Assembly (NCBI GenBank): GCA_963799775.1
Contig: CAWCYD010000003.1
Coordinates: forward strand, 128,001 to 192,000
Direction of reading: 5' to 3'
From: an uncultured archaeon
Lineage (GTDB): Archaea > Thermoproteota > Nitrososphaeria > Nitrososphaerales > Gagatemarchaeaceae
Length of the DNA: 64,000 bases
Part shown: one piece after another, positions 1 to 64,000 of the stretch
Position numbering within the stretch: position 1 is the first letter of the stretch
Layout of the letters: the number at the start of each line of letters is the position of its first letter
The notes under the pieces: generated by a model
Seen by the model: only the letters and a program-made list of their open reading frames with translations
Told to the model about the DNA's origin: nothing
The model's database searches: none
Position numbers and translations under genes: made by a program

Positions 1-142
1 CTTGATACCGGGACCCCCCGACGCCAGCTAGATGAGGAAGCCGGCAGCATGACCCGCGTTCACCATCGTGCTCTGTTGAGTCGCAATTGGACACTTTCAG
101 GCCTCCCCCAGCCCCCGAATCTTCCGAAGTCTAGCACTGACA

Positions 143-218
143 GGTTCGAGGGTCGAACCCATCTCCATTTCGGACCCTGAGCTCGAGGGTCGAGCATTTG
201 CGGGTTCGACTGTCGAAC
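143..218. repeat. Three palindromic TCGA-N3-TCGA sites
   Basis: GGTTCGA-GGG-TCGAACC (143-159), GCTCGA-GGG-TCGAGC (181-195) and GTTCGA-CTG-TCGAAC (204-218), all upstream of ORF 284. Confidence 0.7.
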
Positions 219-283
219 ATTGTCCTATTGCGGTAGCTGCCGTGCTTCATCGGTCGTTATAAGTGGTACAGGGTTAGGAGAAC

Positions 284-1195
284 ATGGGCACAGCTGCGGA
301 AAGGGCGCAACCGGAGCAGGATATGATTGCCAGTCCCTACACCCTGAGAGACGGCATCCCGTCGACCAGGCGCGCCAGAGTCGATTGGACTCCAATCATG
401 AGGTGGCTTCTCGACGAGATCAAGGCCCTAGATTACTCCCCCAGCACCCGCTGGTGCTTCTACAGGGTGATGGACCGTTACAGGCTCCCGAAGTCGGCTT
501 GGGGAACCTTCAAGGCGACGCAGAGCACCTGGAGAAAGGGGGAACGGGAAGGATGGGCCCCCAACACCCTGTCCGACTCTGCCAGGCAAGTGAACTACGC
601 CGGGTACGGGGTCGCTTCAGAGAGGGAATTCTACCTTCAGATGCTGGAAAACCCGCCGGCGGTCGGGATCTGGGACGACCTGCCGTTCTATCCAGAGGTC
701 TGGTTCGAGGCGGAGGCCATGAACGGCCAGTTCGAACACCATGTGAGAAAGGCCTGGAGGATAACGACCCGCGCCTTCAGGGGCGACTACTCGATCGAGA
801 AGAAGTACCAGGCGGCAAACGACCTCTTAGCCATGGCTAAAAGAGGCAAGTCGATAACCATCCTGTACTTCGGGGATTGTGACGCCAAGGGGAAGGTCAT
901 CCCCTACAGCGCCCTCAAGGACGTCAAGAAATGGATGTATCAGTACCAGGACCGCGTCCAGTTCCACGTTGCGGGGCTAACAGTAGAGCAAGCGCACCGG
1001 TACGGCCTGCCGGAGAACTTCGAGCGGCCTGGGCAGTGGCAGTGGGAGGCCCTTTCAGATGCCCAGGCGAAGGAGATCATACTGGGTGCTCTTGCGCTCT
1101 ACCTAGACTTGGACGCATTGGGAGCCGCCATAAGAGAAGCCAGGCAACTCTGTTCCGAGTGGAAGGGGCTGGCATGGGAATTGCTCAATCATTGA
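284..1195 (+). CDS. Top6A/Spo11-like TOPRIM protein (Mini-A-like)
   Basis: STRWCFYR parallels Top6A STLRDVYY (candidate catalytic Tyr); EVWFEAE and YFGDCD are the TOPRIM Glu and DxD motifs; C-terminal GLTVEQ..YGLP..WEAL. Confidence 0.65.
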   Translation: MGTAAERAQPEQDMIASPYTLRDGIPSTRRARVDWTPIMRWLLDEIKALDYSPSTRWCFYRVMDRYRLPKSAWGTFKATQSTWRKGEREGWAPNTLSDSARQVNYAGYGVASEREFYLQMLENPPAVGIWDDLPFYPEVWFEAEAMNGQFEHHVRKAWRITTRAFRGDYSIEKKYQAANDLLAMAKRGKSITILYFGDCDAKGKVIPYSALKDVKKWMYQYQDRVQFHVAGLTVEQAHRYGLPENFERPGQWQWEALSDAQAKEIILGALALYLDLDALGAAIREARQLCSEWKGLAWELLNH

Positions 1196-1460
1196 GGCTC
1201 AAATCCGACCCTTGGCACTCTTTTGTATGACAAAGCGTGAGCTATCTTCTCTTTCCACCGAAAGGGCAATCCTCAAGCTTCCTTTTTGAATGGTGTCAGC
1301 AAGAGCGGACAGCCGAGGAGAAGCGCGAGAAGTGAAAGACGAGGTGGCGTCACATTGACCGGCACGCGGCGGCCGAGGGACCACATACGACTGCCCGAGG
1401 GCTTCAGGCTGATTCGGCGGGAGGACATCGACAAAGAAATTCAGTTGCCTTGAGCCGCGC

Positions 1461-1832
1461 ATGGACAGATACCCTCTCCGCCAATACTACGAATGGAGCC
1501 TGGGGCCTGACGCCTTGGTGATAGTTAGAGAAGTCGAAGGGCAGGTTGCTGGCGTTCAATACCTGACGGTACACAGCGGCTACATAATGTTGGAGATGCT
1601 CGCAAGAAATAAGCTGTTGCAGTACCCCGGAGCCGGCGGCGACCTTGTGAGGGTTGTCGAGCGTGTCGTGGCCCCCCAGCTCGACATCTCCGAGATTCGG
1701 ATGGAGGCCCTGAAGCACGTCGTGAGATACTACGACGACGTGTTGGGATACGAGGAGATCGGTAATGCTTACGAGGACCGTGAGTGGGGTCCGCTTACGC
1801 CTAAGGGGAAACTGTTGCCTCGGCGACCTTAG
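1461..1832 (+). CDS. GNAT-family acetyltransferase (possible toxin); N-terminus probably extends upstream through a frameshift near 1435
   Basis: VAGV..LEMLARN..YPGAGGDLV..IRMEAL..VVRYY..LGY follows GNAT motif A/B spacing. Confidence 0.6.
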   Translation: MDRYPLRQYYEWSLGPDALVIVREVEGQVAGVQYLTVHSGYIMLEMLARNKLLQYPGAGGDLVRVVERVVAPQLDISEIRMEALKHVVRYYDDVLGYEEIGNAYEDREWGPLTPKGKLLPRRP

Positions 1833-2034
1833 ACTTCGAGCGCAGCGCCTTGGGGTTGACCAGATGAGCGCCCTCATTGGGCTCTGCGCGCACTTCTTGG
1901 ATGTACTTCTGGATGTAGGTGCTCTCTCTGAGGTGAGTCTCGACCTCTCTGGATACGCTGGTACCGCTATCGAGCGCAGCCCGGGTCAGGGCCGAGTAGA
2001 GCTCGGGGGTCATTGAGACGGTCGTCTTTATCAT
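1801..2034 (-). CDS. Ribbon-helix-helix DNA-binding protein
   Basis: MIKTTVSMTPELYSALTRAALDSGTSVSREVETHL is a typical RHH strand-helix-helix pattern. Confidence 0.65.
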   Translation of the reverse strand: MIKTTVSMTPELYSALTRAALDSGTSVSREVETHLRESTYIQKYIQEVRAEPNEGAHLVNPKALRSKSKVAEATVSP

Positions 2035-2293
2035 ACCCCGACCATACCGGGGTATTCCCTATAAACCTGTCTGCGTTCGGTTGTGGTGCCTCTTACGAAG
2101 ACAGATCTTGCAAGTTGGGGTGGTGCAAGTCTAGAGATACGATTATCATCCAACTAAACCTTCGGGGTCAAACGCAGAATAAGTCCCGCGGGTCGGAACC
2201 TCACGAAAGATTGTATTCCCGCGACTCGCGCATTTCCTCGATATTAGACGACGACGCATAATCATCCTTGCAGCGCGATAACCATCTAGTCGA

Positions 2294-2413
2294 TGCCCCG
2301 GCCGGGTATCAGTCCGGCGTCCCGAAGTAAGGGATTTGAACCCCTACCGTCGCAGGGAACTGGTACCGCCGGGGAATTGCACCCGAAGATTTATCATCCC
2401 GCCCGGGGCACCA
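2294..2413. other. Structured ~120-nt element containing tRNA 3'-end/T-loop-like motifs
   Basis: Terminal stem TGCCCCGG(2294-2301)/CCGGGGCA(2403-2410) plus CGGG/CCCG; minus-strand GGGGTTCAAATCCC and GGGTGCAATTCCC...ACCA. Confidence 0.4.
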
Positions 2414-2523
2414 CGATTCTTCCTCCGTTGATTTTCTTGGGGCCTGAATTGACACTATTGGAGAAGTTCGATAGGTCAGAAACCTTTTGACGTCCTGACA
2501 AAGTTTCGGTCACTCGAGAAATC

Positions 2524-2545
2524 TTAGAGATGCCTAACTTAAATA
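2524..2545 (+). promoter_or_regulatory. Putative metal-repressor operator next to the mntH TATA box
   Basis: TTAG-N6-CTAA palindrome (2524-2537) directly followed by CTTAAATA, about 30 bp before the ATG. Confidence 0.35.
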
Positions 2546-2572
2546 CCGCCGGTCAATCGACGGAAGTCGCGC

Positions 2573-3892
2573 ATGAGTGGAACCTCCAACAGGAGCCTCA
2601 AACCTCCACAACCAACTCAGAAACCGGAGGTAGCCGAGCACCGAAAGAACAACCCTAACATTTCCATCCGCGACTTCTTCACGTATTTGGGGCCGACTCT
2701 GATAGTGAGCCTGGCGTACATCGATCCCGGAAACTTCGGGACAGACATAGCCGGGGGATCCCAGTTCAACTACGCCCTGATTTGGGCCGTCTGGATGGCC
2801 AGCGCGATGGCGATGATTCTCCAGTACATGTCGGGAAAGCTTGGGATAGCGACGGGGAACAGCCTTCCGCAGCTACTCCGAGGTTCGCTGAAGTCCAGAG
2901 CCCGCATAATCCCATATTGGCTCGCGGCTGAAATCGCCATAGCGGCGACGGACTTGGCCGAGTATCTCGGAACCGTCATCGCGCTGAACATCCTCTTCGG
3001 AATCCCCCTCCTCTACGCGGCCATCTTCGGAGCCTTAGATGTCATCATCCTCCTTGCGTTGTTGAACAATCGCTTCCGCATCGTCGAATACTTCTTCATG
3101 GTCTTCGTTTCAGTGATAGCCATAGGCTTCCTCTACGAGCTCCTGAGGGTCGGGCCGAATCTCAGTCTGTTTGTCATTGGCTCGGTCTCCCCAGACATCT
3201 CCAGCGGAACCCTCCTCGTTGTCGTGGGGATAGTCGGCGCCACGGTCATGCCTCACGTCCTATGGCTCCACTCCTCGCTGACCTCGGCCAAGCTGGGCAG
3301 ATGGGGAATCACTGAGAACGACCACGGCCCGAAGAGGAAGCTTCTCGGGCTCCACCTGCGGGAGACCATCGTCATCTTGGCGATTGCCGGCTGCGTGAAC
3401 GTGGCGATTCTCGTTGTGGGGGCCGCTGCGTTCTTCAAGTTCGGATATACAAACATACAGCAGATAAGTCAGGCCTACGAAATACTGGGGCCTCTGTTCG
3501 GTTCTGCAGCTGCGGTTATCTTCGCGATAACCCTTCTTTTCTCTGGAATCGCCTCGTCGGTAGTTGGAACCTTGGCTGGGCAGGAAGTCATGACAGGGCT
3601 GCTCGGAATCAAGGTGAACCCGTATCTGCGACGAGTCATCACCCGGGGGATCAACGTCTTTCCCACGACGGCCTGCATCCTCATAGGGATAAGCCCCTTG
3701 GCGCTGCTCTTCTACAGCCAGGTCTTCCTGAGCATATTAATTCCTCTTCCCATGATTCCGTTAATCTGGTACACCAGCAAGAAAAAAGTAATGGGCTCGT
3801 TCGTGAACCGGAGAGCGACGATTATCACGGCGTTGGCTGTCGGAGGGGCAATAATAGCGCTGAACATTGCCCTGATTTACACCGCCATATGA
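2573..3892 (+). CDS. mntH: Nramp-family divalent metal (Mn2+/Fe2+) transporter
   Basis: AYIDPGN and GATVMPH signature motifs; about 11 TM segments. Confidence 0.95.
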   Translation: MSGTSNRSLKPPQPTQKPEVAEHRKNNPNISIRDFFTYLGPTLIVSLAYIDPGNFGTDIAGGSQFNYALIWAVWMASAMAMILQYMSGKLGIATGNSLPQLLRGSLKSRARIIPYWLAAEIAIAATDLAEYLGTVIALNILFGIPLLYAAIFGALDVIILLALLNNRFRIVEYFFMVFVSVIAIGFLYELLRVGPNLSLFVIGSVSPDISSGTLLVVVGIVGATVMPHVLWLHSSLTSAKLGRWGITENDHGPKRKLLGLHLRETIVILAIAGCVNVAILVVGAAAFFKFGYTNIQQISQAYEILGPLFGSAAAVIFAITLLFSGIASSVVGTLAGQEVMTGLLGIKVNPYLRRVITRGINVFPTTACILIGISPLALLFYSQVFLSILIPLPMIPLIWYTSKKKVMGSFVNRRATIITALAVGGAIIALNIALIYTAI

Positions 3893-4055
3893 CAAGAAAC
3901 TACTAGACGTCGAAAGTTCTTTCGAGCGCTTACTGATGACCTTTGCCTAATTATCGAGTGAAGAAGAGGCATGCGGCTGGTCGGTTAGAGCGTGCTTTGC
4001 GCTCTATCTCTCTAGAAGAGACTGAAAATGGGCTGTCAGGAGGCCGAGGCGCGTC

Positions 4056-4994
4056 CTAGCTGTGTTCTCTTTCCGTTAGCTCTGAGCCCTCGAAGACGAA
4101 CAACCGGGGTTTCCCGCCTTCCAGCCGCACGTAGGTGTTGTGAATGGGCGCAGTGGTTATCCAAGAGCCCGTGTTTGCGGCGTTTTCCGCCTGGTTCACA
4201 AAGGGCCTGTGAGTGTGCCCGAAGACGAGGACTTCGCCCGGCTGGACGGTTGAGCAGGCCTTCTTTTCCAGGCCTTTGAGCTTGCCCTGCAACCTTTCTT
4301 GGGGGTCCAGTAGGAGCATCTCGGTCGTGCGGCGATAGCTGTCCTTGTTGAAGATTATCGATAGGAGGTGCTGCAGATCGCCCTTGTCGCGGCTCAGGGC
4401 GGCCCAGATGCTCGTGTCGCGGTCGCCTTTATTGTCAGACATCCCGTGACAGAGGGACTCCATGAAATGCTCCCTCTGCATCTCGTCGAACTCCCAGCCG
4501 TGCATGAATCTGTAGCTCACGCCGTCCTGCTGCAGCGTGAGGGTCTTCAGGAAGTTGATCGGGTATCCCCTGCCCTGCAGCTTGAGGACGTGGAAGTCGT
4601 GGTTCCCCGCGATGTAGTAGACGCGCATCTTCTTCTGCAGGAGTATGACCCGGTCGATGACGTCCTTGTTCTCGAGGAAGACCCCCGAGGCGTCTCTCCT
4701 CCACATGTCCACGACGTCGCCGAGAAGGACAAGGTCAGTAACGCTTGCATCGGATTGAAGCTGGTCGAGGAAGCGGATGAACGCGGCCTTGTCTGCGGTT
4801 TCGATTCCGAGGTGCTGGTCTGAGACTGCCACGATGGCCAAGTGAACCGGCCCGATGACCCTTCCCGGCTTAGATAGGTCTTCACATCGACTGCACGGGG
4901 TGCCTCGGAACAATACGCTGCGAGGATCAACCCAAGGTTTCCGAATCGAGGGATTCGACCCAGATGGTCTGACACCCGCCAGGGGCATCATCAA
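4056..4994 (-). CDS. Calcineurin-like metallophosphoesterase (LpxH-like); true start probably near 4840
   Basis: SDQHLG, LLGDVVD, AGNHD, MHG and FGHTH motifs. Confidence 0.88.
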   Translation of the reverse strand: MMMPLAGVRPSGSNPSIRKPWVDPRSVLFRGTPCSRCEDLSKPGRVIGPVHLAIVAVSDQHLGIETADKAAFIRFLDQLQSDASVTDLVLLGDVVDMWRRDASGVFLENKDVIDRVILLQKKMRVYYIAGNHDFHVLKLQGRGYPINFLKTLTLQQDGVSYRFMHGWEFDEMQREHFMESLCHGMSDNKGDRDTSIWAALSRDKGDLQHLLSIIFNKDSYRRTTEMLLLDPQERLQGKLKGLEKKACSTVQPGEVLVFGHTHRPFVNQAENAANTGSWITTAPIHNTYVRLEGGKPRLFVFEGSELTEREHS

Positions 4995-5064
4995 TCGAGC
5001 AAGCGCGTCTTGGGGTCTATGTGGCTAGATGCGCTAGTCGGCGGCAGGTCGATTGGAATGGAGC

Positions 5065-5400
5065 CTAGCCCTTGAACTCCACGCACAGTTCCCGCAAGAC
5101 CCCCCCTAGGTTCCCAACGGCGTGGGTCTCGACCCCGTCTGCATCGGACCATGAAATCTCTCCCTTCCTCACGTTGACAATCCCCGACTTGCCGTTTTCC
5201 CTCATTGATCTGATCTTCCCTCCATTCAAGGAGTACGAGAGGCCCCTGTTGTGTGAGTGCATGGGAATCGTCTGCCCCCTCTTCATCGTGACCTCAATGA
5301 CGCGGACGACGTCGTTCTCGAATATCACTCTCGCAGACTTCGGAGCCACCTTGAGAATGTGCCTGGCCAAGGCCTTGGAAGTCTCTTCGGCTCTTCTCAT
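5065..5400 (-). CDS. Cupin-domain protein
   Basis: FENDVVRV...PMHSH...ETHAVGN. Confidence 0.8.
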   Translation of the reverse strand: MRRAEETSKALARHILKVAPKSARVIFENDVVRVIEVTMKRGQTIPMHSHNRGLSYSLNGGKIRSMRENGKSGIVNVRKGEISWSDADGVETHAVGNLGGVLRELCVEFKG

Positions 5401-5593
5401 ATTTCAGGATTATCTGGACAGCTCTCACGTAGAAGGTAGGCCCGATGCTAGCGGCCGCCTGCGGTCTTGTCTAGCAATAATTCGTCGATCCCGCGCGAAG
5501 CAAGATCGCTCGCTGGGAATTTTGTCCTGCGTGTGCTGCTTCCAAACTGGTTCCATCTTGATGCGCGTGTGAAGCTGGGAGAAAAACTGAAAG

Positions 5594-6499
5594 ATGAAGG
5601 CGGAGCATAGAAGGACGAAGATGCGACGAGAAGATGAGGCTGCACTGGAGCCTATCGTGGCGCACGGTTCGAGGATGACCTGGGCCGGAATTCTGCGTCG
5701 CGGTGATGAGTTCCCTCCTGCCAAGAGATCGGAACTGGCTGTCATTACCGCGAGCTCTGGCCCGCCGCTGAGGCGATATTTTGGCAGGTGGTCAGGCGAT
5801 TATCGCAGGTTCACGACGAACCTTACTTCCGCAAAGATTGCGGTTAGGGTGTTGCAGCCTGGTGAGCGTCCGGGAGACGGACTTCTGTGCGTCGTTCATT
5901 GGGTCAGCCGAGGAGACATGCTTCGCACCGACGAAGGCGGGGTCTGTCACGGAGATGGATGGCCCGTGGAGTTCTGGAGCGCATTCGTTTCACAGTTAGA
6001 TAGTCTGCCACCGAAAACCGTGGCAGAGAAGCTTCGAAGCTTCGCCGACTCGCGCCTGCAAGGACGCAACAAGTCCGTGGCCGAGTGGCGTGCGCGACTG
6101 GAAGAAGGACGCGTGATTCCTCCAGGAGAATGGCCTTCCGTGATCGGCGAAAGTTTGATCCCAACGCCCGTGGAGCTAACGGCTGGCGACGACAGACGCT
6201 ATTGCATCGTCTCTTGGGCACCAAGCGGGCAAATCTACCGCAGCCTGTCTGAAGCCCTCGCCTCGCCGGAGGCGATCCAGAAAGGACCCGACCTAGCAAA
6301 CCAAGCAAAGTACTACTTGGAATGCACTCTTGCCAGGCTTCACGGAGTGAGATTCGGACCTAACGACTGGATCGAGGATCCAGCATATGAGCGCACGCGC
6401 GAGGTTCTCAAACTCGCAACGTCGTTCAGAAGGTCAGAGACGCAGCGAATCGCCAAACTGGGTTCGCTCGACCGGTTCGGCCCTTCTCCAGAGAGATAG
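5594..6499 (+). CDS. Hypothetical protein
   Basis: Long ORF filling the gap between genes; no motif recognised. Confidence 0.5.
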   Translation: MKAEHRRTKMRREDEAALEPIVAHGSRMTWAGILRRGDEFPPAKRSELAVITASSGPPLRRYFGRWSGDYRRFTTNLTSAKIAVRVLQPGERPGDGLLCVVHWVSRGDMLRTDEGGVCHGDGWPVEFWSAFVSQLDSLPPKTVAEKLRSFADSRLQGRNKSVAEWRARLEEGRVIPPGEWPSVIGESLIPTPVELTAGDDRRYCIVSWAPSGQIYRSLSEALASPEAIQKGPDLANQAKYYLECTLARLHGVRFGPNDWIEDPAYERTREVLKLATSFRRSETQRIAKLGSLDRFGPSPER

Positions 6500-6572
6500 G
6501 ATCAGATTGGGTCTTCCTTCAGGTGCACCCAGAAAGATTTTATCCCGTGCCCAAAACGAGAAAGGGACAAGG

Positions 6573-7100
6573 TTGAGGTTTTCTGGACGGAGTTCCTACG
6601 ACCCCGATCCTGACTCTGAGTACCAGCAGGAGCCGACGATCGAGAGGGGCGTGGACAGCGCCAAGAAGTGGTGGAGGGTGCTTGTGGCGGTCATCATCGC
6701 GGGGGTGGTGGTGGGGTATGTAGTTTCGGTGAGCTACACGGTATATCCCTTCAATGTCGAGGTGTCCGGCACTTTCACCTCACCGGACGGTTCGCGAATG
6801 ATACTCGTCGACTTCGTCGAGTGCAGCGATCTGTCCTACGCCACGTGCCCGGACCCGAGCCAGACCCCGGTCGACTCTTGCGTCGCGCCGCCGGTCATGA
6901 ACGTAACGAACTATTGCACCGAGTTCTACTTCGAGCACACTCCAGGACACTACGATATTGTCCTGAAGAATGGCTATGATTACACCATGAAGGCATACAT
7001 GCAGTTCGCCAACGGGACGTTCGACAAGGTCTGCGCTGTGAAGGTAATCCTCTCCCCCGCTCTGACCACGCGCGACTCGACGCAGAACTTTAGCTGCTAG
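6573..7100 (+). CDS. Single-TM membrane-anchored extracellular protein, Cys-containing
   Basis: KKWWRVLVAVIIAGVVVGYVV TM segment followed by a beta-rich domain with N-x-T sequons; start estimated at TTG 6573. Confidence 0.6.
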   Translation: MRFSGRSSYDPDPDSEYQQEPTIERGVDSAKKWWRVLVAVIIAGVVVGYVVSVSYTVYPFNVEVSGTFTSPDGSRMILVDFVECSDLSYATCPDPSQTPVDSCVAPPVMNVTNYCTEFYFEHTPGHYDIVLKNGYDYTMKAYMQFANGTFDKVCAVKVILSPALTTRDSTQNFSC

Positions 7101-7277
7101 CGCTTTCTCGCCCCTTTGCTCGCCCAGAACAACATGATCGAAGGGCAACTCCGCCACCCATAGATTGGGGCCCTGGCCGAGGTGAGCTCGAGTATGACCT
7201 TCAGGTGGAAAGTCACTTGGCGAGATGACCTTGAGCACCCAAACCTTGATTTTCCGGCGCGCGACCACCGACTGGAG

Positions 7278-8261
7278 ATGGAGGACATCATCTCTGTCGA
7301 GGACCTGGTAGTCGTCTACCAGGACGATACGCGGGCAGTCGATGGCATCTCCTTCGCAGTCAAGGAGGGTGAGTTCTTCGGGTTCCTCGGACCCAACGGA
7401 GCAGGGAAGAGCACCACCATCAAGACACTCACCACCCTTCTCAGGAAGACCTCCGGGAAGGTCTCGGTCGCGGGAGTCGACCTAGACTCTGATCCCGCCG
7501 CGATTCGCAAGTCAATCGGGGGCCTCACGCAAGAGACGAGCCTAGACGTCGACCTCAAGGGGAGGGAGAACCTCCGGCTCCAGGGGCGTCTCCAGCAGAT
7601 GCACGGGCGCGCCCTAGACGAGAGGGTCGAGGAGCTCCTCAAGCTGGTCGAGCTCGACAAGGTCGGGGATAAGGAGGCCGGGCGATACTCAGGTGGGATG
7701 AGGAAGCGACTCGACCTCGCCTGCGCGCTGGTCCACAGTCCGAGGATACTCTTCCTCGACGAGCCGACCACGGGCCTGGACACCCAGTCACGGACCACAG
7801 TCTGGGAGCACCTCGAGGGCCTGAACAGGAATCAGGGCATCACGATCTTCCTCACAACCCAGTACCTCGAGGAGGCCGACCGGCTCTGCCGCCAGCTTTC
7901 GATAATAGATCACGGAAAGCTCATAGCCGAAGGGAGCCCTTCCGAGCTGAAGGCGAGCCTGGGCGGGGACGCCATCGACCTGACGCTCGAGACGTCCGCG
8001 AGGGCGAAGGCAAAAGAGATCCTGAAGACGATTCAGGGAATCTCGGGCGTCATGGACTCCGACACCGGGGTGACAGCTTACGCAAAGAACGCGGGGGAGG
8101 TGATCACGGAGGTCGTCACGGCCCTCGACCGGAGCGGCATCCGCCCCTCGTTCCTTAGCATCTCTTCTCCAACGCTCGACGACCTCTTCCTCAAGAAGAC
8201 TGGCAGGCGGATACGGTCTGACGACCTGCAGAGGAAGGAGACCGAGGCGTTCCTGATGTGA
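7278..8261 (+). CDS. ABC exporter ATP-binding subunit (DrrA type)
   Basis: GPNGAGKST, YSGGMRKR and LFLDEPTTGLD. Confidence 0.95.
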   Translation: MEDIISVEDLVVVYQDDTRAVDGISFAVKEGEFFGFLGPNGAGKSTTIKTLTTLLRKTSGKVSVAGVDLDSDPAAIRKSIGGLTQETSLDVDLKGRENLRLQGRLQQMHGRALDERVEELLKLVELDKVGDKEAGRYSGGMRKRLDLACALVHSPRILFLDEPTTGLDTQSRTTVWEHLEGLNRNQGITIFLTTQYLEEADRLCRQLSIIDHGKLIAEGSPSELKASLGGDAIDLTLETSARAKAKEILKTIQGISGVMDSDTGVTAYAKNAGEVITEVVTALDRSGIRPSFLSISSPTLDDLFLKKTGRRIRSDDLQRKETEAFLM

Positions 8262-8271
8262 GGCGATCGGC

Positions 8272-9039
8272 TTGACCCTGCTCTACGACACCGAGTCACT
8301 CTTCCAAAGAGGCGTGACGAAGATGATCAGGAACCCGACGCTCCTTGTCACCTACTTGGTCGAGCCCATCGCCTTCCTCGTGCTCTTCTCCCAGATGTTC
8401 ACAAGGCTGGGCGACTTCCTTCCTCCCCACTCGGGAGGGTACGTCGCCTACCTCACCCCTGGGATCCTTGTCTTCTGCGCGCTCATCGCCTCTCCTCAGG
8501 GCGGGGTCTCTATCGTGAACGACATCAACTCAGGATTCCTCTCGAGGATCCTCCTGACCCAGTCGTCGAGGTCCGCGATATTGCTCGGGAGGCTCCTGAC
8601 AGACGTGTCCCTCGTCGTGGGAGAGGCGGTCATCACCATCATAACGGCGTCAGTGATGGGGGTGACAATCTCGTCTGGCCTGCCAGGAATCCTCCTGATC
8701 TTCGTGACGATCTCGTTCTTCGAGATGGCCCTCTCAGGCCTCTTTCTCGCGATAGGGATGGCCACCAGGAAGACGGAGACGCTCTCCGCCGTCTCGGGGT
8801 TCCTCTACCTCCCTTTGATCTTCCTCAGCACGTCCATGTTCCCGGCCGCGTTCCTGCCGGGTTGGGCCCAGACGGCATCCAACTACAATCCGGTCACCTA
8901 CATCTCGAACGTGACGCGTGAGCTGGTCTCCGGTGGGTTCAATCTCAACACGTTGGTCGAAGGCTACGCCCTTACGGGGCTCATAGCCCTGGTGACGCTC
9001 GCCGCGACCCTCTACCAGTTCAGAAGAGTCGTGAGCTAG
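8272..9039 (+). CDS. ABC-2 type permease
   Basis: Six TM segments, LPGWAQTASNYNPVTY motif, adjacent to the ATPase. Confidence 0.92.
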   Translation: MTLLYDTESLFQRGVTKMIRNPTLLVTYLVEPIAFLVLFSQMFTRLGDFLPPHSGGYVAYLTPGILVFCALIASPQGGVSIVNDINSGFLSRILLTQSSRSAILLGRLLTDVSLVVGEAVITIITASVMGVTISSGLPGILLIFVTISFFEMALSGLFLAIGMATRKTETLSAVSGFLYLPLIFLSTSMFPAAFLPGWAQTASNYNPVTYISNVTRELVSGGFNLNTLVEGYALTGLIALVTLAATLYQFRRVVS

Positions 9040-9145
9040 ACGCCGGCCCAGCATGCCAGTCGGACTCGAGTAGATGGTTAGGGGGATTCTAATCAGGTGG
9101 TCACGATTCCGCGCGGGGCATCAGATTTCTCAGCTCGTTTGCGCG

Positions 9146-9742
9146 CTATTGCCCGCCGAGCCTTTTCTTGACGAGCCGCCTGAATGTCCGCTTGTCGTAC
9201 CTGTACTCCCTGTCCGTGTCGAGCTCCCGATAGAGCTCCTCCAGAGTGGCGTCTCGAAAGAGCACCTTCGAGGTCCAGAGTCGCAAGTCCCTCGTCTTCC
9301 TGAATGGCACCTCCATGCAATAGAAGGGATAGTCGGAGGCCGTCGGCAATACCCCCACGAAGGGCAGGAAGAGAGTGACGAGCTTGGAGCCCGCTGGGAG
9401 CTCCGCGCCAAAGTGCGCGACGTCTTCCTCCATCTCGTAGGTGCCGCAGTAGACGACCGTGGCGTCGTGGATGTCCGAGTCCATGAAGTCCTCGTTCCTT
9501 ATCTCGATTCGGTCAGAGAGGCCGAGCCTCTCGACGTTGGCGGCCGCCTTCGCCGCCCTCCCCGCGTGCATCTCGATCCCCACCGCCTTCTTGACTCCAA
9601 ACTCCGTGACCGCGACTACGCAGAGCTGCCCGCGTCCGCACCCCAGGTCGTAGAAGACGTCCCTCGCGGTCGTCCGTGCGAGGTTGAGGAGCTTTCTGAT
9701 GTGCCTGTTGCTCTGGTAGTCTTCGGGCCCTAGCCTGTCCAA
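9146..9742 (-). CDS. Class I SAM methyltransferase (Dot1/aKMT-like)
   Basis: DVFYDLGCGRGQ...AVGIE. Confidence 0.8.
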   Translation of the reverse strand: MDRLGPEDYQSNRHIRKLLNLARTTARDVFYDLGCGRGQLCVVAVTEFGVKKAVGIEMHAGRAAKAAANVERLGLSDRIEIRNEDFMDSDIHDATVVYCGTYEMEEDVAHFGAELPAGSKLVTLFLPFVGVLPTASDYPFYCMEVPFRKTRDLRLWTSKVLFRDATLEELYRELDTDREYRYDKRTFRRLVKKRLGGQ

Positions 9743-9761
9743 CCTGATGGTCGCCGGCCGT

Positions 9762-10238
9762 TCACTGGCTTCGTTCGTAGATCCCGACGAGCCTGGCCTG
9801 CTCGAGGAAGTGGTCCTTGATGGAGTCCAGAAGCTGGACCCTGTTCATCCCCTGCTTGAGGGAACCTACCTTGAGGTCTAGCGCGTAGATCCAAAAGTAG
9901 TAGTGGTGGGGGCCGTGTCCGCCGGGAGGGTAGGGACCCATGTAGCCTGGCTTGCGCGTGTCGTTCAACCCCGAGACGAACGCGTTAGCATCAAGCCCCT
10001 CTGGCAGTTTCGTCGTCGTAGGAGGGATGCCGTAAACGACCCAGTGGGTGAAGCCGTGAGGCAGCGGAGCGTCCGGATCGTGGCAAATCAGTGCGAATTG
10101 CTGCGTCCCCGCAGGAGGGCCGCTCCATTCCAGGGGAGGAGACTTGTTCTCTCCGTCCCCACCGTAGCGCTTCGGGATCCGACCCAGGGGTTGGAATGCC
10201 GAGCTTGTGATCTTGAAGTTACCCAACTTTAGACTCAT
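9762..10238 (-). CDS. YbhB/YbcL (PEBP/Raf kinase inhibitor-like) protein
   Basis: SPPLEW, HDPDAP, FTHWVVY, GPYPP..HHYYF. Confidence 0.93.
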   Translation of the reverse strand: MSLKLGNFKITSSAFQPLGRIPKRYGGDGENKSPPLEWSGPPAGTQQFALICHDPDAPLPHGFTHWVVYGIPPTTTKLPEGLDANAFVSGLNDTRKPGYMGPYPPGGHGPHHYYFWIYALDLKVGSLKQGMNRVQLLDSIKDHFLEQARLVGIYERSQ

Positions 10239-10382
10239 GGTGTTTCGCCTCCCTAATTACAGAGCGGGACTTATTTCTATCTGGCGGCGCTTCATGATTC
10301 GACCGCAGTCCATGACGCCGCTCGACCGGCGTCACCGTCAAATTATTCGTGCATTCATAAACGACCACTCAATCTTATATAG

Positions 10383-11741
<1,359 letters not shown>

Positions 11742-11772
11742 GTCGGGGTGAAACCGAATCCCTGCATCTAGC

Positions 11773-12936
11773 GTGGGGATCGTCGAGACAGAGCAGTTCA
11801 CCTTCGCCGCTCCTCCTCAGGAGATGCTGCTGGAGAGCGGCGAGCGCCTCGGACCCGTCACTCTCGCCTACGAGACCTACGGACGCCTCGACTCTGACGC
11901 CTCGAACGCGATCCTAGTCGCCCACGCACTTTCCGGGGACGCTCACGCGGCGGGCGTCCACGAAGGGGACAAGACCCCAGGATGGTGGGACGCGATGATC
12001 GGGCCCGGAAGAGCGTTCGACACGGACAAGTATTTCGTCATCTCGTCCAACGTCATAGGCGGTTGCAGAGGTTCGACCGGACCTTCGTCGCCCAACCCAA
12101 AGACGGGCAAGCCATACGGGTTGGACTTTCCGATAATCACGATCAAGGACATGGTCGAGGGCCAGCGCCATCTCCTCGACCACCTCGGGATCGAGCGCCT
12201 CCTCTCGGTGGCGGGCGGCTCCATGGGCGGGATGCAGGCCCTCCAGTGGATGGTCTCCTACCCGGACAGGATCAGGTCGGCCATACCGATTTCGACCGCG
12301 ATGAAGCACACGCCTCAGCAGATCGCGCTCAACGAGGTGGGGAGGCAGGCGATAATGGCCGACCCAAACTGGAGGGATGGCAACTACTACGGCGAGACGC
12401 CCCCCGCAAAGGGCCTTGCCGTCGCGAGGATGGTGGGACACATCACCTACATGAGCGAGTCGTCGATGGGCGAGAAGTTCGGCCGAAGGCTGAAGGAGTC
12501 GAAGAGGTCGGTGAAGTTCAGCCCCGACTTCGAGGTGGAGGGATACCTCGAGAACAGGGGCGAGAACTTCGTCAAGAGGTTCGACGCGAACTCCTACCTC
12601 TACATCACGAAGGCGATGGACTACTTCGACGTCGTGGGGACGTCCAACCCCTCGCAGATCTTCAAGGGCCTGAAGGCGAAGGTGCTGGTCATCGCGTTCA
12701 AGTCCGACTGGCTGTACCCAGCCCACCAGTCCCAGGAGATAGTGAAGGCCTGCAAGTGGGCCGGTGTCGACGCCACCTACTGCGAGGTGCACTCGACCTA
12801 CGGGCATGACGCCTTTCTACTGGAGACGGAGGAGGAGACGAGGCTCATCAAGCACTTTTTGAGCTCGACCGTCAACCACCGTGACGGCGCCCACATGGCG
12901 ACGTCCAATGAGATTAGACTACAGGGTCATCGCTGA
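11773..12936 (+). CDS. metX: Homoserine O-acetyltransferase
   Basis: [16 protein letters not shown] nucleophile elbow, RFDANSY, GHDAFL. Confidence 0.95.
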
Positions 12937-13487
12937 CTGGATTAGGCCCGAGTCCAGCGTGCTGGACCTTGGGTGCGGTGACGGCGAGCTCCTCTCGATC
13001 CTCGTGAAGGAGAAGAAGGTCCGAGCGAACGGGATCGAGATCGACGAGCAGGCGATCTACAAGTGCGTGGAGAAGGGCCTGAGCGTGTTCCACGAGGACA
13101 TCGAGACCGGCCTCTCCGGCTATCCGGACGAGTCCTTCGACTACGTCATCATGAACGAGAGCCTCCAGCAAGTGAAGAAGCCCGACACCGTCTTCAAGGA
13201 AGCCCTTCGCGTCGGGAAGCGGCTCATCGTCGGCTTCCCCAACTTCAGTCACATCTCATCGAGGCTGCAGATCCTCTTCTCGGGGAAGGTGCCCTGTCAC
13301 AGCCTCGCTGCCGTATCAATGGTATGACACCCCGAACCTCCATTTCCTGAGCATCAACGACTTTCGGGACTACTGCAAGCTAAGAGGCCTCAAGATAGAG
13401 GCCAGCGCCTATCTGGGGAGGGACAAGCTGGTGGGGTTTCTTCCCAACCTGCGTGCGGAGCAGGGCCTCTTCCTGCTCTCAAAGTGA
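12908..13487 (+). CDS. metW: Methionine biosynthesis protein MetW (frameshift near 13292)
   Basis: VLDLGCGDG and GFPNF; the shifted frame continues [16 protein letters not shown]; follows metX. Confidence 0.9.
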
Positions 13488-13495
13488 TGCGCGGA

Positions 13496-13966
13496 CTACG
13501 CCACGAGCTGTTCGCGGGAAGAGATCGCCGCGTTGTGCGTGATCCAAGGGGACGGAGCCTCTCTCCCCAAAGTCTCGTGCAATAAGTAAACGGTGTCGTA
13601 GTTACTCCTGAAGATCCCCAAAGCCATCTCGTTTTCTAGCTCTTCGCCCAGCCTGCTGAAATCAAGGTCTTCGACTGATTGCGAGAACTGGAACGCCGCT
13701 CCGCCAGCGATCCTGCAGACCTGTCCAGTCGACTGCTTTCCGAATGTGAAATTGAACTCGATCTTAATCGAGTCCTTGGACCTTCGCGACTCGGTCATGT
13801 TGACGTCGAACTGGAACTCCTGGGCGCTGGAACGTGGTAGTGTCTCCGGACCGCTTGAGACCGAGACGCGGTCGATGCGTGTCACAACGTTGACTATACG
13901 GAGAGCACCGTCCTGGCGAACGACCAGATTCTGGTCGTCCGTCTTCTGGACCGTCACTGTGGACAT
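13496..13966 (-). CDS. Hypothetical protein
   Basis: Tightly coupled to the upstream wHTH gene. Confidence 0.6.
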   Translation of the reverse strand: MSTVTVQKTDDQNLVVRQDGALRIVNVVTRIDRVSVSSGPETLPRSSAQEFQFDVNMTESRRSKDSIKIEFNFTFGKQSTGQVCRIAGGAAFQFSQSVEDLDFSRLGEELENEMALGIFRSNYDTVYLLHETLGREAPSPWITHNAAISSREQLVA

Positions 13967-13967
13967 C

Positions 13968-14408
13968 TCAGCTTCGGACCTCAGCGCGCGAGCGGGATGC
14001 CCGATTCATCACATCCTGGTAATCATGAAGGACGGAGAGCCCCCTGTCGGTGATGGAGTACTCGACCTTCGATCCTTCACCTGATTGGCGGACGAAGCCT
14101 CCGGCAAGAAGATCTTCAAGATTCTTCTTCAAGACAACCCAGGACGTGTTGCTCCGATACATGATGTGGGTCCTCTTTGTGGGGCCTGAGGAGGTCACCT
14201 TCAACACGTCCATCCTCACCTCAAACGGAGACCTTCTGGAAGGTGCCTGAGCCGCCTCTTCGAAACCTTGGACTTGCGCCACTTTCTTGTCCGCCGACAC
14301 ATGCAGGGACTCTACGTGATATATACCACGAAGAAACTCAGGCCTATTTCCCGAATACATCCCAACAACATGGAATCCGGTTACATGTTTTCCCTGCGCG
14401 ATTGCCAT
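13968..14408 (-). CDS. Archaeal winged-helix transcriptional regulator
   Basis: RRSPFEVRMDVL..KRTHIMYRSNTSW..YSITDRG. Confidence 0.8.
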   Translation of the reverse strand: MAIAQGKHVTGFHVVGMYSGNRPEFLRGIYHVESLHVSADKKVAQVQGFEEAAQAPSRRSPFEVRMDVLKVTSSGPTKRTHIMYRSNTSWVVLKKNLEDLLAGGFVRQSGEGSKVEYSITDRGLSVLHDYQDVMNRASRSRAEVRS

Positions 14409-14477
14409 TTCCTTGGTTTTAATGTAAAACTTTCACGATAAAGGCGGTGGGTTTACGCTTCTTTCGAGTTACCTTTC

Positions 14478-15719
14478 TCATGTCTCCCTGGTCAGCGCCA
14501 ACCCGGAGGAGTCGTAGCTCAGGTGGTGGCCGTAGAGCCCTTTCAGCAGGCTCTCCACCCGCTTGTCCTGAGCGTTTCGCTTCACAATGAACAAGGTGGT
14601 CGCGCCCGAGCCTGCAAGGATCTCCTTCTGAGACTTTAGAAAGCCATAGGCCTTCTCGAACCCCAACGACAAGATCAGGTCCGAGACGCTGTCGAAGATC
14701 ATGAGCACCTTCCGGTCCGAGTGATCGCGGAGGGTGGTCGCCGTCATGTCCAGAAGAACAGACGAGTCGTCTTGGGGAACCTCTATCTCGCTGCCGTGGC
14801 CAGTCGGTTTTGGATACGTCGCCTGTGAGGTCATGCTTAGGATTTGTACGCCTTCAGAGGAGGAGAGAGCAGTGTAGATGGGTCCGCCCTTCCACGTGAA
14901 AGCGAAGACGAAATTCTTGGCGTCCTTGTAGGCGTCGGCGAACCGCTTGACAATCGCTTCATAGCTTATCGCCGGGTCCACATCTAGCAGGAGGCTCTTG
15001 CCCGCGAATTGAAGAGGGTCGACGTTCTTGTCCTTCTTTGAAGCGGGCCTTGAGTCTCTCGACGAGCCATCCCAGGGAAGGAGTTCCAGGGAGTAGGCCC
15101 TCGCCAACTCCGAGACCTTCGGCGAGAGTTCTCCCGTGTAGTATGCGTGGATGCTCAGCTCCGTGTCGAGCTGGGTGACGAAGAGTTTCATCACCTGCGT
15201 CTCGTCCACCCCCTTGACCAGGACATACCCGTGCTTCGATCCGTCTTCTCGCTGCGCGATGATGCCAAGAGTGTGGACCGCTCCAGATTTGCCGGCAATC
15301 TTCGCGCTGAAGATCTTTGCGCCTTCTGCGCGGAGGGAGGTCTCGAGGTTCCGGTAGCCCTCCGATTCCTGCGTCCCGAACGAAGGAAGATAAGTCAGAG
15401 CCTTGGAGATCCGCTCCTTCGTGATGTTCTCGAGATGGAGGGGCGCGGCCTCTTCTTTTAACTTCACATAGTTGTCAAGCAGTCTTGTGCCACTCCCGGT
15501 GAGAGAATATGCGACCCTCTTCCCATCGACCCTCCTCGACACTAGCTGGTTCCGGATCAAGGCCTCGAGATACATGATGAGGTCGTCCCACGTGACGTTC
15601 GCAAGTTGCATTATGCGGGTGGGCTTCTCGTTCCCCTTTGAGATGACGCTGAGGATGTCGCAGGTGATCTCCAGCTTGGAACGTCTCGCGGAAGACCTCG
15701 GGGTATCTTCTTCGAACAA
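14478..15719 (-). CDS. wHTH regulator fused to a restriction-endonuclease-like domain and a DUF835/KaiC-like domain
   Basis: N-terminal RRSKLEITCDIL..PTRIMQLANVTW; middle IAGKSGAVHTLGI; C-terminal MIFDSVSDLILSLGFEKAY. Confidence 0.65.
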   Translation of the reverse strand: MFEEDTPRSSARRSKLEITCDILSVISKGNEKPTRIMQLANVTWDDLIMYLEALIRNQLVSRRVDGKRVAYSLTGSGTRLLDNYVKLKEEAAPLHLENITKERISKALTYLPSFGTQESEGYRNLETSLRAEGAKIFSAKIAGKSGAVHTLGIIAQREDGSKHGYVLVKGVDETQVMKLFVTQLDTELSIHAYYTGELSPKVSELARAYSLELLPWDGSSRDSRPASKKDKNVDPLQFAGKSLLLDVDPAISYEAIVKRFADAYKDAKNFVFAFTWKGGPIYTALSSSEGVQILSMTSQATYPKPTGHGSEIEVPQDDSSVLLDMTATTLRDHSDRKVLMIFDSVSDLILSLGFEKAYGFLKSQKEILAGSGATTLFIVKRNAQDKRVESLLKGLYGHHLSYDSSGLALTRET

Positions 15720-15845
15720 ATTCTTCGTTTTTCCTCTCCCAGTCCCTTGCCGATTCTCGGCGTGATGATGATATGTAAGTTTTCGCCGTCACATTTGGTG
15801 AATTATCTTAACAGGAAGAGTCCGGTCGTGACGATGGAGCCGGGA

Positions 15846-16124
15846 TCAGCTTGGGCCTGGTGCGGCGGCACCAGCGTCTGCCGTCTGCTTCTCTAGCCTT
15901 GTGTTGGCTCTCCAGGTGGCTGCTATGAATCCCAAGACAATCAGTGTCACGATGAGCGCGAGGACGCCCCTGGTGGTATTGGCGCCGGGAGAAAGGATCG
16001 CTCCGTCAAGGACCAGCACTAGGGCGATAGAGGCGAGCATGTTCCGCCTCCAGGTCTTGGGAGGTCGCCTCTGCTTCTTCGACATCACGCCAAAGTCGCA
16101 TGCCGCGGATATAAGACGTTGCAC
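15846..16124 (-). CDS. Small two-TM membrane protein
   Basis: Two hydrophobic segments. Confidence 0.55.
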   Translation of the reverse strand: MQRLISAACDFGVMSKKQRRPPKTWRRNMLASIALVLVLDGAILSPGANTTRGVLALIVTLIVLGFIAATWRANTRLEKQTADAGAAAPGPS

Positions 16125-16166
16125 ACTGCGTGCAGGATTCTCAGATGTGACCGGGCCTTGGGCAGC

Positions 16167-16565
16167 TTACGGGCCTTGCCAGAGCATCAGGAGGTTTCCT
16201 TCCGTGTCTTTGAAGTAAGCAGTGGCGCCGACCTCCTCGTAGGCGATGGGGCCTTCGATCTTCTTCGTCATCTCTGTCTTTTCGGCCTTGCTGAACTTCA
16301 CGCCCTTCCCTTTCAGGTCAGCCACAACCGCCTTGATGCCGTCGACGATGAAGACGTTGTAGGCCAGTTCCAGCTTCTCCTTCTCAGACGGCGTTACCAA
16401 CCAAAAGTCGCATCCGCTCAACCTCACGGATGCCCAGAAATCCTTCATCTCCCCTTCCATGCGCTGCAAGAGCTTCCCCCCGAGCGTCGTCGTGTAGAAC
16501 TTGACAGCCCGGTCCATGTTCCGAACCGGGATCAGCGTCGCGTGCTTGCTGATCTTTGATGACAA
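16167..16565 (-). CDS. VOC/glyoxalase family protein
   Basis: IPVRNMDRAVKFY...YFKDTEGNLL. Confidence 0.9.
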   Translation of the reverse strand: MSSKISKHATLIPVRNMDRAVKFYTTTLGGKLLQRMEGEMKDFWASVRLSGCDFWLVTPSEKEKLELAYNVFIVDGIKAVVADLKGKGVKFSKAEKTEMTKKIEGPIAYEEVGATAYFKDTEGNLLMLWQGP

Positions 16566-16635
16566 ACCTGCATGTGGTCCTCCTCCGAGTTATTTAATCT
16601 GCTTAGACGGATGTCGCATTCCGAACAGGCGGCTT

Positions 16636-18074
16636 TTACGACCTGAAGGCGAACGGGTTCACAGGGAAGTAAGCGAAGAAGAAGCCGACTGCCGCGACCA
16701 ACCAGATCAGGATCAGCAGCCGCTCTATCCCGACCCTGCCCCTTGCAAGGAAAGTCACCACCAACGGGATCCCGAGCGCAAGCCCGACGTCTGTGTTGAT
16801 GAAGTAGAAGGCGTACTCGACCCTCTGGCTGACCAGTGAGATGTAGAAGAGCGGCAGATACGTCCCCGCGACGAGGGACGCGACCAGCGCGTCGATCTGC
16901 GATGCCTTGCGTCTGACGAGCCTCCACCCGACGAGGGGGACCACCAACCAGATCGAGTACCAGACGACCAGGTTCCCTATCCCTTGCCAGTCTATAGGAT
17001 GGTAGAGTGTCACTATCGTCGTCGGCCCGCAAGTGGACGGCGAAGGACAAGTCGTCTTGGTGACGGAGATGGTCACGCTGCTAATGAAATACGGGAGAGG
17101 AGCGACGCCAAAGGGAAGGCCCAGTTCCAAGGGTAGCAGTTCCAGGCGTTGGTAGAGCCGCAGCCTTTGAGGGAGTTCTGATAGGTGAAGTAGAACTCGA
17201 AGTTCTGGAGCGGATTTGTGATCAGTCCCGACTGCTCAGTGACCGTCTTCGTGGTCGTCGACGTCGTGTTCGCCACGGGGTTGACGATCACGGTGGGCTC
17301 GATGACCACGGTCGTCTTCGTGTGAGGTTGGTAGGCTAGGTCGTACCCCCAGAGCGGCACGCCCACGACGAGGATTACGATTATCATGAACGCGGCCGTC
17401 TTTTTGAGGCCCAACGGAGAGGCCCGTGTCCTGATCTTGATCTTGCCTGCATTGGCCCAGAGGTGATAGACGAGAAGCGCCAGCAAGAAGAAAACCCCGC
17501 TCTCCTTGCTGAGAACGCAGAGGCCGAACGCGACGGCTGAGAGGTAGTAGCTCTTCTTGAAGTACGCGACGAAGCCGGCCAGCGCGAAGAGCACGGGCGG
17601 GGCGTCCAGAAGGAGGAGGGAGCTGTGGATGAAGAACAGGTTCTCGAAGGCCAGCATCGATGCCGCGAGGAGGGCCTTCTCCTTGGAGAAGAACTGCCTC
17701 GCCAGCTCGTACATGAGCCAGACCGAAAGACTGCCGATGACCGCGTAGAAAATGCGCCACCCGAAGAAGTTGTTTCCGAAGATGGTCATCCCAAGCGCTC
17801 CCCAGATCTTGCCGAAGAACGGGTGCTCCGGGTTGGAGGCAACTCCGTGTAGGAGATCCAGAGAAGCCGGGACATAGTATGACTCGTCGAAGACGTATGC
17901 GGTGGTTCCGCTAGTGTTCGTGGGGAACGAGAGCGCGAAGAGGTGTAACGCGAATATGATCAAGACCAGATGGCCTATGTTTATCCCGGCAACGAACCTC
18001 TCCAGACGGCCTGTCAGCGATGTCCTAGGCTCGTAGACGACCGGGGGGCTGGAGCTCTCCTGAGGTGTCGTCAA
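16636..18074 (-). CDS. PMT/ArnT-type (GT-C) glycosyltransferase, frameshift near 17125; start uncertain
   Basis: VFDESYYV, EHPFFGK, FGWRI and SKESG; the C-terminal TM part is in ORF 16636-17130. Confidence 0.82.
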
Positions 18075-18133
18075 GCCGGTCGCCGGTTTGACCATCGATG
18101 ATATAACCTCAAACATCCAAGTCCTGACCGCTC

Positions 18134-18799
18134 GTGAGACATGAGCTACTCGTAATGTCCGCCCCGGCTGACAGGCCATCGACCGGCCTGCTCCATTGGG
18201 TGGTCCTATGCTCATATCTCGCAGCGTTCATCGCCCTCGCGGCAGCCCTGGTCCTGACGCTCCAAGGGAACCTTTGGGTCTACCAACTAGGCGGAGTCTC
18301 CTCGGTCTCGGTCGGGTGCGTCGCGGTCCTCTACGTCCTAGCGCAATACAGGCTCAGGAACACCGGATACACGGTGCTGCAGTCGGTCGTCCTAGCTGTC
18401 CTCTTCGCGAACGCCTTCCTCCAGACCTACGAGTTGATTTACAACCTATTCTTCGGGATAGCATTCACGGGGACCGAGGCGAGGATGGTCCTCCTGTGGC
18501 TCATCATGATCTCTCCGGTCGCGCTTGTCCTAGACGACCTTCGATTCACAAAGACAAGCGCGCTGGTCCTCATCTTGCTGGTGGCTACCTGGATAGTCTG
18601 GATCCTTTACGGCTACCCGCAATACTACTACTCTGGGTACACCTACGCCCGAATACTGCAGACCTCTGACCCGTTCCATCTCAGCCTGTGGCTGAACTTC
18701 GGCTCCAAGGCGCTGCTAGCCGTCCTCTTCGTCACTTTGTTGGAGCCTGTCAAGGCTCTCAAAGCAGGGTTGGCCCGCCTCCGGGCTCCGAGGGGCTAG
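18134..18799 (+). CDS. Polytopic membrane protein of unknown function
   Basis: About six TM segments. Confidence 0.65.
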   Translation: MRHELLVMSAPADRPSTGLLHWVVLCSYLAAFIALAAALVLTLQGNLWVYQLGGVSSVSVGCVAVLYVLAQYRLRNTGYTVLQSVVLAVLFANAFLQTYELIYNLFFGIAFTGTEARMVLLWLIMISPVALVLDDLRFTKTSALVLILLVATWIVWILYGYPQYYYSGYTYARILQTSDPFHLSLWLNFGSKALLAVLFVTLLEPVKALKAGLARLRAPRG

Positions 18800-19017
18800 G
18801 CCGGTGCTCGCGACATGGTCAAGGGAATTATGCAATTTGTCTACAATTGATGGCATTTCGAGTAATCTGCCTCAGGGGCGAAGGCGAGGCAGACCCAGTG
18901 ATGAGACTAACCGTTGACGCGTCAGACATCAAGAAAAGGATGAACCGGCCTTCGAATGTCAAACCGGAGTTAACGTTCCTAAGACTTAAATCGACTGACC
19001 GGGCTGCTCTTCGAAGT

Positions 19018-20019
19018 TTGAGAAGGGCCGTCTCCCTCGCCTCGATTTTGTCACTTGTCGCGGCTCTCTCAATTTCTGGCGCGACCACCGTCAACGCACA
19101 GACCACCGGCGGCTGGACTGCGACCGGGTGGGTGGCATCCGGGACGATCTTCGACCTGACGGGAAACGCCAACCTTGCCCAGGGGAGCGCCCTGGTGACC
19201 GGGCACTCCTACAACATGACGCTCCAGATCAACGTGCCGAACACTTCCACGAGCACGCCACAATTCCAGGTGAGCTTGAACAACGCCTTCCTGCCCTCTA
19301 CGGCAGGGCAGTCGGTCTACTGGGTCGTCCACACGCCCAACTACGCGGGATACAACCGAACTGGGTTCTCCGGAGGAAGCAAGACGGTCACCTTCAACTA
19401 CAACCAGGGCACGGTCAAGCTGTCCGCCTACTTCCAGATTCCAGGCAACTTCACGATACCCACGGCAAAATACTCCACCCCGGCAGGGAACGGGACGATC
19501 ACCCTCCACATCCCTCTGAATAACGTCATCCTGGCATCCGTGGTCCCACTGGGGTCGACCGGGACCGGCTCGTTCGCGGCGTCCATAAGCGACCAGACGA
19601 TCCAGCTCTTCGCGACCCAATACAACCAGACCTCCACCCTCATCCCGTCCGGGAAGATCTCCTCGAGCTACTCGACGATCGTGAACTCGATCCTTGCCGA
19701 GGCTCAGGCGCTCAACGGGCTTGGGCTGCCTGACCAAGGGACAGCACTGCTGAAGGCGGTTACACAGTCTGCGTTCCCCACGCCTCCGAGCACAGGGCTG
19801 CAGACTGACTTGCTGGTGGGTCTCGCGATACTGGTGATCCTGGTGGTCCTGCTGGCCGTCCTCATGGTGAGGAGCAGGGGCAAGAGCGGATACTCTGTCG
19901 GGATAATCAACGACGTCCAGAAGGACCTCGCGGTCCTGGAGGTCACGGCGGCGAAGTACGACAGGGCCATGGCCGACAAGCTAAAGTCGCTGCGCGACAA
20001 ATTGAGTGAAACAGGTTGA
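19018..20019 (+). CDS. Secreted, C-terminally membrane-anchored Thr/Ser-rich surface protein
   Basis: Signal peptide MRRAVSLASILSLVAALSISGATTVNA, many N-x-S/T sequons, C-terminal TM and short cytoplasmic helix; CTTAAA about 30 bp upstream. Confidence 0.75.
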   Translation: MRRAVSLASILSLVAALSISGATTVNAQTTGGWTATGWVASGTIFDLTGNANLAQGSALVTGHSYNMTLQINVPNTSTSTPQFQVSLNNAFLPSTAGQSVYWVVHTPNYAGYNRTGFSGGSKTVTFNYNQGTVKLSAYFQIPGNFTIPTAKYSTPAGNGTITLHIPLNNVILASVVPLGSTGTGSFAASISDQTIQLFATQYNQTSTLIPSGKISSSYSTIVNSILAEAQALNGLGLPDQGTALLKAVTQSAFPTPPSTGLQTDLLVGLAILVILVVLLAVLMVRSRGKSGYSVGIINDVQKDLAVLEVTAAKYDRAMADKLKSLRDKLSETG

Positions 20020-22701
20020 GCAAGACAAACGAGAACAAGCAGGCTTCGTTCGCAAGCATCCACGTGGTGGGTCTGGGGGGAACCGGGACCAACGTCATCC
20101 AGGCTTTCATCGAGAGCGACAGGGCCTTCAATCTCCTGACCTCTGAAGATTTCAACATCGCCTGCCTCTCAGTCGACGTCGCCGACGCCGACATCGCGAA
20201 CCTGGTCAACTCCTACAAGAACACCCAGGCCAAGCTAGAGGCGAAGGGTGTCTCGGTAGACAGACTCTGGGTGAGGGGCCTGAACATGAAGTTCAACACC
20301 CCGGAGGCTCTCTTCGAGTTCATGGGCAAGTACAACACCTATCTCATGAAGGAGGGCATAGTCGCGACAAACTACAAGCCGTGGGTCGCCTCGTCCATGA
20401 CGATCCCGCCTCTCGCCGGCGGAGTAGGGAGGATGAGGGCTCTCAGCAAGGCCGTCTACGCCCTGAACTACTACCACTACAGCGAGCTCAACAGCGCGAT
20501 CTCGGTCTTCAAGGACAGGGTGCTCACGTCGAAGTTCCAGCCTATCGTCGTCCTCGTCTTCGGTCTCGGCGGCGGGACAGGCAGCGGCATGGTCTTCGAT
20601 TTTGCAAGGCACCTGCGAGCCAAGCTGGGCTCCTCGGTCCCGATAATCGGCCTCGCGATACTCCCGAGCGCGGCCGACGACCTCCTCGCGAGGGGGCCCG
20701 CGCCCTACAACGCGCTCATGGAGGCAGAGCTCCTCTTCAACAGGAAGCTCAACGAGCAGGTCGCGAAGAAGTACGGGGCCGCGTACGCCAATCCTTTCAA
20801 CTCCATGTTCTTCGTGCCTCTCGACCCGGTCTACAACAACAGGAACAACCTGGTCACCGCGAAGAAAGAGCTTGACGAGTCGATCATCGACATCCTCAGC
20901 ATGTTCATGAGGTTCGACCTCGCCGACCTCATGAGCAGGGTCGGCACAAACAACGACTTTGGGGCCAACTGGGCGCACACGATGGCGTACCTGCGCATCA
21001 GATATCCCGTCCAGGACTACATCGACTACATGCACGAGTACCTGAAGCTCCTGGAGACTCTGGGCACCTTCATGGAGGCGAAGAGGGAGGCGCTCACCAC
21101 GATCAACGAGGCGATGAAGAACAGGTTCGTCGCTCTGAAGAACCTATACAAGCGGAACCTGATCCAGTCCAACAACTACCGACCCGACTCGTTCGACTCT
21201 GAGGTCGAAGAGGTGATACGCAGGGCAGGGAAGTTCGAGGCAGAGTTCAGGAAGCAAGTCCGAGGACTCGAGGACTTCGCGCTCCACTACAACCAGAGGT
21301 GGAGCAAGGCTCCTCCAAGCGATGGCCTTCGGCCCGGAGACGGTGGAGTTCAGCGTCGTGCAGAGCCTCACGCACTTCCACCAGCAGATCTCGAACCTCG
21401 GGGCGAACTACGAGCAGTTCCTCAAGGACATCCCTCTCTACACAACCGAGCTTGAGAACAGCATTACGGCGAGCAAGTTCCTCACGTCTAGCCAGATCAG
21501 GCAGGTCAGGAGCTACCTGAGCTTTGTCAACCTTATCGCCACGTCTCTCGAGACGCTCAACCTCTACATCCGAGCAAAGGGCCTCGCAGACGAGGTCGCG
21601 GTCCTCTACGCGAAGGACGAGAGCAAGGAAGGGCGGATGGCTGCTTCAAAGGGCGAGACGGATCTGCTGCCTCTCTACAAGGCGGCCGGCTACATCCTCA
21701 ACCGTCCAGAGACCGAGATCAAGGTCTCCGACCAATACATCCCGGGCATCAGGATCGTCAAGAAGGGGTTGGACGACACCTTCAGGGAAGCCAGCGCCTC
21801 CCTAGAGTCTACCGAGAGGCTGCTAGCCCAGAAGGAGCAGGACATCTCGAGGCTCAACAAGGAGATGGACAAGATAAAGCTCGACGTCAGCGGGAAGAAG
21901 AAGCTATTGAAGCGCACGCAGGATTCGCTGCAGAACGAGGTGGAAGCGGTCCGGGCGGGGATAGAGGGTCAGAGATCAGACAGGGACAAGATGCGGGCAG
22001 ACCTGGACAAGCTGACCGAGTTGGAGAAGGCGCTCGAGATCACCTCCCCCTACAGGAAGATACTGGCGACCGTCGTCAACAAGACCTCCGAGCTCAACAG
22101 CCTGATGAGCGGCATCACGAACACAGGAAGCTACTACGAGAGGGTCGTGGAGCTCAGCGAGGTAGAGCAGGTCAAGATAATGGAGAGGATTCTCCGCGAG
22201 GACGAGGAGAGCCTCAAGGGAGACTCCATCCTCAAGGAGATAGTGGACAGAGAGAGGTTCCGGAGCATAGTGAAGAGCTACATCCGCATCTTCAGCGTCC
22301 CCAACTACCCCGGCCTCGCTGACACCTACAGGTCAGACCTGATCTGGGCCACCGTAGGCATCCCACCCGGACTATGGGACCAAGAGCTCCAGGGCGCGCT
22401 CACGAGCACGCTCAACGTCTACTCCAGCGTCGAGGCGAGCAAGAGCATCTCCCTTAGGCAGATTCCCCAGATGGACGCCTGGACGATCACATTCCTGGTA
22501 ATAATGGCAAAGGCCAGGATCGACCAGATAGAGAAGTTCCCATCCATGAAGAACGACATGGAAGGCGTGCAAAAGTCGGAGAGGCTTCTGTTCAGGAGCT
22601 TCCTGCTCGAGCAAGGGTTGGGGAGCCTCGACGAACTGATAGCGAAGTTCGAAGAGAGAAGCGCGGCACAGTCAGCGAGAGCTAGAGAAAGGGAGGCCTG
22701 A
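20016..22701 (+). CDS. FtsZ/tubulin-superfamily GTPase (Tubulin_2/FtsZl1-like) with long coiled-coil insertion; frameshift near 21312
   Basis: VGLGGTG (T1), GGVGRMR (T3), GLGGGTGSG (T4 signature) and FDLADL (T7); long helical region with heptad-rich stretches. Confidence 0.85.
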
Positions 22702-24962
22702 TGGACCAGATTGAGAGCAGGTCACGCGCACGGGTCACTGCCTACACCTCAGCCCTGATTATCGCCATCGCGTCAGCGGTATACCTGGTAGTCGTCCCGT
22801 TCCTTCCGGCAGCGCCCGTAGTCCCCGTGCTCGTAGGGGCCGGCCTTGGTGCTCTCTCCCTGAAGAACAGAGGGATAGCGATAGCGACGCTCTATCTGCT
22901 GTTCTACTTCTCTGTGCTCTGGCAGCTGATCGGCTTCGGCTTCTTCCAGCTCCTTTCTGACGGGATCGGCGTCGCGGTGCTCCTCGCGATGGCGGCGCCC
23001 CTTTTGCCTTTCATGGCCAAACGGGTGGAGCTCGGGTCGATGGCTCTCGCGGTCCTCGCGGTGGCGCTCATGCTCACTCCGGCGTACTTCGTCTCGGTCC
23101 CGCTCTTGGCGGCGGCCGCCTTGACCTTCGGCGGGTTCGCGAGCCTCGAGGCGCTCGCGGCCACGTTCATCCTGTTCCTGACCCCGTTCCTGCTGCTGGA
23201 GAACGCCTTGTACTTCACGACGAGCAGCGGCGCGACCACGCCGATCGTCTTCAGCCAGTTCTCCCTCCTTGAGCAGAACTTCAGGCCGTCGCTCCCTGGA
23301 TTCAACGTCCTTCTTACCGGGCTCCCGGCCAACTACCTCTCGCATTCCGCGCTCCCTGTCTCGATATGGCTCTCGCAGAACGCAGGGGTGCTCTTGATCC
23401 CGATCGCGATACTCGGGGTGGTCCTCGTCGCCTCGTCGTCTATCGGGGGAGTCGCGCGCACCCTCGTCGAGAGGTTCCAGAGGTCTAGGGAGATGACCGG
23501 AAAGCTGAAGCTCGTCTTGGCTCCCTTGGTGGTCGCCGTCGTCGTCCCGACCGTCTTCATCGCTCTCCTGCTGGTGCTCTCCCGTCCTGGCAGCGGCGGC
23601 TTCCAGACTGCCCTCAGCAACGACCCTTCGCACCTCCAGGTCGTCTACATGTTGGGTTCCTCGTTCTTGTTGACGACATCCTTCATCGGCCGCGAATCGC
23701 TAATACTCAGGCTCGAGAGCGTCCAGGTGGGCACCGAGGGGCTCGAGACGCTTCTCGGCCTCTGCCAATCAAAGCTGGAAGGCGTCCAGGACCTGATAGG
23801 GATCCTCTCGAGGCGCGTGCCATCTATGAGCCTCAGCGGTGAGAGGCAGTCGATGTCTGAATATGCGGCCTACATGGGCGACGTCCGCAGGCAGATAGTT
23901 GGGGCGGGCGGGGGGACGATAGCGCAGTTCCAGACCCAGCTCGAGGCCACGGTGCTAAAGCCGCTCACCGAGGAGCCAGACCATCTTCGGAGGAGGGTCG
24001 CGAGCGAGATCAGGGGACTTGTCTCCGCCACCGCCACCGCGAACAACCATCTGGAACAAGCCGAAGTCTCACTGAGATATCCGGACATCCAGGACATCTC
24101 AGACGACATGCAGCTCGATGAGCTGATTGGCGCGTATGAAGCGGCCACCTCGAGAATAAGGAAGGTCACAGGAGAGCTCTCCGACCTCTACGTGAGAGAG
24201 TCGGCAGCCCTCGACGTCATGATGGGCCAGGAAGAGGTCCACCTTCCGGTCAGCGCCTCGGCGCTCCTCGAGTCGAACGAGTACGTGGGCGCGATGAGAC
24301 TGGTGGCGGAAGAGTACTGGCTCAATTTCTATCTGCGCTGGGCGGAGCAACTGGATCAGAAGAAGTCGCTCCTCCTGGAGAACACGAGAGCCCTCGAACC
24401 CGCGGTCGGGGAGGAAGACAAGATCCGGCTCCATGGGATAGAGAAGGTCGTGGAGGCGGCAAAGCCTGCGACCTCGAGCGCGACCCTGGAGGGTCTGCGC
24501 GAGCTTCGCGCCATGATAGAGACGGTCGTCACGCAGATGGCCTCAGGTTCGGACAGGGTAGGACAGATGCTCGAGTCCCTCGAGCTCAAGTCGATCACCG
24601 GTGTGAGGTTCGAGACGATGAACAGGCTGAGCGAGGTCGTCGAGCTGAAGAAACGGCTCGAGAGGGTTGGCGTGACCTTCGACAGCCTCACGCGCTTCCT
24701 CGGTGACGCGGTGAGCGTCCTCAAGAGCCAGAGCGAGGCGTGGAAGACTGACCGCGAGAACCTGATCGTCCTCGCACAATACCCGCTGGCGAGGAAGATA
24801 ATCGAGAAGATGCTGAAGGGGCAGGGCAGCCTTGCCCTCTCGAAGCTGCCATACCAGAAGAGGGCGGCGGCCCTCTATGCCCAGCTCTACGCGTCGGCTA
24901 GCGCAGGGATAGAATACGACGTCGAGGGCGAGAGCCTCAAGGTGGCTGGAGAACATGGCTAA
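22701..24962 (+). CDS. Polytopic membrane protein (about 9 TM) with large cytoplasmic helical C-terminus
   Basis: Hydrophobic N-terminal ~330 aa and amphipathic helical remainder; start overlaps the upstream stop. Confidence 0.8.
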   Translation: MDQIESRSRARVTAYTSALIIAIASAVYLVVVPFLPAAPVVPVLVGAGLGALSLKNRGIAIATLYLLFYFSVLWQLIGFGFFQLLSDGIGVAVLLAMAAPLLPFMAKRVELGSMALAVLAVALMLTPAYFVSVPLLAAAALTFGGFASLEALAATFILFLTPFLLLENALYFTTSSGATTPIVFSQFSLLEQNFRPSLPGFNVLLTGLPANYLSHSALPVSIWLSQNAGVLLIPIAILGVVLVASSSIGGVARTLVERFQRSREMTGKLKLVLAPLVVAVVVPTVFIALLLVLSRPGSGGFQTALSNDPSHLQVVYMLGSSFLLTTSFIGRESLILRLESVQVGTEGLETLLGLCQSKLEGVQDLIGILSRRVPSMSLSGERQSMSEYAAYMGDVRRQIVGAGGGTIAQFQTQLEATVLKPLTEEPDHLRRRVASEIRGLVSATATANNHLEQAEVSLRYPDIQDISDDMQLDELIGAYEAATSRIRKVTGELSDLYVRESAALDVMMGQEEVHLPVSASALLESNEYVGAMRLVAEEYWLNFYLRWAEQLDQKKSLLLENTRALEPAVGEEDKIRLHGIEKVVEAAKPATSSATLEGLRELRAMIETVVTQMASGSDRVGQMLESLELKSITGVRFETMNRLSEVVELKKRLERVGVTFDSLTRFLGDAVSVLKSQSEAWKTDRENLIVLAQYPLARKIIEKMLKGQGSLALSKLPYQKRAAALYAQLYASASAGIEYDVEGESLKVAGEHG

Positions 24963-26000
24963 GTGCCCCAACGGCCACGAGCAGCGTCTGGGGCTCAGAT
25001 GCGACTCCTGCGGGGCGGAGATCTCGTACAGGCAGTCCGTCTCCGAGCTTCTCGAGCTCCCAAAGGTCAACCCTGATTATGGCAAGATCTCGGTGCTCAT
25101 GGTCGGATGCCCGAAGCTTGCTGTGAAGGCCGACTACGTCGGTGAGATTTCCGTCGCGCAGGCCGACGCCCAGACCTCGACCTCTTTCCAGGTCGCAGGC
25201 ATCCGCGGGGGGAGCTGGCTAGACTTTCAGACAAAGTATGCGGACCAACTCAGAAGATGGATGAATCTCGTAGGGGTCGGAAGGTCGAGAGACAGAATCC
25301 TCGTCGTCGACACCACAGACCCAATCGCGGTCCTCGCCCTCTCTGCTCTCCCGCCCCTCGATCACTCGGCGCTTGTGGCCATCGTTGCGGACCAGGACTC
25401 CACGCCGGTCGAGCAGAACACGAGCTATGTCGCCCTCTCGCTTGCCTTGAAGAAGGGCATACCCGTGATCGCTCTCTCCGAGACGTTCGAGAGGGAGATG
25501 CTATTCTTCACCGAAGATCGAGGCTTCGCAACCAGCGGTGACGCGCTCTCCAGGCTCCTCGAACCCCTCATCTCGGCGGCGGACGACCTGATGGACATCC
25601 TTCAGAGGGACATGAAGCTCGGCATAAGCATGCACTCCCTCTCTGCGATACTTTCCGGGTCGAAAGCTGTCTACGGGATCGCCACGAACGCCTTCCTCGC
25701 TCAAAGTTACGGGATATCGATCGCTGGAGAGAAGACCGACTACCAGACGGTCCATGCCCTAGTCTTCTCGAGGGGCGCCGACAGGAGCGAGTTCGAGAAG
25801 GGCTTCGTGGCACCTTCAGGAACAGGAAGTTCAAGGGCGCTCTAAGCGCGGAGTTCCGCTTCCGAGAGACGCAGTCGCAGCTCTACGACATGATGACGAT
25901 CTATGGCATGGCGAACAAGTCGGCGCTGCAGGGTATCTCGAGCGGATACCAAGCGATCGTCAAGAGCCTGCCTGAGCTAAAGGCCGAAGGGGTGTCCTGA
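24955..26000 (+). CDS. Zn-ribbon plus probable degenerate tubulin-fold protein; frameshift near 25812
   Basis: CPNGH..CDSC N-terminus; the shifted frame continues FRNRKFKG...to TGA at 26000; weak tubulin-like segments but no GGGTGSG. Confidence 0.6.
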
Positions 26001-26005
26001 CTGCA

Positions 26006-26796
26006 ATGGCCGATACCACGGACCAGGGCCGCACACCGGCTAGCAAGTCGCGCGTATACAAGCTCGTCTCGGCATCTTACCGCGACCAGGCATACGACGA
26101 TGGCATCCTACTCCTTGATCCAGCCAAGAGAGAGATAGAGCTCCGGCAACTGGCGGGCAGGAGGAAGAAGAGGAGACTGTGGTCGCGAGGTTCCGGGCTG
26201 ATCCTGACGCCGAGCTAGAGGCTGACGGGGCGGCGCTCAAGATCTCAGACCTCTCGATCACGCTTGAATCGCCTGCCGTGGCAATGGAGATAGTGGAGCT
26301 CCTGGGACGTCCAGAGACGAATAGCGAGGGACTGGGACAGCTCGCGCGAGCCGAGTCGGCGGTAACCGGCTTTCTCAAAACCCGTGAGGAGGCGATGAGA
26401 TTCTTCGCGTGGGCGAAGGTCTCTCCCCGAGAAGCGCTCCTCAGCAAGGAGTCAGAGCTCCCGTTCGACACTACGAAAGACCCTCTAGATGTGGTATACT
26501 CCAGCTACTCCACGCGCCTGAGCGAGTCTCTCGACAGGATGAACCTCTCTCTAGGAGAGGCGGAAACGCTCCTGGGCCCGAAAGCGGTAGAGCGTCTCTA
26601 CGCGCTCGCCTACACGATAGGCCAGGTCCAGAACTCCTTGTTCGAGGGCCAGCCCGACCTCGCCAAAGAGGTCGGGTGCCTTGCAGAACTCGGCGTCGTA
26701 GCGACCGCCCAAGACCTCCGGGATGAGAAACTCGCCGAGGAGCTCATGCTGAGAGCCCACAAGGGGCTTGAAGCGATGATCCCCAGCGCTTCTTGA
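26006..26796 (+). CDS. Hypothetical protein (beta-rich N-terminus, helical C-terminus); frameshift near 26170
   Basis: ORFs 26006-26218 and 26179-26796 join; starts 5 bp after the previous gene. Confidence 0.6.
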
Positions 26797-26814
26797 GGAA
26801 GAGGGACCGGCCGA

Positions 26815-28070
26815 CTATCCAGCGGACGTCGTCGCCGGCGGTGGGGGCCTCGCGGTGGGCACGACGTTGATCGTCATCGCGGTCGTCCCCCTCATGATGC
26901 CCACGGCCAAGGTGTGGCCGACTGCGGCGTGCTCCTCAAGGTATGAGGCGAGCGCGTCGTGGTTGAGTATCCGGGTCCCGTTTATCGAGACTATCACGTC
27001 TCCCCCGACCAGATACGGCCCTCCTTCAACGGTGGCCTGCTTCGTCCCGGCGTGAATGCCCGCGGCGGCCGCATGGACTCCAGCGACGACGTCCTCGATG
27101 AGCACGCCGTAGGTCACGTTGTTGCCGTTCGCCTGAGCGAGCTGGTAGAACATGTCAGCCGTGCCTATGCCCAGGTACGGGTGCTCGCTGTAGGTCCCCG
27201 TTCGCTATCAGAGAGGAGAGCTCCCTGGTCACCGTGTCGGAGGGGATCGCGAACCCGACGCCGACCGAGCCGTTTATCGTCGCTGTAGTCAGACCGATCA
27301 CCTGCCCGCCGGAATTGAACAAAGGCCCGCCAGAGTTGCCCGGGTTTATCGGTGCGCTGAACTGGATGATGTCCGCTATGGAGAAATTACCTGCGGTGAC
27401 CTCCGTGATTGTCCTTCCGAGTTGGCTCACCACTCCGACTGTGAGAGAGCCCGTAAGGCCGAACGGATTGCCTATCGCCGCTACCGGGTCTCCGACTTGG
27501 ACCGCCGAAGACGGCGAGAGCGTCAACAGGTGGAACTCTGATGCGGGCGCGCTCGGAACCTTGACCACCGCCAGGTCGCTGTATGGGTCAGTCCCCACGA
27601 CGCTCGCCGGGTAGGAGTCCCCGTTCCAGAAGGTGACCGTCATGTTCTGTGCGCCGTCGACCACGTGGTAGTTTGTGACGACGTAGTTCGCTCCGCCATA
27701 GGTCATGGCGAAGCCCGACCCGAGTGACCTCCTCTTGCACCGTCTGAGAGCCGAAGAAGACGTTCACGTTGGCGGTGATGTACCCGTCTACGGTCACTAT
27801 GCTCTCGTTGGCGCTCGTGTAGATCTGTTCGGCGTTGATGCTCACGTTAGATGTGCTCCCTCCAACCGACGTCGAGCCACCGCTGCCTCCGCCGAGCGTC
27901 ATGGTCGCGGTGGAGGTGGTGGTCGAGGTGACCGTTTGCGCTGATGCGGCAGGCGTCCTTCCCGGAACGAGATAATACGTTGCGCCCGCGCCTAGCGCGG
28001 CAGCGAGCAGAATGAGGATTGCGATTCCTGCCACCTTGCCGGCACCTATCCCTCTTGACGGGTAGTCCAT
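26815..28070 (-). CDS. htrA: HtrA/DegP-like serine protease with PDZ domain and N-terminal TM; frameshifts near 27200 and 27722
   Basis: TNYHVV, SDLAVV and INPGNSGGPL catalytic triad; PDZ GDVIVSING. Confidence 0.9.
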
Positions 28071-28218
28071 TTTCAGCTTGTCTCTCCTGTGATGCTTTGC
28101 CTCCTCGAGTTGGGAGTTTATTAGCCCGATTGGTGCATTTCTCTATCTCTGTTACGCTCCATGTCGCATGACTGTGTTCTGCGGTCCTAATGGCGAGTTC
28201 CGCCGTCGTTCGGGGGCC

Positions 28219-28650
28219 TCAACCTTCCAAAGGCCCGATGACGAAGATAGCGACAAGCAGCATCGTCAGGACCAGCGCAGTTATCCCCACGTATGCGAGG
28301 TCTCTCTCCTCGAGGAAAAGGATTACAGAGACCGCGACCCTGACGATAGGGGTCGCCACCAGAAACAAGGTCCCCATCTCCAGTATCGCGACGGGCTCCA
28401 AGTGTTCGATTTCCCCTAGCAGGACCGACAAGTTCAGCACAGGCCGTCCGAAGCCGCTGGTCAACACGCCTTGCAGCGAAGGTGGAGAGCCCGAGGGGGG
28501 TGCAACCAGCACGAGGACCATGCCGAGCGCCAAGACCGTTGCGCTGAGGAGGGCCCGAACCTCAGGGTCTTGGCTATCGCGACGTTGAGGTCGACCTCCT
28601 TTCTCTCTGACCTCAACGAGCGGCTCCCATGTAGACCATCTCAGCCCCAA
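28219..28650 (-). CDS. DUF1634-like membrane protein
   Basis: LVATPIVRVAVS...EERD..YVGIT; usual partner of TauE. Confidence 0.75.
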   Translation of the reverse strand: MGLRWSTWEPLVEVREKGGRPQRRDSQDPEVRALLSATVLALGMVLVLVAPPSGSPPSLQGVLTSGFGRPVLNLSVLLGEIEHLEPVAILEMGTLFLVATPIVRVAVSVILFLEERDLAYVGITALVLTMLLVAIFVIGPLEG

Positions 28651-29476
28651 AGGCGATCAACACGATGATGAACAAGATCCGGATGGAAGCAGGGCTCGAC
28701 CGGATCAGCAGTCTCGCACCGAGCAAAGAACCCAGGACCACGCCGAGCGCTGCAGGGGCGGCCAAGAGGACGTTGACGTAGCCGTTGACGTAGAGGATGC
28801 CCGTGCTTGCGGTCGCCGTGACGCCGATCATGAAGTTGCTGGTCGTCGTGGAGACCTTGAAGGGCAGCCTCATCATCCTGTCCATCCCAAGCACCTTCAA
28901 GATCCCTCCTCCCACCCCCAAGAGCCCAGAGAGGACACCGGCCAGGAAGATGACAGCGAAGCCTCCGGGGACCTGGGTCGCGGCGTACCTTATGGTCCTC
29001 GATAGGGCCTTGTCGTGGTATTCCCCTTCGAGCTTCAGACGTCGCGCGATGCCGCTCGGCTCCCGGACGACCTGCGATTCGTCCTGTCGCGTGCGAGCAC
29101 TTTGAAAGACGTTGTAAGCGGAGTAGAACAGGACGAGGCCGAAGACGATGAATATCATCCAGCTGAGGCCGCTCCTCACGATGTATAGCGTGGCCGCCAC
29201 CCCCACAATGGAGCCAAGGACGGACCCGACCTCGAGGAACATCCCTATCCTGAGGTTCGTTATCCTGTCTCTCACGTAAGCCGAGGCGGAACCGCTCGAG
29301 GTGGCGATGGTCGAGATGATGCTCGCACCGATGGCGTACTCGAGAGGAACTCCGAACCCCACTGTGAGCGCCGGGACGACGAGGATCCCGCCTCCCACTC
29401 CGACGATCGCGCCTATGAGCCCCGCGAAGACCGCGACGATGAGCATCAGGACTAGGTACTCATCGATGCCTACCAC
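28613..29476 (-). CDS. Sulfite exporter TauE/SafE family protein
   Basis: GVGGG repeated twice; STTTSNFMIGVTA. Confidence 0.92.
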   Translation of the reverse strand: MVGIDEYLVLMLIVAVFAGLIGAIVGVGGGILVVPALTVGFGVPLEYAIGASIISTIATSSGSASAYVRDRITNLRIGMFLEVGSVLGSIVGVAATLYIVRSGLSWMIFIVFGLVLFYSAYNVFQSARTRQDESQVVREPSGIARRLKLEGEYHDKALSRTIRYAATQVPGGFAVIFLAGVLSGLLGVGGGILKVLGMDRMMRLPFKVSTTTSNFMIGVTATASTGILYVNGYVNVLLAAPAALGVVLGSLLGARLLIRSSPASIRILFIIVLIAFGAEMVYMGAAR

Positions 29477-29549
29477 GAGCTCTCTTCTCGGATTCTCTCC
29501 CCAGCATAATTAAGCGTGAATTATGGAGATTGCACGCCGTCAGGAGTCT

Positions 29550-29849
29550 TTAGATCACTTCGATCGACGACTCGGAGAACCCGTGCTTGACTAGGATCTC
29601 GACCACCCTGTCCCTGTGGTCCCCCTGAAGAAGCACGATCCCGTCTTTGACCGTCCCTCCCGTAGCGAGCATCTTCTTCATCTTCGTGCCCAACTCTTGG
29701 AGGTCCTTCTCGTTCATCTTGAGCCCCTCGACCACTGTGGTGGGCTTCCTGAATCTTCGCATCTCCATCCTCACCTTCACCCTCGCCTCTTCCCGGTCAA
29801 GCTCAGCGACGATGTCGTCGAAGCCCTCGTCCTCCCCTGCGCTGCTCAC
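29550..29849 (-). CDS. sui1: Translation initiation factor SUI1 (aIF1)
   Basis: KPTTVVEGL..LATGGTVKDG..LQGDHR. Confidence 0.93.
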   Translation of the reverse strand: MSSAGEDEGFDDIVAELDREEARVKVRMEMRRFRKPTTVVEGLKMNEKDLQELGTKMKKMLATGGTVKDGIVLLQGDHRDRVVEILVKHGFSESSIEVI

Positions 29850-30032
29850 TGGTGAATCACGGTGCTTCGTATTATACTATTAAGACTTGGGGTGGAGCCC
29901 CTTGTGAAAGTGTTCCCGCTTGCGACTCGACTCGCTGGCAAAGTGACCAAACGGAAACAGTTCATCGCCCGGAATTGCGGCCGCGCGCCCATATTGATTT
30001 ATTAACTGCACACAGGGTTCGCCGCAAGAGTC

Positions 30033-30145
30033 GGGCCCGTAGCTCAGTAGTCGACAGGCGACTGGGCAATCTGGTCAGAGCGACCGGCTCATACCAGTAA
30101 TTGGGAGACACCGGTCGGTCGAGCGTCCGAATCGCTCCGGGCCCA
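30033..30145 (+). tRNA. tRNA with CAT anticodon (probably Ile2) and two introns (30048-30069 at 15/16; 30094-30109 at 37/38)
   Basis: GGGCCCG/CGGGCCC-A acceptor, GCTC/GAGC D-stem, ACCGG/CCGGT anticodon stem, GAGCG/CGCTC T-stem; relaxed BHB motifs; TTTATTAA upstream. Confidence 0.88.
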
Positions 30146-30649
30146 CTTCTTTTTCTCGAGTCGGTTCCGTTCGCACCTTGGTTCTTGGGTTAATCTAAGA
30201 GGGTGGGCGGTTATTAAGAGGACCAACAATAATTCATGATGGGTCATATCTTTACCCGGGCGGAACGGGCAAAGGGTGGAACTAATTCTTACATTAAGCA
30301 CCCGGAATTGAAAGTTCTCCACGCTCGCAGTCTAACTCATTCCTCCGAAATTCAACGAGCAAGGAGGTACGCACAATTGGAATACGAGGAAGGAATCGCG
30401 AATGAGCTGAGAGCCAAAGGATGGGTGGTCTTCTCGCCGACGGTTGTGTGTGACCGTGTTGGAGTGAAAGACGACAGGGTATTCTTCTTGGAATTCAAGA
30501 GAACGGGTCAAGTCCTACGACCGTCTCAACAATTAATACATGATATGGTTCCTCGAATGTGCAGGATTATCTACAAAGATTCCTAGATGGTCGGCTTCAC
30601 CTTGTGCGATTGAGCGAATGCGGGTCGAGCGTCCGAATCGCTCCGGGCC
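30117..30649. mobile_element. Miniature tRNA-integrated islet flanked by 27-bp direct repeats
   Basis: GGTCGAGCGTCCGAATCGCTCCGGGCC at 30117-30143 (tRNA 3' end) and at 30623-30649. Confidence 0.75.
30236..30586 (+). CDS. Small PD-(D/E)xK nuclease (Hjc/VRR-NUC-like)
   Basis: YEEGIANELRAKGWVV..CDRVGVKD..FFLEFK..LRPSQ. Confidence 0.65.
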   Translation: MMGHIFTRAERAKGGTNSYIKHPELKVLHARSLTHSSEIQRARRYAQLEYEEGIANELRAKGWVVFSPTVVCDRVGVKDDRVFFLEFKRTGQVLRPSQQLIHDMVPRMCRIIYKDS

Positions 30650-30746
30650 TATCACCTATCCCACCGGTCTTTGGCATCAACGACGCAAAAGTGCGGCTGA
30701 TCTGCTAGCAAGCGTTTTATCGATAGCGAGCCTGATAATCGTCAGG

Positions 30747-31481
30747 ATGCGCCCGAAGGTTCTCGTGATTCAGAACGCGGAGTGGGAGGGACCTGGCCTC
30801 GTCGAGTCATATGCTAGGGCCGCCGGATTGGAGCTTGAGGTCGTCGAGCTCTTCCGTCCCTCTGTCAAGGAAGCACCGATACCTTTCGAAGCTCTAGAGA
30901 AGGGAGCTTTCGCCGGCGTGGTCGCTCTGGGCTCGCCTTCGACCGCGTACATCCCAGAATCCAATCCCCATCATGAGCAACTCATCCGTCTCTTCAAGCT
31001 CGTGAGGAAGACAAAGACCCCGTCCTTCGACATCTGTTAGTCGATGCAGCTGTTCTCCATCGCTCACGGTGGCAGGGTCGGGAAGAACCCGAAGGGAAAG
31101 GAGGTCGGTCTCTTCGAGATCCATCCTAGCAGGCAAGGCAAGTCTGACCCCGTCGTCGGCGCTCTCGGCTCGTTCAGGACCTTGGAATGGCATGGAGACG
31201 TCGTCACGGAGTTGCCCGAGGGCGCAGTGCACCTCGCCTATTCAGACAAGACCAGGAACCAGGTCGCCGTCTTGGACGGGATCCATTACCTCGTGCAGGC
31301 CGATGCGCAGGCAGCGACGACCCAGATGGTCCGAAGTTGGCTCAAGCACGACGGAAAGTGGGCCACCGACGGGCAAGGGGTGACGGCGACCCGGCTGATC
31401 CGGGACGTCGAGAGAAGCGAAGCTGGTCTCAGGAACTCATTCTTGAGGATGTTCGGTAATTTCCTCTCGCTCGCTCTATGA
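30747..31481 (+). pseudogene. Class I glutamine amidotransferase-like protein with in-frame TAG at 31038-31040
   Basis: VLVIQN..EGPG, DIC*SMQL, WHGDVVTELPEGA; the same frame continues after the TAG. Confidence 0.7.
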
Positions 31482-31946
31482 GCCAGTGGATCCTGTCTTG
31501 GTGCGCCTCGGGTCCTCCAATCTGCTAGCATGCTGATGAACGATCTTCCATTCTTCCCCGAACTTCCCGATGACCATCGTCACCCGGGTCTTCGCGCCGA
31601 CCGTCGATCCCTCGAACGAGTAGTCGTTCACGAAGACCCCCTTGTACTCGAGGTAGAAGGTAGCGATCGCCACGAAGCCGATGACGTCGATCCTCAGGTC
31701 ATCGATCTTGTATTCGTAGTCCGAGATGTTCGCGAACCTCGCCTGCTCGTACATGAAGGCGTCGTCGGCATCCTGCCTCGTGTAGGGCGGGGTCTCGTCG
31801 AACTTGCTGAAGTATCGCGACGGGGCGTAGAAGCCGGAGAGGTTGGTGATGTCTTTGTTCTTGCCCAACTCGAAGTAGGAGGTGATGAGCGCCGCTACCT
31901 CCTTCCTAACTTGGTCAAGCTGGCGCGATTCCAACGTTGGCCCCAC
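31476..31946 (-). CDS. NTF2/SnoaL-like protein
   Basis: RVTMVIGK..EWKIVHQHAS C-terminal motif. Confidence 0.8.
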   Translation of the reverse strand: MGPTLESRQLDQVRKEVAALITSYFELGKNKDITNLSGFYAPSRYFSKFDETPPYTRQDADDAFMYEQARFANISDYEYKIDDLRIDVIGFVAIATFYLEYKGVFVNDYSFEGSTVGAKTRVTMVIGKFGEEWKIVHQHASRLEDPRRTKTGSTGS

Positions 31947-32011
31947 GTCGGCCCGTTAGATAAGCTGGGGCGCCACGATAACTTGAATACCTCGAGAGGG
32001 ATATTCGCTCC

Positions 32012-33088
32012 GTGCCCGACGTGAAGGCGTTCTACCGCGAGACTACGGCCCTCGACAAGTCGAACTTCAGCCTCCGCCACGGCTTCAGGGCAGCCATCCT
32101 GGTCATCGCGCCACTGGTGGTGGGCTTCGCCATCAACCAGCCTCAGGCGATTTACGCCACCCTCGGGGCGATGCTCGTCACCAACACCGAAGGGCCAAAC
32201 TCGTCTCCGCTTCCTTCCCGGGTCCTTCTCCTGGCGTGCTTCACCGAGCCGGTCGCCTTCTGCCTCGGGACACTCGCCGGCCTCACAGGGCTCCTGGCTA
32301 TCCCTCTCATCGGGCTGGGTGTCTGCATCGGCCTCATGGCGAGCAGCGACCAGGAGTTCCTCCTCGCTGGCAGGTTCACCGCGATCACCTTCGCAATTGG
32401 GGTCGGGCTCCCGGGCGGGTCCGTCGAGGTGGCGTGGACGAGGTTGTGGCTAGCGTTCGTGGGGGCGCTCGTTGCTTTCGCCGGCTCTGTGGTCCACCAT
32501 CGCCTTGCCAGACGCAGCGCCCAGCCGGGACGCTCCAAGGCCTTCCCGAAGCTCCCGGGTCTGAGTGACTTTACTCTGAAGACCGCGTGGGTCCGCGACT
32601 CGATCGCGGTAGGAATCGCCGCGGCAGTCGGGTACGCAATAGGGCTCGCCCTTGGCCTCCCACGGGACTTTTGGATAGTGGTGACCATCATCAGCGCGGT
32701 GAGGACCAAATTTGGTCCCACCTTCGCCTCGGCTTCGATGATGGTGGTGGGGACGATCATCGGAGCGACTGTAGCTGCCGGGATAACCCTGGAGGTCCAC
32801 AACGACTATGCCCTCGAGGCGCTCTTCTTGCTCTTCGGGACTCTCATGTTCGCGACCAGGGGTGTCAACCTCGGACTATCGCAGGTCTTCGTCACCCCGT
32901 TCATCATAATCCTCCTCAACATCCTATATCCGGGAGAGTGGTATCTAGCGGAGACCCGGATCCTCGACGTCGCCATCGGGGGAGCCCTCGCCATGCTGAC
33001 GGTCTACATGATTTGGATGGGGACCAGGCTCAAGGACTTCGACAAGATTGGCGCTCTCCATCGCGGGGCTGGTGATGGGGAGCGATAG
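32012..33088 (+). CDS. FUSC-family membrane protein
   Basis: FWIVVTII..GTIIGA..RILDVAIGG. Confidence 0.85.
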   Translation: MPDVKAFYRETTALDKSNFSLRHGFRAAILVIAPLVVGFAINQPQAIYATLGAMLVTNTEGPNSSPLPSRVLLLACFTEPVAFCLGTLAGLTGLLAIPLIGLGVCIGLMASSDQEFLLAGRFTAITFAIGVGLPGGSVEVAWTRLWLAFVGALVAFAGSVVHHRLARRSAQPGRSKAFPKLPGLSDFTLKTAWVRDSIAVGIAAAVGYAIGLALGLPRDFWIVVTIISAVRTKFGPTFASASMMVVGTIIGATVAAGITLEVHNDYALEALFLLFGTLMFATRGVNLGLSQVFVTPFIIILLNILYPGEWYLAETRILDVAIGGALAMLTVYMIWMGTRLKDFDKIGALHRGAGDGER

Positions 33089-33096
33089 ATCAGGTA

Positions 33097-33121
33097 AATG
33101 AAGCGGCGTCGGGCCGACTCG
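33097..33121. repeat. att direct repeat (distal copy)
   Basis: AATGAAGCGGCGTCGGGCCGACTCG, identical to 50737-50761. Confidence 0.93.
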
Positions 33122-33248
33122 TTGCCTTCAGGGCTAAAGCTTTCCACACTAACTCTTCCGGTCGTGAAAAAGAACAAGAGATTCCCATCTGGTTCATGGC
33201 TATCCCGTCAGATATCCGTATATTTAAAAGATATCCGCCTGGATAGCC

Positions 33249-33404
33249 TTGACTACGGGAACCAAGGTCAAGGTCGTCAAGGTGGGCAACTCTCTGCGGA
33301 TTGCGATCCCTATGCCTCTCGCGGAGGCTCTCGGGATTAGGGCCGGAGACTATCTCGACCTTGAAGTGACAGGCAAATCCGTTTCGATTGATTTGAAGAA
33401 ATGA
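33249..33404 (+). CDS. AbrB/MazE-family DNA-binding protein (51 aa, absent from the ORF track)
   Basis: Translated by hand: MTTGTKVKVVKVGNSLRIAIPMPLAEALGIRAGDYLDLEVTGKSVSIDLKK. Confidence 0.8.
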   Translation: MTTGTKVKVVKVGNSLRIAIPMPLAEALGIRAGDYLDLEVTGKSVSIDLKK

Positions 33405-33741
33405 GGACACCCCCTGGCGACCCGTCGGAGCCCGACAAAATATTCTGGCGGAACCAGCACGCTTAGGCTTCTAGACGCGAGTATGCTCCCCCAGAATAAG
33501 GGTGATAGGTTATGAAACGAATCGGATCTTGTTCAAAAGAAGAAAGCGAACCCAAGACCATCTTCTGCATTCTTGGCATCGGCGACAAGGTGGCAATGAG
33601 TGACCTTGAACTTGAGTTTCAGCTTAACGCAAAGAAAGTGCCAGAATCAGAGCTCGGTCCGTGCAGTTAGGATATCCGGTATCCCTGCTGCGGTGATTAC
33701 TTCATTGGCTTCCATCGGAGCTAATCAGTGCGGCAGGGGGC

Positions 33742-33930
33742 TCAATGCCGGTCTGAGCCCTTCTTTACCTCCATTAGCCTCTGCCTTGTGGCTTCGATGA
33801 TGAACTCGGCCCTGCTGCGGTAGCCCAGCGTCCTGTCGGCCAGGATCTTGTCTATCTCGTCCGCAAGCTCCTCGGTGACACTTGACGTTGACGTACCTCT
33901 TTGGCCTGTTGGACAAAGTCCTTGGCTCAT
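33742..33930 (-). CDS. CopG/RHH-family regulator
   Basis: SSVTEELADEIDKIL..GYRSRAEFIIEATRQRL. Confidence 0.75.
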   Translation of the reverse strand: MSQGLCPTGQRGTSTSSVTEELADEIDKILADRTLGYRSRAEFIIEATRQRLMEVKKGSDRH

Positions 33931-33977
33931 GGATAATCCATGAAAGACTTATTTTGCCAGATGGATAATGGATGGAT
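33928..33977. promoter_or_regulatory. Cluster of ATGGAT boxes between the divergent RHH and methyltransferase genes
   Basis: CATGGAT-A-ATCCATG palindrome (33928-33942) plus ATGGAT at 33961, 33968 and 33972. Confidence 0.5.
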
Positions 33978-34054
33978 TATAGGTGCTTCCTGATGCCATT
34001 AGACAGACTCAGTCGCTCAGAAACAGCCGGAAGCAATCACAGGGTCACTAAGCA

Positions 34055-36161
34055 ATGGGTCGGTTAGACGAGTTAGTTGGCGAGGTAAAAGAGTCTAGCC
34101 TTCGCGAACAACTTCAGTCTGCACTAGCCGAGATGAAGCGGAAGCAAAACTTCGGATTGGTATTCGAGGAGCACATCCCAGAGACGACCGCATTACTGGG
34201 ATTGCCCATCCAGACGGGCTCTGTGGTTCAGCGACGAGACCAGAAAGGAAACAGTCTTTTTAGAGTGACAGCAACGTCAGCGAGCGGAGAATCGGCCAAG
34301 ATTGCCCCAACACAGGGAGGAGAAAGTGAAACAATACTCACGAATGAGCCTTCTGGTCGTAAAGAGATTTGGTGAACCAATCTATCCTGCCCTGACGCCA
34401 GTTGGAACCGTGAAGAGAGGCGGTAACAAACCGTTCCACGCTGTCATAAATGGGGAGAATTATCATGCCATGCAGCTTCTGAACTACATCGTAGCGGGAA
34501 GCGTTGATTGCATCTACATCGACCCGCCCTACAACACCGGCGCTAGGGACTGGAAGTACAACAACAATTTCGTCGACCACAACGACCGCTGGCGCCACTC
34601 AAAGTGGCTCTCGATGATGGAGAAGAGGCTGCTGCTTGCGAAGCGTCTTCTCAAGCAGGACGGAGTGCTCATCGTCACAGTTGACGAGAATGAGGTTCAC
34701 CATCTCGGCATGCTCTTGGAGAGGCTCTTCCCGCAGGCGAGATCCCAGATGGTCACAATCTGCATCCAGCCAAGCGGCGCCAGCGGAGAGGGACTATCTC
34801 GCGTCGAAGAGTACGCAACCTTCTGCTTCTTCGGCGAAGCCCAGCCGGTTCCGACTCCCGACGATATGCTCATCGCCGAGAGCAATCCCCAAGGAGACGG
34901 ACAGCTCAGCCTAGATGAGGGCCTGGTCTGGGAGTCGCTACTCAGACGGGGCAATGCGTGGTATCGGGCGCGCCGGAAGAACCTCTGTTATCCGGTCCTG
35001 CTCTCCGAGGACGCCACGCGGATTTTCCGCGCCGGCCCTCCCTTCAAGGGCGAGGACGAGGAGGCCCGGCCATCCGAAATCGATGGGCATCCCGTCGCTT
35101 GGCCTGTGCGGAAGGACGGTAAGCTCGGGATTTGGCGAGTGGACGGCGCCCGCCTCAACTACCTAGCCGGGCTCGGGTACGCCCATGTAGCGGGCCGCGA
35201 CGACGTCCGAAAGACGTGGGCACTCCGATACCTGATGTCCGGCACCGTGTCGGCAGTCGAAGACGGCTCCATCCAAATCATCGGCCATGGAGAGAGAGGC
35301 GAAGTGATCGGCAAGGTGATTGGTGGGCGCACCAGGATTGCCAAGACGATGTGGTACCGCGGGCGGCACAACGCGGGCGGGGCAGGCGGAACCCAGATCC
35401 TCAACGCCTTCCTCGGCAAACGCAACGTTTTCCCCTTCCCGAAGTCCGTCTATGCGGTCCGAGATTGTCTCCAGGTCGCCATCGGCGACAGGTCCGATGC
35501 CATAATCCTGGATTTCTTTGCTGGGTCTGGAACGACTCTGCATGCGACGGCGTTGCTAAATGCTTCGGATAACGGACGGCGCCAGTGCATTATAGTCACG
35601 AACAATGAAGTTGAAGCTGAAGTGGCTACGAAACTTCAGAAGAGCGGAAAATATCGAGGCGATCCCGATTATGAGAAATATGGCGTCTTCGAGGTCGCGA
35701 CGCGTCCAAGAATAGAGGCGGCTATCACCGGGCACCGGCCCGACGGTTCTGCTGTGCCGGGCGAGCATATTGACGGCCGGCCTTACGCGGAAGGGTTTCC
35801 GGAAAACGTGGAGTTCTTCCGAGTGGATTATCTCGATCCTAACGACGTTGATCTAGGAAAGCAATTCGAAGCAATTCTACCCTCTCTATGGCTTGCCGCA
35901 GGAGGCAAAGGTGACAGGTCCGCCCCGGAGAAAGGGATGGATTTCCTTCTGCCCTCAAAATCCCCTTACGGGATCCTCCTAAAGGAATCTAGGTTCGAAA
36001 AGTTCAGGAAAGCCGTAAGAACGCGAAAAGACGTAACGCACGTCTGGCTGGTAACCGATTCCGAGGAAGCCTACGCGGAGATGAGGTCAGAGCTACCAAG
36101 CAGGATCAGCACATCTATGCTGTACCGAGATTACCTGCGTAACTTTCAGATAAGCCGGTAA
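34055..36161 (+). CDS. Type III-like R-M adenine methyltransferase (Mod, beta class); frameshift near 34348
   Basis: FGLVFEEH, YIDPPYNTG, FPFPKS and ILDFFAGSGTT. Confidence 0.9.
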
Positions 36162-36168
36162 TCGAGTC

Positions 36169-38631
36169 ATGAAACTACTTCTCAAGCCATTCCAAGAGCA
36201 ATTTGTCGGTTCCTTGGTCGTTGAGATTAGGACTGCGGCTAATGAGGCTCACCAAAGAGGCCAAGCCATAATCTTCTCCTCACCCACAGGATCGGGAAAG
36301 ACAGTGATGGCAGCAGCCGCGATAGAACGCTTGTTCGAGGGTGATGACGCCGCCCTGCCTAATCCCGGGGCGACCGTTCTGTGGCTAAGCGACCAACCAG
36401 AAATAAACGAACAAACGCGTCGCAAAATGCTCGAGGCGTCCTCCTTACTAGAATCTTCACGGCTCGTCGTAATCGATGCGACCTTCGATAACGAGTTGTT
36501 CTCCCCAGGAAAGGTGTACTTTCTGAATACCCAGAAGCTCGGAAAAGACAAGCAGCTGGTCACACACGGGGACGAACGGAACTACACTATATGGGAGACT
36601 ATCAACAACACCGCACGCGCACGACCCTCGGATTTCTTCGTATTCATTGATGAGGCACACCGCGGAATGCTGATGAGCCAAAGAGAGCAGAGCGAAGCGA
36701 GTTCTATTGTTCAAAAGTTCATAATTGGCTCAGAGGGCGAGATCGACGCGGTTCCAATCATTATCGGAATCTCTGCCACTCCTGAACGCTTTCGCAAACT
36801 CGTTCAGTCCACGTCTCGGACCCAGCGTCCCATAGATGTTCCCGCCGAGGACGTTCGTGCATCAGGCCTGATTGTTGATGCGGTTCGATTCTACTACCCT
36901 AGCGACAAGCAGCCAACGGACATGACGATGCTCCGGGCGGCAGCTAGCTCGTGGAAGGAGTTCACGGGACATTGGGAAAAATACTGTCTCTCTCAGGATG
37001 CCAAAGTCGTAAAGCCAATATTGGTCGTCCAGGTTCAGGATGCTTCCGGCACAAAAATCTCCGAGACAAATCTGGGAGAAGCCATCGCGATCATAAATGA
37101 CATAGTAGGTCAATTACCAGTTGAGGCATTCGCTCCTTCATTCCAGGAGGGCGCAACAATCAGCGTGGGCACGCAGAGCATTCGCTATTTGGCCCCCTCC
37201 GACATAAACTCGAATCCGAACGTGGTTGTCGTCTTCTTCAAGATGAGTTTGAACACCGGATGGGACTGCCCGAGGGCGGAGGTCATGATGTCATTTCGAA
37301 AAGCGACCGACGCCACGCTCATCGCACAGCTAGTCGGTAGGATGGTAAGGACACCTCTGGCAAGGAGAATCGAAAGTGATGAACTCCTTAACACGGTTTC
37401 TCTGTATCTCCCGCATTACGATGAGTCCGGTCTCAAGAAGGTGGTAGAGAAACTAAGGTCGCCTGACACCCCAGTGGCAATCGAGGAGGGAGTGGACATC
37501 GTGACGCTTAGCCGAAGAAAGGGGACTCAGAAGGAGTTCGCTGCTCTTTCGAAAATCCCTTCCTATGTCATTCCGAGAGCTAGGAGAACCAAAGGGGTCC
37601 ATCGGCTGATGAAACTTGCGAGACTATTAGCCTACGACGACATCAATCCCGATGCAGTCGAGCAGGCTACTAACCACCTTCTCAGAGTGCTGGATTCTGA
37701 ATATGAACGCTTGAGCAAGACCCGAGATTTCGAGGCTATAGTCGAGAGAAAGGGGAAGGTGGAAGTCAAATCGGCAGACTGGCAAGTCACGGGCAACATG
37801 GCCGCTGGAGACATGATGGTCTTGGATATCGCAAAGGAAAACCTGGACGACTTGTTTGATGCGGCCGGGAGAAAAATGGGCGAGGGTTTACACAAGTCAT
37901 GGTGGAAACACAGGGCAGAAAACAACCAGTCGGGCCATGCCAGAGCTAAACTCGAGGCGGTCGCCTTCTGCATTGAACCGAAAGCACTGTCGAGCGTCGA
38001 AAGGGAATCACAGAAGCTGGCTCGAAGATGGCTTCTTTCAGACTATGAGATCGCAATTAACGCACTGTCTGAGGATCGTAAACAACGGTACGACGAAGTG
38101 AAGCAGATGGCGTCACAGCTTGAGGAGACCACCGTAACATATCCAGAGGAGATACAAGTTAGACGTGGAGATCAGAGCTTCAAGAATCATCTATATGTTG
38201 ACCAGGATGGGCTTTTCCCATTCAAAGCAGATAGTTGGGAATCAGGAATAATCGAGGAGGAGTTTCAAGGAATAGACAGCTGGCTGAGGAACTTTGACCG
38301 CAAGTCCTGGTCGCTAACGATCCCGTACAAGGTCGGGATAGTGGACAAGGGTTTTTTCCCGGACTTTCTGGCCATTAGAATCGTCCACGGAACGACGGTC
38401 GTCGACCTGGTAGATCCTCACCACACAGGCTTGGCCGATGCAGTGCAGAAAGCACTGGGTCTCGCCAGCTACGCAGCCAAGCACGCCGACCGATTTGGTC
38501 GAATCGAGTTAATTGCCGTCTTGAACGGCAAGATGAAGAGACTTGATCTAAAGGATGAGGAGATTCGCGAGAGAGTTTCGGGTATAGGAACGACGGAGCA
38601 GCTCGAAAGGCTCTATGAAGAATACGGATAG
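36169..38631 (+). CDS. Type III-like restriction subunit (SF2 helicase plus C-terminal nuclease)
   Basis: SPTGSGKT, FIDEAH, SATP, GWDCP, QLVGRMVR; C-terminal FFPDF..VDPH. Confidence 0.88.
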   Translation: MKLLLKPFQEQFVGSLVVEIRTAANEAHQRGQAIIFSSPTGSGKTVMAAAAIERLFEGDDAALPNPGATVLWLSDQPEINEQTRRKMLEASSLLESSRLVVIDATFDNELFSPGKVYFLNTQKLGKDKQLVTHGDERNYTIWETINNTARARPSDFFVFIDEAHRGMLMSQREQSEASSIVQKFIIGSEGEIDAVPIIIGISATPERFRKLVQSTSRTQRPIDVPAEDVRASGLIVDAVRFYYPSDKQPTDMTMLRAAASSWKEFTGHWEKYCLSQDAKVVKPILVVQVQDASGTKISETNLGEAIAIINDIVGQLPVEAFAPSFQEGATISVGTQSIRYLAPSDINSNPNVVVVFFKMSLNTGWDCPRAEVMMSFRKATDATLIAQLVGRMVRTPLARRIESDELLNTVSLYLPHYDESGLKKVVEKLRSPDTPVAIEEGVDIVTLSRRKGTQKEFAALSKIPSYVIPRARRTKGVHRLMKLARLLAYDDINPDAVEQATNHLLRVLDSEYERLSKTRDFEAIVERKGKVEVKSADWQVTGNMAAGDMMVLDIAKENLDDLFDAAGRKMGEGLHKSWWKHRAENNQSGHARAKLEAVAFCIEPKALSSVERESQKLARRWLLSDYEIAINALSEDRKQRYDEVKQMASQLEETTVTYPEEIQVRRGDQSFKNHLYVDQDGLFPFKADSWESGIIEEEFQGIDSWLRNFDRKSWSLTIPYKVGIVDKGFFPDFLAIRIVHGTTVVDLVDPHHTGLADAVQKALGLASYAAKHADRFGRIELIAVLNGKMKRLDLKDEEIRERVSGIGTTEQLERLYEEYG

Positions 38632-38726
38632 AGGAGTGCTAAGGTTTCCACTTCTTCCATATCTCCCCGCTTGCCCTTGAAGTAACGCAGGAAGGGGTTG
38701 ATGCTACGATGACCGATTGCCGGAAG

Positions 38727-38963
38727 TTATACCGACTCGTAGTCAAGGTTACACGCGTCGCACCGATAGGCAGTCCCCACTGGCGTGGCGCGTGTCGCTC
38801 GTCCAATTTCTCTTTCGCACTGGAGACACAATATTATCTCCACCTGTGGCTCTCTTAATTGTAGGGCCGTGGCTACCGTTGCGACCGCCGCCGTTATCGT
38901 CGCGCCTGCACCGAGCGCGACAAACAGGCCGCCCCAGTCGAAACCCTTCTTTCCTGTCGCCAT
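38727..38963 (-). CDS. Small TM plus Zn-ribbon protein
   Basis: Hydrophobic N-terminus, CLQC...CDAC. Confidence 0.55.
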   Translation of the reverse strand: MATGKKGFDWGGLFVALGAGATITAAVATVATALQLREPQVEIILCLQCEREIGRATRATPVGTAYRCDACNLDYESV

Positions 38964-39040
38964 GTGATAGCGAGATAACTCTATCTCGCTATATAAAGCC
39001 TTAAACTCACCGTGAGCTTAGGAAGCACTAGCGAGTAAAC

Positions 39041-39229
39041 TTGACACGGTCCAAAGAAATAGTCCACGCTTACGAGACCAGGAAAGAGGACGGAACCACG
39101 CTTTTGGTGGTCCCCAAGCCGATAAAGGTGCAGATGCAAATTCGCAACGGCGACGAGTTCCTAGTCAAGCAAGAAGGGGAGGACAGGATTGTCTATCGAC
39201 GTTTGAGGGGAAATACGCGGGCAATCTGA
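39041..39229 (+). CDS. AbrB-like DNA-binding protein
   Basis: LLVVPKPIKVQMQIRNGDEFLV..RIVY. Confidence 0.65.
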   Translation: MTRSKEIVHAYETRKEDGTTLLVVPKPIKVQMQIRNGDEFLVKQEGEDRIVYRRLRGNTRAI

Positions 39230-39258
39230 GATCTTCCTCCTTTCTTGTTGCTCGCGTC

Positions 39259-39501
39259 ATGAATCACCATAACCCATGGGTTCTCGGCGCAAACGCGCCG
39301 AATAGTTCAGACCTTCTCACTACTGTGGTCGAGAGCCGCAGCGCATTGGCAAATACTTTGCGGGACTTGCAAGATATTGGATTGGTCAAGAGGCAGGTGA
39401 AGAGCACGAGGCCTGTACAGAGGGAATATCATCTGACCGAGAGGGGCAGTCCGGCAATTGGTCTGCTAACAAAGGTCAACGAAGTTCTAGCGAAAGACTA
39501 G
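39259..39501 (+). CDS. HxlR-like wHTH protein (possibly N-terminally truncated)
   Basis: LANTLRDLQDIGLVKR..PVQREYHLTERG. Confidence 0.6.
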   Translation: MNHHNPWVLGANAPNSSDLLTTVVESRSALANTLRDLQDIGLVKRQVKSTRPVQREYHLTERGSPAIGLLTKVNEVLAKD

Positions 39502-39588
39502 ATGGCAACGCTGACGGCAACCTGGTCATCGTCTTGAGCGAGCAATCAGGCGTATATATCTCCCGGACATGGTCGGCGAGGACCCGAC

Positions 39589-39834
39589 ATGATACGCAAG
39601 GATAAGGCACGAAAGGCAAGCGAGGGAGAGCGCCGGAAGATAGCCTATCCTTCCCCCAATGACTTGATCTTGACCAACCAGATAATCACAGGCAAGGTGC
39701 CCCTTGAGATTCAGAAGGGCGACTCAGAGTCTCTCAAGAAGCTAAAGGCAAGCATACGCCAGTCCGGTTTACCCGTGGGGTCGCAGAAGATTCCGAAGAC
39801 CGACTTTATCAAGGCCCATCGAGGACATACATGA
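39589..39834 (+). CDS. Hypothetical small protein
   Basis: First of four closely spaced co-oriented ORFs after TATATAT near 39553. Confidence 0.45.
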   Translation: MIRKDKARKASEGERRKIAYPSPNDLILTNQIITGKVPLEIQKGDSESLKKLKASIRQSGLPVGSQKIPKTDFIKAHRGHT

Positions 39835-39844
39835 GAGGACGGAC

Positions 39845-40066
39845 ATGCGCTACGGGCAGATAATCAGCAACGCACTGGTGACAAGGTTCGGGAGGACAGG
39901 GTGCGACTGCGGCAACGACTCTTTCACCGACGAGAAGAAGATGTGCAAGTGCAAGAACTCCAACGGAAGAGGGTTCAACACCTTCGCGATCTGGGACGAG
40001 GAGATGACCGAGGCGCTGGAGGAGTTCCGAAGGGCGTATCTGCATTCCGAATCCGCGATGCCTTGA
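39845..40066 (+). CDS. Small Cys-containing hypothetical protein
   Basis: CDC...CKC; operon spacing. Confidence 0.5.
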   Translation: MRYGQIISNALVTRFGRTGCDCGNDSFTDEKKMCKCKNSNGRGFNTFAIWDEEMTEALEEFRRAYLHSESAMP

Positions 40067-40081
40067 GTGTGAGTAGTCTTC

Positions 40082-40405
40082 ATGGCCACCAAGACCAAAA
40101 TAGAGAGACAGGGCCAACGTCGAAACAAAGCGGAGAAAGCCAGAGCTCCACTCGGAGGACTGACTCGAACCAGCATCGCGGAGTGGAAGCACAGGGACGC
40201 AATCGTGAAGGCGATGGTCAAGAAGTGGGAAAGCGGAGCAACCGCAGAAGAGCGGGCGAAACGCGGCAAGAAGAGAGGGACTACGGTGGTCGAGCTCAGC
40301 GACACTACCCTAGCCGGGTTGGAGGATGTGAAGGCCCACGAGAATCAGTCCTTAGACGACGCCATACAGGAATTGCTGGACTTTTGGGAGCAGAACCGGA
40401 TCTAG
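40082..40405 (+). CDS. Protein with C-terminal RHH/antitoxin-like domain
   Basis: TTVVELSDTTLAGLEDVK..QSLDDAIQELLD. Confidence 0.55.
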   Translation: MATKTKIERQGQRRNKAEKARAPLGGLTRTSIAEWKHRDAIVKAMVKKWESGATAEERAKRGKKRGTTVVELSDTTLAGLEDVKAHENQSLDDAIQELLDFWEQNRI

Positions 40406-40426
40406 CGAGTATTCGGCCGATTAACC

Positions 40427-40828
40427 ATGACTGCTAGCAAAGTCATCGACAGGCTCTATATTGGCGACTGGCAAGAAGCCCGGGATGCGTCTGTTCCGAA
40501 TCTGGTCAAGGTGACCGTCGCGAAGGGATCTCCCTTCACCGGTGATTTCTTCTTTCCTCTCGTAGACACGGATGACGCTCACAACGGGCAAGAACTTTGG
40601 AAGGCAGTCGAGAAGGTCGACCAGTTGATGAGTCAGAATAGGATCGTGCTCGTTCACTGCGTCTCGGGCGTCTCGCGGTCTTGCGTTGTGATAATGGGTT
40701 ATCTTGCGACTAGAAGAGGAATGTCACTTGATGAGGCTCTCGATATCGTCAGGAAGGCGAGACCCGCCGTCCTGCCAGAGCCAGACTTGCTCGAGCTGCT
40801 AAAGGCTCCTGAAGCTCGAAGGGAATAA
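40427..40828 (+). CDS. Dual-specificity (Cys-based) phosphatase
   Basis: RLYIGD, FPLVD and VLVHCVSGVSRS (CX5R). Confidence 0.9.
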   Translation: MTASKVIDRLYIGDWQEARDASVPNLVKVTVAKGSPFTGDFFFPLVDTDDAHNGQELWKAVEKVDQLMSQNRIVLVHCVSGVSRSCVVIMGYLATRRGMSLDEALDIVRKARPAVLPEPDLLELLKAPEARRE

Positions 40829-41334
40829 TCCAGTGATCGCTGCGCAGGCTCCTGTGTCGGCTAGGATTCTGTAAGAAGAAAGCCAGAAGGGCCGTGGAGC
40901 GGAACCCTGCGTCGACGGGGAAGACAATCAGAGGCTTTGGGACGTAATTACCCAGATTCGTTGACTCGACGCCGGCGACTCTTAAGCACGGCGCTTTTCG
41001 GCACCTTTCTGGCTTTTGGGCGCCCAGGCTCGAGATCAGGCCTCCAAACCAGACCGTCCCGCGATTCTGCGCTTGCCGCAGCAAGGTGATCCGACCCTTT
41101 CGCAACAATCTCGGACGACTAGCAGGCAGAATTATTCCCGGACGATAGGAGAGCAATGAGGGCAAAACCGAGAGTCCCGCCTGGGATGCTGACGAAGGTA
41201 AAGGTCAGACAGATGGAGAGAATCTCAAAGGGAGATTGTTGAGTTTCAGGAGTGGACTGACTGATATAGCGAAGCTGAAAGCGAACACGTCAGGTAAACC
41301 ATAATACCGAACGCTTCTTAGAAGGCGTCTAGAC

Positions 41335-41550
41335 ATGGCTCTCAGATATAGGCAGGTCAAATCCGGCGACGCGGCTATCAGAATCGCGCGAAGAATAGCC
41401 GATGATTCGGGATTGGTGTTTTACAATGTGACGAGGGCCAAGAAGACGAAGGGAGGCAAGTGGGTGGTCTACATCACCTCTTTCGAAGCGCGATACCGGG
41501 CCTTGATTGACGCGCATACAGGAGAGGTCGTAGAGTGGAAGAAGCTGTAG
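41335..41550 (+). CDS. Small PepSY-like protein
   Basis: AAIRIAR..WVVYI..ALIDAHTGEVV. Confidence 0.65.
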   Translation: MALRYRQVKSGDAAIRIARRIADDSGLVFYNVTRAKKTKGGKWVVYITSFEARYRALIDAHTGEVVEWKKL

Positions 41551-41942
41551 AGAAGGTGCTCGGCTACAGCGCAAGGGCGTCTCAACTATTCGAGAATGGC
41601 GAAGGGTTAGCAAAGAAGGGCGAACTCGAAAAGGCTGGCGAGTTCTTCTGGGGAGCAATAGCTTGCTACATCAATGCACTGCGGTTCATGCACACGGGCA
41701 AGGCACATGGTGGACATAAGGAAATGGTCTTGGACGCGAAAAAGATAGCCGCCCAGATCGGAGATACCCCCCTTTTCGAAGCGATTGAAGGCGCTGAGAA
41801 GTTTCACGCAAACTATTATCACAGCTTCATTCCGAAGGATGAGTTTCCCCAGTATTACAAAAAGGCCGAATACGCTTTTCTCGCTTTCCATAGGCTTCTC
41901 GAACAAGAGAAGACTAGGCTCGGTATACCCGCCCAACCGTAA
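41535..41942 (+). CDS. HEPN-superfamily (PaREP1-like) protein
   Basis: GELEKAGEFFWGAI..AEKFHANYY. Confidence 0.75.
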   Translation: MEEAVEKVLGYSARASQLFENGEGLAKKGELEKAGEFFWGAIACYINALRFMHTGKAHGGHKEMVLDAKKIAAQIGDTPLFEAIEGAEKFHANYYHSFIPKDEFPQYYKKAEYAFLAFHRLLEQEKTRLGIPAQP

Positions 41943-42365
41943 CAACAACCCAGCCAAGATTTTGCCTATCAGGCGTGGAGGAAGACGCTGCGATAGTCCC
42001 TCAAAGGCTTGTGCAGCACCTGAGATAAATGCGCCAACCCCATCTGCATGGCGCGTTATCTCAAGGGCTAAGCCCCGATGAGCTCTGTCCCCACTTGGTT
42101 GGGCTGGTGCGACTGAATCCCGTCTCGCTTCACTCAGCAAAGACAGATTCTTGCTCTGTAAGAAACAAACAAAACACAAACCGATGCAAGGTTCGTCATG
42201 CTAAAACCTGAACATCCCGGCGAAGACGCCTGTGGTCGTCCCGGTCAGATACTCCTCGCGAGATGATGGAAGACGAGGCTCGAGGAAGACAGGGGCAAAA
42301 AGCTTCTACCCAAAAGTAGGGAATGCGAATGGTCGCCGCGAGATGACGTGGCTAATGCTGAACTC

Positions 42366-43007
42366 CTAAGATTCCGAATCAAAGTAGGCGTTCCACATCT
42401 CCGCCAGCAGGTGCGCGTTCAGGACGAGCGAAGGGCCGCCTGGCCTTCTCTTCGCAATCGGCTGGGTCACGGCCTTGTAGACCTGCCTCACCTTCCTCGC
42501 CTCGCGGTCGAACTCGGGGATGAGCGTTATCAGGCCCGCACGAACGAAGGCCTTGAGGACGGTACGGTAGAAGTTCGACCGGCTGAGGCGGGCTGGGGCC
42601 ATTCCGCCCCTGTCGAGAGCGTCGGCGAACTCGGCGACCTCTGTCTTCGTGGCTCGCCCCTCTCTCGCCCGGAACCATGCGAGGAAGGCTCGAGAAGCCT
42701 CCCGGGAGGCTCTTGTATGGAACAAGACCGTGCTGACGTCGGCGCCCGCTTCGATCTCCTCCCTGCTCGCCACGAGCAAAAATTTCCCCGTTGGACGAGA
42801 AGGCCTTCTCCGTCTTAAGTTTTCGAGACTTTGAGCAAACGAAAGATCGGGCGTCTGGGCATCAGGCTCCTTTCGTCCAAAGCGACTGAGCACACAGACA
42901 GGAACTGCTCCTGCGATCATAGTCTCCCCAGTCGTAACGTGTCGGCCTAGCTCTTCACACGGATCGCGTGCAGGAGCGCCTCGCGCTCGAGGCGAAGAGG
43001 AGTTCAT
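42366..43007 (-). CDS. Putative wHTH DNA-binding protein (start uncertain)
   Basis: ATKTEVAEF..LSRSNFYRTVLKAFVRAGLI. Confidence 0.55.
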   Translation of the reverse strand: MNSSSPRARGAPARDPCEELGRHVTTGETMIAGAVPVCVLSRFGRKEPDAQTPDLSFAQSLENLRRRRPSRPTGKFLLVASREEIEAGADVSTVLFHTRASREASRAFLAWFRAREGRATKTEVAEFADALDRGGMAPARLSRSNFYRTVLKAFVRAGLITLIPEFDREARKVRQVYKAVTQPIAKRRPGGPSLVLNAHLLAEMWNAYFDSES

Positions 43008-43043
43008 AGCTTCGCCCGGGCAGCCCGTACTCCCAGCCCCTCA

Positions 43044-43650
43044 AAATAGCCTCGATTCCATGCCGACGGTGAATCCCGTCCACCCTGGAGCCCGTAGAGG
43101 GCGTGGAGAAATCTCCACGGCGGGGTCTAGTACCCGTGGAGCGCGTGGAGCTAATGTGGAGTCCTCCTCGCCGACTCTCCCCGCGCCCCGACCGTGGAGA
43201 ATCGAGGAATCCACGGCCTCTCCAGGGCTCTCTCTGCATGACCATCACGTGGAAATCCACGACATCGATGAGTGGGCACCCGCGCATCCCCGGGGAATCG
43301 CCCTGGGCGAGCCGTGCGATCCAGAAGAAATAGTCTGTGGCCACCGTGCGTCGCAATCTGACCTGTCCTGCGCGCCCGAGCGACCTAGCGTGCAATGCTC
43401 CTGCGCGCCCGAGTCTATCAGCCGCGCGACTCGTGCGACCCAAGACGTGTCCGTGCGAGCGACCCGCGCAATGGCGCCCGGCATTGCCCGTGGGAGTTTC
43501 ATTCGCACGGGGACTGCCCTTAGTCGGCCCACTTGGAAATAGCCTCGATTCCTGTGTGGGATACCCTACTCCGCGCGAACGCCTGTGCGGCTCTTGTCTA
43601 GCACGAGCCCTCGTGGGATATGTACGGATAGCGGGGCGATAGTACGGATA
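43044..43650. repeat. Repeat- and hairpin-rich non-coding region (origin-like)
   Basis: 16-bp direct repeat at 43044 and 43537, several GTGGA/TCCAC boxes, 15-bp direct repeat at 43366 and 43399, GTACGGATA twice. Confidence 0.65.
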
Positions 43651-43736
43651 ACTCTGAGATACTTGGCCTTGCCGTCAACGAAGGCCTACCCATGGGTAAT
43701 TAGGGCTCGAACAGGGGAAGGTGCTGGACGACCAGC

Positions 43737-44150
43737 TTGACTTTGACCATTATCATAGCGAAAGGGGAGTTAGACGGAGAGCTGAGTGAGCTCGTTGCGC
43801 TCACTAGGTCCGGACGCCCCTCGGTAATCCTTGCGTGGAAAATCGAGCACACGCGCGGATGGCTTGAACTGGGAGGAGAGCGTACGACGAAGGCGGAGTG
43901 TGATCCCGAGGTCGCAGTGGCGGAGCTAGTCATTCGAGAGGTAATGAGGAGCACAGAAAGGGCTGACAAGGAACGAAAGGAGTTGCTAGATAGCGCCAGA
44001 AAAATGGAAGCGGCCGAGAACGACAGAAAAAAGCGGCTGCAGGCCGAACTCAGAGGAATTGAAGATGCTCAGCGTGGGCGAAGAGAACTAGGAATCTTTC
44101 CAGACGCAAAAGCAAACGCTGGCAATGGTTCTCCAACCCAATCTCCCTGA
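43737..44150 (+). CDS. Hypothetical protein with coiled-coil C-terminus
   Basis: Charged heptad segment; start uncertain. Confidence 0.4.
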   Translation: MTLTIIIAKGELDGELSELVALTRSGRPSVILAWKIEHTRGWLELGGERTTKAECDPEVAVAELVIREVMRSTERADKERKELLDSARKMEAAENDRKKRLQAELRGIEDAQRGRRELGIFPDAKANAGNGSPTQSP

Positions 44151-44342
44151 ATGTCAAGAGTGGCTGGTTAGAGCCAAAGGCCTGCTCCGAGTCTACTGGG
44201 TCGATGCGCTAGCCTTCTCTGATCAAGAAGGCTCAAGGCGAGGTATCTTCGTTTCAGAAGTTCCGACAACCCCTCCGGCCTTGAACCACGCTGGAGGGTG
44301 CAAAATACATATACGAACTGACGGGTTCAACAGCGTACTCCG

Positions 44343-44549
44343 TTGTCTTCGCGCGGCCAGGTCTTCTGCCCTCTCTGCAAGGAGAGGGCTCGGCCCTACA
44401 TGGTCGGCGTATTCCGCGTATGGCGCTGTCCCAACCGGTCGTGCGCCCTGTACGAGACCATGGTCCAGAAGGACGACTCGCGGCACGCGGAGATATCGGT
44501 CTACTGGCTGACGGATGAGGACTTGAAGAAGCTACAGCTCAGGGAGTAG
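44343..44549 (+). CDS. Small Zn-finger protein
   Basis: CPLC...CPNRSC. Confidence 0.5.
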   Translation: MSSRGQVFCPLCKERARPYMVGVFRVWRCPNRSCALYETMVQKDDSRHAEISVYWLTDEDLKKLQLRE

Positions 44550-44922
44550 GCTGACGCGAGTTGGAACTGAGCGCCAGCGCCTGCCCCTGTCAGTGCCATG
44601 CGAGGGTCAGGCCGACGCATCACATCGACGAGCCCTTCGCAAGACCGTGGGGGGACCAGTGCGGCTACTGCGGGTGCATCGCCCGTTGACCTGCCGCGTC
44701 GCGCGTTCGTGGTGGGAAGCCCTTGGTTCGGTAGGCCCCGCTGGACCCGCGAAGACCAGGAAATCGGGTCACGCGCTCGCATACACGATGATCACGTCAG
44801 ACACAGGTCAAGCCTCGGGAGATACACCGGCGGTCGGAATTGCGGCCTAGAGGCGCCCTATCTGCTCGAGGATGGTGCGATCCTTCTCTATCACGAACCT
44901 TGCTAAGGTGACGAAGCCGGAC

Positions 44923-45315
44923 TCACCAGCGTCGGAACTCTCGGATCTCATGCCCCTGTAACCAGCTTTTCACCTCCTCGGGCGTATAAAACCCTTCACG
45001 GATGCCGATGACCACGCGGCCGTTGTACCTCGCCCTCAACTCTTCGCCGTTGGTGATGAGGAAGGTATCGGTCACGGTCCACGCAGTGCGCCTGTTCGCG
45101 CTCCCAAAGGCGTGCTTCTTGATTAGCCCGATGAAGATCACCGCAGCCTTGTCGAAGATGTCGCCGTGCTTGGCCTTCGCCTCCGCCAGGGTGGTCTCAA
45201 TAGCAATCCTTGACTTCACGCTGTGCGCGTCTCCTCTCTTGGCTCTCACCTGTTGCAGGACGATCTTGTTCACCTCGATTATGTCGTCTACAGTCGGATA
45301 GACTATGCCGCCCAA
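44923..45315 (-). CDS. Fic/Doc-family protein
   Basis: DIFDKAA..HAFGSANRRTA (Doc-type Fic motif). Confidence 0.85.
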   Translation of the reverse strand: MGGIVYPTVDDIIEVNKIVLQQVRAKRGDAHSVKSRIAIETTLAEAKAKHGDIFDKAAVIFIGLIKKHAFGSANRRTAWTVTDTFLITNGEELRARYNGRVVIGIREGFYTPEEVKSWLQGHEIREFRRW

Positions 45316-45590
45316 GCCGAACGATTGGTTGGTCTCGAACTATATACGCTAGGATCTGATTGTGGCTTTGGGACGTAATTCGGCAGGTCATAGATGAATT
45401 GTAGTCACGCAACGCAGCGATATGTCTGAATGTATCGTTCCCGTGACTCTCTGCCCAAGAGTTTCTCACCCATTGGCCTAAGGGAGAAGAGATCGATGCT
45501 GATTCCAACCGGGTCCACGAACGGAGGCGTGCTCGTTCAGGGGTCTCGCGGGATCGCGTGACGACTCAGATGGTGCGGCCTGGGGCGCAG

Positions 45591-45959
45591 TCAAAGCCAG
45601 CCCAAGCTCCACTCTGAAAGGTACCTCTCGATGTCGGACCGGTCAGTTACGCGACACTGCTTCATCAGCTTCCGGTTGAGGCGGTTCCTGCGCTCGCGGA
45701 GCTTCGTGTAATTGGGATTTGCCCTCATCGTCGGGGAGGAGTGCTGCGTGAGCCACTTCAGGTCTTTGTCTATCAGGCCCGAGAGATACCGGAGTTCGTC
45801 CTGGGTAAGGCGGGGCCGTCCGGAAGGCGTCCGTGCTTGTTTGGTTCCATTTGAAGGAACCCTTAGGTCACGTTGCCCAGAGGTATTCTCAAATGGTGCC
45901 GTTTGTTCATCGACATATTCGCCCTTGACATCGATTATCACGGCGTCGCCGGAGCTCAT
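45591..45959 (-). CDS. Hypothetical protein
   Basis: Overlaps the stop codon of the ATPase gene. Confidence 0.45.
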   Translation of the reverse strand: MSSGDAVIIDVKGEYVDEQTAPFENTSGQRDLRVPSNGTKQARTPSGRPRLTQDELRYLSGLIDKDLKWLTQHSSPTMRANPNYTKLRERRNRLNRKLMKQCRVTDRSDIERYLSEWSLGWL

Positions 45960-47347
45960 GCCCCCGCCTGCTGGGGAAGCTTCGCCGCCATCGTATCGGA
46001 TGCGGCGTTAGCGTTCATTTCCGGCGTCGCCGCAATATTGGCGGCCTTGCCGCTATCTGCCGCAATCCTAGGCCCCAAATCAATGGCGGCAATGAAGTCC
46101 TGAGGGGAGGCATATTCGCATCGTAGCAGGCTCTCCCATGCCCCCAAAATAATTCTCTCTCGGTCGAGCGTAGCTCCCTTCGAGCCCTCCATCACTTCGT
46201 AGATGTGAGATCCGTGGTACCCTTTCTCTTCTTTTCCCTCCGCGTCAGTCTTCGCTATGAGGACTTGCTTCTCTCGGAGCGAGGCGACGAGCTGCCGGAG
46301 GGTCCGGCTCGAATAGAGGTCGCTCTTACCCTCCTTCCTCGCGGCCTTGACGAGTTCTGGGGCCGTGAGCGGTTGCACCTTCACGGCGAGGTCAAGAAGC
46401 TCCTTCTCCTTGTCGGTCAGGCCGCCTAGTGTCTGGCGGAGATTGCTTCCCGCCTTCTCGAGGACCAACCAAAGGTCATCGATGCTCGCTACGATCTGCT
46501 TTTCGCCATCCGTCTCGATGATAGGCCGCTGCATGAAGTGGAGCTTCGCCGAGGCTTCGATGAGCCTAGAGAGCTTTTCGGTGTCGCGCCTGCTCGAGGG
46601 GCGGTCCTTCGGGATTATCGAGTCAAGGGACTCGGCGAACGGGGTAATGACCCGGAGCCTCTCCGTCTCCTCGAGAATACGCTCCATAGTCCATCGAGCG
46701 GCGCCTTGCTTGAGGAGATAGTCCGTGAACCTGCGTTGCGCTCTCTTCTTGAGCTTCGCCCTGACAACTTGCCCCGTGGTCTTCTCGTCATCGCGGATGT
46801 GCAGGACCGACAGCCTGTTGAGGAGCTCGGGAGGGACCCAGCGGCTTGACGTCAGGAGAAATTGGTCGACTTTGACGCGGCGCTCTACGCTTTCCATGCC
46901 GCCCTCTCCTTTCTTCGGAAAGAGGAGGACGAGTTCGCCTTCGCTGATGAGGAGCTTCATGTTAAACTGACTCGTGCTCTCTTCGTCTCCGGAGGGCCTG
47001 AGCTCCGCAAGGTATAGGGTGTGATAGAGCGCGTCTTCCTTCAGCCATCGGAGAGCGTTCTCCGTCATGTCACTTACTTTCCTCACCCAACCCACCGGCA
47101 TTATCGACGTGACCGCATCGACGAGGGAATTCTTCCCGCCCGAGCTGGCGCCGTCGACCAGGAGACTTTGACGGGCGACCATCTCTAGGATGAGCTGCGC
47201 GACGTTCTCATCCTCTCCCACCAAAAAGTCCTCTTTGGCGTCGGGCTTGCTCGCCGCCTCGAGAAGACGGTCGAGAATGTCCGGAGCCCGCAACCAGACT
47301 AGCGCCTCCCCGCGGGCAGGGTCGAGCTCGTCGGCCATCGAACTCAC
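45956..47347 (-). CDS. AAA+/MCM-like P-loop ATPase with C-terminal wHTH (putative element replication helicase)
   Basis: GASSGGKN (Walker A), LYLAE (Walker B), ELLNR (Arg finger), SRRD (sensor 2), ASIDD. Confidence 0.7.
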   Translation of the reverse strand: MSSMADELDPARGEALVWLRAPDILDRLLEAASKPDAKEDFLVGEDENVAQLILEMVARQSLLVDGASSGGKNSLVDAVTSIMPVGWVRKVSDMTENALRWLKEDALYHTLYLAELRPSGDEESTSQFNMKLLISEGELVLLFPKKGEGGMESVERRVKVDQFLLTSSRWVPPELLNRLSVLHIRDDEKTTGQVVRAKLKKRAQRRFTDYLLKQGAARWTMERILEETERLRVITPFAESLDSIIPKDRPSSRRDTEKLSRLIEASAKLHFMQRPIIETDGEKQIVASIDDLWLVLEKAGSNLRQTLGGLTDKEKELLDLAVKVQPLTAPELVKAARKEGKSDLYSSRTLRQLVASLREKQVLIAKTDAEGKEEKGYHGSHIYEVMEGSKGATLDRERIILGAWESLLRCEYASPQDFIAAIDLGPRIAADSGKAANIAATPEMNANAASDTMAAKLPQQAGA

Positions 47348-47597
47348 GTCAAAACTCCAGGGCCCCTTTGGATTTCACGAGGCAGAACGTGCTCTTTCGT
47401 CGAATGAGCTCGCGAGCCGCAAATCTCGCACGTCGTTTCTACCCTTGACTGGTTGACCGCGTATGCCGTGTCGGTGACGAATCTATCCACGGGACGCAGT
47501 CCAGCTTCGCTGCGAGCTTCACCCGTAGGCTTCACCCCAAGGGTGCCAAAAATGCGTGCCTGGGAAGACGCCAAGAAGCTTGCGGGTTTGCTGATTC

Positions 47598-48013
47598 CTA
47601 CAAAGAGGGCACAAGTCTTCGACAAACGGGTAATTGAAAATCTGCCTGCACTGCCCACACCTCTGCAGGTGCCCAAGTGTAGCCATTCTTGGAACCCTTC
47701 AAAAGGACTCCTTCGGCAACTTCTCTGTAAAGTCGTGCCCAAACCCGTCTTTCCTCGTCGCCTGCCTCGAGCTCTCTGAGCTTCGACAGGAGTTCTCGGT
47801 ATTCTTTCCCAATCTGGCGGATTTTGACCTTCAAAATGAAGTTCTTGTTGTTCTCGTATGTCAAGCCCGGTCTACTTCCATGCTCATATTGCGTTCGACC
47901 TGCATGAGGTGCCACAGCGGGTAACCGAGGCCGTCCGCCAGCTCGAACGACGAGATCTTCGCGAAGTATTTGGACGTTGGGAGCGGAATTGCCCGTTCGT
48001 TTCCCTTCGTCAT
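47598..48013 (-). CDS. Hypothetical protein (probable frameshift near 47868)
   Basis: ATG at 48013 (MTKGNERAIPLPTSKYF...) joins the frame of ORF 47598-47915. Confidence 0.4.
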
Positions 48014-48201
48014 GAGATTCTAGGCTCCGCTTGAATTCGGTTGCGTCCGGCCAAAATTCTGCCTCTGCAGCTCGAGCAGATCAGGACCGGCTCATTGTTG
48101 ACCAGGGCAGTATAGCAATTGCCGACATCGATGATTTCCCGTAGACATCTCGCGCATACTCGTGGAACCTCTTTAGTCGACTGCGAGGTCTGGCTTGACA
48201 T
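48010..48201 (-). CDS. Small Zn-finger protein
   Basis: CARC...CSSC; ATG lies 1 bp after the upstream stop. Confidence 0.55.
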   Translation of the reverse strand: MSSQTSQSTKEVPRVCARCLREIIDVGNCYTALVNNEPVLICSSCRGRILAGRNRIQAEPRIS

Positions 48202-48202
48202 A

Positions 48203-48367
48203 TCAATCACGATCTGTGTAGGAGTGTCGCTTGGTTGAGCGGCCCCATTCAAGGCGGCACTTGCACACTGGACAAACTTTCGGTCGCTGAAGCTTCGGCT
48301 GCCATTCGTAGTCGCAGTTCGGGCAAACCAATATCGTCTTGCGAGCTGTCTTCGATGCGACCTGCAT
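48203..48367 (-). CDS. 54-aa Zn-ribbon protein (absent from the ORF track)
   Basis: MQVASKTARKTILVCPNCDYEWQPKLQRPKVCPVCKCRLEW... Confidence 0.7.
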   Translation of the reverse strand: MQVASKTARKTILVCPNCDYEWQPKLQRPKVCPVCKCRLEWGRSTKRHSYTDRD

Positions 48368-48396
48368 GATTACCTCCACCGAAGAGGAGGTTTTAT

Positions 48397-48419
48397 TACC
48401 TGTCTAAACTGTACAGGTA
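48397..48419. promoter_or_regulatory. Inverted repeat in divergent promoter region
   Basis: TACCTGT-N9-ACAGGTA flanked by AT-rich TATA-like runs on both sides. Confidence 0.45.
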
Positions 48420-48433
48420 TAATATAGGCATAC

Positions 48434-49231
48434 ATGTCAAACAAGCCTAAATTGACACCTGTGCGAAAAGAGGGCATCGCGGACAGCGTAAGGATGGAAA
48501 CCCTCAAAGTTCTGGCAGAGGAAGGTGAAGTCTTTCAAAGCAAACTGATTAGCGCTGTGGCGAACCGGTTGGTCCTGGATCCAAACACCACAAGCGGGCT
48601 CGTCAGGAAATTCCTGGATAAGCAGAAGGGCGACCTCGTCAAGATTTCCAAATCGGCAAAAACGGGTTTTTTGGAAGGTCCGAGGAGGAAGTACTGGGAG
48701 CTAACAACTAATGGCATAGGATATCTGTATGGGGAAACACACGATCTCGCGGAACTTTCGAAAGTCATAACGAAGCTGCAGCCGCCGGAGTACGGAGGGA
48801 TGCTGGCAATCTACGAGACAATCGCAAGTAGCAAGAAGCTCTGCAAGGAAGTCGAACTCGACCTGAACATGTACTATGACGGACTAGCGAAGTCCGCTGA
48901 ATATCATAATATTGGCAAAAGACTTCAACGCGGACTACAAATCAAGGTCGACGTTGGGATTACGTACGACATAGGCGGAATCTTAATTGCATCTGTCATG
49001 CAGCACTTAGCCCAAGACAAGGATTTGAGAAGCGAGGTTGGGTATGTTAGGATCTCCAAAGTCTGCGAGTTTGCGGCTGCGCTTGCTCGGGATCAAGAAC
49101 AGAATCTAAAATCCTTCAAAAGCGTGATAAGAGTCATGAGAGGTTCAATGGAGTCACCCTCAAAAGTGCAGAATTCACGTTCCTTGTCCAGTCGTACAAA
49201 AGTGCCTCAGCCATCGAACGCCTCGGTCTAA
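48434..49231 (+). CDS. wHTH-domain protein (putative element repressor)
   Basis: TLKVLAEEGEVFQSKL..KYWELTTNG; divergent from the replication operon. Confidence 0.6.
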   Translation: MSNKPKLTPVRKEGIADSVRMETLKVLAEEGEVFQSKLISAVANRLVLDPNTTSGLVRKFLDKQKGDLVKISKSAKTGFLEGPRRKYWELTTNGIGYLYGETHDLAELSKVITKLQPPEYGGMLAIYETIASSKKLCKEVELDLNMYYDGLAKSAEYHNIGKRLQRGLQIKVDVGITYDIGGILIASVMQHLAQDKDLRSEVGYVRISKVCEFAAALARDQEQNLKSFKSVIRVMRGSMESPSKVQNSRSLSSRTKVPQPSNASV

Positions 49232-49317
49232 TCGAAGCATCGGGGGCTGAGCTATTTTTCACGAGGACTACCTCTTTGACGATAATTCAGCAAGAAAAAC
49301 GTTGACTGGGCTAATTT

Positions 49318-50694
49318 CTATCCGACTTCAGTTCTTCCGGTCTGATACGGGGCATTTCTGGGTCGACTTGCAAACCCTCTCCGATCAGCTTCCGTATCGC
49401 AGGATGACTCAAGAGGACAGTTCAATGCCTCGTCGTTCGCTCGCCTCTCCTCGCGCTCGGTCTGACTCGAGCGTTCCATGTCCGTGAGCCTCTGCTTGGT
49501 TTCGAGCAGCTCGATCCTCGTGTCCCGCAGCTTGACATCCTGCTCATCCTCTATCTTCTCGAGCTTCTGACTAAGCTGAGCTTCAGACCTGTAGGCCTCA
49601 CCGATGCTCAAGTACGGCATGGCTCTCAAGTATTGCTCTATAGCAGGCTTCGGGATGTGGCGATCATAATGTTCTTTGGTCCCCGTCGAATGTCCGATAA
49701 GTTTCTCGACGTACTCCTCGGCGATGTGGTCTTTGGAGACATTATCAAAGAACTTCCTCAATCCATGGCACGCCTGTACCTCGAAGCGCTTCGCTGACCC
49801 CTTCTGCCTCAGGCCGGCCTTCCAGCAAAGCCGGGTCACGTCGTTCCTTATCCCTGTGACGCTGTATCTCGTTTGCTTTCCCACAGCCCATCTCCGGGTT
49901 ACGATGAGAGGTGATTCCTCGGTGACTTTCTCGCCCTTTGCTCTCCGAGTTCCCAGGTACTCTTGGAACTTCAAAAAAGCTTCCTTCGAAATCAGCGTTT
50001 CGTACTCGTCGTCACCTTCGTCCGCGTACACAGTCACCTGTGCGCAGGCAAGATTCCCCTTAATCATGACGGGCTTGACATGCCCGACGTTGAGAAACTC
50101 AAAGGCTCCGACCCTCATCCCGGACGAGGCCATGAACAGGATTGCCACCTGCAGGTGGAGGGAAGCGACGGCCAGAAGTTTCTGGATCTCCTCGAACTTG
50201 TACTCTCTGTCCTTGCTCCTCTTCTCCGCGGGGAGCAGTCGCATCATCTTCTTCCACGGTATGGCGACCTCGTTCATCTCGAGGGCGAGCTTTATCGGTG
50301 TGAGGCGCCTCCTCACTTCAGCCGGGCCGAGCTCTCCCTTTGCGACCTTTTCGTTGAGCATGCGGATGAAGCGAAGGACGTCCACCTTCGCTTTCGTTGG
50401 GTCATTCACCGAGGCCTGGATCAGCTTGTACATCCCGTTGGTGGTTTCGGCTCTGGTCTGGTTAGCCAGATAGTCTGGGCCTCGGGTGTGGTGTATCTTC
50501 TTCGGGTCGGCGTATCCCGCGAACTCGAGGAACCAGCGCGAGTCCCGGAAGTAGTCCTGCTTCGTCCACCTGCTCTTGACGGACTCCCAAGGAAGTATCA
50601 AGGCCTCGTGCTGGGCGTCGCTGGGCATCGCCATAGCTACGGTCGAGGGTTCGAGTCGAGGGACTCCTGCGCCTATTGTCTCCTGGCCTGTCAT
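49318..50694 (-). CDS. int: Tyrosine recombinase/integrase (C-terminus probably affected by a frameshift)
   Basis: SSGMRVG (Arg), HGLRKFF (HxxR), LIGH and EHY (Tyr). Confidence 0.93.
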   Translation of the reverse strand: MTGQETIGAGVPRLEPSTVAMAMPSDAQHEALILPWESVKSRWTKQDYFRDSRWFLEFAGYADPKKIHHTRGPDYLANQTRAETTNGMYKLIQASVNDPTKAKVDVLRFIRMLNEKVAKGELGPAEVRRRLTPIKLALEMNEVAIPWKKMMRLLPAEKRSKDREYKFEEIQKLLAVASLHLQVAILFMASSGMRVGAFEFLNVGHVKPVMIKGNLACAQVTVYADEGDDEYETLISKEAFLKFQEYLGTRRAKGEKVTEESPLIVTRRWAVGKQTRYSVTGIRNDVTRLCWKAGLRQKGSAKRFEVQACHGLRKFFDNVSKDHIAEEYVEKLIGHSTGTKEHYDRHIPKPAIEQYLRAMPYLSIGEAYRSEAQLSQKLEKIEDEQDVKLRDTRIELLETKQRLTDMERSSQTEREERRANDEALNCPLESSCDTEADRRGFASRPRNAPYQTGRTEVG

Positions 50695-50736
50695 TGCTTC
50701 CGTCTCCCTGAATTTGGGTAGAAGTATTTAGTCATG

Positions 50737-50761
50737 AATGAAGCGGCGTCGGGCCGACTCG
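50737..50761. repeat. att direct repeat overlapping the tRNA-Asn 3' end
   Basis: Identical to 33097-33121. Confidence 0.93.
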
Positions 50762-50865
50762 AACGGCCGACCAACTGGTTAACAGCCAGTTGCTTTTGGT
50801 AAGCTCTTCATTAGAGTTCTACCATGCCCCCCGGCATTTTTTGGATGCCTCTGAGCTACGACGCC
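50744..50865 (-). tRNA. tRNA-Asn(GTT) with two D-arm introns (about 25 nt at 15/16-16/17; 24 nt at 22/23)
   Basis: GGCGTCG/CGACGCC-G acceptor, ACTGG-CTGTTAA-CCAGT anticodon arm, GGCCG-TTCGAGT-CGGCC T-arm; BHB-like helix TGGT/ACCA. Confidence 0.88.
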
Positions 50866-51035
50866 AGATATCGAACCTGCCTCCGATGCGAACGCTATAT
50901 GAAATTAACTAGTCTACATGACTGAGACCTCCTTCGGGCGGGGAGGGCATTGTGCAACCTTCCGGGTCCCTTGTAATTTCGGGAGGCCACTCTGGTGAGG
51001 ATAATCCTAACAGTAACCGTATATCTCAGCGATGA

Positions 51036-51986
51036 TTGGAACGGACAAGGTGGCTGAATTTGGACAAAATAACCGTGAAGAACTCGTACATCCCTTGGTC
51101 TTTCCTTGACATCGTCGCAAGAGAAGACGGCATCTTTGCCAAGCGAAACTTGGATGTCGACCTGTTCTCGATAGCGAGCAAAGACGTGGAACCCGCCGAC
51201 AAGGTAGCGTGGTATTCAAACATGGTCAGAGACGGCATGCTGGATGCCTACTCGGTCTGCGCGTGGGGTGCAATCGACAGGCTCGCAGAGACCAAGCGCG
51301 AGAAGATCCTCGCGGCGTCCACCTCCTCGGGATACGCGTTCTCGATATTGGTAGCCCCGGGATTGGGGATAAAGACCGCCGCGGACCTCGCAGAGATTCC
51401 CATCGCGGTGAACATGAAGACGGGGTCGCATTATTGCATCCTGAGCGACCTCGAGAGGGTCCTTCCTTACAGCAAGATCAAAGTCGTGCACGGCGCCGAG
51501 CCCTCGAGCAGGCTCAGGGGGCTGTTGGAGGAGAAGTTCCAGGCCATAGCCCTCATCAGCCCGTACACCGAACTCGCTGTCCAGCTAGGATTCGTGAAGG
51601 TGGCCGAGACAAAGACGGTCGACGTCCTGGCGTTCGTGGCGAGGGACGACCTCCCGACAGGAGTGCTGACAAGGTACCTGGCCTCCCTGGACGAAGCGGC
51701 CAGGAAGCTCAGGGCGAACCCGGAGAACTACAGGGCCCTCTACGTCGAGACCTTCCGGGCGACTTTTCGAGGCTTCCCCGAGGAATGGAAGAGCAGGATA
51801 AACAAGCTCATCGACAAGATCGCAGCGACGATCCCGATCACCACGTGGAGTGAGCTGGCCGAGTACCCGAAGGAGTCGTTCAACTCCCTTAGCACGTGGA
51901 TGAGCAAGCACAACCTCCTGGAGGCGAACGTTCAGTACGAGAACCTCGTCTTGAACAAACCTCTCGAGAAGGTCTCTACCAGCTAG
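51036..51986 (+). CDS. NMT1/SsuA/THI5-like binding-protein-fold protein with no signal peptide
   Basis: VAREDGIFAKRNLDV, IKTAADLA..IAV..GS, SPYTELA; YSVCAWG. Confidence 0.75.
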   Translation: MERTRWLNLDKITVKNSYIPWSFLDIVAREDGIFAKRNLDVDLFSIASKDVEPADKVAWYSNMVRDGMLDAYSVCAWGAIDRLAETKREKILAASTSSGYAFSILVAPGLGIKTAADLAEIPIAVNMKTGSHYCILSDLERVLPYSKIKVVHGAEPSSRLRGLLEEKFQAIALISPYTELAVQLGFVKVAETKTVDVLAFVARDDLPTGVLTRYLASLDEAARKLRANPENYRALYVETFRATFRGFPEEWKSRINKLIDKIAATIPITTWSELAEYPKESFNSLSTWMSKHNLLEANVQYENLVLNKPLEKVSTS

Positions 51987-52931
51987 GTGGGTGGCAGGTC
52001 GTTGCCGCAGAGGCTGACCACTATAACGCACGGGTATTACCAACCGTACTTCTACTGGATGTTCCCCATCTTGGTCGCCAGGGAGGAAGGCCTCTTCGAG
52101 GAGGAAGGAATCGCCCTTGACGTGCACGACATCGTTCCCGGCGGCCAGCCGGAGAACAAGGCCGAGTGGTATAGGGAGGCGCTCGAGCAAGGTTCGCGCG
52201 ACTTTTACTTCTGCTGCGCTTGGCAGGGCGTCTACAGCACATGCGAGACCGGGAAGGGCAAGATCGGTGCCGCGATCAAGTCGACGCTCATCAAGACGTT
52301 CGGAATCTACACCAAGCCTGACTCGCCCGTCCGCAACATCTTAGACATCACAGAGAACGGCGTCGAGATCGCCGTCAACAAGAACGCGGACGCGCACTAT
52401 GTGACCCTCGAGAATCTCGCAGAGTTCGTCCCTGCGTCGCAGGTCAGGCTCAAGCACCTAGGTGGGATCGACAGCTGCTTCAAAGCTCTGGCAAACGGGG
52501 ATGTCAAGGCTGCGACGCTGGCCGGGCCGTACGCGGAGGCAGCAGAGGCCATAGGCTACAGGAGGGTCATGGCGCTTTCCAGGACGCAGCCCACCCTAAT
52601 AGTCTTCAACGACGCGGTGGACACGCCCGCCGCCAACTCTTTCCTCGCGGCCGTCAACAAGGCTGTTCACAGAGTGAACGCAGACAGACCCAGGTACCAC
52701 GCGAGGTATGTGAAAGAATTCGAGGAGGTCGTGAACAGGTACATCCCAGAGCTGAGGAACGAACTGCCGAAGGTGAAGGCGAGGATAAGCCTACCTGCCT
52801 GGGCGGAGACAAAGATTCTCAGCGAGGCAGACTTCAACGAGGTCCGCGACTTCCTGGTCGAGCACGGGCTCTCCGCGAAAGGCAACGGCTACGCGGGGAC
52901 CGTCAAGACGACCCTGGCCATCTCACACTAG
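51987..52931 (+). CDS. NMT1/SsuA/THI5-like binding-protein-fold protein (paralogue) with no signal peptide
   Basis: VAREEGLFEEEGIAL, LANGDVKAATLAGPY; FCCAWQG. Confidence 0.75.
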   Translation: MGGRSLPQRLTTITHGYYQPYFYWMFPILVAREEGLFEEEGIALDVHDIVPGGQPENKAEWYREALEQGSRDFYFCCAWQGVYSTCETGKGKIGAAIKSTLIKTFGIYTKPDSPVRNILDITENGVEIAVNKNADAHYVTLENLAEFVPASQVRLKHLGGIDSCFKALANGDVKAATLAGPYAEAAEAIGYRRVMALSRTQPTLIVFNDAVDTPAANSFLAAVNKAVHRVNADRPRYHARYVKEFEEVVNRYIPELRNELPKVKARISLPAWAETKILSEADFNEVRDFLVEHGLSAKGNGYAGTVKTTLAISH

Positions 52932-52950
52932 AGGTGCGATGTGAACCCAC

Positions 52951-54330
52951 ATGGTCACAAGACTGGAGCGAGCGATCGAGATTCCAAGGCAATGGTATAA
53001 CATCGCGCCGGACCTTCCAAGCAAGCTCCCGCCCGTGATAGACCAGCATACGCATGGACTGGCTGACAAGAAGATACTCCACAGGCTCTTCGTAAACGAG
53101 GTCGCAAGGGGAGAGTATTCGGGCGAGCGGTTCATCACCATCCCGGAGGAACTTAGAGACGTCTATTCGATCTGGAGGCCGACTCCTCTCGTGAGGGCGA
53201 AGAGGCTGGAAAGGGCGCTGAACACGCCTGCGAGGATCTACTACAAGAACGAGTCCGTGAGCCCGCCCGGGTCGCACAAGGCCAACGCCGCCGTGGCACA
53301 GGCTTACTATGCGAAGAAGGAAGGAACTGAGAGGCTAGTCACGAGCACCACCGCCGGCCAGTGGGGGACCGCCCTCGCCTTCGGTTGCACGATCTTCGGA
53401 GTAAAGTGCACCGTCTACATGTCAAAGTCCAGCTACGACAGCAAGCCCTATCGCAAGGATCTCGCCGAGGCCTGGGGCGCCGAGGTAATCTCGAGCCCCA
53501 GCGCGAAGACAAAGGTCGGGAGGGACATCCTAGCGCGAGACCCGAACTCGAGCGGGTCGATGAGCATCGCGAAGAGCGAGGCCCTGGAGGACACCGAGAA
53601 CGACCCGACCGCCAAGGACGCGGTCGGCAGCATCATGAATTTCGTCTTGGCGACCCAGACGGTGATAGGCCAAGAGGCTCAGGCGCAGATGGAGCCATAT
53701 GAGGACTATCCGGACATCGTGATCGGCTGCGTCGGCGGAGGGAGCAACTTCTCAGGGATATTCTGGCCCTACTATTACAAAATGGTCAGCAAGACGAGCC
53801 CGAAGCAGGTCAGGTTCCTCGGTGTCGAGTCATCGGCCGTCCCGAAGCTCACGAAGGGTCGATACATGTACGACCACTCCGATGTGATGAGGATGAGCCC
53901 GCTCTTCAAGATGTACACCGCAGGCTCGACGTTTGTGCCGCCGGAGATCCACACCGGCGGTCTAAGGGTCCATGGGACGGCTCCCAGCCTGAGCCTGCTC
54001 GTGAACGCGGGAATGGTGAGCGCCGTCGCCTACAGCCAGCCAGAGGTCTTCGAGGCGGGCGCGCTATTCGCGCGGACGGAGGGGATACTGCCCGCCCCCG
54101 AGTCGGCCCACGCGATAAAGGCGACAATCGACGAGGCCAGGCGATGCAAGCAGCAAGGCAAGGAGGAGGTCATCCTCTTCAACCTTTGCGGCCACGGCAT
54201 CCTGGACATCGAGGGATATCGCGAGTACTTCGCGGGCAAGATGAAGGACAACGACGCCGACCCGGCGGAGCTGAGAAGAGCCCTCGACGAGGTGAAGGGG
54301 TTGTACCCTTGGTTGCAGGGCAACGGCTAG
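52951..54330 (+). CDS. trpB2: TrpB2-like PLP enzyme with altered active site
   Basis: WYNI, RPTPL, GSHK (PLP Lys), GCVGGGSN and PAPESAHA; TSTTAGQWG replaces TETGAGQWG. Confidence 0.88.
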   Translation: MVTRLERAIEIPRQWYNIAPDLPSKLPPVIDQHTHGLADKKILHRLFVNEVARGEYSGERFITIPEELRDVYSIWRPTPLVRAKRLERALNTPARIYYKNESVSPPGSHKANAAVAQAYYAKKEGTERLVTSTTAGQWGTALAFGCTIFGVKCTVYMSKSSYDSKPYRKDLAEAWGAEVISSPSAKTKVGRDILARDPNSSGSMSIAKSEALEDTENDPTAKDAVGSIMNFVLATQTVIGQEAQAQMEPYEDYPDIVIGCVGGGSNFSGIFWPYYYKMVSKTSPKQVRFLGVESSAVPKLTKGRYMYDHSDVMRMSPLFKMYTAGSTFVPPEIHTGGLRVHGTAPSLSLLVNAGMVSAVAYSQPEVFEAGALFARTEGILPAPESAHAIKATIDEARRCKQQGKEEVILFNLCGHGILDIEGYREYFAGKMKDNDADPAELRRALDEVKGLYPWLQGNG

Positions 54331-54364
54331 GCAACGCGACACACGCCCTAGGTTGAGGCATACA

Positions 54365-55196
54365 ATGACCAAGCGACGACCTCTCTCCTACGGCGAGTAT
54401 CTCGGGCTGGACGAGCTGCTCGACATCCAACGGCTTGTCTCCAAGCCCCGGCAGCACGACGAGGTGCTCTTCCTTATCGCCCATCAGGCCTACGAGCTCT
54501 GGTTCAAGCTCATGCTCAACGAGCTGGAGACCGCGATCTCTCACATGCTCGCAGACAACCTGTCAGAAGCCACGCGGCTCATCAGGAGGGTCGTCCCCGT
54601 ACAGAGGGCCCTGATCCAGCAGCTCGAGGTGCCTGGAGACGATCAGGCCCTCAGACTTTCTGAAGTTCAGGAGCATTCTCAACCCCGCCAGCGGCTTCCA
54701 GTCCCTCCAGTTCAGGGAGCTGGAGTTCATCTCCGGTCAGAAGGACGAAAGATACCTCAAGCTCCACGTCGGGAACGAGAAGGACTACGAGCAGCTGCTG
54801 AAGAGGTGGGAGGCCCCAAGCCTCTGGGACGGCTTCAGGAGCGTTTTGGAGGAGCGGGGGTTCGATTTGGGGAAGAAGGCGAAGGGGAATGAGAATGCCG
54901 TCTTCGAGCTCGAGGTCGAGGCCTCGCTCAAGATCTTCACGGAGAGCAAGTACCTGCACGTGGCGGAGCTTGCGGAGGTGTTGCTCGACTACGACAAGCA
55001 TTTCCAGCTGTGGCGGAGCCACCACATCATGATGGTGGAACGAGTAATAGGCGGTAGGCCGGGGACGGGCGAGAAGGTGGTCAACAAGACCGTCGGCACC
55101 GACTCGTTCCATTCCTCTGGCGTGACCTATCTCCAGACCACGATGGGAAAGAGGTTCTTCCCCGCGCTATGGGCTGCAAGGACAAGGATAGGATGA
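54365..55196 (+). CDS. kynA: Tryptophan 2,3-dioxygenase-family heme enzyme; frameshift near 54631
   Basis: HDEVLFLIAHQAYELWFK, (shifted frame) FRSILNPASGFQSLQFR, WRSHHIMMVERVIG, FFPALW. Confidence 0.88.
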
Positions 55197-56068
55197 CACG
55201 GAAGCGGGGGATGAGACTCCATCATGTCTCGGCAAAGGTGCGCGCGAGGATCGCAGCGGGCGACTCGATATATGAAGGATGGGGGGCGAACCAGGGGTTC
55301 GTCACGACGAGCATTGGGGCTGTCGTCGTTGACACGGGCTTCACTTCGACGTCCGCCAAGGCCCTCCTGCGGGACCTGCGCGCGACAGGGTCCGCTCCTG
55401 TGAAGCTGATCGTGAACACGCACGACCACTCCGACCACGTCTTCGGGAACTCCGTCTTCGACGCATACTCTCCTCTCATCATGGCTCACCTAAACTGCAG
55501 GTCTAGGCTCCTGGAGCTGGGCAAAGAACGGATGCGCGGATACCGCAGGTTCGACAAAACACTGAGGGCGGACCTCACGGGGCTCCGCATCTCGCCCCCG
55601 CAGGTGACCTACGAGGACGGGTTGGAACTGGACATCGGGCAGACCAATTTCCGTTTCATCCACCCAAAGAACGGGGCGCACACGACAGGCGACACGATGG
55701 TCCTCCTCCCCGATGAAAAGATCCTCTTCGCGGGGGACGTCTTGTGGACGGGCTACCACCCCAACCTCGAGGACGCAGACATAGAGGCCTGGCTACAGGA
55801 GCTCGATGCTATCTCGAGGATGAAGGTGGACCTGATCGTCCCGGGACACGGGAAGGTCTCGGACAAGAGCAGCGTCGCTCCGCTCGCGACCTACCTTCGC
55901 GAGTTTGACTCTAGGATGAGCAAGCTCGTCCGGGATGGCGTCCCCAAGGCGAGCATCCTCCCGGAGCTCGAGATCCGTGGTTCGGAGGAATGGAGCCTGA
56001 AGATGATCGTCCAGCGCAACTTGGACATCCTTTACGACCGATACGTAGCCCGCGAGCGCGCCGTCTGA
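55169..56068 (+). CDS. Metallo-beta-lactamase-fold hydrolase
   Basis: VVDTG, THDHSDH, AHTTGD, FAGD, VPGHG. Confidence 0.9.
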   Translation: MGCKDKDRMTRKRGMRLHHVSAKVRARIAAGDSIYEGWGANQGFVTTSIGAVVVDTGFTSTSAKALLRDLRATGSAPVKLIVNTHDHSDHVFGNSVFDAYSPLIMAHLNCRSRLLELGKERMRGYRRFDKTLRADLTGLRISPPQVTYEDGLELDIGQTNFRFIHPKNGAHTTGDTMVLLPDEKILFAGDVLWTGYHPNLEDADIEAWLQELDAISRMKVDLIVPGHGKVSDKSSVAPLATYLREFDSRMSKLVRDGVPKASILPELEIRGSEEWSLKMIVQRNLDILYDRYVARERAV

Positions 56069-56104
56069 CAGGAGGTTCATGGGAGACCTAGCTTGATGAA
56101 GGTG

Positions 56105-57032
56105 TCAAGAGTGTCGGGGAGCGTCTCGAGGTCCCTGCGCGTCGGGGTGGAAGGTGGTCTTTGGGCTGTACTCTACCTCGAAGGGATAAGCCGCCTTTAT
56201 CCCCGGCATCGAAGGCGATATCCCCGAGATCCTCCCGATCAACCTCTGCGCGTCCTCGCTCAGAAGGAAGTCCATGAACTTGCGTGCCGACTTGTTATCG
56301 CTCGCCGTCTTTAGCAGCGCCGCTGTTGTGAAGGTGAGCATCCGGGGGATCTTCTCGGTCTCGAACGACCTGACCGGGGAGCCAGCCGTCCTCTCGCGGA
56401 AGTAGGCAAGTGAGTACACCGTAAGTGAGAGGTCGTGGTCCCCGTCGATGAGCCCCTGGAGCAGGTGGTCAATGCAGTCGTAGGTCAGAGGCTTGTTCGG
56501 GCCCGCCAAGCTCCTCAGGAGCTCGCGCCATTTCTTCCCGGACGTTTTCCTCTTGAGGAAGTTCATGTAGTGGGCGCCGATGTTGCCGAACTTGCTCGTA
56601 GTGAGCGACTGCATCCCGAGCCTTCCCCTCCACTTGCTCGAGATTATCTCATCGAGGCTTTGAGGGAGGTCACTTTGCGGAGAGATTCTTGGGGTTGTGC
56701 GCCATCGTCATGAAGGTCACGCCTGCAGCGAACCATCTCATCCTCCTATCGTAGAACTTCTGCGGGTACGCTCCGATGCCCTTCGCATCGTGCGGAGCAA
56801 ACAGGCCCTCCTTGTCCATGTTGATGGCAACGTAGTGCGGGACGATGACTACGTCCGCAGTCCGCATCCCGTGCTTCATCTCCTGCCGAATCCTGTCCTG
56901 GACCTGGAATGGGTGGTCGTCCAGGTAGACAGGGAACTCCTCCAGGGTGTTCTTCTTCCTGAATGCCCACAGGAGGTCTGAGGTGCCCGAACGAAGCCCC
57001 AACGACGCGTAGATTATCACCCTCTCAGGCAT
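56105..57032 (-). CDS. Iron/thiamine-type binding-protein-fold protein with no signal peptide; frameshift near 56665
   Basis: RIRQE..ADVV, FAPH, MAHN, ARKFMDFLLSEDAQ. Confidence 0.7.
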
Positions 57033-57056
57033 TCGAGTTCCTCGGCGGGGCGCGAG

Positions 57057-58209
57057 TTATTTATCGGTTGAACGGCCGTGCTCGAAGAATTCCTTCACGC
57101 GTCGGACCCCCTCGACTATCGTCTCAGGCGGGCTCCCGAAGGATATTCGGAGGTGACCCTCTCCGGCTGGCCCAAAGATCGCTCCTGGCAGGAGCGCGAC
57201 GTTCTGCTCTTTGAGCATCCGCGTCGCTAGGGATCTCGAGCCTTCCCTGCCCTTGAACCCGGGGAAGCCGTAGAAGGCTCCTTCCACTGGTTCCCACTCC
57301 AGGGCCTTGATGCCTGATAGCTCCTCCTGAAGGATGCCTCTCCGTCGCCTCAACTCCTCCCTGAACTCCTTTGTGTAGTTCTGGCAGTTCTTCAGCGCAT
57401 AGGCCGAAGCCACCTGGATGAAGGGAGGGAAGCATGTCACTGCGGTCTCGAGGAACCTGTTGACCAAGAGGATGGTCCCGGCGTCTGCCACGACATATCC
57501 CGCACGCCAGCCGGTCATGGCGAAGCTCTTCGAGAGACTGAAGATTGAGACGACCGTCTCAGGCCTCTTCTCGAGCGAGCCGACCGATGTGTGCTTCTTC
57601 TCGTAGACGAGGTTCCTCGTAGGCCTCGTCGCTGACCAACCTCACGCCTCTCTCGATGCAGAGCTGAAGCAACTCTTTGAGCTCGCTCTTCTCGAAGACC
57701 TTGCCAGCCGGATTCGAAGGGGTGTTGACGATCATCGCCCTCGTCTTTGGCGTGATCTTGGCCTTGATTTCGTCGAGGTCCAGTCGGAAGTCCTTTGTGA
57801 GCCGATACCTCACGGGCTTTCCCCCAGACAAGACGACCGGTTCGGAGTAGTAGTAGCCGGGGTCCGGGACCAGGGCCTCGTGACCCTTCATCCCGAGCGA
57901 TAGCAGGGTGGCGTAGATGGACAGCTTGGTCGTGATGAAGATCGAGTTTTCCTTTTTCGCCATGATGCGGTTCTTACGCTGGACCTTCTCTACGATTGCC
58001 TCCCTCACCTCATCCAAGCCCCAAGAGGTGGTGTAGTGCCCTCCGCCGCTCCTCATGCTCTCGTACGCTGCCCTCACTATGGGGGGAGGAGTGTCGAAAG
58101 AAGGCTCGCCTATCGAGAGGGAGAAGACCTTCTCTCCTGCGGCCCTCTTACTAGCGGCCAGGTTGAAGATCTCGAAGGCTGGCGAGTCTTGTATCTCGTC
58201 TAGGGACAC
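57057..58209 (-). CDS. Class I/II PLP aminotransferase; frameshift near 57612
   Basis: SIGEPSF, NTPSNPAG, SDEAY, SLSKSFAMTGWRAG, GAFY, LRISF. Confidence 0.92.
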
Positions 58210-58349
58210 GCCGACCCGCGTGTCCTATTCGGGATTTAAGCGGTGCGAGGGCTGGTGCCGAAGGCAGCCCTTCCCGACTCGCAAATGCCAGCTGTAGAAC
58301 GAGGAAAGTGAACAAATGTAAAGCAATTCAGTGAATATCTTTATATCGC

Positions 58350-58712
58350 ATGCAGCCAATAGTCTCGTCTACGCGATTGAAGAAGATCGAAGCTGCGGTG
58401 CGCAAAGACAAGTTCCCTGATGTCGATCTTGCTCTGAAGATGATCGGTGTCTCAGGCCTCACGGTAGCTGAGGAGGAGCGGGCATCCAGAGGGATGTGGT
58501 CCTATCCGCTCGAGAAGATCCCGCACATGATCGTCACAGTCGTAGTGGACGACCGAGACGTGGGCCAGGTCGTGGATTCGATCCGCGAGACCGCCTCGAC
58601 CAGGTCATCGGGCGACGGCAGGATCGTGGTCACCTCAATAGACAACGCCTGGGACATCGGGACAGGCATGCCTGACCGGACGGACCTTTCCGTCCCTTCG
58701 CTCGGATTCTAG
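58350..58712 (+). CDS. PII-family signalling protein with short T-loop
   Basis: KKIEAAVR, IGVSGLTV, GDGRIVV, DIGTG. Confidence 0.8.
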   Translation: MQPIVSSTRLKKIEAAVRKDKFPDVDLALKMIGVSGLTVAEEERASRGMWSYPLEKIPHMIVTVVVDDRDVGQVVDSIRETASTRSSGDGRIVVTSIDNAWDIGTGMPDRTDLSVPSLGF

Positions 58713-58740
58713 AAGGACCGGTCTTTCCGCTTTTTTTCTT
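58712..58740 (+). terminator. Short hairpin and oligo-T after the PII gene
   Basis: GAAGGAC-CG-GTCTTTC followed by TTTTTTT. Confidence 0.35.
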
Positions 58741-58987
58741 AGGAAGGCTTTGTAGTCCCGCTGGCCTTGTACTTTGCGAACAGGGCGATGAGCCCCGCCA
58801 GCATTAGCATCACTGAGCACAGGTAGAGGACAGGGATGAGGGGTGGCTGGATCGTGTCGACGCCCGCCTCGACGGCGGTCTCATAGATCATAGCGAACCC
58901 GAGCACGAAGAACACGACTCCGCAAAGCCTGACCACGACGTTCACCCTGGAGTCGTCGGGGTTGTAGGTGCCTTGGGTGTTGCTCAT
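58739..58987 (-). CDS. Small two-TM membrane protein
   Basis: Two hydrophobic helices. Confidence 0.6.
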   Translation of the reverse strand: MSNTQGTYNPDDSRVNVVVRLCGVVFFVLGFAMIYETAVEAGVDTIQPPLIPVLYLCSVMLMLAGLIALFAKYKASGTTKPS

Positions 58988-59056
58988 CCGCCTGACCTTT
59001 TTTGGTTCCGAACTCTGCCCTAAATAAGCTATCCAGTCGGGCGGCGGAGTCGCGAC

Positions 59057-60154
59057 CTAGGCGCTCTTCAGGAGCTGGATCTTGTCAGGCAGGTACTTGT
59101 CGACGATGTAGCTGAGGCCGTATCGGGAGAACGCCTCCTGCTCGCTCTTCCGCTTGAACTTCAGGAACGTGTCCAGCTCGTCGTGCCACAGCTTCTCCTT
59201 GTAGCGGGGGTCCGCCTTGAGCTCGTATACCCGCTTGATGTCTATCTCGGTGAGAGGGTCTGAGGGGAGCTTGTACTTTTGGATGTCCGAGGCCCAGACC
59301 CCGAGCCACACCCCCGACGGGGTGGTCAGGTCTCTCAGGTGGGCGGCGTTCGCGGAGCCGCTTTTTATGACCATGGCGATGTGCGCCCCCCACGGGTCGG
59401 CGTCGCAGAGGATCCCGATGGGAAGCTTAAGCTCCGAGTGGAGCCGCCTCAAGAGGTAGCGGGTTGCGCGGGGAGGCTGCCCCGCGGTGTTGATCAGGAT
59501 CGCCTTGTACTTCTTGTGGACCTTCTCCTCGATGAACCTGGTGAAGAGACCGCCCTTCTCTATCGCGAGGACCATCTCCGCGTCTGTGTCCGCGAACTCC
59601 GCGGTCGTCATGGCGGGGCCTATCATCATCCCGTCCGGATGGGCCGAGAGGTCCAGCGTCTTCCCTTCGTATCCCGGGACGGTGTACTCGATCGTGAGGT
59701 TCCCGAATATGGCGCTCCTCTCTTCAGGATAGACGTTGAACTCCTCCCTCGCAGAGCCTAGGAGCACCTCCAGGTCGGTTATCAGCTCGTCGGACTCGGC
59801 CTGGTCCATGAACTCGACGTTGAAGGCCTGCGCCGAGTAGTAGACGTCTCTCAGCGTGGATGTCTTTTTCTCGGCGACCAGCTGCTTCGAGAAGTAGGCC
59901 AGCCAGAGGAGCTGTGTGAACGGCCTGATGTGCTTGATGTTCCCCGCGGACCGTTTGACCGTCGAGGAGCCCAGGATGAACTGCTGGAGCTTCTTGTCGT
60001 AAACGATGTTGCTCACAGAGCGGCTCGCGAAGCTCACGGACGGGAACCTCGAGCTGTCCAGGTCGTTGTAGACGCGGTGCCCGAGCTCGTTGAGGATCTT
60101 CTCGACCCTGTCTTTCCTGGCCTCAGCTGTAGTCTTCGATTTTTGCTTGCTCAT
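59057..60154 (-). CDS. top6A: DNA topoisomerase VI subunit A
   Basis: STLRDVYY, AIEK, GQPPRATR, DADPWG, EQEA. Confidence 0.96.
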   Translation of the reverse strand: MSKQKSKTTAEARKDRVEKILNELGHRVYNDLDSSRFPSVSFASRSVSNIVYDKKLQQFILGSSTVKRSAGNIKHIRPFTQLLWLAYFSKQLVAEKKTSTLRDVYYSAQAFNVEFMDQAESDELITDLEVLLGSAREEFNVYPEERSAIFGNLTIEYTVPGYEGKTLDLSAHPDGMMIGPAMTTAEFADTDAEMVLAIEKGGLFTRFIEEKVHKKYKAILINTAGQPPRATRYLLRRLHSELKLPIGILCDADPWGAHIAMVIKSGSANAAHLRDLTTPSGVWLGVWASDIQKYKLPSDPLTEIDIKRVYELKADPRYKEKLWHDELDTFLKFKRKSEQEAFSRYGLSYIVDKYLPDKIQLLKSA

Positions 60155-61730
60155 GCTTGCTATTCACGCTACCACTACCGCCGACCTCGACGACAACTTC
60201 CTGCGCGGCCTGCTCCTCGGCGACCGCCGCCGCCTCGTCCTGGATGAGCTGCTTGTACTTTGGCAGCTTCTTCTCTCCGGCGAGCTCCTGCGAGAACTTT
60301 GCGATCAGCGGGAGGTACTTGCCGTAGATGTTCATCTTCCTCTGGACGGCCTCCATGCTCCCCTTCTTCGAGAGGTAGAGGCTGAGCCTCCTGAGGGCCT
60401 CGCGGACCGCGTTCCTGATCTCGGCCTCGATCTCGGGCCTGTCCGCGATGTACTCCTTGCCCACGGTCTTGTAGGGCACCTTCGTGGAGCAGATGTGGGT
60501 GATCACGGCCACGGGCGCCTCGTCCGGGACGTGGTACCTCCTCCAGTCTATCTCCTCGTTCATGACCTTGAACGAGACGTCGCTGCTCTCGTCGTATAGC
60601 AGGGGTATCCTGTTGGCGAACCTGAAGAGCTTCCTTCCCGGCTCGAGCGTCTTTCCTCCGTAGACCAGCCCGACCTCGACGAGGAACGGGAATCCCGAGT
60701 AGGACGAAGGGGGCCTGACGACGACGGTCGAGAACTCAGGCTCTAGCTCCTTGAGGATACCGGTGCTGAGTATCTGCTCCCCCACGGGAGAGAGGCACGA
60801 AGAATCGGGCGGCAGGAATTCCGTGAACCTTTGGAGAGCATCAACAATCGTCACGACCTGCTCGTTGGTGAGCTTCTCTGGGGCGATGTCCGGCCTGACA
60901 CCGGCGAACTCGAGGAACTTGACGGCGGTCCTGTCCCCTACCCTGTGGAAGTGCGTCGTCATGAATCGCTTTAGCGTCTTCTCCTCGTTCAGCTTCACCA
61001 TCCTCTTGAACGCCTCCACGTCCACGCCGTACGGATGGGGGAGCGTCTCCTTGGGAGAGGGTGGGATCTCCTCTGTGGCCCTCTCGTAGGTCGATATCCT
61101 CCCTATCGGGTCGACGAACGTGAGATTGGCGTATGACCCGACAAGGGCGGTCTGCTTGAAGTACTCGTTGATCTTCTGCGCCGAGCGGGTGAAGTCACCC
61201 TCCAGGACGACGTCGACGCGTGTCCCCGTCTTCCCGTTCGCCTCCTCGGTGTCCCTCCTGAGGATTATCGGCTTGTTCTCGCCGATGTCGATGAGCATCT
61301 CGAAGATATGCCTGCTCTTCCCGTCCACCGACGTCGTTATCTTGACCGGCTTGTTCGTCGTGATCTGGCCGTAGAGGACGGCCATCGTCCCTCCCATCCC
61401 GAACATGCCTCGTGACTGGCGCAGCACGTACTTGGACCCGTAGAATACCTTCCCAAAGGCCCTTGGCACGTGGTGGGGGTCGACTCCAGGGCCGTTGTCC
61501 GCGACCGTCACGCGATACGCCCTCGGCTCCGATGTCTCGGTCCCGTGACCCTCCGCGACTATCCTGACGTAGATGTCGGGCAGCAACCCGGCGAGCTCGC
61601 ACGCATCGAGAGAGTTCTCGACGAGCTCCCTGACGGCCATATAGAGGGCCCTCGCAGGGTTCGTGAAGCCTGCGAGGTCGCGATTACGATAGAAAAACTC
61701 GGATGGCGAAATCTCTGAGAACGTCACCAT
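60123..61730 (-). CDS. top6B: DNA topoisomerase VI subunit B
   Basis: ELVENSLDA, DNGPG, QSRGMFGMG, RFANRIPL. Confidence 0.96.
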   Translation of the reverse strand: MVTFSEISPSEFFYRNRDLAGFTNPARALYMAVRELVENSLDACELAGLLPDIYVRIVAEGHGTETSEPRAYRVTVADNGPGVDPHHVPRAFGKVFYGSKYVLRQSRGMFGMGGTMAVLYGQITTNKPVKITTSVDGKSRHIFEMLIDIGENKPIILRRDTEEANGKTGTRVDVVLEGDFTRSAQKINEYFKQTALVGSYANLTFVDPIGRISTYERATEEIPPSPKETLPHPYGVDVEAFKRMVKLNEEKTLKRFMTTHFHRVGDRTAVKFLEFAGVRPDIAPEKLTNEQVVTIVDALQRFTEFLPPDSSCLSPVGEQILSTGILKELEPEFSTVVVRPPSSYSGFPFLVEVGLVYGGKTLEPGRKLFRFANRIPLLYDESSDVSFKVMNEEIDWRRYHVPDEAPVAVITHICSTKVPYKTVGKEYIADRPEIEAEIRNAVREALRRLSLYLSKKGSMEAVQRKMNIYGKYLPLIAKFSQELAGEKKLPKYKQLIQDEAAAVAEEQAAQEVVVEVGGSGSVNSKHEQAKIEDYS

Positions 61731-61984
61731 GCTCTCTATTCAGTCTCCATCAATATCGAACCTTTCTCCCCGCAAAACCGAGACAAGAATCCGCTGGTCT
61801 TGTATAAACACATACCCCAAATCTCGTGGAATTTTGACGCGCACTACCCGGAGGACACACTCGCTCTGGACAAAGGGTTGCGCGTGATGGATTAATAACC
61901 ATCCGCCTCGATTTGTCGCCGCTTTTGCGAGGCCTCACCGCAGGCCCTTGCTCTTTTAGGTGAATGGGGCGAATTGCTGGGGAT

Positions 61985-62555
61985 TCAGCTGCTAATCTCC
62001 GGGGACTGGTCTTCCCAGAGCAGTATCCGCTCCATCTTCCTCTTTGTGCGAGCCCTCTGCAGCATGTTGTAGACGGACTTGTGCTGGCTCCCGGCTGCGA
62101 GCTTCTCGACCGCATCTTTCGCCAACCTCAAGTCTGTCGGGTCGCCTATGATCGCCACCGTCTTCCCATAGACGGAGATGTCGCACTTTGTCAGCTCCTC
62201 GATGACCCTCCTGGACTTGCCCTGCAGGCCTATTATCCGTCCCTTTATCCTGGAGAGGCTGTTCTCGCTCTTCCCGGCAAAGTCCCGCATGTCAATCACC
62301 TCGAGCGAGATCTCCGGGTCCAGGAGCTTGAGCGCCCGCAGAGGCGAGAACCCCCTCGCTATCGCCTCGACGACGTTGGTGGCCCTGAAGGGGTCCGCTT
62401 CGATCGATGACGACCGTAGCGTGACCTCGCCGCTCTGGCCGTCCACCAGCAGCTCGACGCCGCACGACTCCTCGATCTTCGTCTTCGTCTCGCCCTTCTT
62501 CCCGATGAGCACCCACCCTGTCGATGGGGATGCGCAGCATCCGTTCGAAACTCAA
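61985..62555 (-). CDS. KH-domain rRNA processing protein (Dim2/Pno1); frameshift near 62515
   Basis: RIPIDRVG/LIGKKG, AIARGFSP, GRIIG..GKSR, HKSVY. Confidence 0.9.
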
Positions 62556-63409
62556 GCCAGTACCTCTTCGAGAATCTTCTCCGGCTCCTTCTGATAAACC
62601 CCTCTCTTTTTGAAGAACCTCACCATGTTCGTGATGTCCCTGAGAAGCAGGGCCTTCGACTCGGGGTGCGAGGAGAGCACCGCCGACCCCATGTCGAAGA
62701 GGATGCGCTCTCCAGGTTCCGGCTTGAAGATGTTGAACTCCGAGAGGTCGGCGTGGACGAGATCCGCCTTCTTGTAGAGCTTGGCGATCATCTCGAAGGT
62801 CCAATCGTAGTCAGACCCGTCCACCTCGGTCTCTGCGAAGATGGGCGCGGGGGCCGGGGGCGAGCCGATGAACTCCATGACGATGATGTTCTCGTTGAAG
62901 GCGAAGGGCTCCGGGCCCCTGATCCCCGCCTCCGAGGCGAGCCTGAGGTTCTTGTATTCCTTCTGCACCCAGAGCCGAATCATCTGCCGGATGGAGCTGG
63001 GCAGCTGCTGGAACCTCTTGTCTCCCGCCACGTACCTCATCCGCTTCTTGAACTCGGCGCTGGCCGTGAGGTAGATCTTGACAGCTCGTGCGCTCCCGTC
63101 GGATGTCACGCCCCAGTAGACACGGGCCTCCTTCCCCGCTCTGACCACGCCGTTGAGGTAAGAGATGAACCCCTTGTTGATGGTCTCAGAGAGCGCGATA
63201 TTGGTCGCCTTGTCGAACACCTCCTCGACGGTCTTCCTCTCGTTAGAGTCGTGCCTGAGGCGCCTGTTCTCCCTCTCGCTCCTGCGGATGCGTTCTCTGA
63301 GGCCAGAGCCCTGCTCGATGTCCCCCTCCGTCATAGAGCCTGCCTCGGCAGCGCGAGTGTCGCTCACTGATTGGGAGTCGACCTCCCCTTCCTCGTCGTC
63401 CTCTTCCAT
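62552..63409 (-). CDS. rio1: RIO1-family Ser/Thr kinase
   Basis: GKEARVY, AVKIY, WVQKEYKNL, LVHADLSEFNI. Confidence 0.94.
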   Translation of the reverse strand: MEEDDEEGEVDSQSVSDTRAAEAGSMTEGDIEQGSGLRERIRRSERENRRLRHDSNERKTVEEVFDKATNIALSETINKGFISYLNGVVRAGKEARVYWGVTSDGSARAVKIYLTASAEFKKRMRYVAGDKRFQQLPSSIRQMIRLWVQKEYKNLRLASEAGIRGPEPFAFNENIIVMEFIGSPPAPAPIFAETEVDGSDYDWTFEMIAKLYKKADLVHADLSEFNIFKPEPGERILFDMGSAVLSSHPESKALLLRDITNMVRFFKKRGVYQKEPEKILEEVLA

Positions 63410-63624
63410 CGCCACGCGGCTGCTCGGGACACCTTTAGGGTTGTTGACTGGCCTAAGAATCACCCTTTGCAAGAAGCAATGTTTATTATCAGGTATACAA
63501 CATCGAGTTGTATAGTGTTGGGATTAATGACGACACCGAATACAAGGCGATCACCGAGCGCGTTCTCAAAGGGTTTTAGTAAAACGGCCCGAGCGGCACA
63601 CACGAACGCCCGGTGACCTACCAG

Positions 63625-64000
63625 ATGGGAACAGAACGAGAAAACGAAGGAACGAGAGATGATAACGATTTGAAAACCTCTACCATGGTGAAAGAGCAGG
63701 AGACGAAGGCGGTCAAGGACGACCTCAAGAAGCTAGAGAAGACTCTGCAGGACGAGCGCAGACGCAACGAGGAGATTCTGACGAGCTTCAAATACCTGCA
63801 GGCCGACTTTGAGAACTATAGGAAGAGGGTCGACCGCGAGATCCGGGAGCTGGAGGAGTTCTCCACGGTCGGGCTGGTCCGGAAGCTGATACCAGTCCTC
63901 GATGACCTCGACCTCGCGGTGACCACGGCGGCCAAGTCCGCGGACAAGGGCCTCCTGGAGGGAGTGAAGATGGTCCAGAAGAACCTCGGCTCCGCCCTAG
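63625..64000 (+). CDS. grpE: Nucleotide exchange factor GrpE (partial, runs off the window)
   Basis: Translated by hand: YLQADFENYRKR..LIPVLDDLDLA..GLLEGVKMV. Confidence 0.9.
   Translation, partial: MGTERENEGTRDDNDLKTSTMVKEQETKAVKDDLKKLEKTLQDERRRNEEILTSFKYLQADFENYRKRVDREIRELEEFSTVGLVRKLIPVLDDLDLAVTTAAKSADKGLLEGVKMVQKNLGSAL

Follow-up and report, generated by a model that had tools for sequence, protein, structure and literature searches.

FtsZl1 proteins, as described in the survey by Makarova and Koonin (2010; PMC2875224), combine an FtsZ-like domain at the N terminus, a long coiled coil and a C-terminal domain without likeness to FtsZ or tubulin, and their operon partners include vWA, P-loop GTPase, Ser/Thr kinase and OmpA-like genes. 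The same text doubts that FtsZl1 makes filaments in the usual way. This and a second family survey contain no experimental data on FtsZl1-type proteins, and they present FtsZl1/Tubulin_2 as lacking both a recognisable C-terminal domain and an assigned function.

The window considered here is the whole stretch of DNA that was analysed, 64,000 nucleotides from a soil archaeon. ORF analysis places in it five co-directional plus-strand genes, g1 to g5, between 19018 and 26796 (Table 1). Consecutive genes have TTGA in common at the g1/g2 junction (4-nt overlap at 20016), TGATG at g2/g3 (1-nt overlap at 22701) and ATGGCTAA at g3/g4 (8-nt overlap at 24955), and 5 nt (26001-26005) separate g4 from the ATG of g5 at 26006. 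This bears out the five-gene set, the three overlaps and the 5-bp gap that a sequence-only reading had proposed. When seven upstream regions of genus and family members are aligned, a TAAnGCTTAAAT block is invariant or nearly so between variable flanks. The CTTAAAT that it contains would be an archaeal TATA box, and a conserved promoter-like block precedes g1 alone among the operon genes. Both the tight coupling of the five genes and the single position of this block were counted for a one-operon reading. That the region is a single operon for a membrane-anchored assembly around two tubulin-superfamily proteins has, taken jointly with the whole mechanism proposed below, about an even chance of being correct.

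Table 1. Features of the g1-g5 locus, in window coordinates.
Feature	Position	Strand	Basis and remarks
Promoter-like element CTTAAAT	18985..18991	+	Inside the conserved TAAnGCTTAAAT block, ~30 nt 5' of the g1 start
g1, predicted type-I membrane protein	19018..20019	+	ORF and hydropathy; 333 aa, TTG start
g2, FtsZl1/Tubulin_2-type predicted GTPase	20016..22701	+	Pfam PF13809; ~892 aa, two frames in window
g3, predicted polytopic membrane protein	22701..24962	+	Intact ORF, 753 aa; hydropathy
g4, zinc ribbon and predicted tubulin/FtsZ fold	24955..26000	+	AF2, Foldseek, VIA; two frames in window
g5, ~260-aa protein	26006..26796	+	Alignment of 12; two frames in window

The g2 protein matches Pfam Tubulin_2 (PF13809; E 1.8e-15, 57.5 bits for a cut-off of 27) over profile positions 2-213 of 356 only, and Pfam Tubulin with an E of 7.5e-8. 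Its relatives are single open frames of 887-922 aa, and only about 15 full-length clusters were found among 1.84 billion representatives. Across 59 sequences the T1-type glycines G19, G21 and G24 are invariant, as are G135, G136, G138 and R139, then G183, G185, G186, G187, G189 and G191, and finally F300, D301 and D304 of the T7-like FDLAD loop. The loops that we take to be T3 and T7 were assigned from their position in the model and the FtsZ consensus. The T3-like loop (130-144) has a pLDDT under 50 in an AF2 model of pLDDT 86.9. The invariance of T1, T4 and the T7-like loop agrees with the earlier view that the GTPase motifs of g2 are intact, and by its T1 (GxGxxG) and T4 (GGGTG[ST]G) loops g2 is predicted to be a tubulin-superfamily GTPase. 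The g2 profile aligns both of these loops to CetZ1, whose structure 4b46 is its only PDB sequence match under an E of 0.001 (T4 loop, 41 columns, E 7e-4). From the canonical cell-division FtsZ it stands well apart: with TIGR00065, the ftsZ equivalog of NCBIfam (cut-off 295.2), g2 scores 23.6 bits, over residues 5-34 only.

The best structural matches of g2 are CetZ proteins (3zid, 4b45 and 4b46; Z 23-24). The VIA alignment with 3zid_A has a Z of 24.4 and an rmsd of 3.5 for 319 of 360 residues over model range 12-855, and whole CetZ, FtsZ and tubulin chains align with the model such that both of its halves are used. Helices span residues 332-700 of the AF2 model, forming a predicted stalk of about 370 aa. 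The model supports a tubulin C-terminal domain interrupted by these helices, and the CetZ alignment across residues 12-855 upholds the splitting of this domain suggested from the sequence. CetZ proteins, in contrast, are contiguous chains of about 350-390 aa without a stalk insert or an operon of this sort, and their sequence likeness to g2 is local only. Among the relatives of g2, a 1069-aa protein (P0043) is collinear with it over 826 columns (hhalign probability 100%). Another of about 520 aa that lacks the coiled coil (P0027) aligns to the g2 profile over the N domain only, and our impression is that its C-terminal end resembles that of g2.

The second tubulin-like protein, g4, carries a CHCC zinc ribbon in residues 1-40, and its AF2 model has a pLDDT of 91. 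Foldseek matches it to CetZ2 (E 3.2e-12), CetZ proteins are among the best structural matches (Z 22-23), and chains of alpha/beta-tubulin, BtubA/B and Asgard AtubA/B are among the top ones; with OdinTubulin, VIA gives a Z of 23.2 over 300 residues (model 43-346). On the model, g4 is predicted to adopt a complete two-domain tubulin fold. Pfam Tubulin (PF00091) is matched by 34 of the 52 g4 family members, and the orthologue from the window, searched singly, has no Pfam match. Ribbon, predicted fold and Pfam matches are in line with the initial description of g4 as Zn-ribbon/tubulin-like. In the clade of the window, g4 has lost its GTP-binding T1 and T4 loops: a deletion removes 8 residues at T4, and a glycine-rich T1 is absent. 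Across the family, 19 members have lost the T4 motif, 14 retain part of it and 19 keep an intact GGGTGSG, these last mostly from Chloroflexota (Dehalococcoidia). The locus thus resembles alpha/beta-tubulin, BtubA/B and AtubA/B in that two tubulin-fold proteins with unequal nucleotide chemistry are encoded together. It differs from them in that g2 and g4 are not close paralogues (hhalign finds them weakly alike, 85% over 62 columns), in the stalk of g2 and the zinc ribbon of g4, and in the loss of the GTP loops from g4 of the window clade, whereas the heterodimeric tubulins hold a non-exchangeable GTP. The pairing of g2 with g4 is our proposal; a complex prediction with g2 residues 1-340, g4 and GTP, run without controls, scored 0.00 and speaks neither for nor against it.

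The C-terminal half of g5 holds a conserved NPREAL motif in an alignment of 12. It remains, as first described, a protein without a recognised family: Pfam searches of 12 relatives gave scattered single matches at most, and an Atlas look-up returned nothing above 0.83. The same role is held in a second operon type by gX, which has no detectable homology to g5 (hhalign probability 2%); one of 30 gX members touches Pfam GRAM, with an E of 0.0067 that is too weak to use.

The two remaining proteins are predicted to lie in the membrane. By hydropathy, g1 comprises a signal peptide, an ectodomain of about 230 aa, a TM helix (residues 258-290) and a cytoplasmic helix of about 43 aa, and an FPxPP-TM-R/K-helix tail is conserved in a 50-sequence alignment. 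All six of its N-x-S/T sequons are in the ectodomain, and their number is within composition expectation (shuffles 4.3 +/- 1.8, P 0.23). The proposal of a glycosylation-site-rich surface protein with a cytoplasmic tail therefore stands for the ectodomain sequons and the tail, but not for an enrichment. In a hydropathy scan, the only basis for a TM count, the g3 protein has 8-10 hydrophobic segments within its first 300 or so residues, and the earlier figure of about nine TM helices is softer for it. A hydrophilic domain of about 450 aa follows, for which the helical character proposed earlier is putative. No Pfam family was found for g1 (50 members searched) or g3 (50 relatives searched), with scattered single matches at most in either case, and the Atlas neighbours of g3 are unnamed archaeal clusters with nothing nameable among them. 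Dedicated partners (FtsA, ZipA and SepF) tether FtsZ, itself a tubulin-fold GTPase, to the membrane. By analogy, g2 with g1 and g3 may follow the same idea, and in Pfam g1 and g3 match none of the FtsA, ZipA or SepF families.

Like FtsZl1 in PMC2875224, g2 has an FtsZ-like GTPase domain with a GGGTGSG loop, a central coiled coil and a C-terminal domain, and many of the products of its operon are membrane proteins. Its overall architecture is the ordinary FtsZl1 layout and no peculiarity of g2. The differences are the normal tubulin C-terminal domain that the model predicts after the coiled coil, where that paper saw none, and the partners, which are g1, g3, the zinc-ribbon tubulin-fold g4 and g5 or gX. 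The usual FtsZl1 partners had been noted as absent, and in Pfam and NCBIfam searches indeed no match to vWA, kinase, P-loop GTPase or OmpA families came from the five genes, from their relatives (50 for g1, 52 for g4, 50 for g3, 12 for g5 and 30 for gX) or from 33 neighbouring ORFs at 5.6-40.4 kb, within about 13 kb of the operon. The g1-g5 operon is a variant of the known FtsZl1 kind.

We surveyed 68 loci around g2 relatives in Nitrososphaerota, Bathyarchaeia and Chloroflexota. Genes g1 to g4 occur together in 55 of them, so that conservation of the operon extends far beyond the genus, and g5 or gX accompanies them in 46 of these 55. Of the 13 incomplete loci, most run into a contig end. The g1 gene is directly 5' of g2 in all but two loci, and the g3 family is present in 60 by iterated HMM. 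The system has a patchy distribution, being present in 9 of the genus's 22 other genomes and in 5 of the order's 16 other families, and is therefore dispensable. In a midpoint-rooted FastTree the 23 Chloroflexota g2 sequences all fall into a single clade (support 95) that lies within the archaeal sequences, which suggests transfer between domains; the whole module was apparently transferred from archaea to Dehalococcoidia. Patchiness within the genus and this nesting could also fit a mobile accessory module, acting in defence or TubZ-like partition, with the g4 zinc ribbon binding nucleic acid. We consider this very improbable, since the conserved parts include two membrane proteins, the operon is flanked in the window by housekeeping genes syntenic with those of relatives, and clustering of 791 flanking ORFs yielded lineage-level synteny only, with no recurrent integrase, replication or DNA-binding partner. 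PADLOC and PHROGs likewise gave nothing above noise with the five operon proteins of genome G018 (locus L014) and with the gX and g4 proteins from a single locus of Dehalococcoidia (L046). Searching the genome with Pfam Snf7 gave no match, but a Sulfolobus control was also below the cut-off, and absence of Cdv is not implied.

Frame changes interrupt three of the five genes in the window. The frame of g2 changes through one extra base near 21310, outside a homopolymer run, that of g4 through one base missing near 25806, and that of g5 through one A missing after 26167. If real, these changes would make the genes recent pseudogenes of an operon decaying in its host, a reading favoured by their number and by the position of the g2 change. 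Nevertheless, a 355-nt contig from run X1, otherwise identical, has the A missing from g5, and of the 14 genes lying from 14.4 to 32 kb five, unrelated PMT-like and HtrA-like neighbours of the operon among them, are broken by a frame change when set against the nearest relative. Because an independent contig restores one frame and so many neighbours are split, the changes look like assembly errors. Contigs of run X1, which may share the sample of the assembly, cover 22 of the 30 bins of the stretch and miss the g2 and g4 sites, which leaves the decay reading some room; against it, both halves of g2 remain open, with about 92% identity to the relative, and the genome, in three contigs, is just 81.7% complete by marker genes. 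Assembly error is thus the most likely origin of the three frame changes, and decay is improbable.

These observations are consistent with a membrane-tethered, GTP-driven assembly of two tubulin-like proteins. In the mechanism that we propose, g2 would bind GTP through its intact T1, T3 and T4 loops and contact a second tubulin-fold subunit head-to-tail via the T7-like FDLAD loop, with hydrolysis depending on assembly by analogy with FtsZ, CetZ and tubulin. Its stalk of about 370 residues, inserted inside the C-terminal domain, would project from the filament or dimer as an arm on which the cytoplasmic helix of g1 and the large soluble part of g3 dock; g1 and g3 may thereby anchor the assembly to the membrane and link it with the outside. 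In the window clade the putatively GTP-blind g4 would be a non-catalytic partner of g2 (cap, nucleator or spacer), and g5, or gX in other lineages, may be an adaptor. The trans-envelope machine imagined from the sequence stands as far as a conserved operon joins the outside domain of g1, and g3, to a tubulin-superfamily GTPase; GTP hydrolysis, pairing or polymer, the contacts and an effect on membrane or cell shape are all inferred. Counted against the mechanism are the doubts of Makarova and Koonin over FtsZl1 filaments, the model-based assignment of T3 and T7 with the low pLDDT of the T3-like loop, the weak sequence likeness of g4 to g2, the patchy distribution and the presence in the genome of five other, ordinary Tubulin/FtsZ-family loci. 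As a whole, we regard it as evenly balanced between right and wrong.

The same parts could instead make a GTPase switch and no polymer. Here g2, as a monomer or in a closed heterodimer of active g2 and pseudo-GTPase g4, would regulate g3 by toggling of its stalk, with g3 a transporter, insertase or signalling protein and g1 a sensor or cargo. We judge this reading, with these roles, unlikely, though it deserves weight. The loss of GTP loops from g4 in some lineages and their retention in others recalls enzyme/pseudo-enzyme pairs, and a large stalk in the C-terminal domain could hinder lateral packing of filaments. The invariant T7-like acidic loop of g2 argues the other way, as in known tubulin-superfamily members such a loop serves hydrolysis in trans across the longitudinal contact, although a heterodimer would satisfy this too. 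Makarova and Koonin (PMC2875224) considered FtsZl1 possibly non-filamentous, as a switch would be.

Returning to the membrane-tethered assembly, its fullest form would be a heterotypic prokaryotic tubulin machine in which active g2 is combined with the pseudo-tubulin g4, the stalk is wired to a g1/g3 receptor pair for outside-to-inside coupling, and the module passed from archaea to Dehalococcoidia as a unit. We put this forward tentatively, as a possibility on the doubtful side. Dehalococcoidia have an archaeon-like, wall-less envelope with an S-layer, a possible reason for the success of the transfer.

Within the tubulin superfamily the FtsZl1/Tubulin_2 branch diverges the most, and the operon supplies for it a defined list of four to five proteins, with a tubulin core bearing a stalk, a putative pseudo-tubulin and two candidate membrane anchors, which makes the biochemistry of the FtsZl1 branch directly testable. 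With g2 and g4, tubulin and pseudo-tubulin would occur as a pair outside the eukaryote-like tubulins, and the apparent transfer of the module to Dehalococcoidia bears on how envelope type may constrain the spread of cytoskeletal machines.

Genes g1 to g4 form a conserved, predicted co-transcribed set that encodes a signal-anchored surface protein, a polytopic membrane protein and two proteins of tubulin fold; g2 has conserved GTPase loops and g4 lacks them. Re-reading of the window sequence gave the same junctions as the sequence-only reading, with overlaps of 4 nt (g1/g2, TTGA), 1 nt (g2/g3, TGATG) and 8 nt (g3/g4, ATGGCTAA), and a gap of 5 nt between g4 and g5. A TAAnGCTTAAAT block lies ~30 nt upstream of the g1 start, with CTTAAAT at 18985-18991, and is kept in 7/7 regions upstream of g1 compared within the genus and family, where the flanking bases are variable. 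This block is probably a TATA-like promoter giving a near-leaderless transcript, and its position ~30 nt before supports 19018 as the start of g1.

Coordinates of the operon genes, their surroundings, the parts of the g2 model and the other tubulin loci of the genome (window positions unless indicated).
Feature	Position	Strand	Remarks
g1	19018-20019	+	TTG start, 333 aa
g2	20016-22701	+	one frame change inside
g3	22701-24962	+	753 aa
g4	24955-26000	+	one frame change inside
g5	26006-26796	+	one frame change inside
PMT-like glycosyltransferase	16639-18215	-	synteny in genus only
221-aa membrane protein	18134-18799	+	just before g1; ~6 hydrophobic segments, no Pfam family
HtrA-like protease	26815-28070	-	convergent with operon
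Type III restriction-modification pair	34302-38631	+	methylase N6_N4_Mtase, then ResIII/DEAD helicase
ABC transporter	between 5.6 and 40.4 kb
Methionine-biosynthesis genes	between 5.6 and 40.4 kb
Two wHTH regulators and glyoxalase	between 5.6 and 40.4 kb
DUF1634/TauE	between 5.6 and 40.4 kb
g2 model, part 1	residues to ~330		Rossmann-type domain (AlphaFold)
g2 model, part 2	residues 332-700		ten helices, longest 53-56 residues (AlphaFold)
g2 model, part 3	residues ~705-860		alpha/beta domain (AlphaFold)
Other tubulin loci L092-L096	contig C3: 201098-201562, 558997-559473, 995813-996292, 1227794-1228273, 1909509-1909988

The reading frame switches once each in g2, g4 and g5. All five genes are intact in the nearest relative (genome G018, locus L014), which was used as the reference. 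Compared with it, the window has one surplus base near 21310 in g2, and lacks a G from a G run near 25806 in g4 and an A after 26167 in g5. A 355-nt contig from the public sequencing run X1, possibly the source sample, is otherwise identical to the window and has this A; the X1 contigs cover the g5 site and neither 21310 nor 25806. The operon is not special in this respect, as frame changes split 5 of the 14 genes at 14.4-32 kb that are comparable with G018. Among these are the two unrelated genes flanking the operon, the PMT-like glycosyltransferase (split at ~17106) and, with its trypsin and PDZ domains, the HtrA-like protease (split at ~27190), a sign that indel errors are frequent in the assembly. 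The genome comprises 3 contigs, yet its marker-gene completeness is just 81.7%. Because the X1 contig restores the A, unrelated genes are also split and marker completeness is low, the frame changes in g2, g4 and g5 are very probably indel errors of the assembly. That they mark real pseudogenes is improbable. Complete g2 relatives are a single open frame of 887-922 aa. Folds and searches were run on the intact G018 orthologues.

The N-terminal piece of g2 scores 57.5 bits against Pfam Tubulin_2 (cut-off 27) and falls far under the cut-off of the ftsZ equivalog (23.6 against 295). Four loops are invariant in 59 g2 sequences: the T1 glycines (G19, G21, G24), an AGGVGR loop (G135, G136, G138, R139), T4 (GLGGGTGSG, G183-G191) and an FDLAD loop (F300, D301, D304). 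The g2 profile aligns with CetZ1 at T1 and T4 at the sequence level; the other two loops we take to be T3 and T7 from the FtsZ consensus and their place in the model. The AlphaFold model (pLDDT 86.9, pTM 0.77) has three parts. Whole CetZ, FtsZ and tubulin chains map onto its residues 12-855 in VIA-align, the top match being CetZ 3zid_A (Z 24.4, rmsd 3.5, 319/360 residues). Since these chains span both ends of the protein, g2 is predicted to have a tubulin C-terminal domain, with the helical stalk set between it and strand S7, and the split domain proposed from sequence is borne out by the model. This three-part architecture is standard for FtsZl1 (Makarova and Koonin 2010); the C-terminal domain is described there as without likeness to FtsZ, whereas the g2 model has that of tubulin. 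g2 is collinear with a 1069-aa relative across 826 columns. Four proteins of ~520-560 aa (P0027, P0029, P0032 and P0034) have a g2-type GTPase domain without the coiled-coil stalk (P0027 against the g2 domain, hhalign E 1.9e-36, 276 columns) and may represent an uninterrupted form of the g2 branch.

g4 was first described as a Zn-ribbon/tubulin-like protein, and both halves of this description hold. Its N-terminal zinc ribbon (C-x3-H ... C-x2-C) is near-invariant in an alignment of 52 relatives, of which 34 match Pfam Tubulin and 14 Tubulin_2; the window's orthologue on its own has no Pfam match. The model (pLDDT 91) shows a full two-domain tubulin fold at residues 41-346, similar to CetZ2 (Foldseek E 3.2e-12), OdinTubulin (VIA Z 23.2, 300 residues aligned) and BtubA, gamma-tubulin and CetZ (Z 22-23). 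Sequence likeness to g2 is weak (hhalign 85%, 62 columns around T4). The T4 signature is intact in 19/52 relatives (17 from Chloroflexota, 2 archaeal); another 14 keep part of it, and 19 have lost it. Every type-A g4, the window's clade included, has an 8-residue deletion at T4 and no glycine-rich T1. Thus, with its tubulin fold retained, the g4 of this clade is a pseudo-tubulin. The FtsZl1 literature offers a notable parallel to g4 in a P-loop protein, which is not of tubulin fold.

g1 comprises a signal peptide (RR-hydrophobic-VNA/Q), a ~230-aa ectodomain, FPxPP as a conserved motif, a single TM helix at 258-290 and a cytoplasmic tail of ~43 aa. The tail noted earlier is conserved in 50 sequences; the supposed richness in glycosylation sites is not upheld, the 6 sequons, all outside the membrane, lying within composition expectation (P 0.23). 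g3 has 8-10 hydrophobic segments within its first ~300 residues, followed by ~450 hydrophilic residues. No Pfam family was found for g1, g3, g5 or gX, a ~325-aa protein unrelated to g5 that sits between g3 and g4 in other lineages. Atlas look-ups returned unnamed archaeal clusters only, with no nameable match.

Relatives of g2 occur in 16 of 41 genomes searched, the window's own counted, including 9/22 other genomes of the genus and 5/16 other families of the order. The order g1-g5 and its overlapping junctions are retained at genus and family level. We also scanned one genome per species across 185,579 species, which yielded 66 loci: 28 in Nitrososphaerota/Thaumarchaeota, 25 in Chloroflexota (mostly Dehalococcoidia), 7 in Bathyarchaeia, 2 in other Thermoproteota and 4 in unlabelled archaea. 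Iterated HMMs were run on the ORFs of these loci plus L014 and L020 (n=68); g1, g2, g3 and g4 are co-located in 55, 14 of them with g5 and 32 with gX, and most of the 13 incomplete loci end at a contig end. Clustering of 791 flanking ORFs revealed no further gene common to several lineages. The family is rare, with 122 matches at E <= 0.001 among 1.84 billion representatives, ~15 of them full length. A g2 tree (FastTree, 59 sequences, midpoint rooting) separates type A (19 rows with g5, the window among them) from type B (40 rows, with gX). All 23 Chloroflexota sequences group in a single clade (support 95) that branches within the archaeal rows, which suggests, under midpoint rooting, a single transfer from archaea to Chloroflexota.

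Several loci depart from this layout. A Thaumarchaeota MAG (L041) carries an inverted extra half-cluster g5-g4-g3 (366-4522, -) beside the full operon (6981-14447, +), where g4 and g5 are a single 519-aa frame. Genome G025 (L022/L072, L025/L082) has two g2 genes, one within a g3-g4-g1-g2 cluster and the other solitary, next to genes for ribosomal proteins; the 13 kb covered there contain none of the partner genes. In 12 type-B loci from a single archaeal lineage, L020 (15070-19437, -) among them, g4 is directly followed by a convergent gene for a ~1455-aa secreted protein, which could be a surface partner specific to this lineage or simply reflect synteny.

Published work treats FtsZl1/Tubulin_2 as uncharacterised, and the partners it lists are families A1-A2 and B1-B9 besides vWA, kinase, P-loop GTPase and OmpA (Makarova and Koonin 2010; Santana-Molina et al. 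2023, PMC9871819; the Culexarchaeia paper, PMC9723716; PMC5898192; PMC7300363). Searches of open-access article text turned up no account of the operon, nor of a tubulin partner with a zinc ribbon. Genes for vWA, kinase, P-loop GTPase and OmpA proteins are all absent between 5.6 and 40.4 kb of the window. The 221-aa protein is syntenic in four genus-level loci and not in the family-level or farther loci searched (L018-L025); because its synteny stops at the genus, it is probably outside the system. G+C dips to 0.52-0.54 at 36-42 kb, around the restriction-modification pair, against ~0.59 nearby. PADLOC and PHROGs, run on the five proteins of the G018 operon and on gX and g4 of one Dehalococcoidia locus, gave no match above noise. 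A mobile defence or partition module seems highly improbable.

g2 would bind GTP and hydrolyse it only with a second tubulin-fold subunit (g2 or g4) on its nucleotide face; its stalk would dock onto the tail of g1 and the soluble domain of g3, and g4 would cap, nucleate or space the assembly. We give this joint scheme, an assembly-dependent GTPase docked to the membrane proteins, an even chance; a GTPase switch without polymerisation is a possible but rather unlikely alternative. Five more loci of the window's genome, their open frames 352-487 aa long, score over the cut-off of Pfam Tubulin (PF00091), and one of them is ~9 kb past the window end; a Snf7 model, an insensitive search, found nothing in the genome. 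This set of FtsZ/CetZ-like paralogues is unusually large for a Nitrososphaerales genome, and g2 is thus not the sole tubulin-superfamily protein available for division.

Follow-up and report, generated by a model that had tools for sequence, protein, structure and literature searches.

The cluster at positions 51036-58209 of the analysed stretch of archaeal soil DNA (64,000 nucleotides, hereafter the window) places a tryptophan 2,3-dioxygenase (TDO), which opens the indole ring of Trp, next to a member of the TrpB2 family, here called TrpB2v, and raises the question of which reactions such a combination of enzymes would carry out.

Gene content of the cluster

ORF calls and a Pfam profile search confirmed that all seven genes of the cluster are real (Table 1). 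The intergenic spacing is 0-36 nt, and the layout agrees with that given in the original prediction. The module comprises two cytoplasmic NMT1/SsuA-fold proteins, a TrpB2 paralogue, TDO, an optional MBL-fold hydrolase, a cytoplasmic FbpA-like binding-fold protein and an aromatic-type aminotransferase. As also predicted, the ORFs and Pfam matches within the cluster included no trpA, kynU or ABC permease/ATPase gene. Orthologs of the MBL-fold hydrolase align from residue 15-20, and the true start of this gene is probably the ATG at 55211. The gene for a P-II-like small protein adjoins the module in L011-L017 and is absent at L018 and L019; it is probably a neighbour outside the module core, with conservation limited to the genus.

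Table 1. Genes of the cluster and the adjoining gene, with positions in the window
Feature	Position	Strand	Properties
NMT1a	51036..51986	+	316 aa; cytoplasmic NMT1/SsuA-fold (periplasmic-binding-protein fold); no signal peptide; no Pfam match
NMT1b	51987..52931	+	314 aa; NMT1a paralogue with the same fold; no signal peptide; NMT1 17.3 bits (cut-off 20.5)
TrpB2v	52951..54330	+	459 aa; TrpB2-family PLP enzyme; PALP 152.5 bits
TDO	54353..55196	+	Pieces 54353-54631 and 54633-55196; Trp_dioxygenase 66.2 and 42.7 bits
MBL-fold hydrolase	55169..56068	+	Lactamase_B 80.7 bits (cut-off 22.7); HDHSDH motif; optional member
FbpA/HitA-like binding-fold protein (SBP_bac_6/11)	56105..57032	-	Cytoplasmic; pieces 57032-56673 and 56671-56105; SBP_bac_11
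Class I aminotransferase	57057..58209	-	Pieces 58209-57613 and 57611-57057; Aminotran_1_2
P-II-like small protein	58350..58712	+	P-II 45.5 bits; genus-level neighbour

The module is conserved

Nine further genomes have the same genes together, with flanking regions of three unrelated kinds, and the module is also present on one further contig of the genome collection (L045) and in 31 metagenome loci. Thus, the arrangement is not the result of chance, and the co-conservation on which the original prediction relied is strong. Among 41 relatives, TrpB2v (at least 72% identity) and TDO occur in the same 10 and in no others; moreover, 25/26 metagenome loci with a TDO of this clade have TrpB2v as the gene immediately before it, 0-42 nt away. 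The partner genes were absent from all 73 canonical TrpB2 loci and from all 49 loci of the neighbouring TDO clade, which in metagenomes neighbours purine genes or, in L193, kynureninase, and never the module partners.

The MBL-fold hydrolase is present in only 4/10 module genomes (G000, which is the genome studied here, G020, G037 and G023) and directly downstream of TDO in 9/21 metagenome loci; therefore, the deformylase role proposed for it cannot be an obligatory one. In G037, the search up to 10 kb from the module gave no aminotransferase. Moreover, the close relative G018 has kept both genes at the syntenic site and has none of the core genes. Because neither gene is universal and both are kept in G018 without the core, the MBL-fold hydrolase and the aminotransferase may not be dedicated steps of the pathway.

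TrpB2v has lost the indole-activating Glu

The G017 ortholog of TrpB2v (90% identical) scored 613 bits with NF009057 (cut-off 366) and 560.7 bits with TIGR01415 (cut-off 518.85). TrpB2v itself matched Saccharolobus solfataricus TrpB2a (6hul) over its full length (E 5.7e-123), and PDB 8egy was among the structure matches listed for it. The PLP lysine is present in the motif GSHKAN; however, where canonical TrpB2 has ETGAGQWG, TrpB2v has STTAGQWG, with Ser in place of the catalytic Glu. The 120 best homologs comprised 72 sequences with ETGAGQWG, 38 with STTAGQWG, nine with NTTAGQWG and one with no motif. The close homologs all have Ser or Asn (47/47), and the 72 with Glu are more distant; similarly, the Glu is replaced in all 20 metagenome loci with the motif on the contig, and the Ser/Asn clade is monophyletic (24/24 sampled sequences, support 0.947). 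Therefore, the indole-activating Glu has been lost in the TrpB2v subclade.

The clade carries further specific changes (L204M, I208K, Y340V, H231F and G134T); the first three we take to lie in the indole subsite, an assignment made from the motif alignment and the TrpB numbering, the HMMER alignment to TrpB1 being unreliable in this region. Within the genus, TrpB2v reaches 89.5-92.4% identity, more than any other protein of the module. The genome also encodes a separate trpB: it has TrpB1-TrpA as well as a canonical TrpB2, and its TrpB1 and canonical TrpB2 both keep the catalytic Glu. Because the nucleophile site of TrpB2v is truly remodelled, we consider it likely, as in the original prediction, that the enzyme uses a non-standard nucleophile.

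The TDO pocket resembles that of canonical enzymes

TDO aligned over its full length to Xanthomonas campestris TDO (XcTDO, 2nw7; E 5.7e-46). The XcTDO residues F51, H55, R117, L120, S124, G125, H240, T254 and Y24/Y27/L28 are kept, among them the haem ligand His240, the distal His55, and Arg117 and Thr254, which bind the amino-acid moiety of Trp. The differences are Y113F, S123A and a 13-residue lid insertion that is conserved, clade-specific and rich in Lys/Arg, while all other contacts to Trp and haem are kept. Both substitutions are presumably also present in human TDO. The two TDO pieces of this genome hold the same active-site residues as the intact orthologs. Thus, the earlier claim of active-site changes in both core enzymes holds for TrpB2v, whereas the changes in TDO are mild.

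An intact TDO ortholog scored 164.6 bits with PF03301 (cut-off 34.9) and 218.9 bits with the equivalog TIGR03036 (cut-off 390.7). Because this last score is below the cut-off and because of the lid insertion, the substrate of TDO could be other than Trp; nevertheless, as judged from the aligned residues, its pocket is essentially canonical for L-Trp. In total, we conclude that this archaeal soil genome has a conserved, unstudied module that combines a Trp-ring-opening enzyme with a TrpB-like enzyme without the residue for indole use.

Accessory enzymes and binding-fold proteins

The best NCBI family of the MBL-fold hydrolase was TIGR04559 (137.9 bits, cut-off 280), and the protein was below the cut-off for every named beta-lactamase and SoxH-related equivalog family compared. 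For the aminotransferase, an intact ortholog scored 182.4 bits with PF00155; the PLP lysine motif SLSKSF is present in both this genome and the ortholog, and the best PDB match was 1dju, an aromatic aminotransferase (E 7.7e-68). Searches of the genome, which is 81.7% complete and assembled in three contigs, gave no match to kynureninase (TIGR01814) and no equivalog-level match to kynB-type formamidase (TIGR03035), the best being 48.7 bits (cut-off 223) on another contig. Both results agree with the absence of these genes from the predicted pathway.

NMT1a and NMT1b share 27% identity, while NMT1a orthologs of the genus share 74-85%; the NMT1a family consists of 62 proteins, all within this clade. 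With the SsuA_fam profile (cut-off 163.5 bits), the G017 orthologs of NMT1a and NMT1b scored 33.2 and 28.3 bits, respectively. In Foldseek searches, the AF2 model of NMT1a (pLDDT 93) was most similar to ThiY (3ix1), TauA (6ssy) and SsuA (3ksx), with TM-scores of 0.70-0.74, and Thi5 and DszB followed lower down (TM 0.57-0.62). K56, C75, N126, H152 and many aromatic residues are invariant in both paralogues. The N-termini of all orthologs of both proteins start at the first strand and are without a signal peptide, and none of the three flanking contexts has an ABC permease/ATPase gene in the module. In the FbpA-like protein, only one of the two iron-ligand tyrosines of FbpA is aligned (Y195 is replaced by V).

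A tentative pathway and its alternatives

Tentatively, and at less than even confidence, we favour a pathway in which TDO opens ordinary Trp and TrpB2v alkylates a non-indole, probably anionic, nucleophile of the kynurenine type. In the first step, TDO would convert the indole ring of L-tryptophan to N-formylkynurenine, which would be deformylated by the MBL-fold hydrolase where present, and otherwise spontaneously or by another amidase. The aromatic-type aminotransferase would then give kynurenine or kynurenate-type (quinoline-carboxylate) products. TrpB2v would still form the PLP-aminoacrylate from serine or O-phosphoserine; however, the aminoacrylate would react not with indole but with a larger nucleophile from the kynurenine branch, probably an anion or amine, giving a new compound with a 2-amino-2-carboxyethyl group. 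The three binding-fold proteins, all without signal peptides, might hold or hand over aromatic anions. In this scheme, the substrates, the sequence of reactions and the functions given to the three binding-fold proteins are to be taken as provisional.

The original prediction had the reverse order: TrpB2v would join serine or phosphoserine to a substituted indole or another aromatic nucleophile, TDO would open the ring of the product, and the MBL-fold hydrolase and aminotransferase would finish the pathway. We regard this order as possible but doubtful. It is supported by the strict co-occurrence of TrpB2v and TDO, the remodelled nucleophile site of the former, and the clade-specific lid insertion and sub-cut-off equivalog score of the latter; moreover, the invariant gene order, with TrpB2v before TDO, is equally compatible with it. 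However, the XcTDO residues that contact Trp are conserved except for Y113F and S123A, and it is hard to see why they would be kept if the nucleophile of TrpB2v required the loss of a Glu and the gain of a Lys; thus, the canonical L-Trp pocket of TDO fits poorly with an unusual TrpB2v product. This single argument, i.e. that the TDO pocket is canonical while that of TrpB2v is remodelled, suggests that cleavage of Trp followed by alkylation fits at least as well as synthesis followed by cleavage. Altogether, the original interpretation is partly supported: the co-conservation, the separate trpB and the remodelled TrpB2v site speak for it, while the MBL-fold hydrolase as an obligatory deformylase is not supported and the case for an unusual TDO substrate is weakened.

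An unlikely alternative is that the chemistry does not involve Trp or kynurenine. For instance, aromatic sulfonates or sulfinates could be bound by the SsuA/TauA/DszB-like proteins; TrpB2v would then make an S- or N-substituted alanine, and the substrate oxidised by the "TDO" would be an aromatic amino acid other than Trp. The similarity in fold of NMT1a to the sulfonate binders SsuA and TauA, its closest matches, the matches to the cytoplasmic enzymes Thi5 and DszB, the invariant Cys, His and Lys common to both NMT1 paralogues, and the TrpB2v pocket with a Lys gained and the Glu lost are consistent with such chemistry; by contrast, the Trp-binding residues of TDO are complete and no other feature of the module suggests sulfur chemistry.

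It is still less probable that the module serves indole salvage and Trp catabolism, in which indole and serine would give Trp, N-formylkynurenine, kynurenine and finally kynurenate for the detoxification or assimilation of indole. While the family assignments by themselves, the aromatic-type aminotransferase and the canonical TDO pocket are in line with this route, all members of the TrpB2v clade (47/47 homologs, 20/20 metagenome loci) have the catalytic Glu replaced, TrpB1-TrpA and a canonical TrpB2 are already encoded in the genome, kynureninase was not found in the genome, and serine would be spent on a dead-end product.

A possible link to PQQ

A further reading, which we hold to be very unlikely, is that the module provides a non-ribosomal route to a PqqC-type substrate. 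TDO, deformylation and transamination would convert Trp to a quinoline-carboxylate, the Glu-less, Lys-gaining TrpB2v would add a 2-amino-2-carboxyethyl side chain, and the orphan PqqC-like enzyme of this genome would close and oxidise the product to PQQ or a PQQ-like cofactor. This side chain is the hallmark of AHQQ, the substrate of PqqC. If true, the module would supply a cofactor to the numerous PQQ-type dehydrogenases that these archaea have, although they lack PqqB, PqqD and PqqE.

The PqqC-like gene (224.7 bits, cut-off 240) adjoins genes for PQQ-type dehydrogenases; in a profile search of five genomes, PqqB and PqqD were found in none (0/5 each) and PqqE was never above the cut-off. In the family sample, 11/14 genomes with TDO and 1/47 without TDO had the PqqC-like gene; in the class sample, 8/401 genomes had it, including all three with TDO. 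These counts include kin that are not independent and represent approximately 3 to 5 lineages. In passages of PMC10640624, pqqC is the only PQQ biosynthesis gene named. Against this link, the PqqC-like gene and the module are not physically linked, G438 (98% complete) has TDO and no PqqC-like gene, and G018, G367, G374, G402, G073 and G090 have the PqqC-like gene without TDO. Moreover, kynurenate has a 4-OH group at the position of a PQQ carboxylate.

Single-base breaks in three genes

A single extra base, given here in brackets, interrupts each of the genes for TDO (at about 54632, AGGT[G]CCT), the binding protein (at about 56672, AG[T]GACCT) and the aminotransferase (at about 57612, AGG[A]ACCT). 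These interruptions were not part of the original prediction. In each gene, both flanking frames are open up to the ends of the ortholog, and in all relatives the three are single-frame genes (276-284 aa for TDO in relatives, 317 aa for the binding protein in G017 and 379 aa for the aminotransferase).

We compared 61 conserved genes of at least 200 aa between this genome and the closed congener G007. Frame changes were present in 19/61 genes (31%), some of them very long, with 30 junctions, mostly net +1, in 28,161 aa. A one-base-insertion form of AGGWCCT was found at 14/30 junctions, compared to 1.19 expected by chance. Intact AGGWCCT has a density of 0.118 per kb in this genome versus 0.485-0.746 per kb in congeners, and the cluster span contains none versus 3-9 in five congeners. 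The trpA gene elsewhere in the genome carries the same defect, and a completeness of 81.7% is low for an assembly of three contigs. Because the defect recurs in conserved genes and is enriched at AGGWCCT, the breaks are most likely sequencing or assembly errors rather than decay. This explanation is weakened by the position of the three sites outside the coverage of the public reads, by two AGGWCCT sites that are intact next to the 23S rRNA gene, by the 292 intact sites left genome-wide, and by insertions at other GG/CC palindromes (6-9% versus 16.4% at AGGWCCT).

That the cluster is decaying in this strain and the three genes are true pseudogenes is highly improbable. Such decay would be in line with the three frameshifts in a span of 3 kb, with the mobile element inserted just upstream and with the loss of the core genes in G018; however, apart from its one extra base each gene has open and highly conserved frames, the same defect affects 31% of the conserved genes, very long ones included, as well as trpA, and it is tied to a palindromic DNA motif. 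In total, we infer that the cluster is intact and represents a conserved module for a cytoplasmic pathway, belonging to non-ammonia-oxidising soil Thaumarchaeota.

Comparison with known systems

The module resembles the kynA-kynB-kynU pathway, and the TDO-formamidase-aminotransferase part of the quinolobactin pathway, in having a TDO with an adjoining aminotransferase. However, it differs from kynA-kynB-kynU in that no kynureninase and only a weak cyclase-family match elsewhere were found in the genome, an optional MBL-fold protein is at the place of the formamidase, and TDO, with its 13-residue lid insertion, scores below the TIGR03036 cut-off.

With the NMT1/SsuA/TauA/ThiY binders and their cytoplasmic relatives Thi5 and DszB, NMT1a has the fold in common (AF2 model, Foldseek), whereas the likeness of NMT1a and NMT1b in sequence is marginal (SsuA E 2.3e-4 by profile). 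Unlike the binders of ABC importers, the two form a tandem paralogue pair that is limited to this module and has no signal peptide.

TrpB2v shares the PLP lysine, the GGGSN phosphate loop and its length with the TrpB2 family (NF009057/TIGR01415; TrpB2a 6hul, TrpB2i 4qys and 6hte). S. solfataricus TrpB2a and TrpB2i are reportedly O-phosphoserine-dependent tryptophan synthases (work of Busch et al. in 2014). TrpB2v differs from this family by GSHKPN to GSHKAN, GGLRYHG to GGLRVHG, I208K, L204M, H231F and the subclade-wide change of Glu to Ser/Asn, and in being always paired with TDO rather than alone or with trp genes. Engineered TrpB variants without the catalytic Glu include PfTrpB E104G and the "tyrosine synthase" TmTyrS1 (PDB 8egy). 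The loss of the indole-activating Glu is common to these and TrpB2v, and in the engineered enzymes it opens the site to non-indole nucleophiles; by contrast, the TrpB2v clade is natural, monophyletic and strongly conserved, belongs to TrpB2 rather than TrpB1, and has additional pocket changes and a dedicated set of genomic partners.

A conserved gene module around an altered TrpB2 and a TDO

The five co-directional plus-strand genes that, according to the original prediction, converge on a binding-fold gene and an aminotransferase gene on the minus strand were borne out by the ORF listing and by Pfam (table), with intergenic gaps of 0–36 nt across the seven-gene cluster. Topoisomerase VI A and B, encoded further along at 59057–61730, identify the source as archaeal. 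The nearest named homologs are from Thaumarchaeota and Nitrososphaerales MAGs.

Features of the window and of the loci compared with it; G000 is the source genome, G017 and G018 are relatives
Feature	Sequence	Positions	Strand	Basis or remark
NMT1a	window	51036-51986	+	ORF; no Pfam match
NMT1b	window	51987-52931	+	weak NMT1 (Pfam)
TrpB2v (altered TrpB2)	window	52951-54330	+	PALP (Pfam), TrpB-like
TDO (tryptophan 2,3-dioxygenase)	window	54353-55196	+	Trp_dioxygenase (Pfam); read in two frames
MBL (metallo-beta-lactamase-fold hydrolase)	window	55169-56068	+	Lactamase_B (Pfam)
Binding-fold gene	window	57032-56105	-	SBP_bac_11 (Pfam); read in two frames
Aminotransferase	window	58209-57057	-	Aminotran_1_2 (Pfam); read in two frames
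Topoisomerase VI A and B	window	59057-61730		Pfam
Partial tRNA	window	50752-50805, perhaps reaching ~50866	-	Rfam 33 bits, model positions 9-63; ARAGORN none
Exact 25-nt direct repeat	window	33097-33121 and 50737-50761		matches 3' end of tRNA-like gene
Integrase-like gene	window	49318-50694
Type III restriction-modification pair	window	34302-38631
Tubulin-like ORF	window	20016-21455	+	479 aa; Tubulin_2 57.5 bits
HtrA-like protease	window	26815-27706	-	Trypsin_2 and PDZ ORFs
MetW-like ORF	window	12881-13327	+	spans 130 of 193 profile positions
trpA, split	G000 C3	240116-240887
PQQ-type beta-propeller dehydrogenase cluster	G000 C3	1080000-1113500
PqqC-like gene	G000 C3	1112736-1113407		224.7 bits (cut-off 240)
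Locus L205	G000 C3	1104001-1122000
MBL and aminotransferase of G018	L236 (G018 C2 172000-191900)	14305-16376
DUF922 ORF of G017	L014	11389-12105	-
TnpB/Cas12f-like ORF	L142	1492-2799	+

The proposal that these genes belong together was upheld by their co-conservation. In the 20-kb neighbourhoods of seven congeners, the order is NMT1a, NMT1b, TrpB2, TDO, optionally MBL, binding protein, aminotransferase, P-II, a small ORF, Top6A and Top6B. Two further relatives, G037 and G023, have a reshuffled copy of the core between wholly different flanks (rRNA methylases and ribosomal proteins in one; primase, GINS and exosome in the other), and the vicinity of the module in G037 yielded no aminotransferase gene. 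On a short Nitrososphaerales contig (L045), the order is binding protein, NMT1b, NMT1a, TrpB2 and TDO. Among module genomes, only G000, G020, G037 and G023 have MBL.

Metagenome contigs gave 31 loci with a TDO of the module clade (49–95% identity). Of these, 26 have 300 nt or more of sequence before TDO, and in 25 of them TrpB2 lies directly upstream of TDO, on the same strand and with a gap of 0–42 nt; MBL lies directly downstream of TDO in 9 of the 21 loci with enough sequence on that side. In the divergent metagenome loci, no additional conserved neighbours were found, the genes there being Fe-ADH, TnpB-like and oligopeptide ABC ATPase genes; in one of them, a TnpB/Cas12f-like ORF directly follows TDO. 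In the next TDO clade (49 loci, 39–47% identity, GC 0.64–0.68), none of the partner genes is present; TDO there adjoins purine genes or, in one case (L193), a kynureninase gene. Likewise, no TDO, NMT1-like or binding-protein gene was found around canonical TrpB2 genes (0/73 loci).

TrpB2 at 72% identity or more is present in exactly those 10 of 41 relatives that have TDO. It is a rare module, with TDO found in 14 of 61 genomes within the family, in 3 of 401 sampled across the class and in 0 of 301 from the two largest families. The module-bearing congeners are the nearest to G000 by Top6B identity. At the syntenic site of G018, the closest relative by Top6B, just MBL and the aminotransferase remain, and neither its 20-kb locus nor its genome yielded NMT1a/b, TrpB2v, TDO or the binding protein. 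In G017, a DUF922 ORF that is absent there in G000 lies between the binding-protein and aminotransferase genes.

An Rfam scan of 47500–59500 matched a partial tRNA and no other RNA. The partial tRNA gene may contain an intron or an assembly error, and a stretch resembling a 5' half lies ~50 nt upstream of it. The 17.6 kb between the two 25-nt repeats contain, besides the integrase-like gene and the restriction-modification pair, Fic and Mrr_N genes, many family-less ORFs and a low-GC stretch; this interval (33097–50761) probably represents an integrated mobile element whose end lies shortly before the module. Elsewhere in the window, a further ORF encodes a putative tubulin-like GTPase.

Broken reading frames in the source genome

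The genes for TDO, the binding-fold protein and the aminotransferase have one surplus base each, at 54632, 56672 and 57612, and both frames flanking each break are open and conserved out to the ortholog ends. With the C-terminal TDO piece as query, intact frames of 277–316 aa were found in 9 of 40 relatives. When the DNA was aligned with that of seven to nine relatives, the surplus base fell inside a site that is AGGWCCT in most of them, the G000 forms being AGGT[G]CCT, AGG[A]ACCT and AG[T]GACCT.

We set 400 kb from the closed congener G007 against all of G000. A frame change was present in 19 of 61 (31%) orthologs of at least 200 aa, with 30 junctions in 28,161 aa that are mostly net +1 and several of which lie within genes of more than 1,100 aa; trpA of G000 is split too. 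The one-base-insertion form of AGGWCCT occurred in 14 of 30 junction windows versus 1.19 expected from random windows. Moreover, intact AGGWCCT is 4–6 times depleted in G000 (0.118 per kb versus 0.485 in G007 and 0.746 in congener loci) and is missing from its cluster span, which has 3–9 such sites in five congeners. Among G000 segments aligned to AGGWCCT sites of G007, 19 of 116 contained insertions; other palindromes had fewer (TGGWCCA 0/22, ACCWGGT 0/32 and AGCWGCT 0/50; TCCWGGA 5/67, AGGSCCT 4/68, CGGWCCG 2/25, GAGWCTC 1/13). Thus, the error is enriched at AGGWCCT and not limited to it. The shorter GGWCC was rejected as the error motif, being only mildly depleted. One-insertion 8-mers are not raised genome-wide (0.94 per kb in G000 versus 1.0–1.25 in relatives) because those 36 words are common anyway.

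G000 consists of 3 contigs, yet its marker completeness is only 81.7%, which fits a picture of insertion errors. Of no help to this picture, or at odds with it, are the 292 intact AGGWCCT sites left genome-wide, the intact pair next to the 23S rRNA gene (the only ones in the aligned rRNA stretch) and the public reads. In the public soil read run X1, which has low depth and short contigs, 21% of sampled words were present, and no RNA run was among those listed. No X1 contig lay over 56672 or 57612, and the only one near 54632 was a divergent contig of a related strain that runs from 54561 straight on to 54636 and so omits 74 nt at the TDO break.

Programmed +1 frameshifting or quadruplet decoding was rejected: the inserted base varies (G, A, T), as does its position within the palindromic DNA motif, and very long conserved genes are struck several times. 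True pseudogenisation of the broken genes, with frames still open on both sides, is highly improbable. From these comparisons, we conclude that the three breaks are most likely systematic assembly errors. Their cause may be that a long-read basecaller misreads a methylated palindrome; AGGWCCT matches the site of a known restriction enzyme. In the coding sequence of G000, such errors would amount to about one false single-base insertion every 3 kb, and all 'pseudogene' and 'split gene' calls made on this assembly are suspect and need checking. The seemingly split HtrA-like protease and the short MetW-like ORF are probably further cases.

Predicted remodelling of the TrpB2v substrate pocket

TrpB2v is a genuine TrpB2, as judged by profile (scored with an ortholog of 90% identity) and by its resemblance to the solved TrpB2a and TrpB2i, and it retains the PLP lysine. 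It has STTAGQWG where ETGAGQ[WH]G is otherwise universally conserved. Among its best 120 database homologs, the motif residue is E in 72, S in 38 and N in 9, and one has no motif; the S/N sequences are all close homologs, from ~60% identity up, and form one clade (24/24 sampled, support 0.947). Outside this clade, the homologs examined retain the indole-activating Glu. Other differences fixed between the S/N and E groups are P111A, G134T, L204M, I208K, H231F and Y340V. By alignment with TrpB1 on the motif GS.L..A.[SN]EA, we take positions 204 and 208 to be L161 and I165, and 340 to be Y301, of PfTrpB; these positions may line the indole subsite, the HMMER alignment to TrpB1 being poor across this stretch. 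The net change predicted for the pocket is one negative charge less, one positive charge more and more room. TrpB2v is the most conserved protein of the module, and its sequence predicts that it cannot activate indole by the usual route.

A search of G000 for a separate canonical trpB, raised with the original prediction, found both TrpB1 beside trpA and a canonical TrpB2 with ETGAGQWG, GSHKPN and GGLRYHG. TrpB2v is therefore a third, specialised paralogue.

TDO and the other module proteins

TDO aligned to the Xanthomonas campestris TDO 2nw7 (E 5.7e-46; 2nw7 numbering) and keeps the proximal His240, the distal His55, Phe51, Arg117, Leu120, Ser124, Gly125 and Thr254 as well as the N-terminal Tyr24, Tyr27 and Leu28. 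Tyr113 is replaced by Phe and Ser123 by Ala, which we take to be the residues of human TDO too. A conserved 13-residue insertion with Lys/Arg follows Thr254-Gly255, and the score is under the TIGR03036 equivalog cut-off. We read TDO as a putative real tryptophan, or near-tryptophan, dioxygenase.

The best solved relative of the aminotransferase is the Pyrococcus aromatic aminotransferase 1dju. MBL has the HxHxDH motif, and its best family, under cut-off, is that of the SoxH-related 'quinoprotein relay' hydrolases. The binding-fold protein resembles ferric-binding proteins (E 4e-13); iron binding was rejected, only one of the two ligand tyrosines aligning. NMT1a and NMT1b are paralogues (27% identical) without signal peptides that have invariant K, C, N and H and many aromatics in common, and their family has only 62 database members. 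The folds nearest to the NMT1a model (pLDDT 93) are ThiY, TauA and SsuA, followed lower down by the cytoplasmic enzymes Thi5 and DszB and the PQQ binder PqqT. The NMT1a/b profile matched SsuA alone among PDB sequences (E 2.3e-4), and the ESM Atlas gave just generic NMT1 'ABC substrate-binding' clusters. Thi5-like suicide chemistry was rejected, as no His stands at +4 after the conserved Lys; Lys and His at +4 are what we take to be the Thi5 reference residues. A predicted NMT1a–NMT1b complex scored 0.00 and yields no verdict on pairing.

Possible chemistry of the module

Alongside TrpB2v, the conserved module has a TDO whose tryptophan pocket is canonical, an aminotransferase of the aromatic type and a trio of cytoplasmic binding-fold proteins. 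Tentatively, and conceding that it may well prove wrong, we read it from these sequences as 'cleave, then alkylate'. Because the TDO pocket is not remodelled and that of TrpB2v is, TDO would probably take ordinary tryptophan and TrpB2v a non-indole substrate. The nucleophile for TrpB2v would come most economically from the TDO branch, as the arylamine of kynurenine or a quinoline carboxylate of the kynurenate type, and the changes of Glu to Ser/Asn and of Ile to Lys would suit such an anionic nucleophile. Elsewhere in G000, a genome search found no kynureninase, and the search for a formamidase gave only a weak cyclase-family match.

The original prediction had a tryptophan analogue made and then cleaved; with the TDO pocket unremodelled, we consider this unlikely, although it keeps a real chance. 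Unrelated aromatic chemistry is less probable again, and plain indole salvage plus catabolism, with an enzyme devoid of the indole-activating Glu, is improbable.

PqqC-like genes and the module

Ten PQQ-type beta-propeller matches were found in G000, where a PqqC-like gene lies beside some of the beta-propeller genes; several genes of the dehydrogenase cluster are seemingly frameshift-split. In five PqqC-bearing genomes, PqqB and PqqD had no match and PqqE none above cut-off. The PqqC-like distribution tracks the TDO module at clade level. In the family sample (61 genomes), 11 have both TDO and the PqqC-like gene, 3 TDO only (G023, G432, G438), 1 the PqqC-like gene only (G018) and 46 neither; the corresponding numbers in the class sample (401 genomes) are 3, 0, 5 and 393. 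These genomes include kin that are not independent, and the co-occurrence amounts to about three to five lineages. G438, which is 98% complete, has TDO and lacks the PqqC-like gene, and the two are not physically linked. That the module feeds the orphan PqqC is very doubtful; we keep this reading because the substrate of PqqC is a quinoline dicarboxylate with a 2-amino-2-carboxyethyl group. The module may bear on the source of the cofactor in archaea with many PQQ-type dehydrogenases and a pqqC-like gene only. In passages of PMC10640624 that describe many PQQ-dependent dehydrogenases in this archaeal family, pqqC is the one PQQ biosynthesis gene mentioned; the terms tryptophan and kynurenine are absent from its main text.

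Comparison with known systems

Each module protein belongs to a known superfamily. A natural Glu-less TrpB2 clade was found neither in literature listings and abstracts nor in passages of PMC5445326; listings and abstracts likewise contained no obligate TrpB2v–TDO clade pairing and no trio of cytoplasmic binding-fold proteins. In the TrpB2 literature (abstracts of the best 25 of 48 matches), there was no Glu-less clade and no TDO partner, and titles and abstracts gave no match for a Thaumarchaeota tryptophan 2,3-dioxygenase. A natural Glu-less clade tied to a haem dioxygenase and binding-fold proteins is therefore a directly testable way towards new PLP chemistry that forms C-C or C-N bonds and towards a novel aromatic metabolite of abundant uncultured soil archaea. 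In protein engineering, removal of the Glu is the key step in redirecting TrpB to make amino acids other than tryptophan. TrpB2v and engineered TrpB are alike in being without it; by contrast, TrpB2v is natural, represents a whole conserved clade and, unlike engineered TrpB, has a haem dioxygenase and the trio of cytoplasmic binding-fold proteins as genomic partners.

Follow-up and report, generated by a model that had tools for sequence, protein, structure and literature searches.

A Glu-less TrpB2-family enzyme encoded beside a TDO-like haem protein in one family of Nitrososphaerales

The indole-activating Glu is usually regarded as fixed in the TrpB family, and its removal is the key step when TrpB is engineered to accept new nucleophiles. 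According to PMC12727527, this residue (E105 in TmTrpB) activates indole by way of the N-H, and Trp formation requires it. In the engineered TmTyrS series (PDB 8EGY-8EH1), which is derived from TmTrpB, its side chain has been lost; PMC13174591 gives E105G for TyrS4. F200S was selected during tyrosine-synthase evolution, and only 0.27% of TrpB-like sequences have Ser at this site (preprint 10.64898/2026.03.11.711232). These laboratory products are TrpB1-type and use serine. The eudicot TSB-like proteins, which have Ala at the Glu site (Ser or Pro in Solanaceae), are also TrpB1-type; as described in PMC12727527, they have lost Trp synthesis, are catalytically dead, activate TSA and carry a D386E switch. 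In TrpB2-type enzymes, the Arg that replaces an Asp of TrpB1 has been assigned to the phosphate of O-phospho-L-serine in literature that includes the above preprint. In the literature accessible to us, neither a Glu-less TrpB2 clade nor a TrpB2-TDO cassette was found.

The window analyzed here is a stretch of 64,000 nucleotides from an uncultured archaeon. An intact gene at 52951..54330 on the forward strand encodes a PLP enzyme of 459 residues, which we call TrpB2v. Its scores of 619.5 bits against NF009057 (cut-off 366) and 563.5 bits against TIGR01415 (cut-off 518.85) place the whole protein among TrpB2 or "TrpB-like PLP-dependent enzymes", and it matches the solved TrpB2 chains 6hul_B (E = 5.7e-123), 4qys_B (8.8e-110) and 6hte_B (1.3e-109). 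TrpB2v is as long as its relatives and approximately 50-58% identical to canonical TrpB2, with which it shares the PLP Lys, the GGGS(N) loop, the Trp of GQWG and the Arg in place of the TrpB1 Asp. Unlike canonical TrpB2, it has no indole-activating Glu (Ser or Asn instead), lies in a cassette with a TDO-like gene and is accessory.

The codons ACG AGC ACC ACC GCC GGC CAG TGG at 53341..53364 (forward strand), within the 53329..53370 given in the earlier note, are in frame and encode T131-S-T-T-A-G-Q-W138. In a residue-by-residue alignment, "tsttagqwg" pairs with "tetgagqwg" of the solved TrpB2 chains; therefore, the Glu-to-Ser and Gly-to-Thr replacements fall at equivalent sites, with S132 in place of the indole-activating Glu and T134 in place of an invariant Gly. 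The earlier note, which had read this loop as T-S-T-T-A-G-Q-W against T-E-T-G-A-G-Q-W in TrpB2, is borne out by the codons and the alignment, and Ser, not Glu, stands at the equivalent site. The catalytic residue for the indole N-H (St E109 / Tm E105), by which a Trp synthase beta subunit is recognized, is thus missing from TrpB2v.

The changes extend beyond this loop. All four of the other pocket motifs that had been described as deviating, GSMSIAKSE (202-210), GSIMNFV (226-232), YDHSD (307-311) and GLRVHG (337-342), are present and differ where canonical TrpB2 does not vary; in YDHSD, the Ser is the single difference from the nearest canonical TrpB2s. Further substitutions are I208K, Y340V, H231F, H235S/T, L204M, T113A, P111A and A313M. 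Position 235 aligns with Phe in the TrpB1 of the same genome and with His in TrpB2, which matches F200 of TmTrpB. Positions 208 and 340, which by sequence alignment would be Cys170 and Phe306 of the Salmonella enzyme, presumably lie in the tunnel or pocket. The PLP Lys (K110 in GSHK) and the GGGSN loop (262-266) are intact, as the earlier note had stated, and R339 replaces the TrpB1 Asp (St D305 / Tm D300). These comparisons support a wholesale remodeling of the pocket on its nucleophile side, with the PLP and aminoacrylate machinery untouched.

For the homologues, we took the best 120 matches and the query; one fragment was without the motif region. The motif [TG][SN]TTAGQWG was found in 48 of these sequences and Glu in 72. 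In the alignment, the 47 variant rows have either Ser (38 rows) or Asn (9 rows) at residue 132, and all 73 canonical rows have Glu; TETGAGQWG is also the motif in 28 of 29 TrpB2 loci of other Nitrososphaeria genomes. The variant rows have T134 without exception (47/47), K208 and V340 in 45/47 each, and Ser, Thr or Cys at position 235 in 41/47. The residues replaced in the variant include seven that are invariant in 73/73 canonical rows (E132, G134, I208, L204, Y340, H235 and T113), as well as H231 (72/73) and P111 (71/73). By contrast with these positions, K110, H109, N112, T133, Q137, GGGS (262-265), R339, E377 and C413 are invariant in 47/47 variant rows. The alignment and tree that the earlier note had proposed place all Glu-less rows in a single clade, on one side of a branch with a support of 100 (tree of 120 rows), and this clade is confined to one family of Nitrososphaerales.

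Single-base insertions do break the neighboring TDO-like, SBP3 and aminotransferase genes in the window, and trpA looks split, so faulty sequencing or assembly, or decay of the gene, had to be considered for TrpB2v as well. However, its ORF is full-length, and the motif needs multi-base substitutions that an indel error would not give, as had been argued from the codons. Moreover, Ser/Asn-Thr-Thr is kept in 18 other, related loci with synonymous differences, the third codon positions varying, and dN/dS is 0.04-0.21 (18 of 21 pairs computable), far below 1. The TrpB2v gene is under strong purifying selection. The homologue motif counts, the codon variation and dN/dS refute artefact or decay, for which the chance is essentially nil.

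Basal members of the clade are intermediate. They combine N132, T134, K208 and V340 with a His that is still present at 235, and one of them (P0042) has N235, yet P111 and T113 remain ancestral. Some twelve other cluster representatives of TrpB2-like proteins also lack the Glu. A sister sub-lineage with GNTTAGQWG (loci L123 and L124; N132/T134) has no TDO or binding-protein genes in the short flanks available; therefore, the Glu loss and the cassette do not strictly go together. The binding-protein profile showed no relation to the ORF upstream of this GN-type variant (hhalign probability 0.1). At the level of sequence, the evidence supports a genuine and ancient loss of the Glu, one that defines the clade and has been maintained by selection.

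Loss of the Glu in a natural TrpB homologue is a feature that TrpB2v has in common with the plant TSB-like proteins (Ala, Ser or Pro there). This precedent (PMC12727527) and the tight gene pairing with TDO speak for a pseudoenzyme or ligand-binding partner that would regulate or scaffold, for example, TDO or TrpA. However, all residues for PLP binding and aminoacrylate formation are invariant in the 47 variant rows, and the new pocket residues T134, K208 and V340 show strict conservation of their own, so that the pocket substitutions are under strong constraint. In addition, TrpB2v falls in the TrpB2 clade of the tree and descends from TrpB2, not TrpB1, and trpA does not adjoin it; it is not a member of the TSB-like group. 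We consider a pseudoenzyme very improbable.

The genome that contains TrpB2v also encodes a canonical TrpB2 and an operon TrpB1; trpA sits with the latter, away from TrpB2v. In the same genome, which is 82% complete, amoA had no match, in a search whose control matched nowhere either. Of the 97 genomes of the family, 19 have TrpB2v, which is thus an accessory gene. A TDO-like gene occurs in the same 19 genomes, and neither occurs alone. In every related cassette-type locus with contig sequence beyond TrpB2v (21 loci), the TDO-like gene comes directly 3' of it and on the same strand, while the remaining cassette genes vary in order and orientation. The cassette is lineage-specific and consists of six genes, for TrpB2v, the TDO-like protein, three binding-protein-fold proteins without signal peptides and an aromatic-type aminotransferase; the obligate pairing of TrpB2v with TDO within it is the most informative evidence.

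In the window, the TDO-like haem protein is encoded at 54353..55196 (forward strand) in two frames, owing to one extra base near 54631; PF03301 matches both pieces. The ORF is intact in relatives (276-288 residues), and the intact copy of locus L004 reaches PF03301 but scores 223.5 bits against TIGR03036, below the cut-off of 390.7. No piece bridging position 54631 was found among three soil-metagenome contig sets of one study (best set: 0.12 of sampled words), whose pieces are short, mostly <95% alike and thus from relatives; RNA data are not listed. The partner is approximately 40% identical over its full length to the bacterial KynA xcTDO (2NW7). The aromatic cage and H55, R117, H240 and T254 are common to both, and the Trp-binding and haem residues kept in the alignment are Y24, Y27, L28, F51, H55, R117, H240 and T254. 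It differs from xcTDO by a conserved insertion of 13 residues in the substrate-covering loop after G-T-G. Judged by these residues, the pocket of TDO seems to be made for L-Trp itself. No kynureninase above the cut-off was detected in the same genome or in five cassette genomes of 92-98% completeness, and no 3-hydroxyanthranilate dioxygenase in those five; therefore, the cassette TDO is placed outside the classical kynurenine pathway. A predicted complex of TrpB2v and TDO, calculated without controls, scored 0.00, a value that speaks neither for nor against binding.

Upstream of TrpB2v lie two paralogous genes (approximately 27% identity) for binding-protein folds without signal peptides. SBP1 (51036..51986, forward strand; true start probably a little downstream of 51036) is NMT1/SsuA-like, with a weak match to TIGR01728 (E = 2.4e-5), and is conserved beside TrpB2v in related loci. 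SBP2 (51987..52931, forward strand) has an SsuA/THI5-like fold; its AF2 model (pLDDT 92.1) gave SsuA (3e4r, 3ksx) and THI5 (4h6d) as the top Foldseek matches. Its family is confined to the Nitrososphaerales lineage of the cassette, and in the ESM Atlas it found only generic NMT1 "ABC substrate-binding" clusters. The SBP1/SBP2 profile matched PDB sequences weakly (SsuA 2x26_A, E = 1.3e-4; THI5, E = 0.33), and the invariant K58 of the SBP1/SBP2 alignment is a hypothetical counterpart of the PLP-binding Lys of THI5. Downstream of TDO, an MBL-fold hydrolase related to SoxH (55169..56068, forward strand; PF00753; TIGR04559 137.9 bits, below the cut-off of 280) is only an occasional member of the cassette (the window, L010 and L115). 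On the reverse strand, SBP3 (56105..57032), which is ferric-binding-protein-like (SBP_bac_6/11; HitA 6ivy_A, E = 1.2e-12) and has no signal peptide, carries single-base insertions near 56672 and 56135 that split it; most relatives examined have one ORF of 316-320 residues (307 in L116, 298 in L005). The class-I aminotransferase of aromatic/aspartate type (57057..58209, reverse strand) is split by the insertion of one base near 57614; in L004, the ORF is uninterrupted, with 398 residues. Its best profile is NF041091 (258.7 bits, below the cut-off of 550), and its PDB match is the aromatic aminotransferase 1dju_A (E = 4.7e-67). The G+C content of the cassette (0.58-0.61) is similar to that of the flank at 56-64 kb, while that of 47-51 kb is lower (0.51-0.54). 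No tRNA was found within 30000-64000 of the window, and a position at a tRNA-integrated island is thus unsupported.

TrpB2v might still be a tryptophan synthase or serve indole salvage, assisted by Ser or Asn and perhaps slower, and feed L-Trp to TDO for kynurenine or kynurenate. Ser or Asn could form a hydrogen bond with the indole N-H, so that some Trp synthesis is conceivable. The TrpB2 core is intact, and TDO retains every xcTDO residue for L-Trp recognition; its pocket agrees no less well with plain Trp than with an analogue as the metabolite common to both enzymes, which counts against the reading favored below. Kynurenine aminotransferase and formamidase might be supplied by the aminotransferase and the occasional MBL hydrolase. 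However, the Glu that has been replaced is invariant in canonical rows, nearly so across the class, and reportedly essential for Trp formation (PMC12727527). About ten more invariant residues have changed together, including the new pocket Lys, and two canonical trpB genes already exist in the genome. We therefore regard continued Trp synthesis as quite unlikely.

The same fold might also perform another chemistry, acting on the TDO product, for example as a stand-in for kynureninase or as a beta-lyase, or using a small anionic nucleophile (sulfite, thiosulfate or sulfide) as an O-phosphoserine-dependent enzyme like cysteate or cysteine synthase. The lack of kynureninase above the cut-off in this and the five best cassette genomes agrees with the former, as does the aspartate/aromatic class of the aminotransferase with a chemistry of this kind. 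An anion would suit the new Lys208 and the lost acidic residue, SBP1 and SBP2 are similar to proteins that bind sulfonate/taurine, and the T-S-T-T loop presumably resembles the T-S-G-N loop of O-acetylserine sulfhydrylases. However, we know of no precedent for Cbeta-Cgamma cleavage of kynurenine among fold-type II enzymes. The changes mostly enlarge the pocket (Tyr to Val, His to Ser, Glu to Ser) instead of closing it around a small ion, and a sulfur theme leaves the invariant TDO partner unexplained. Such a chemistry appears unlikely.

We favor, with a probability of roughly 0.5, the reading that TrpB2v is an active, neofunctionalized member of the TrpB2 family. The loss of the Glu, the remodeled pocket and the two other trpB genes fit a new specificity rather than decay. 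TrpB2v retains the residues that PLP binding and aminoacrylate formation from an activated serine need, including the TrpB2-type Arg. The side that holds and activates indole has been rebuilt stepwise (Glu to Asn to Ser, Gly to Thr, Ile to Lys, Tyr to Val, His to Phe, His to Ser/Thr and Leu to Met), and the gene is gained and lost together with that of the downstream TDO-like haem enzyme. Beta-substitution may have been retained with a nucleophile other than plain indole, because a negative hydrogen-bond acceptor has become a neutral, donor-capable residue, a Lys occupies the presumed TrpB1 Cys170 site and bulky Tyr and His side chains have been trimmed. A larger nucleophile that carries oxygen or a negative charge is likely, such as a phenol, a hydroxyquinoline or an indole with a hydroxy or carboxy group. 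The reaction would yield a non-proteinogenic amino acid resembling Trp or Tyr, which the TDO-like oxygenase and the aminotransferase of the cassette may then process; in the alternative order, TDO and the aminotransferase would turn Trp into a compound of kynurenine/kynurenate type, which TrpB2v would alkylate. Given the rebuilt pocket and the adjoining TDO-like gene, what TrpB2v makes or handles is probably not ordinary tryptophan but an unusual amino acid of aromatic type.

A more specific form of this reading is put forward tentatively. TrpB2v would be a natural aryl-alanine synthase that joins phosphoserine to an aromatic nucleophile of phenolic, hydroxyquinoline-like or carboxylated type. 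The dedicated TDO-like oxygenase and the aminotransferase would either work on the product or supply what it is made from, in a pathway to a new metabolite derived from Trp or kynurenine. It would thus be a TrpB2-derived parallel to the laboratory "tyrosine synthase", with the Glu gone, a small residue at the F200/H200 site and an added Lys. The structure 8egy_A is a detectable homologue (E = 1.1e-29), and in the TmTyrS series as in TrpB2v the Glu side chain is lost and the F200/H200 site can hold a residue that is small and polar (F200S there). TrpB2v differs in being natural and TrpB2-type, with the phosphoserine Arg kept; its use of phenol is a hypothesis by analogy. The ferric-binding-protein-like SBP3 suggests that the end metabolite is possibly a quinoline-type metal chelator. 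With regard to the earlier note, the removal of this Glu in favor of a small residue does redirect the nucleophile in the engineered enzymes, and its reading of a genuine, maintained loss in a remodeled pocket holds; its proposal of a non-canonical amino-acid synthase or lyase stays an inference, to which the plant TSB-like precedent runs opposite.

Nature has made the same Glu-removing move as protein engineers, with intermediates in basal lineages and a dedicated gene cassette. The clade offers a natural scaffold for non-canonical amino-acid synthesis and a tractable case of stepwise neofunctionalization of an active site, and it illustrates the functional diversity hidden under "TrpB-like" annotations. 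It points to a new pathway of aromatic amino-acid/kynurenine type in uncultured soil Thaumarchaeota that are apparently not ammonia oxidizers.

The Glu-less TrpB2-family PLP enzyme of the window (TrpB2v) is encoded by an uninterrupted ORF of 459 aa on the forward strand (52951–54330). In family profile scans it scored 619.5 bits against NF009057 (cut-off 366), 563.5 bits against TIGR01415 (cut-off 518.85) and just 144.7 bits against TIGR00263, the model for TrpB1; by these scores, it is clearly a TrpB2-family member. The codons that the earlier note had read as T-S-T-T-A-G-Q-W are present in frame at 53341–53364 (forward strand), and its other motifs (GSMSIAKSE, GSIMNFV, YDHSD and GLRVHG) were all found. 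HMMER paired t-s-t-t-a-g-q-w-g of TrpB2v without gaps with t-e-t-g-a-g-q-w-g of the solved TrpB2s 6hul_B, 4qys_B and 6hte_B (E 5.7e-123 to 1.3e-109). Therefore, the Glu to Ser and Gly to Thr replacements sit at equivalent sites, and Ser occupies the position of the Glu.

Among the query and its best 120 homologues from a 5.8-billion-protein collection, 48 possess [T/G][S/N]TTAGQWG (39 TSTT, 7 TNTT, and 2 GNTT), 72 keep the Glu, and one is a fragment without the region. The variants are at least 59% and the canonical sequences at most 58% identical to the query, and this gap coincides with the motif break. The Glu-to-Ser clade that the earlier note expected a tree to define was recovered: in a FastTree of 120 rows with the genome's own TrpB1 as root, a branch with an SH-like support of 100 separates the 46 variant rows from the others. 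The locus of the window and 18 related ones all keep the motif with differing, synonymous third codon positions; its Ser codon is AGC or AGT and its Asn codon AAC, one step apart. Sequencing error as the source of the Glu loss, already doubted in that note, is thus ruled out, and the Ser/Asn motif defines a clade. Pairwise dN/dS values of seven orthologues were 0.04–0.21 (18 of 21 pairs with estimable dS). In other Nitrososphaeria, TETGAGQWG is found in 28 of 29 TrpB2 loci, and the 29th is a variant.

The accessible text of the Merkl 2007 survey describes the ligand-contacting residues as strictly conserved across TrpB1 and TrpB2 (PMC1854888), and a full-text search, as far as texts were available to it, returned no description of a TrpB2 clade lacking the Glu, nor of a cassette that pairs TrpB2 with TDO. 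The TrpB2v clade is not alone in its Glu loss. The Glu is absent in 27 of 105 diverse TrpB2-like representatives with a readable loop (of 150), a count by a simple pattern that may misread some; ten of the 27 show Asp there, and another is a fragmentary TrpB2v-clade sequence. Distant Glu-less representatives (P0242–P0385) are 35–48% identical, with the loops TDTGAGQWG (eight), TGTGAGQWG (three), TATGAGQWG, TCTAAGQWG, TSTGAGQWG, CATSAGQWG, VHTGAGQWG, and others.

The pocket was compared between 47 variant and 73 canonical rows. H109-K110, N112, T133, Q137-W138, G262-S265, R339, E377, and C/S413 are invariant in both groups and constitute the PLP and aminoacrylate machinery; they include the PLP Lys and the GGGSN loop, which had been considered intact. 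Seven residues found in all 73 canonical rows are replaced in the variants: E132 by Ser (38) or Asn (9), G134 by Thr (47), I208 by Lys (45), L204 by Met (41), Y340 by Val (45), H235 by Ser, Thr, or Cys (41), and T113 by Ala (43). H231 (72 canonical rows) is replaced by Phe in 44 variant rows and P111 (71 canonical rows) by Ala in 46, and G205S, A313M, and A335T are further replacements. For Salmonella numbering, the spacing between motifs in the genome's TrpB1 served as a check; by this sequence-based mapping, we take position 132 to be E109, 134 to be G111 of the carboxylate loop, 208 to be the tunnel residue C170, approximately 204 to be L166, 339 to be D305, and 340 to be F306. In the alignment, TrpB1 has Phe at position 235 where TrpB2 has His, a pattern that matches the description of Tm 'F200' in the 2026 preprint 10.64898/2026.03.11.711232. 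According to the preprint, F200S was selected during evolution of a tyrosine synthase, Ser occurs at this site in 0.27% of 18,051 TrpB-like sequences, and the TrpB2 Arg is assigned to the phosphoserine phosphate.

The basal rows P0043, P0045, and P0047 already have N132, T134, K208, and V340 and retain H235 and T/S113, while basal P0042 has F231 and N235 in addition; the 40-row clade core has S/N132, M204, A111/A113, and S/T235. Therefore, the pocket was rebuilt stepwise. E(GAG) to D to N to S is a route of single-base changes. The GNTTAGQWG sister sub-lineage (L123:233–1642 and L124:2429–3838) has V208 and T340 in place of Lys and Val. Its neighbours are unrelated to the cassette (nucleotidyltransferase, glycosyltransferase, DUF2079 membrane protein, and two ORFs without family), and TDO or binding-protein genes were not found in the short available flanks.

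Three TrpB paralogues are encoded in the source genome (2.47 Mb on 3 contigs, completeness 82%): TrpB2v, a canonical TrpB2 (STETGAGQWG, 51% identical to TrpB2v), and a TrpB1 (AETGAGQHG) between ORFs read as putative trpC/trpF and putative trpA. The putative trpA also seems split (L003), and completeness is just 82% despite the 3-contig assembly. In the window, a tight forward-strand run comprises the binding-protein-fold genes SBP1 and SBP2 (51036–52931), TrpB2v, a TDO-like gene (54353–55196), and an MBL-fold hydrolase gene (55169–56068), followed on the opposite strand by the ferric-binding-protein-like SBP3 (56105–57032) and a class-I aminotransferase gene (57057–58209). Compared with intact orthologues, the TDO-like gene, SBP3, and the aminotransferase gene are interrupted by single additional bases at 54631, 56135, 56672, and 57614 (also 55193). 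Of the four insertions that break a frame, three share the context A-C-C-T-C and one has G-C-C-T-G-G; this looks like a systematic error of basecalling, possibly caused by a methylated motif, and not like four independent pseudogenes.

We compared 16 distinct loci from species-representative genomes (L004–L010 and L113–L122; L118 duplicates L009) and nine cassette-type metagenome loci. Wherever the contig runs past TrpB2v (21 loci), the very next gene is the TDO-like one, in the same orientation. SBP1, SBP2, SBP3, and often the aminotransferase adjoin TrpB2v in varying order and orientation; an MBL gene occurs at just three loci, those of the window, L010, and L115. Other neighbours are not conserved (15 loci clustered all-against-all), the next commonest being Topo VI subunits (5 and 4 loci). 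The upstream flank (34302–38631 and 44923–50694) is likewise not conserved in relatives and probably represents a variable island, either mobile or for defence. Its G+C is reduced (0.51–0.55), and it encodes a DNA methylase (N6_N4_Mtase), a helicase of ResIII/SNF2 type, and a Fic-domain protein; several of its other ORFs have no family, and one of 458 aa faintly matches a phage integrase (E 0.0079). Elsewhere, several large ORFs without family (18688–25845) surround a 479-aa ORF that matches Tubulin_2 (PF13809; 20016–21455).

In a 301-genome class sample, the variant was found only in the source genome and G299 of the same family. Among all 97 genomes of the family, it is present (at least 68% identity) in 19 from six genera, including 8 of 23 of its own genus, and the TDO-like query matched exactly these 19. 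This patchy yet perfectly matched presence, in kin that are not independent, says that gain and loss of the two genes went hand in hand. The SBP2 family (116 clusters of at least 48% identity, then a gap to 25–27%) and the TDO subfamily (best 120 clusters all at least 56% identical) are as lineage-confined as the variant; the clusters with an organism name are assigned to Nitrososphaerales or Thaumarchaeota in both.

SBP1 and SBP2 are paralogous NMT1/SsuA-like proteins whose two families share the invariant residues K58, C77, W79, N131, and Y138. The predicted SBP2 model (pLDDT 92.1) has SsuA, THI5, TauA, ThiY, PqqT, and DszB as its nearest folds. Binding-protein-fold genes also occur in L004 (5111–6984 and 9243–10205). 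No signal peptide was found in SBP1, SBP2, or SBP3, nor were transporter genes nearby; the three proteins may be cytoplasmic enzymes or carriers.

The intact TDO-like orthologue of L004 (278 aa) matches PF03301 and Xanthomonas TDO 2nw7 (E 3.3e-46), and scores 223.5 bits on the TDO equivalog, below the cut-off of 390.7. It keeps Y24, Y27, L28, F51, H55, R117, H240, and T254 of 2nw7, whereas Phe replaces Y113. The compared pocket and haem residues do not vary among 11 cassette TDOs; all 11 also have an insertion of 13 residues immediately behind G-T254-G. No kynureninase over the cut-off was found in the source genome or in five cassette genomes of 92–98% completeness, nor 3-hydroxyanthranilate dioxygenase in the latter five. 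Therefore, the protein is a competent-looking Trp-type dioxygenase outside the classical kynurenine routes. Its unchanged Trp pocket would fit ordinary Trp.

Selection on the gene, its intact core, co-ordinated changes in the pocket, and the two canonical trpB genes of the genome speak for a new specificity of TrpB2v and against decay or plain redundancy. An anionic hydrogen bond acceptor is exchanged for a neutral, donor-capable Ser or Asn, a Lys is gained, and Tyr and His are trimmed; the direction of these changes suggests a larger nucleophile with an oxygen or acid group. In the available text of PMC13174591, the engineered tyrosine synthase TyrS4 carries E105G, and 4-hydroxyquinoline served as the substrate mimic in the solved structure of TyrS1. 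The likeness to these enzymes, in which the Glu was removed and F200S selected later, is striking but circumstantial. The plant TSB-like protein, a natural TrpB likewise without the Glu, is described in the accessible text as a pseudoenzyme (PMC12727527). The constant TDO partner implies that TrpB2v and the TDO-like protein share a Trp-like metabolite: TrpB2v may act ahead of TDO, producing a Trp analogue, or it may follow both TDO and the aminotransferase and alkylate a kynurenine- or kynurenate-type product.
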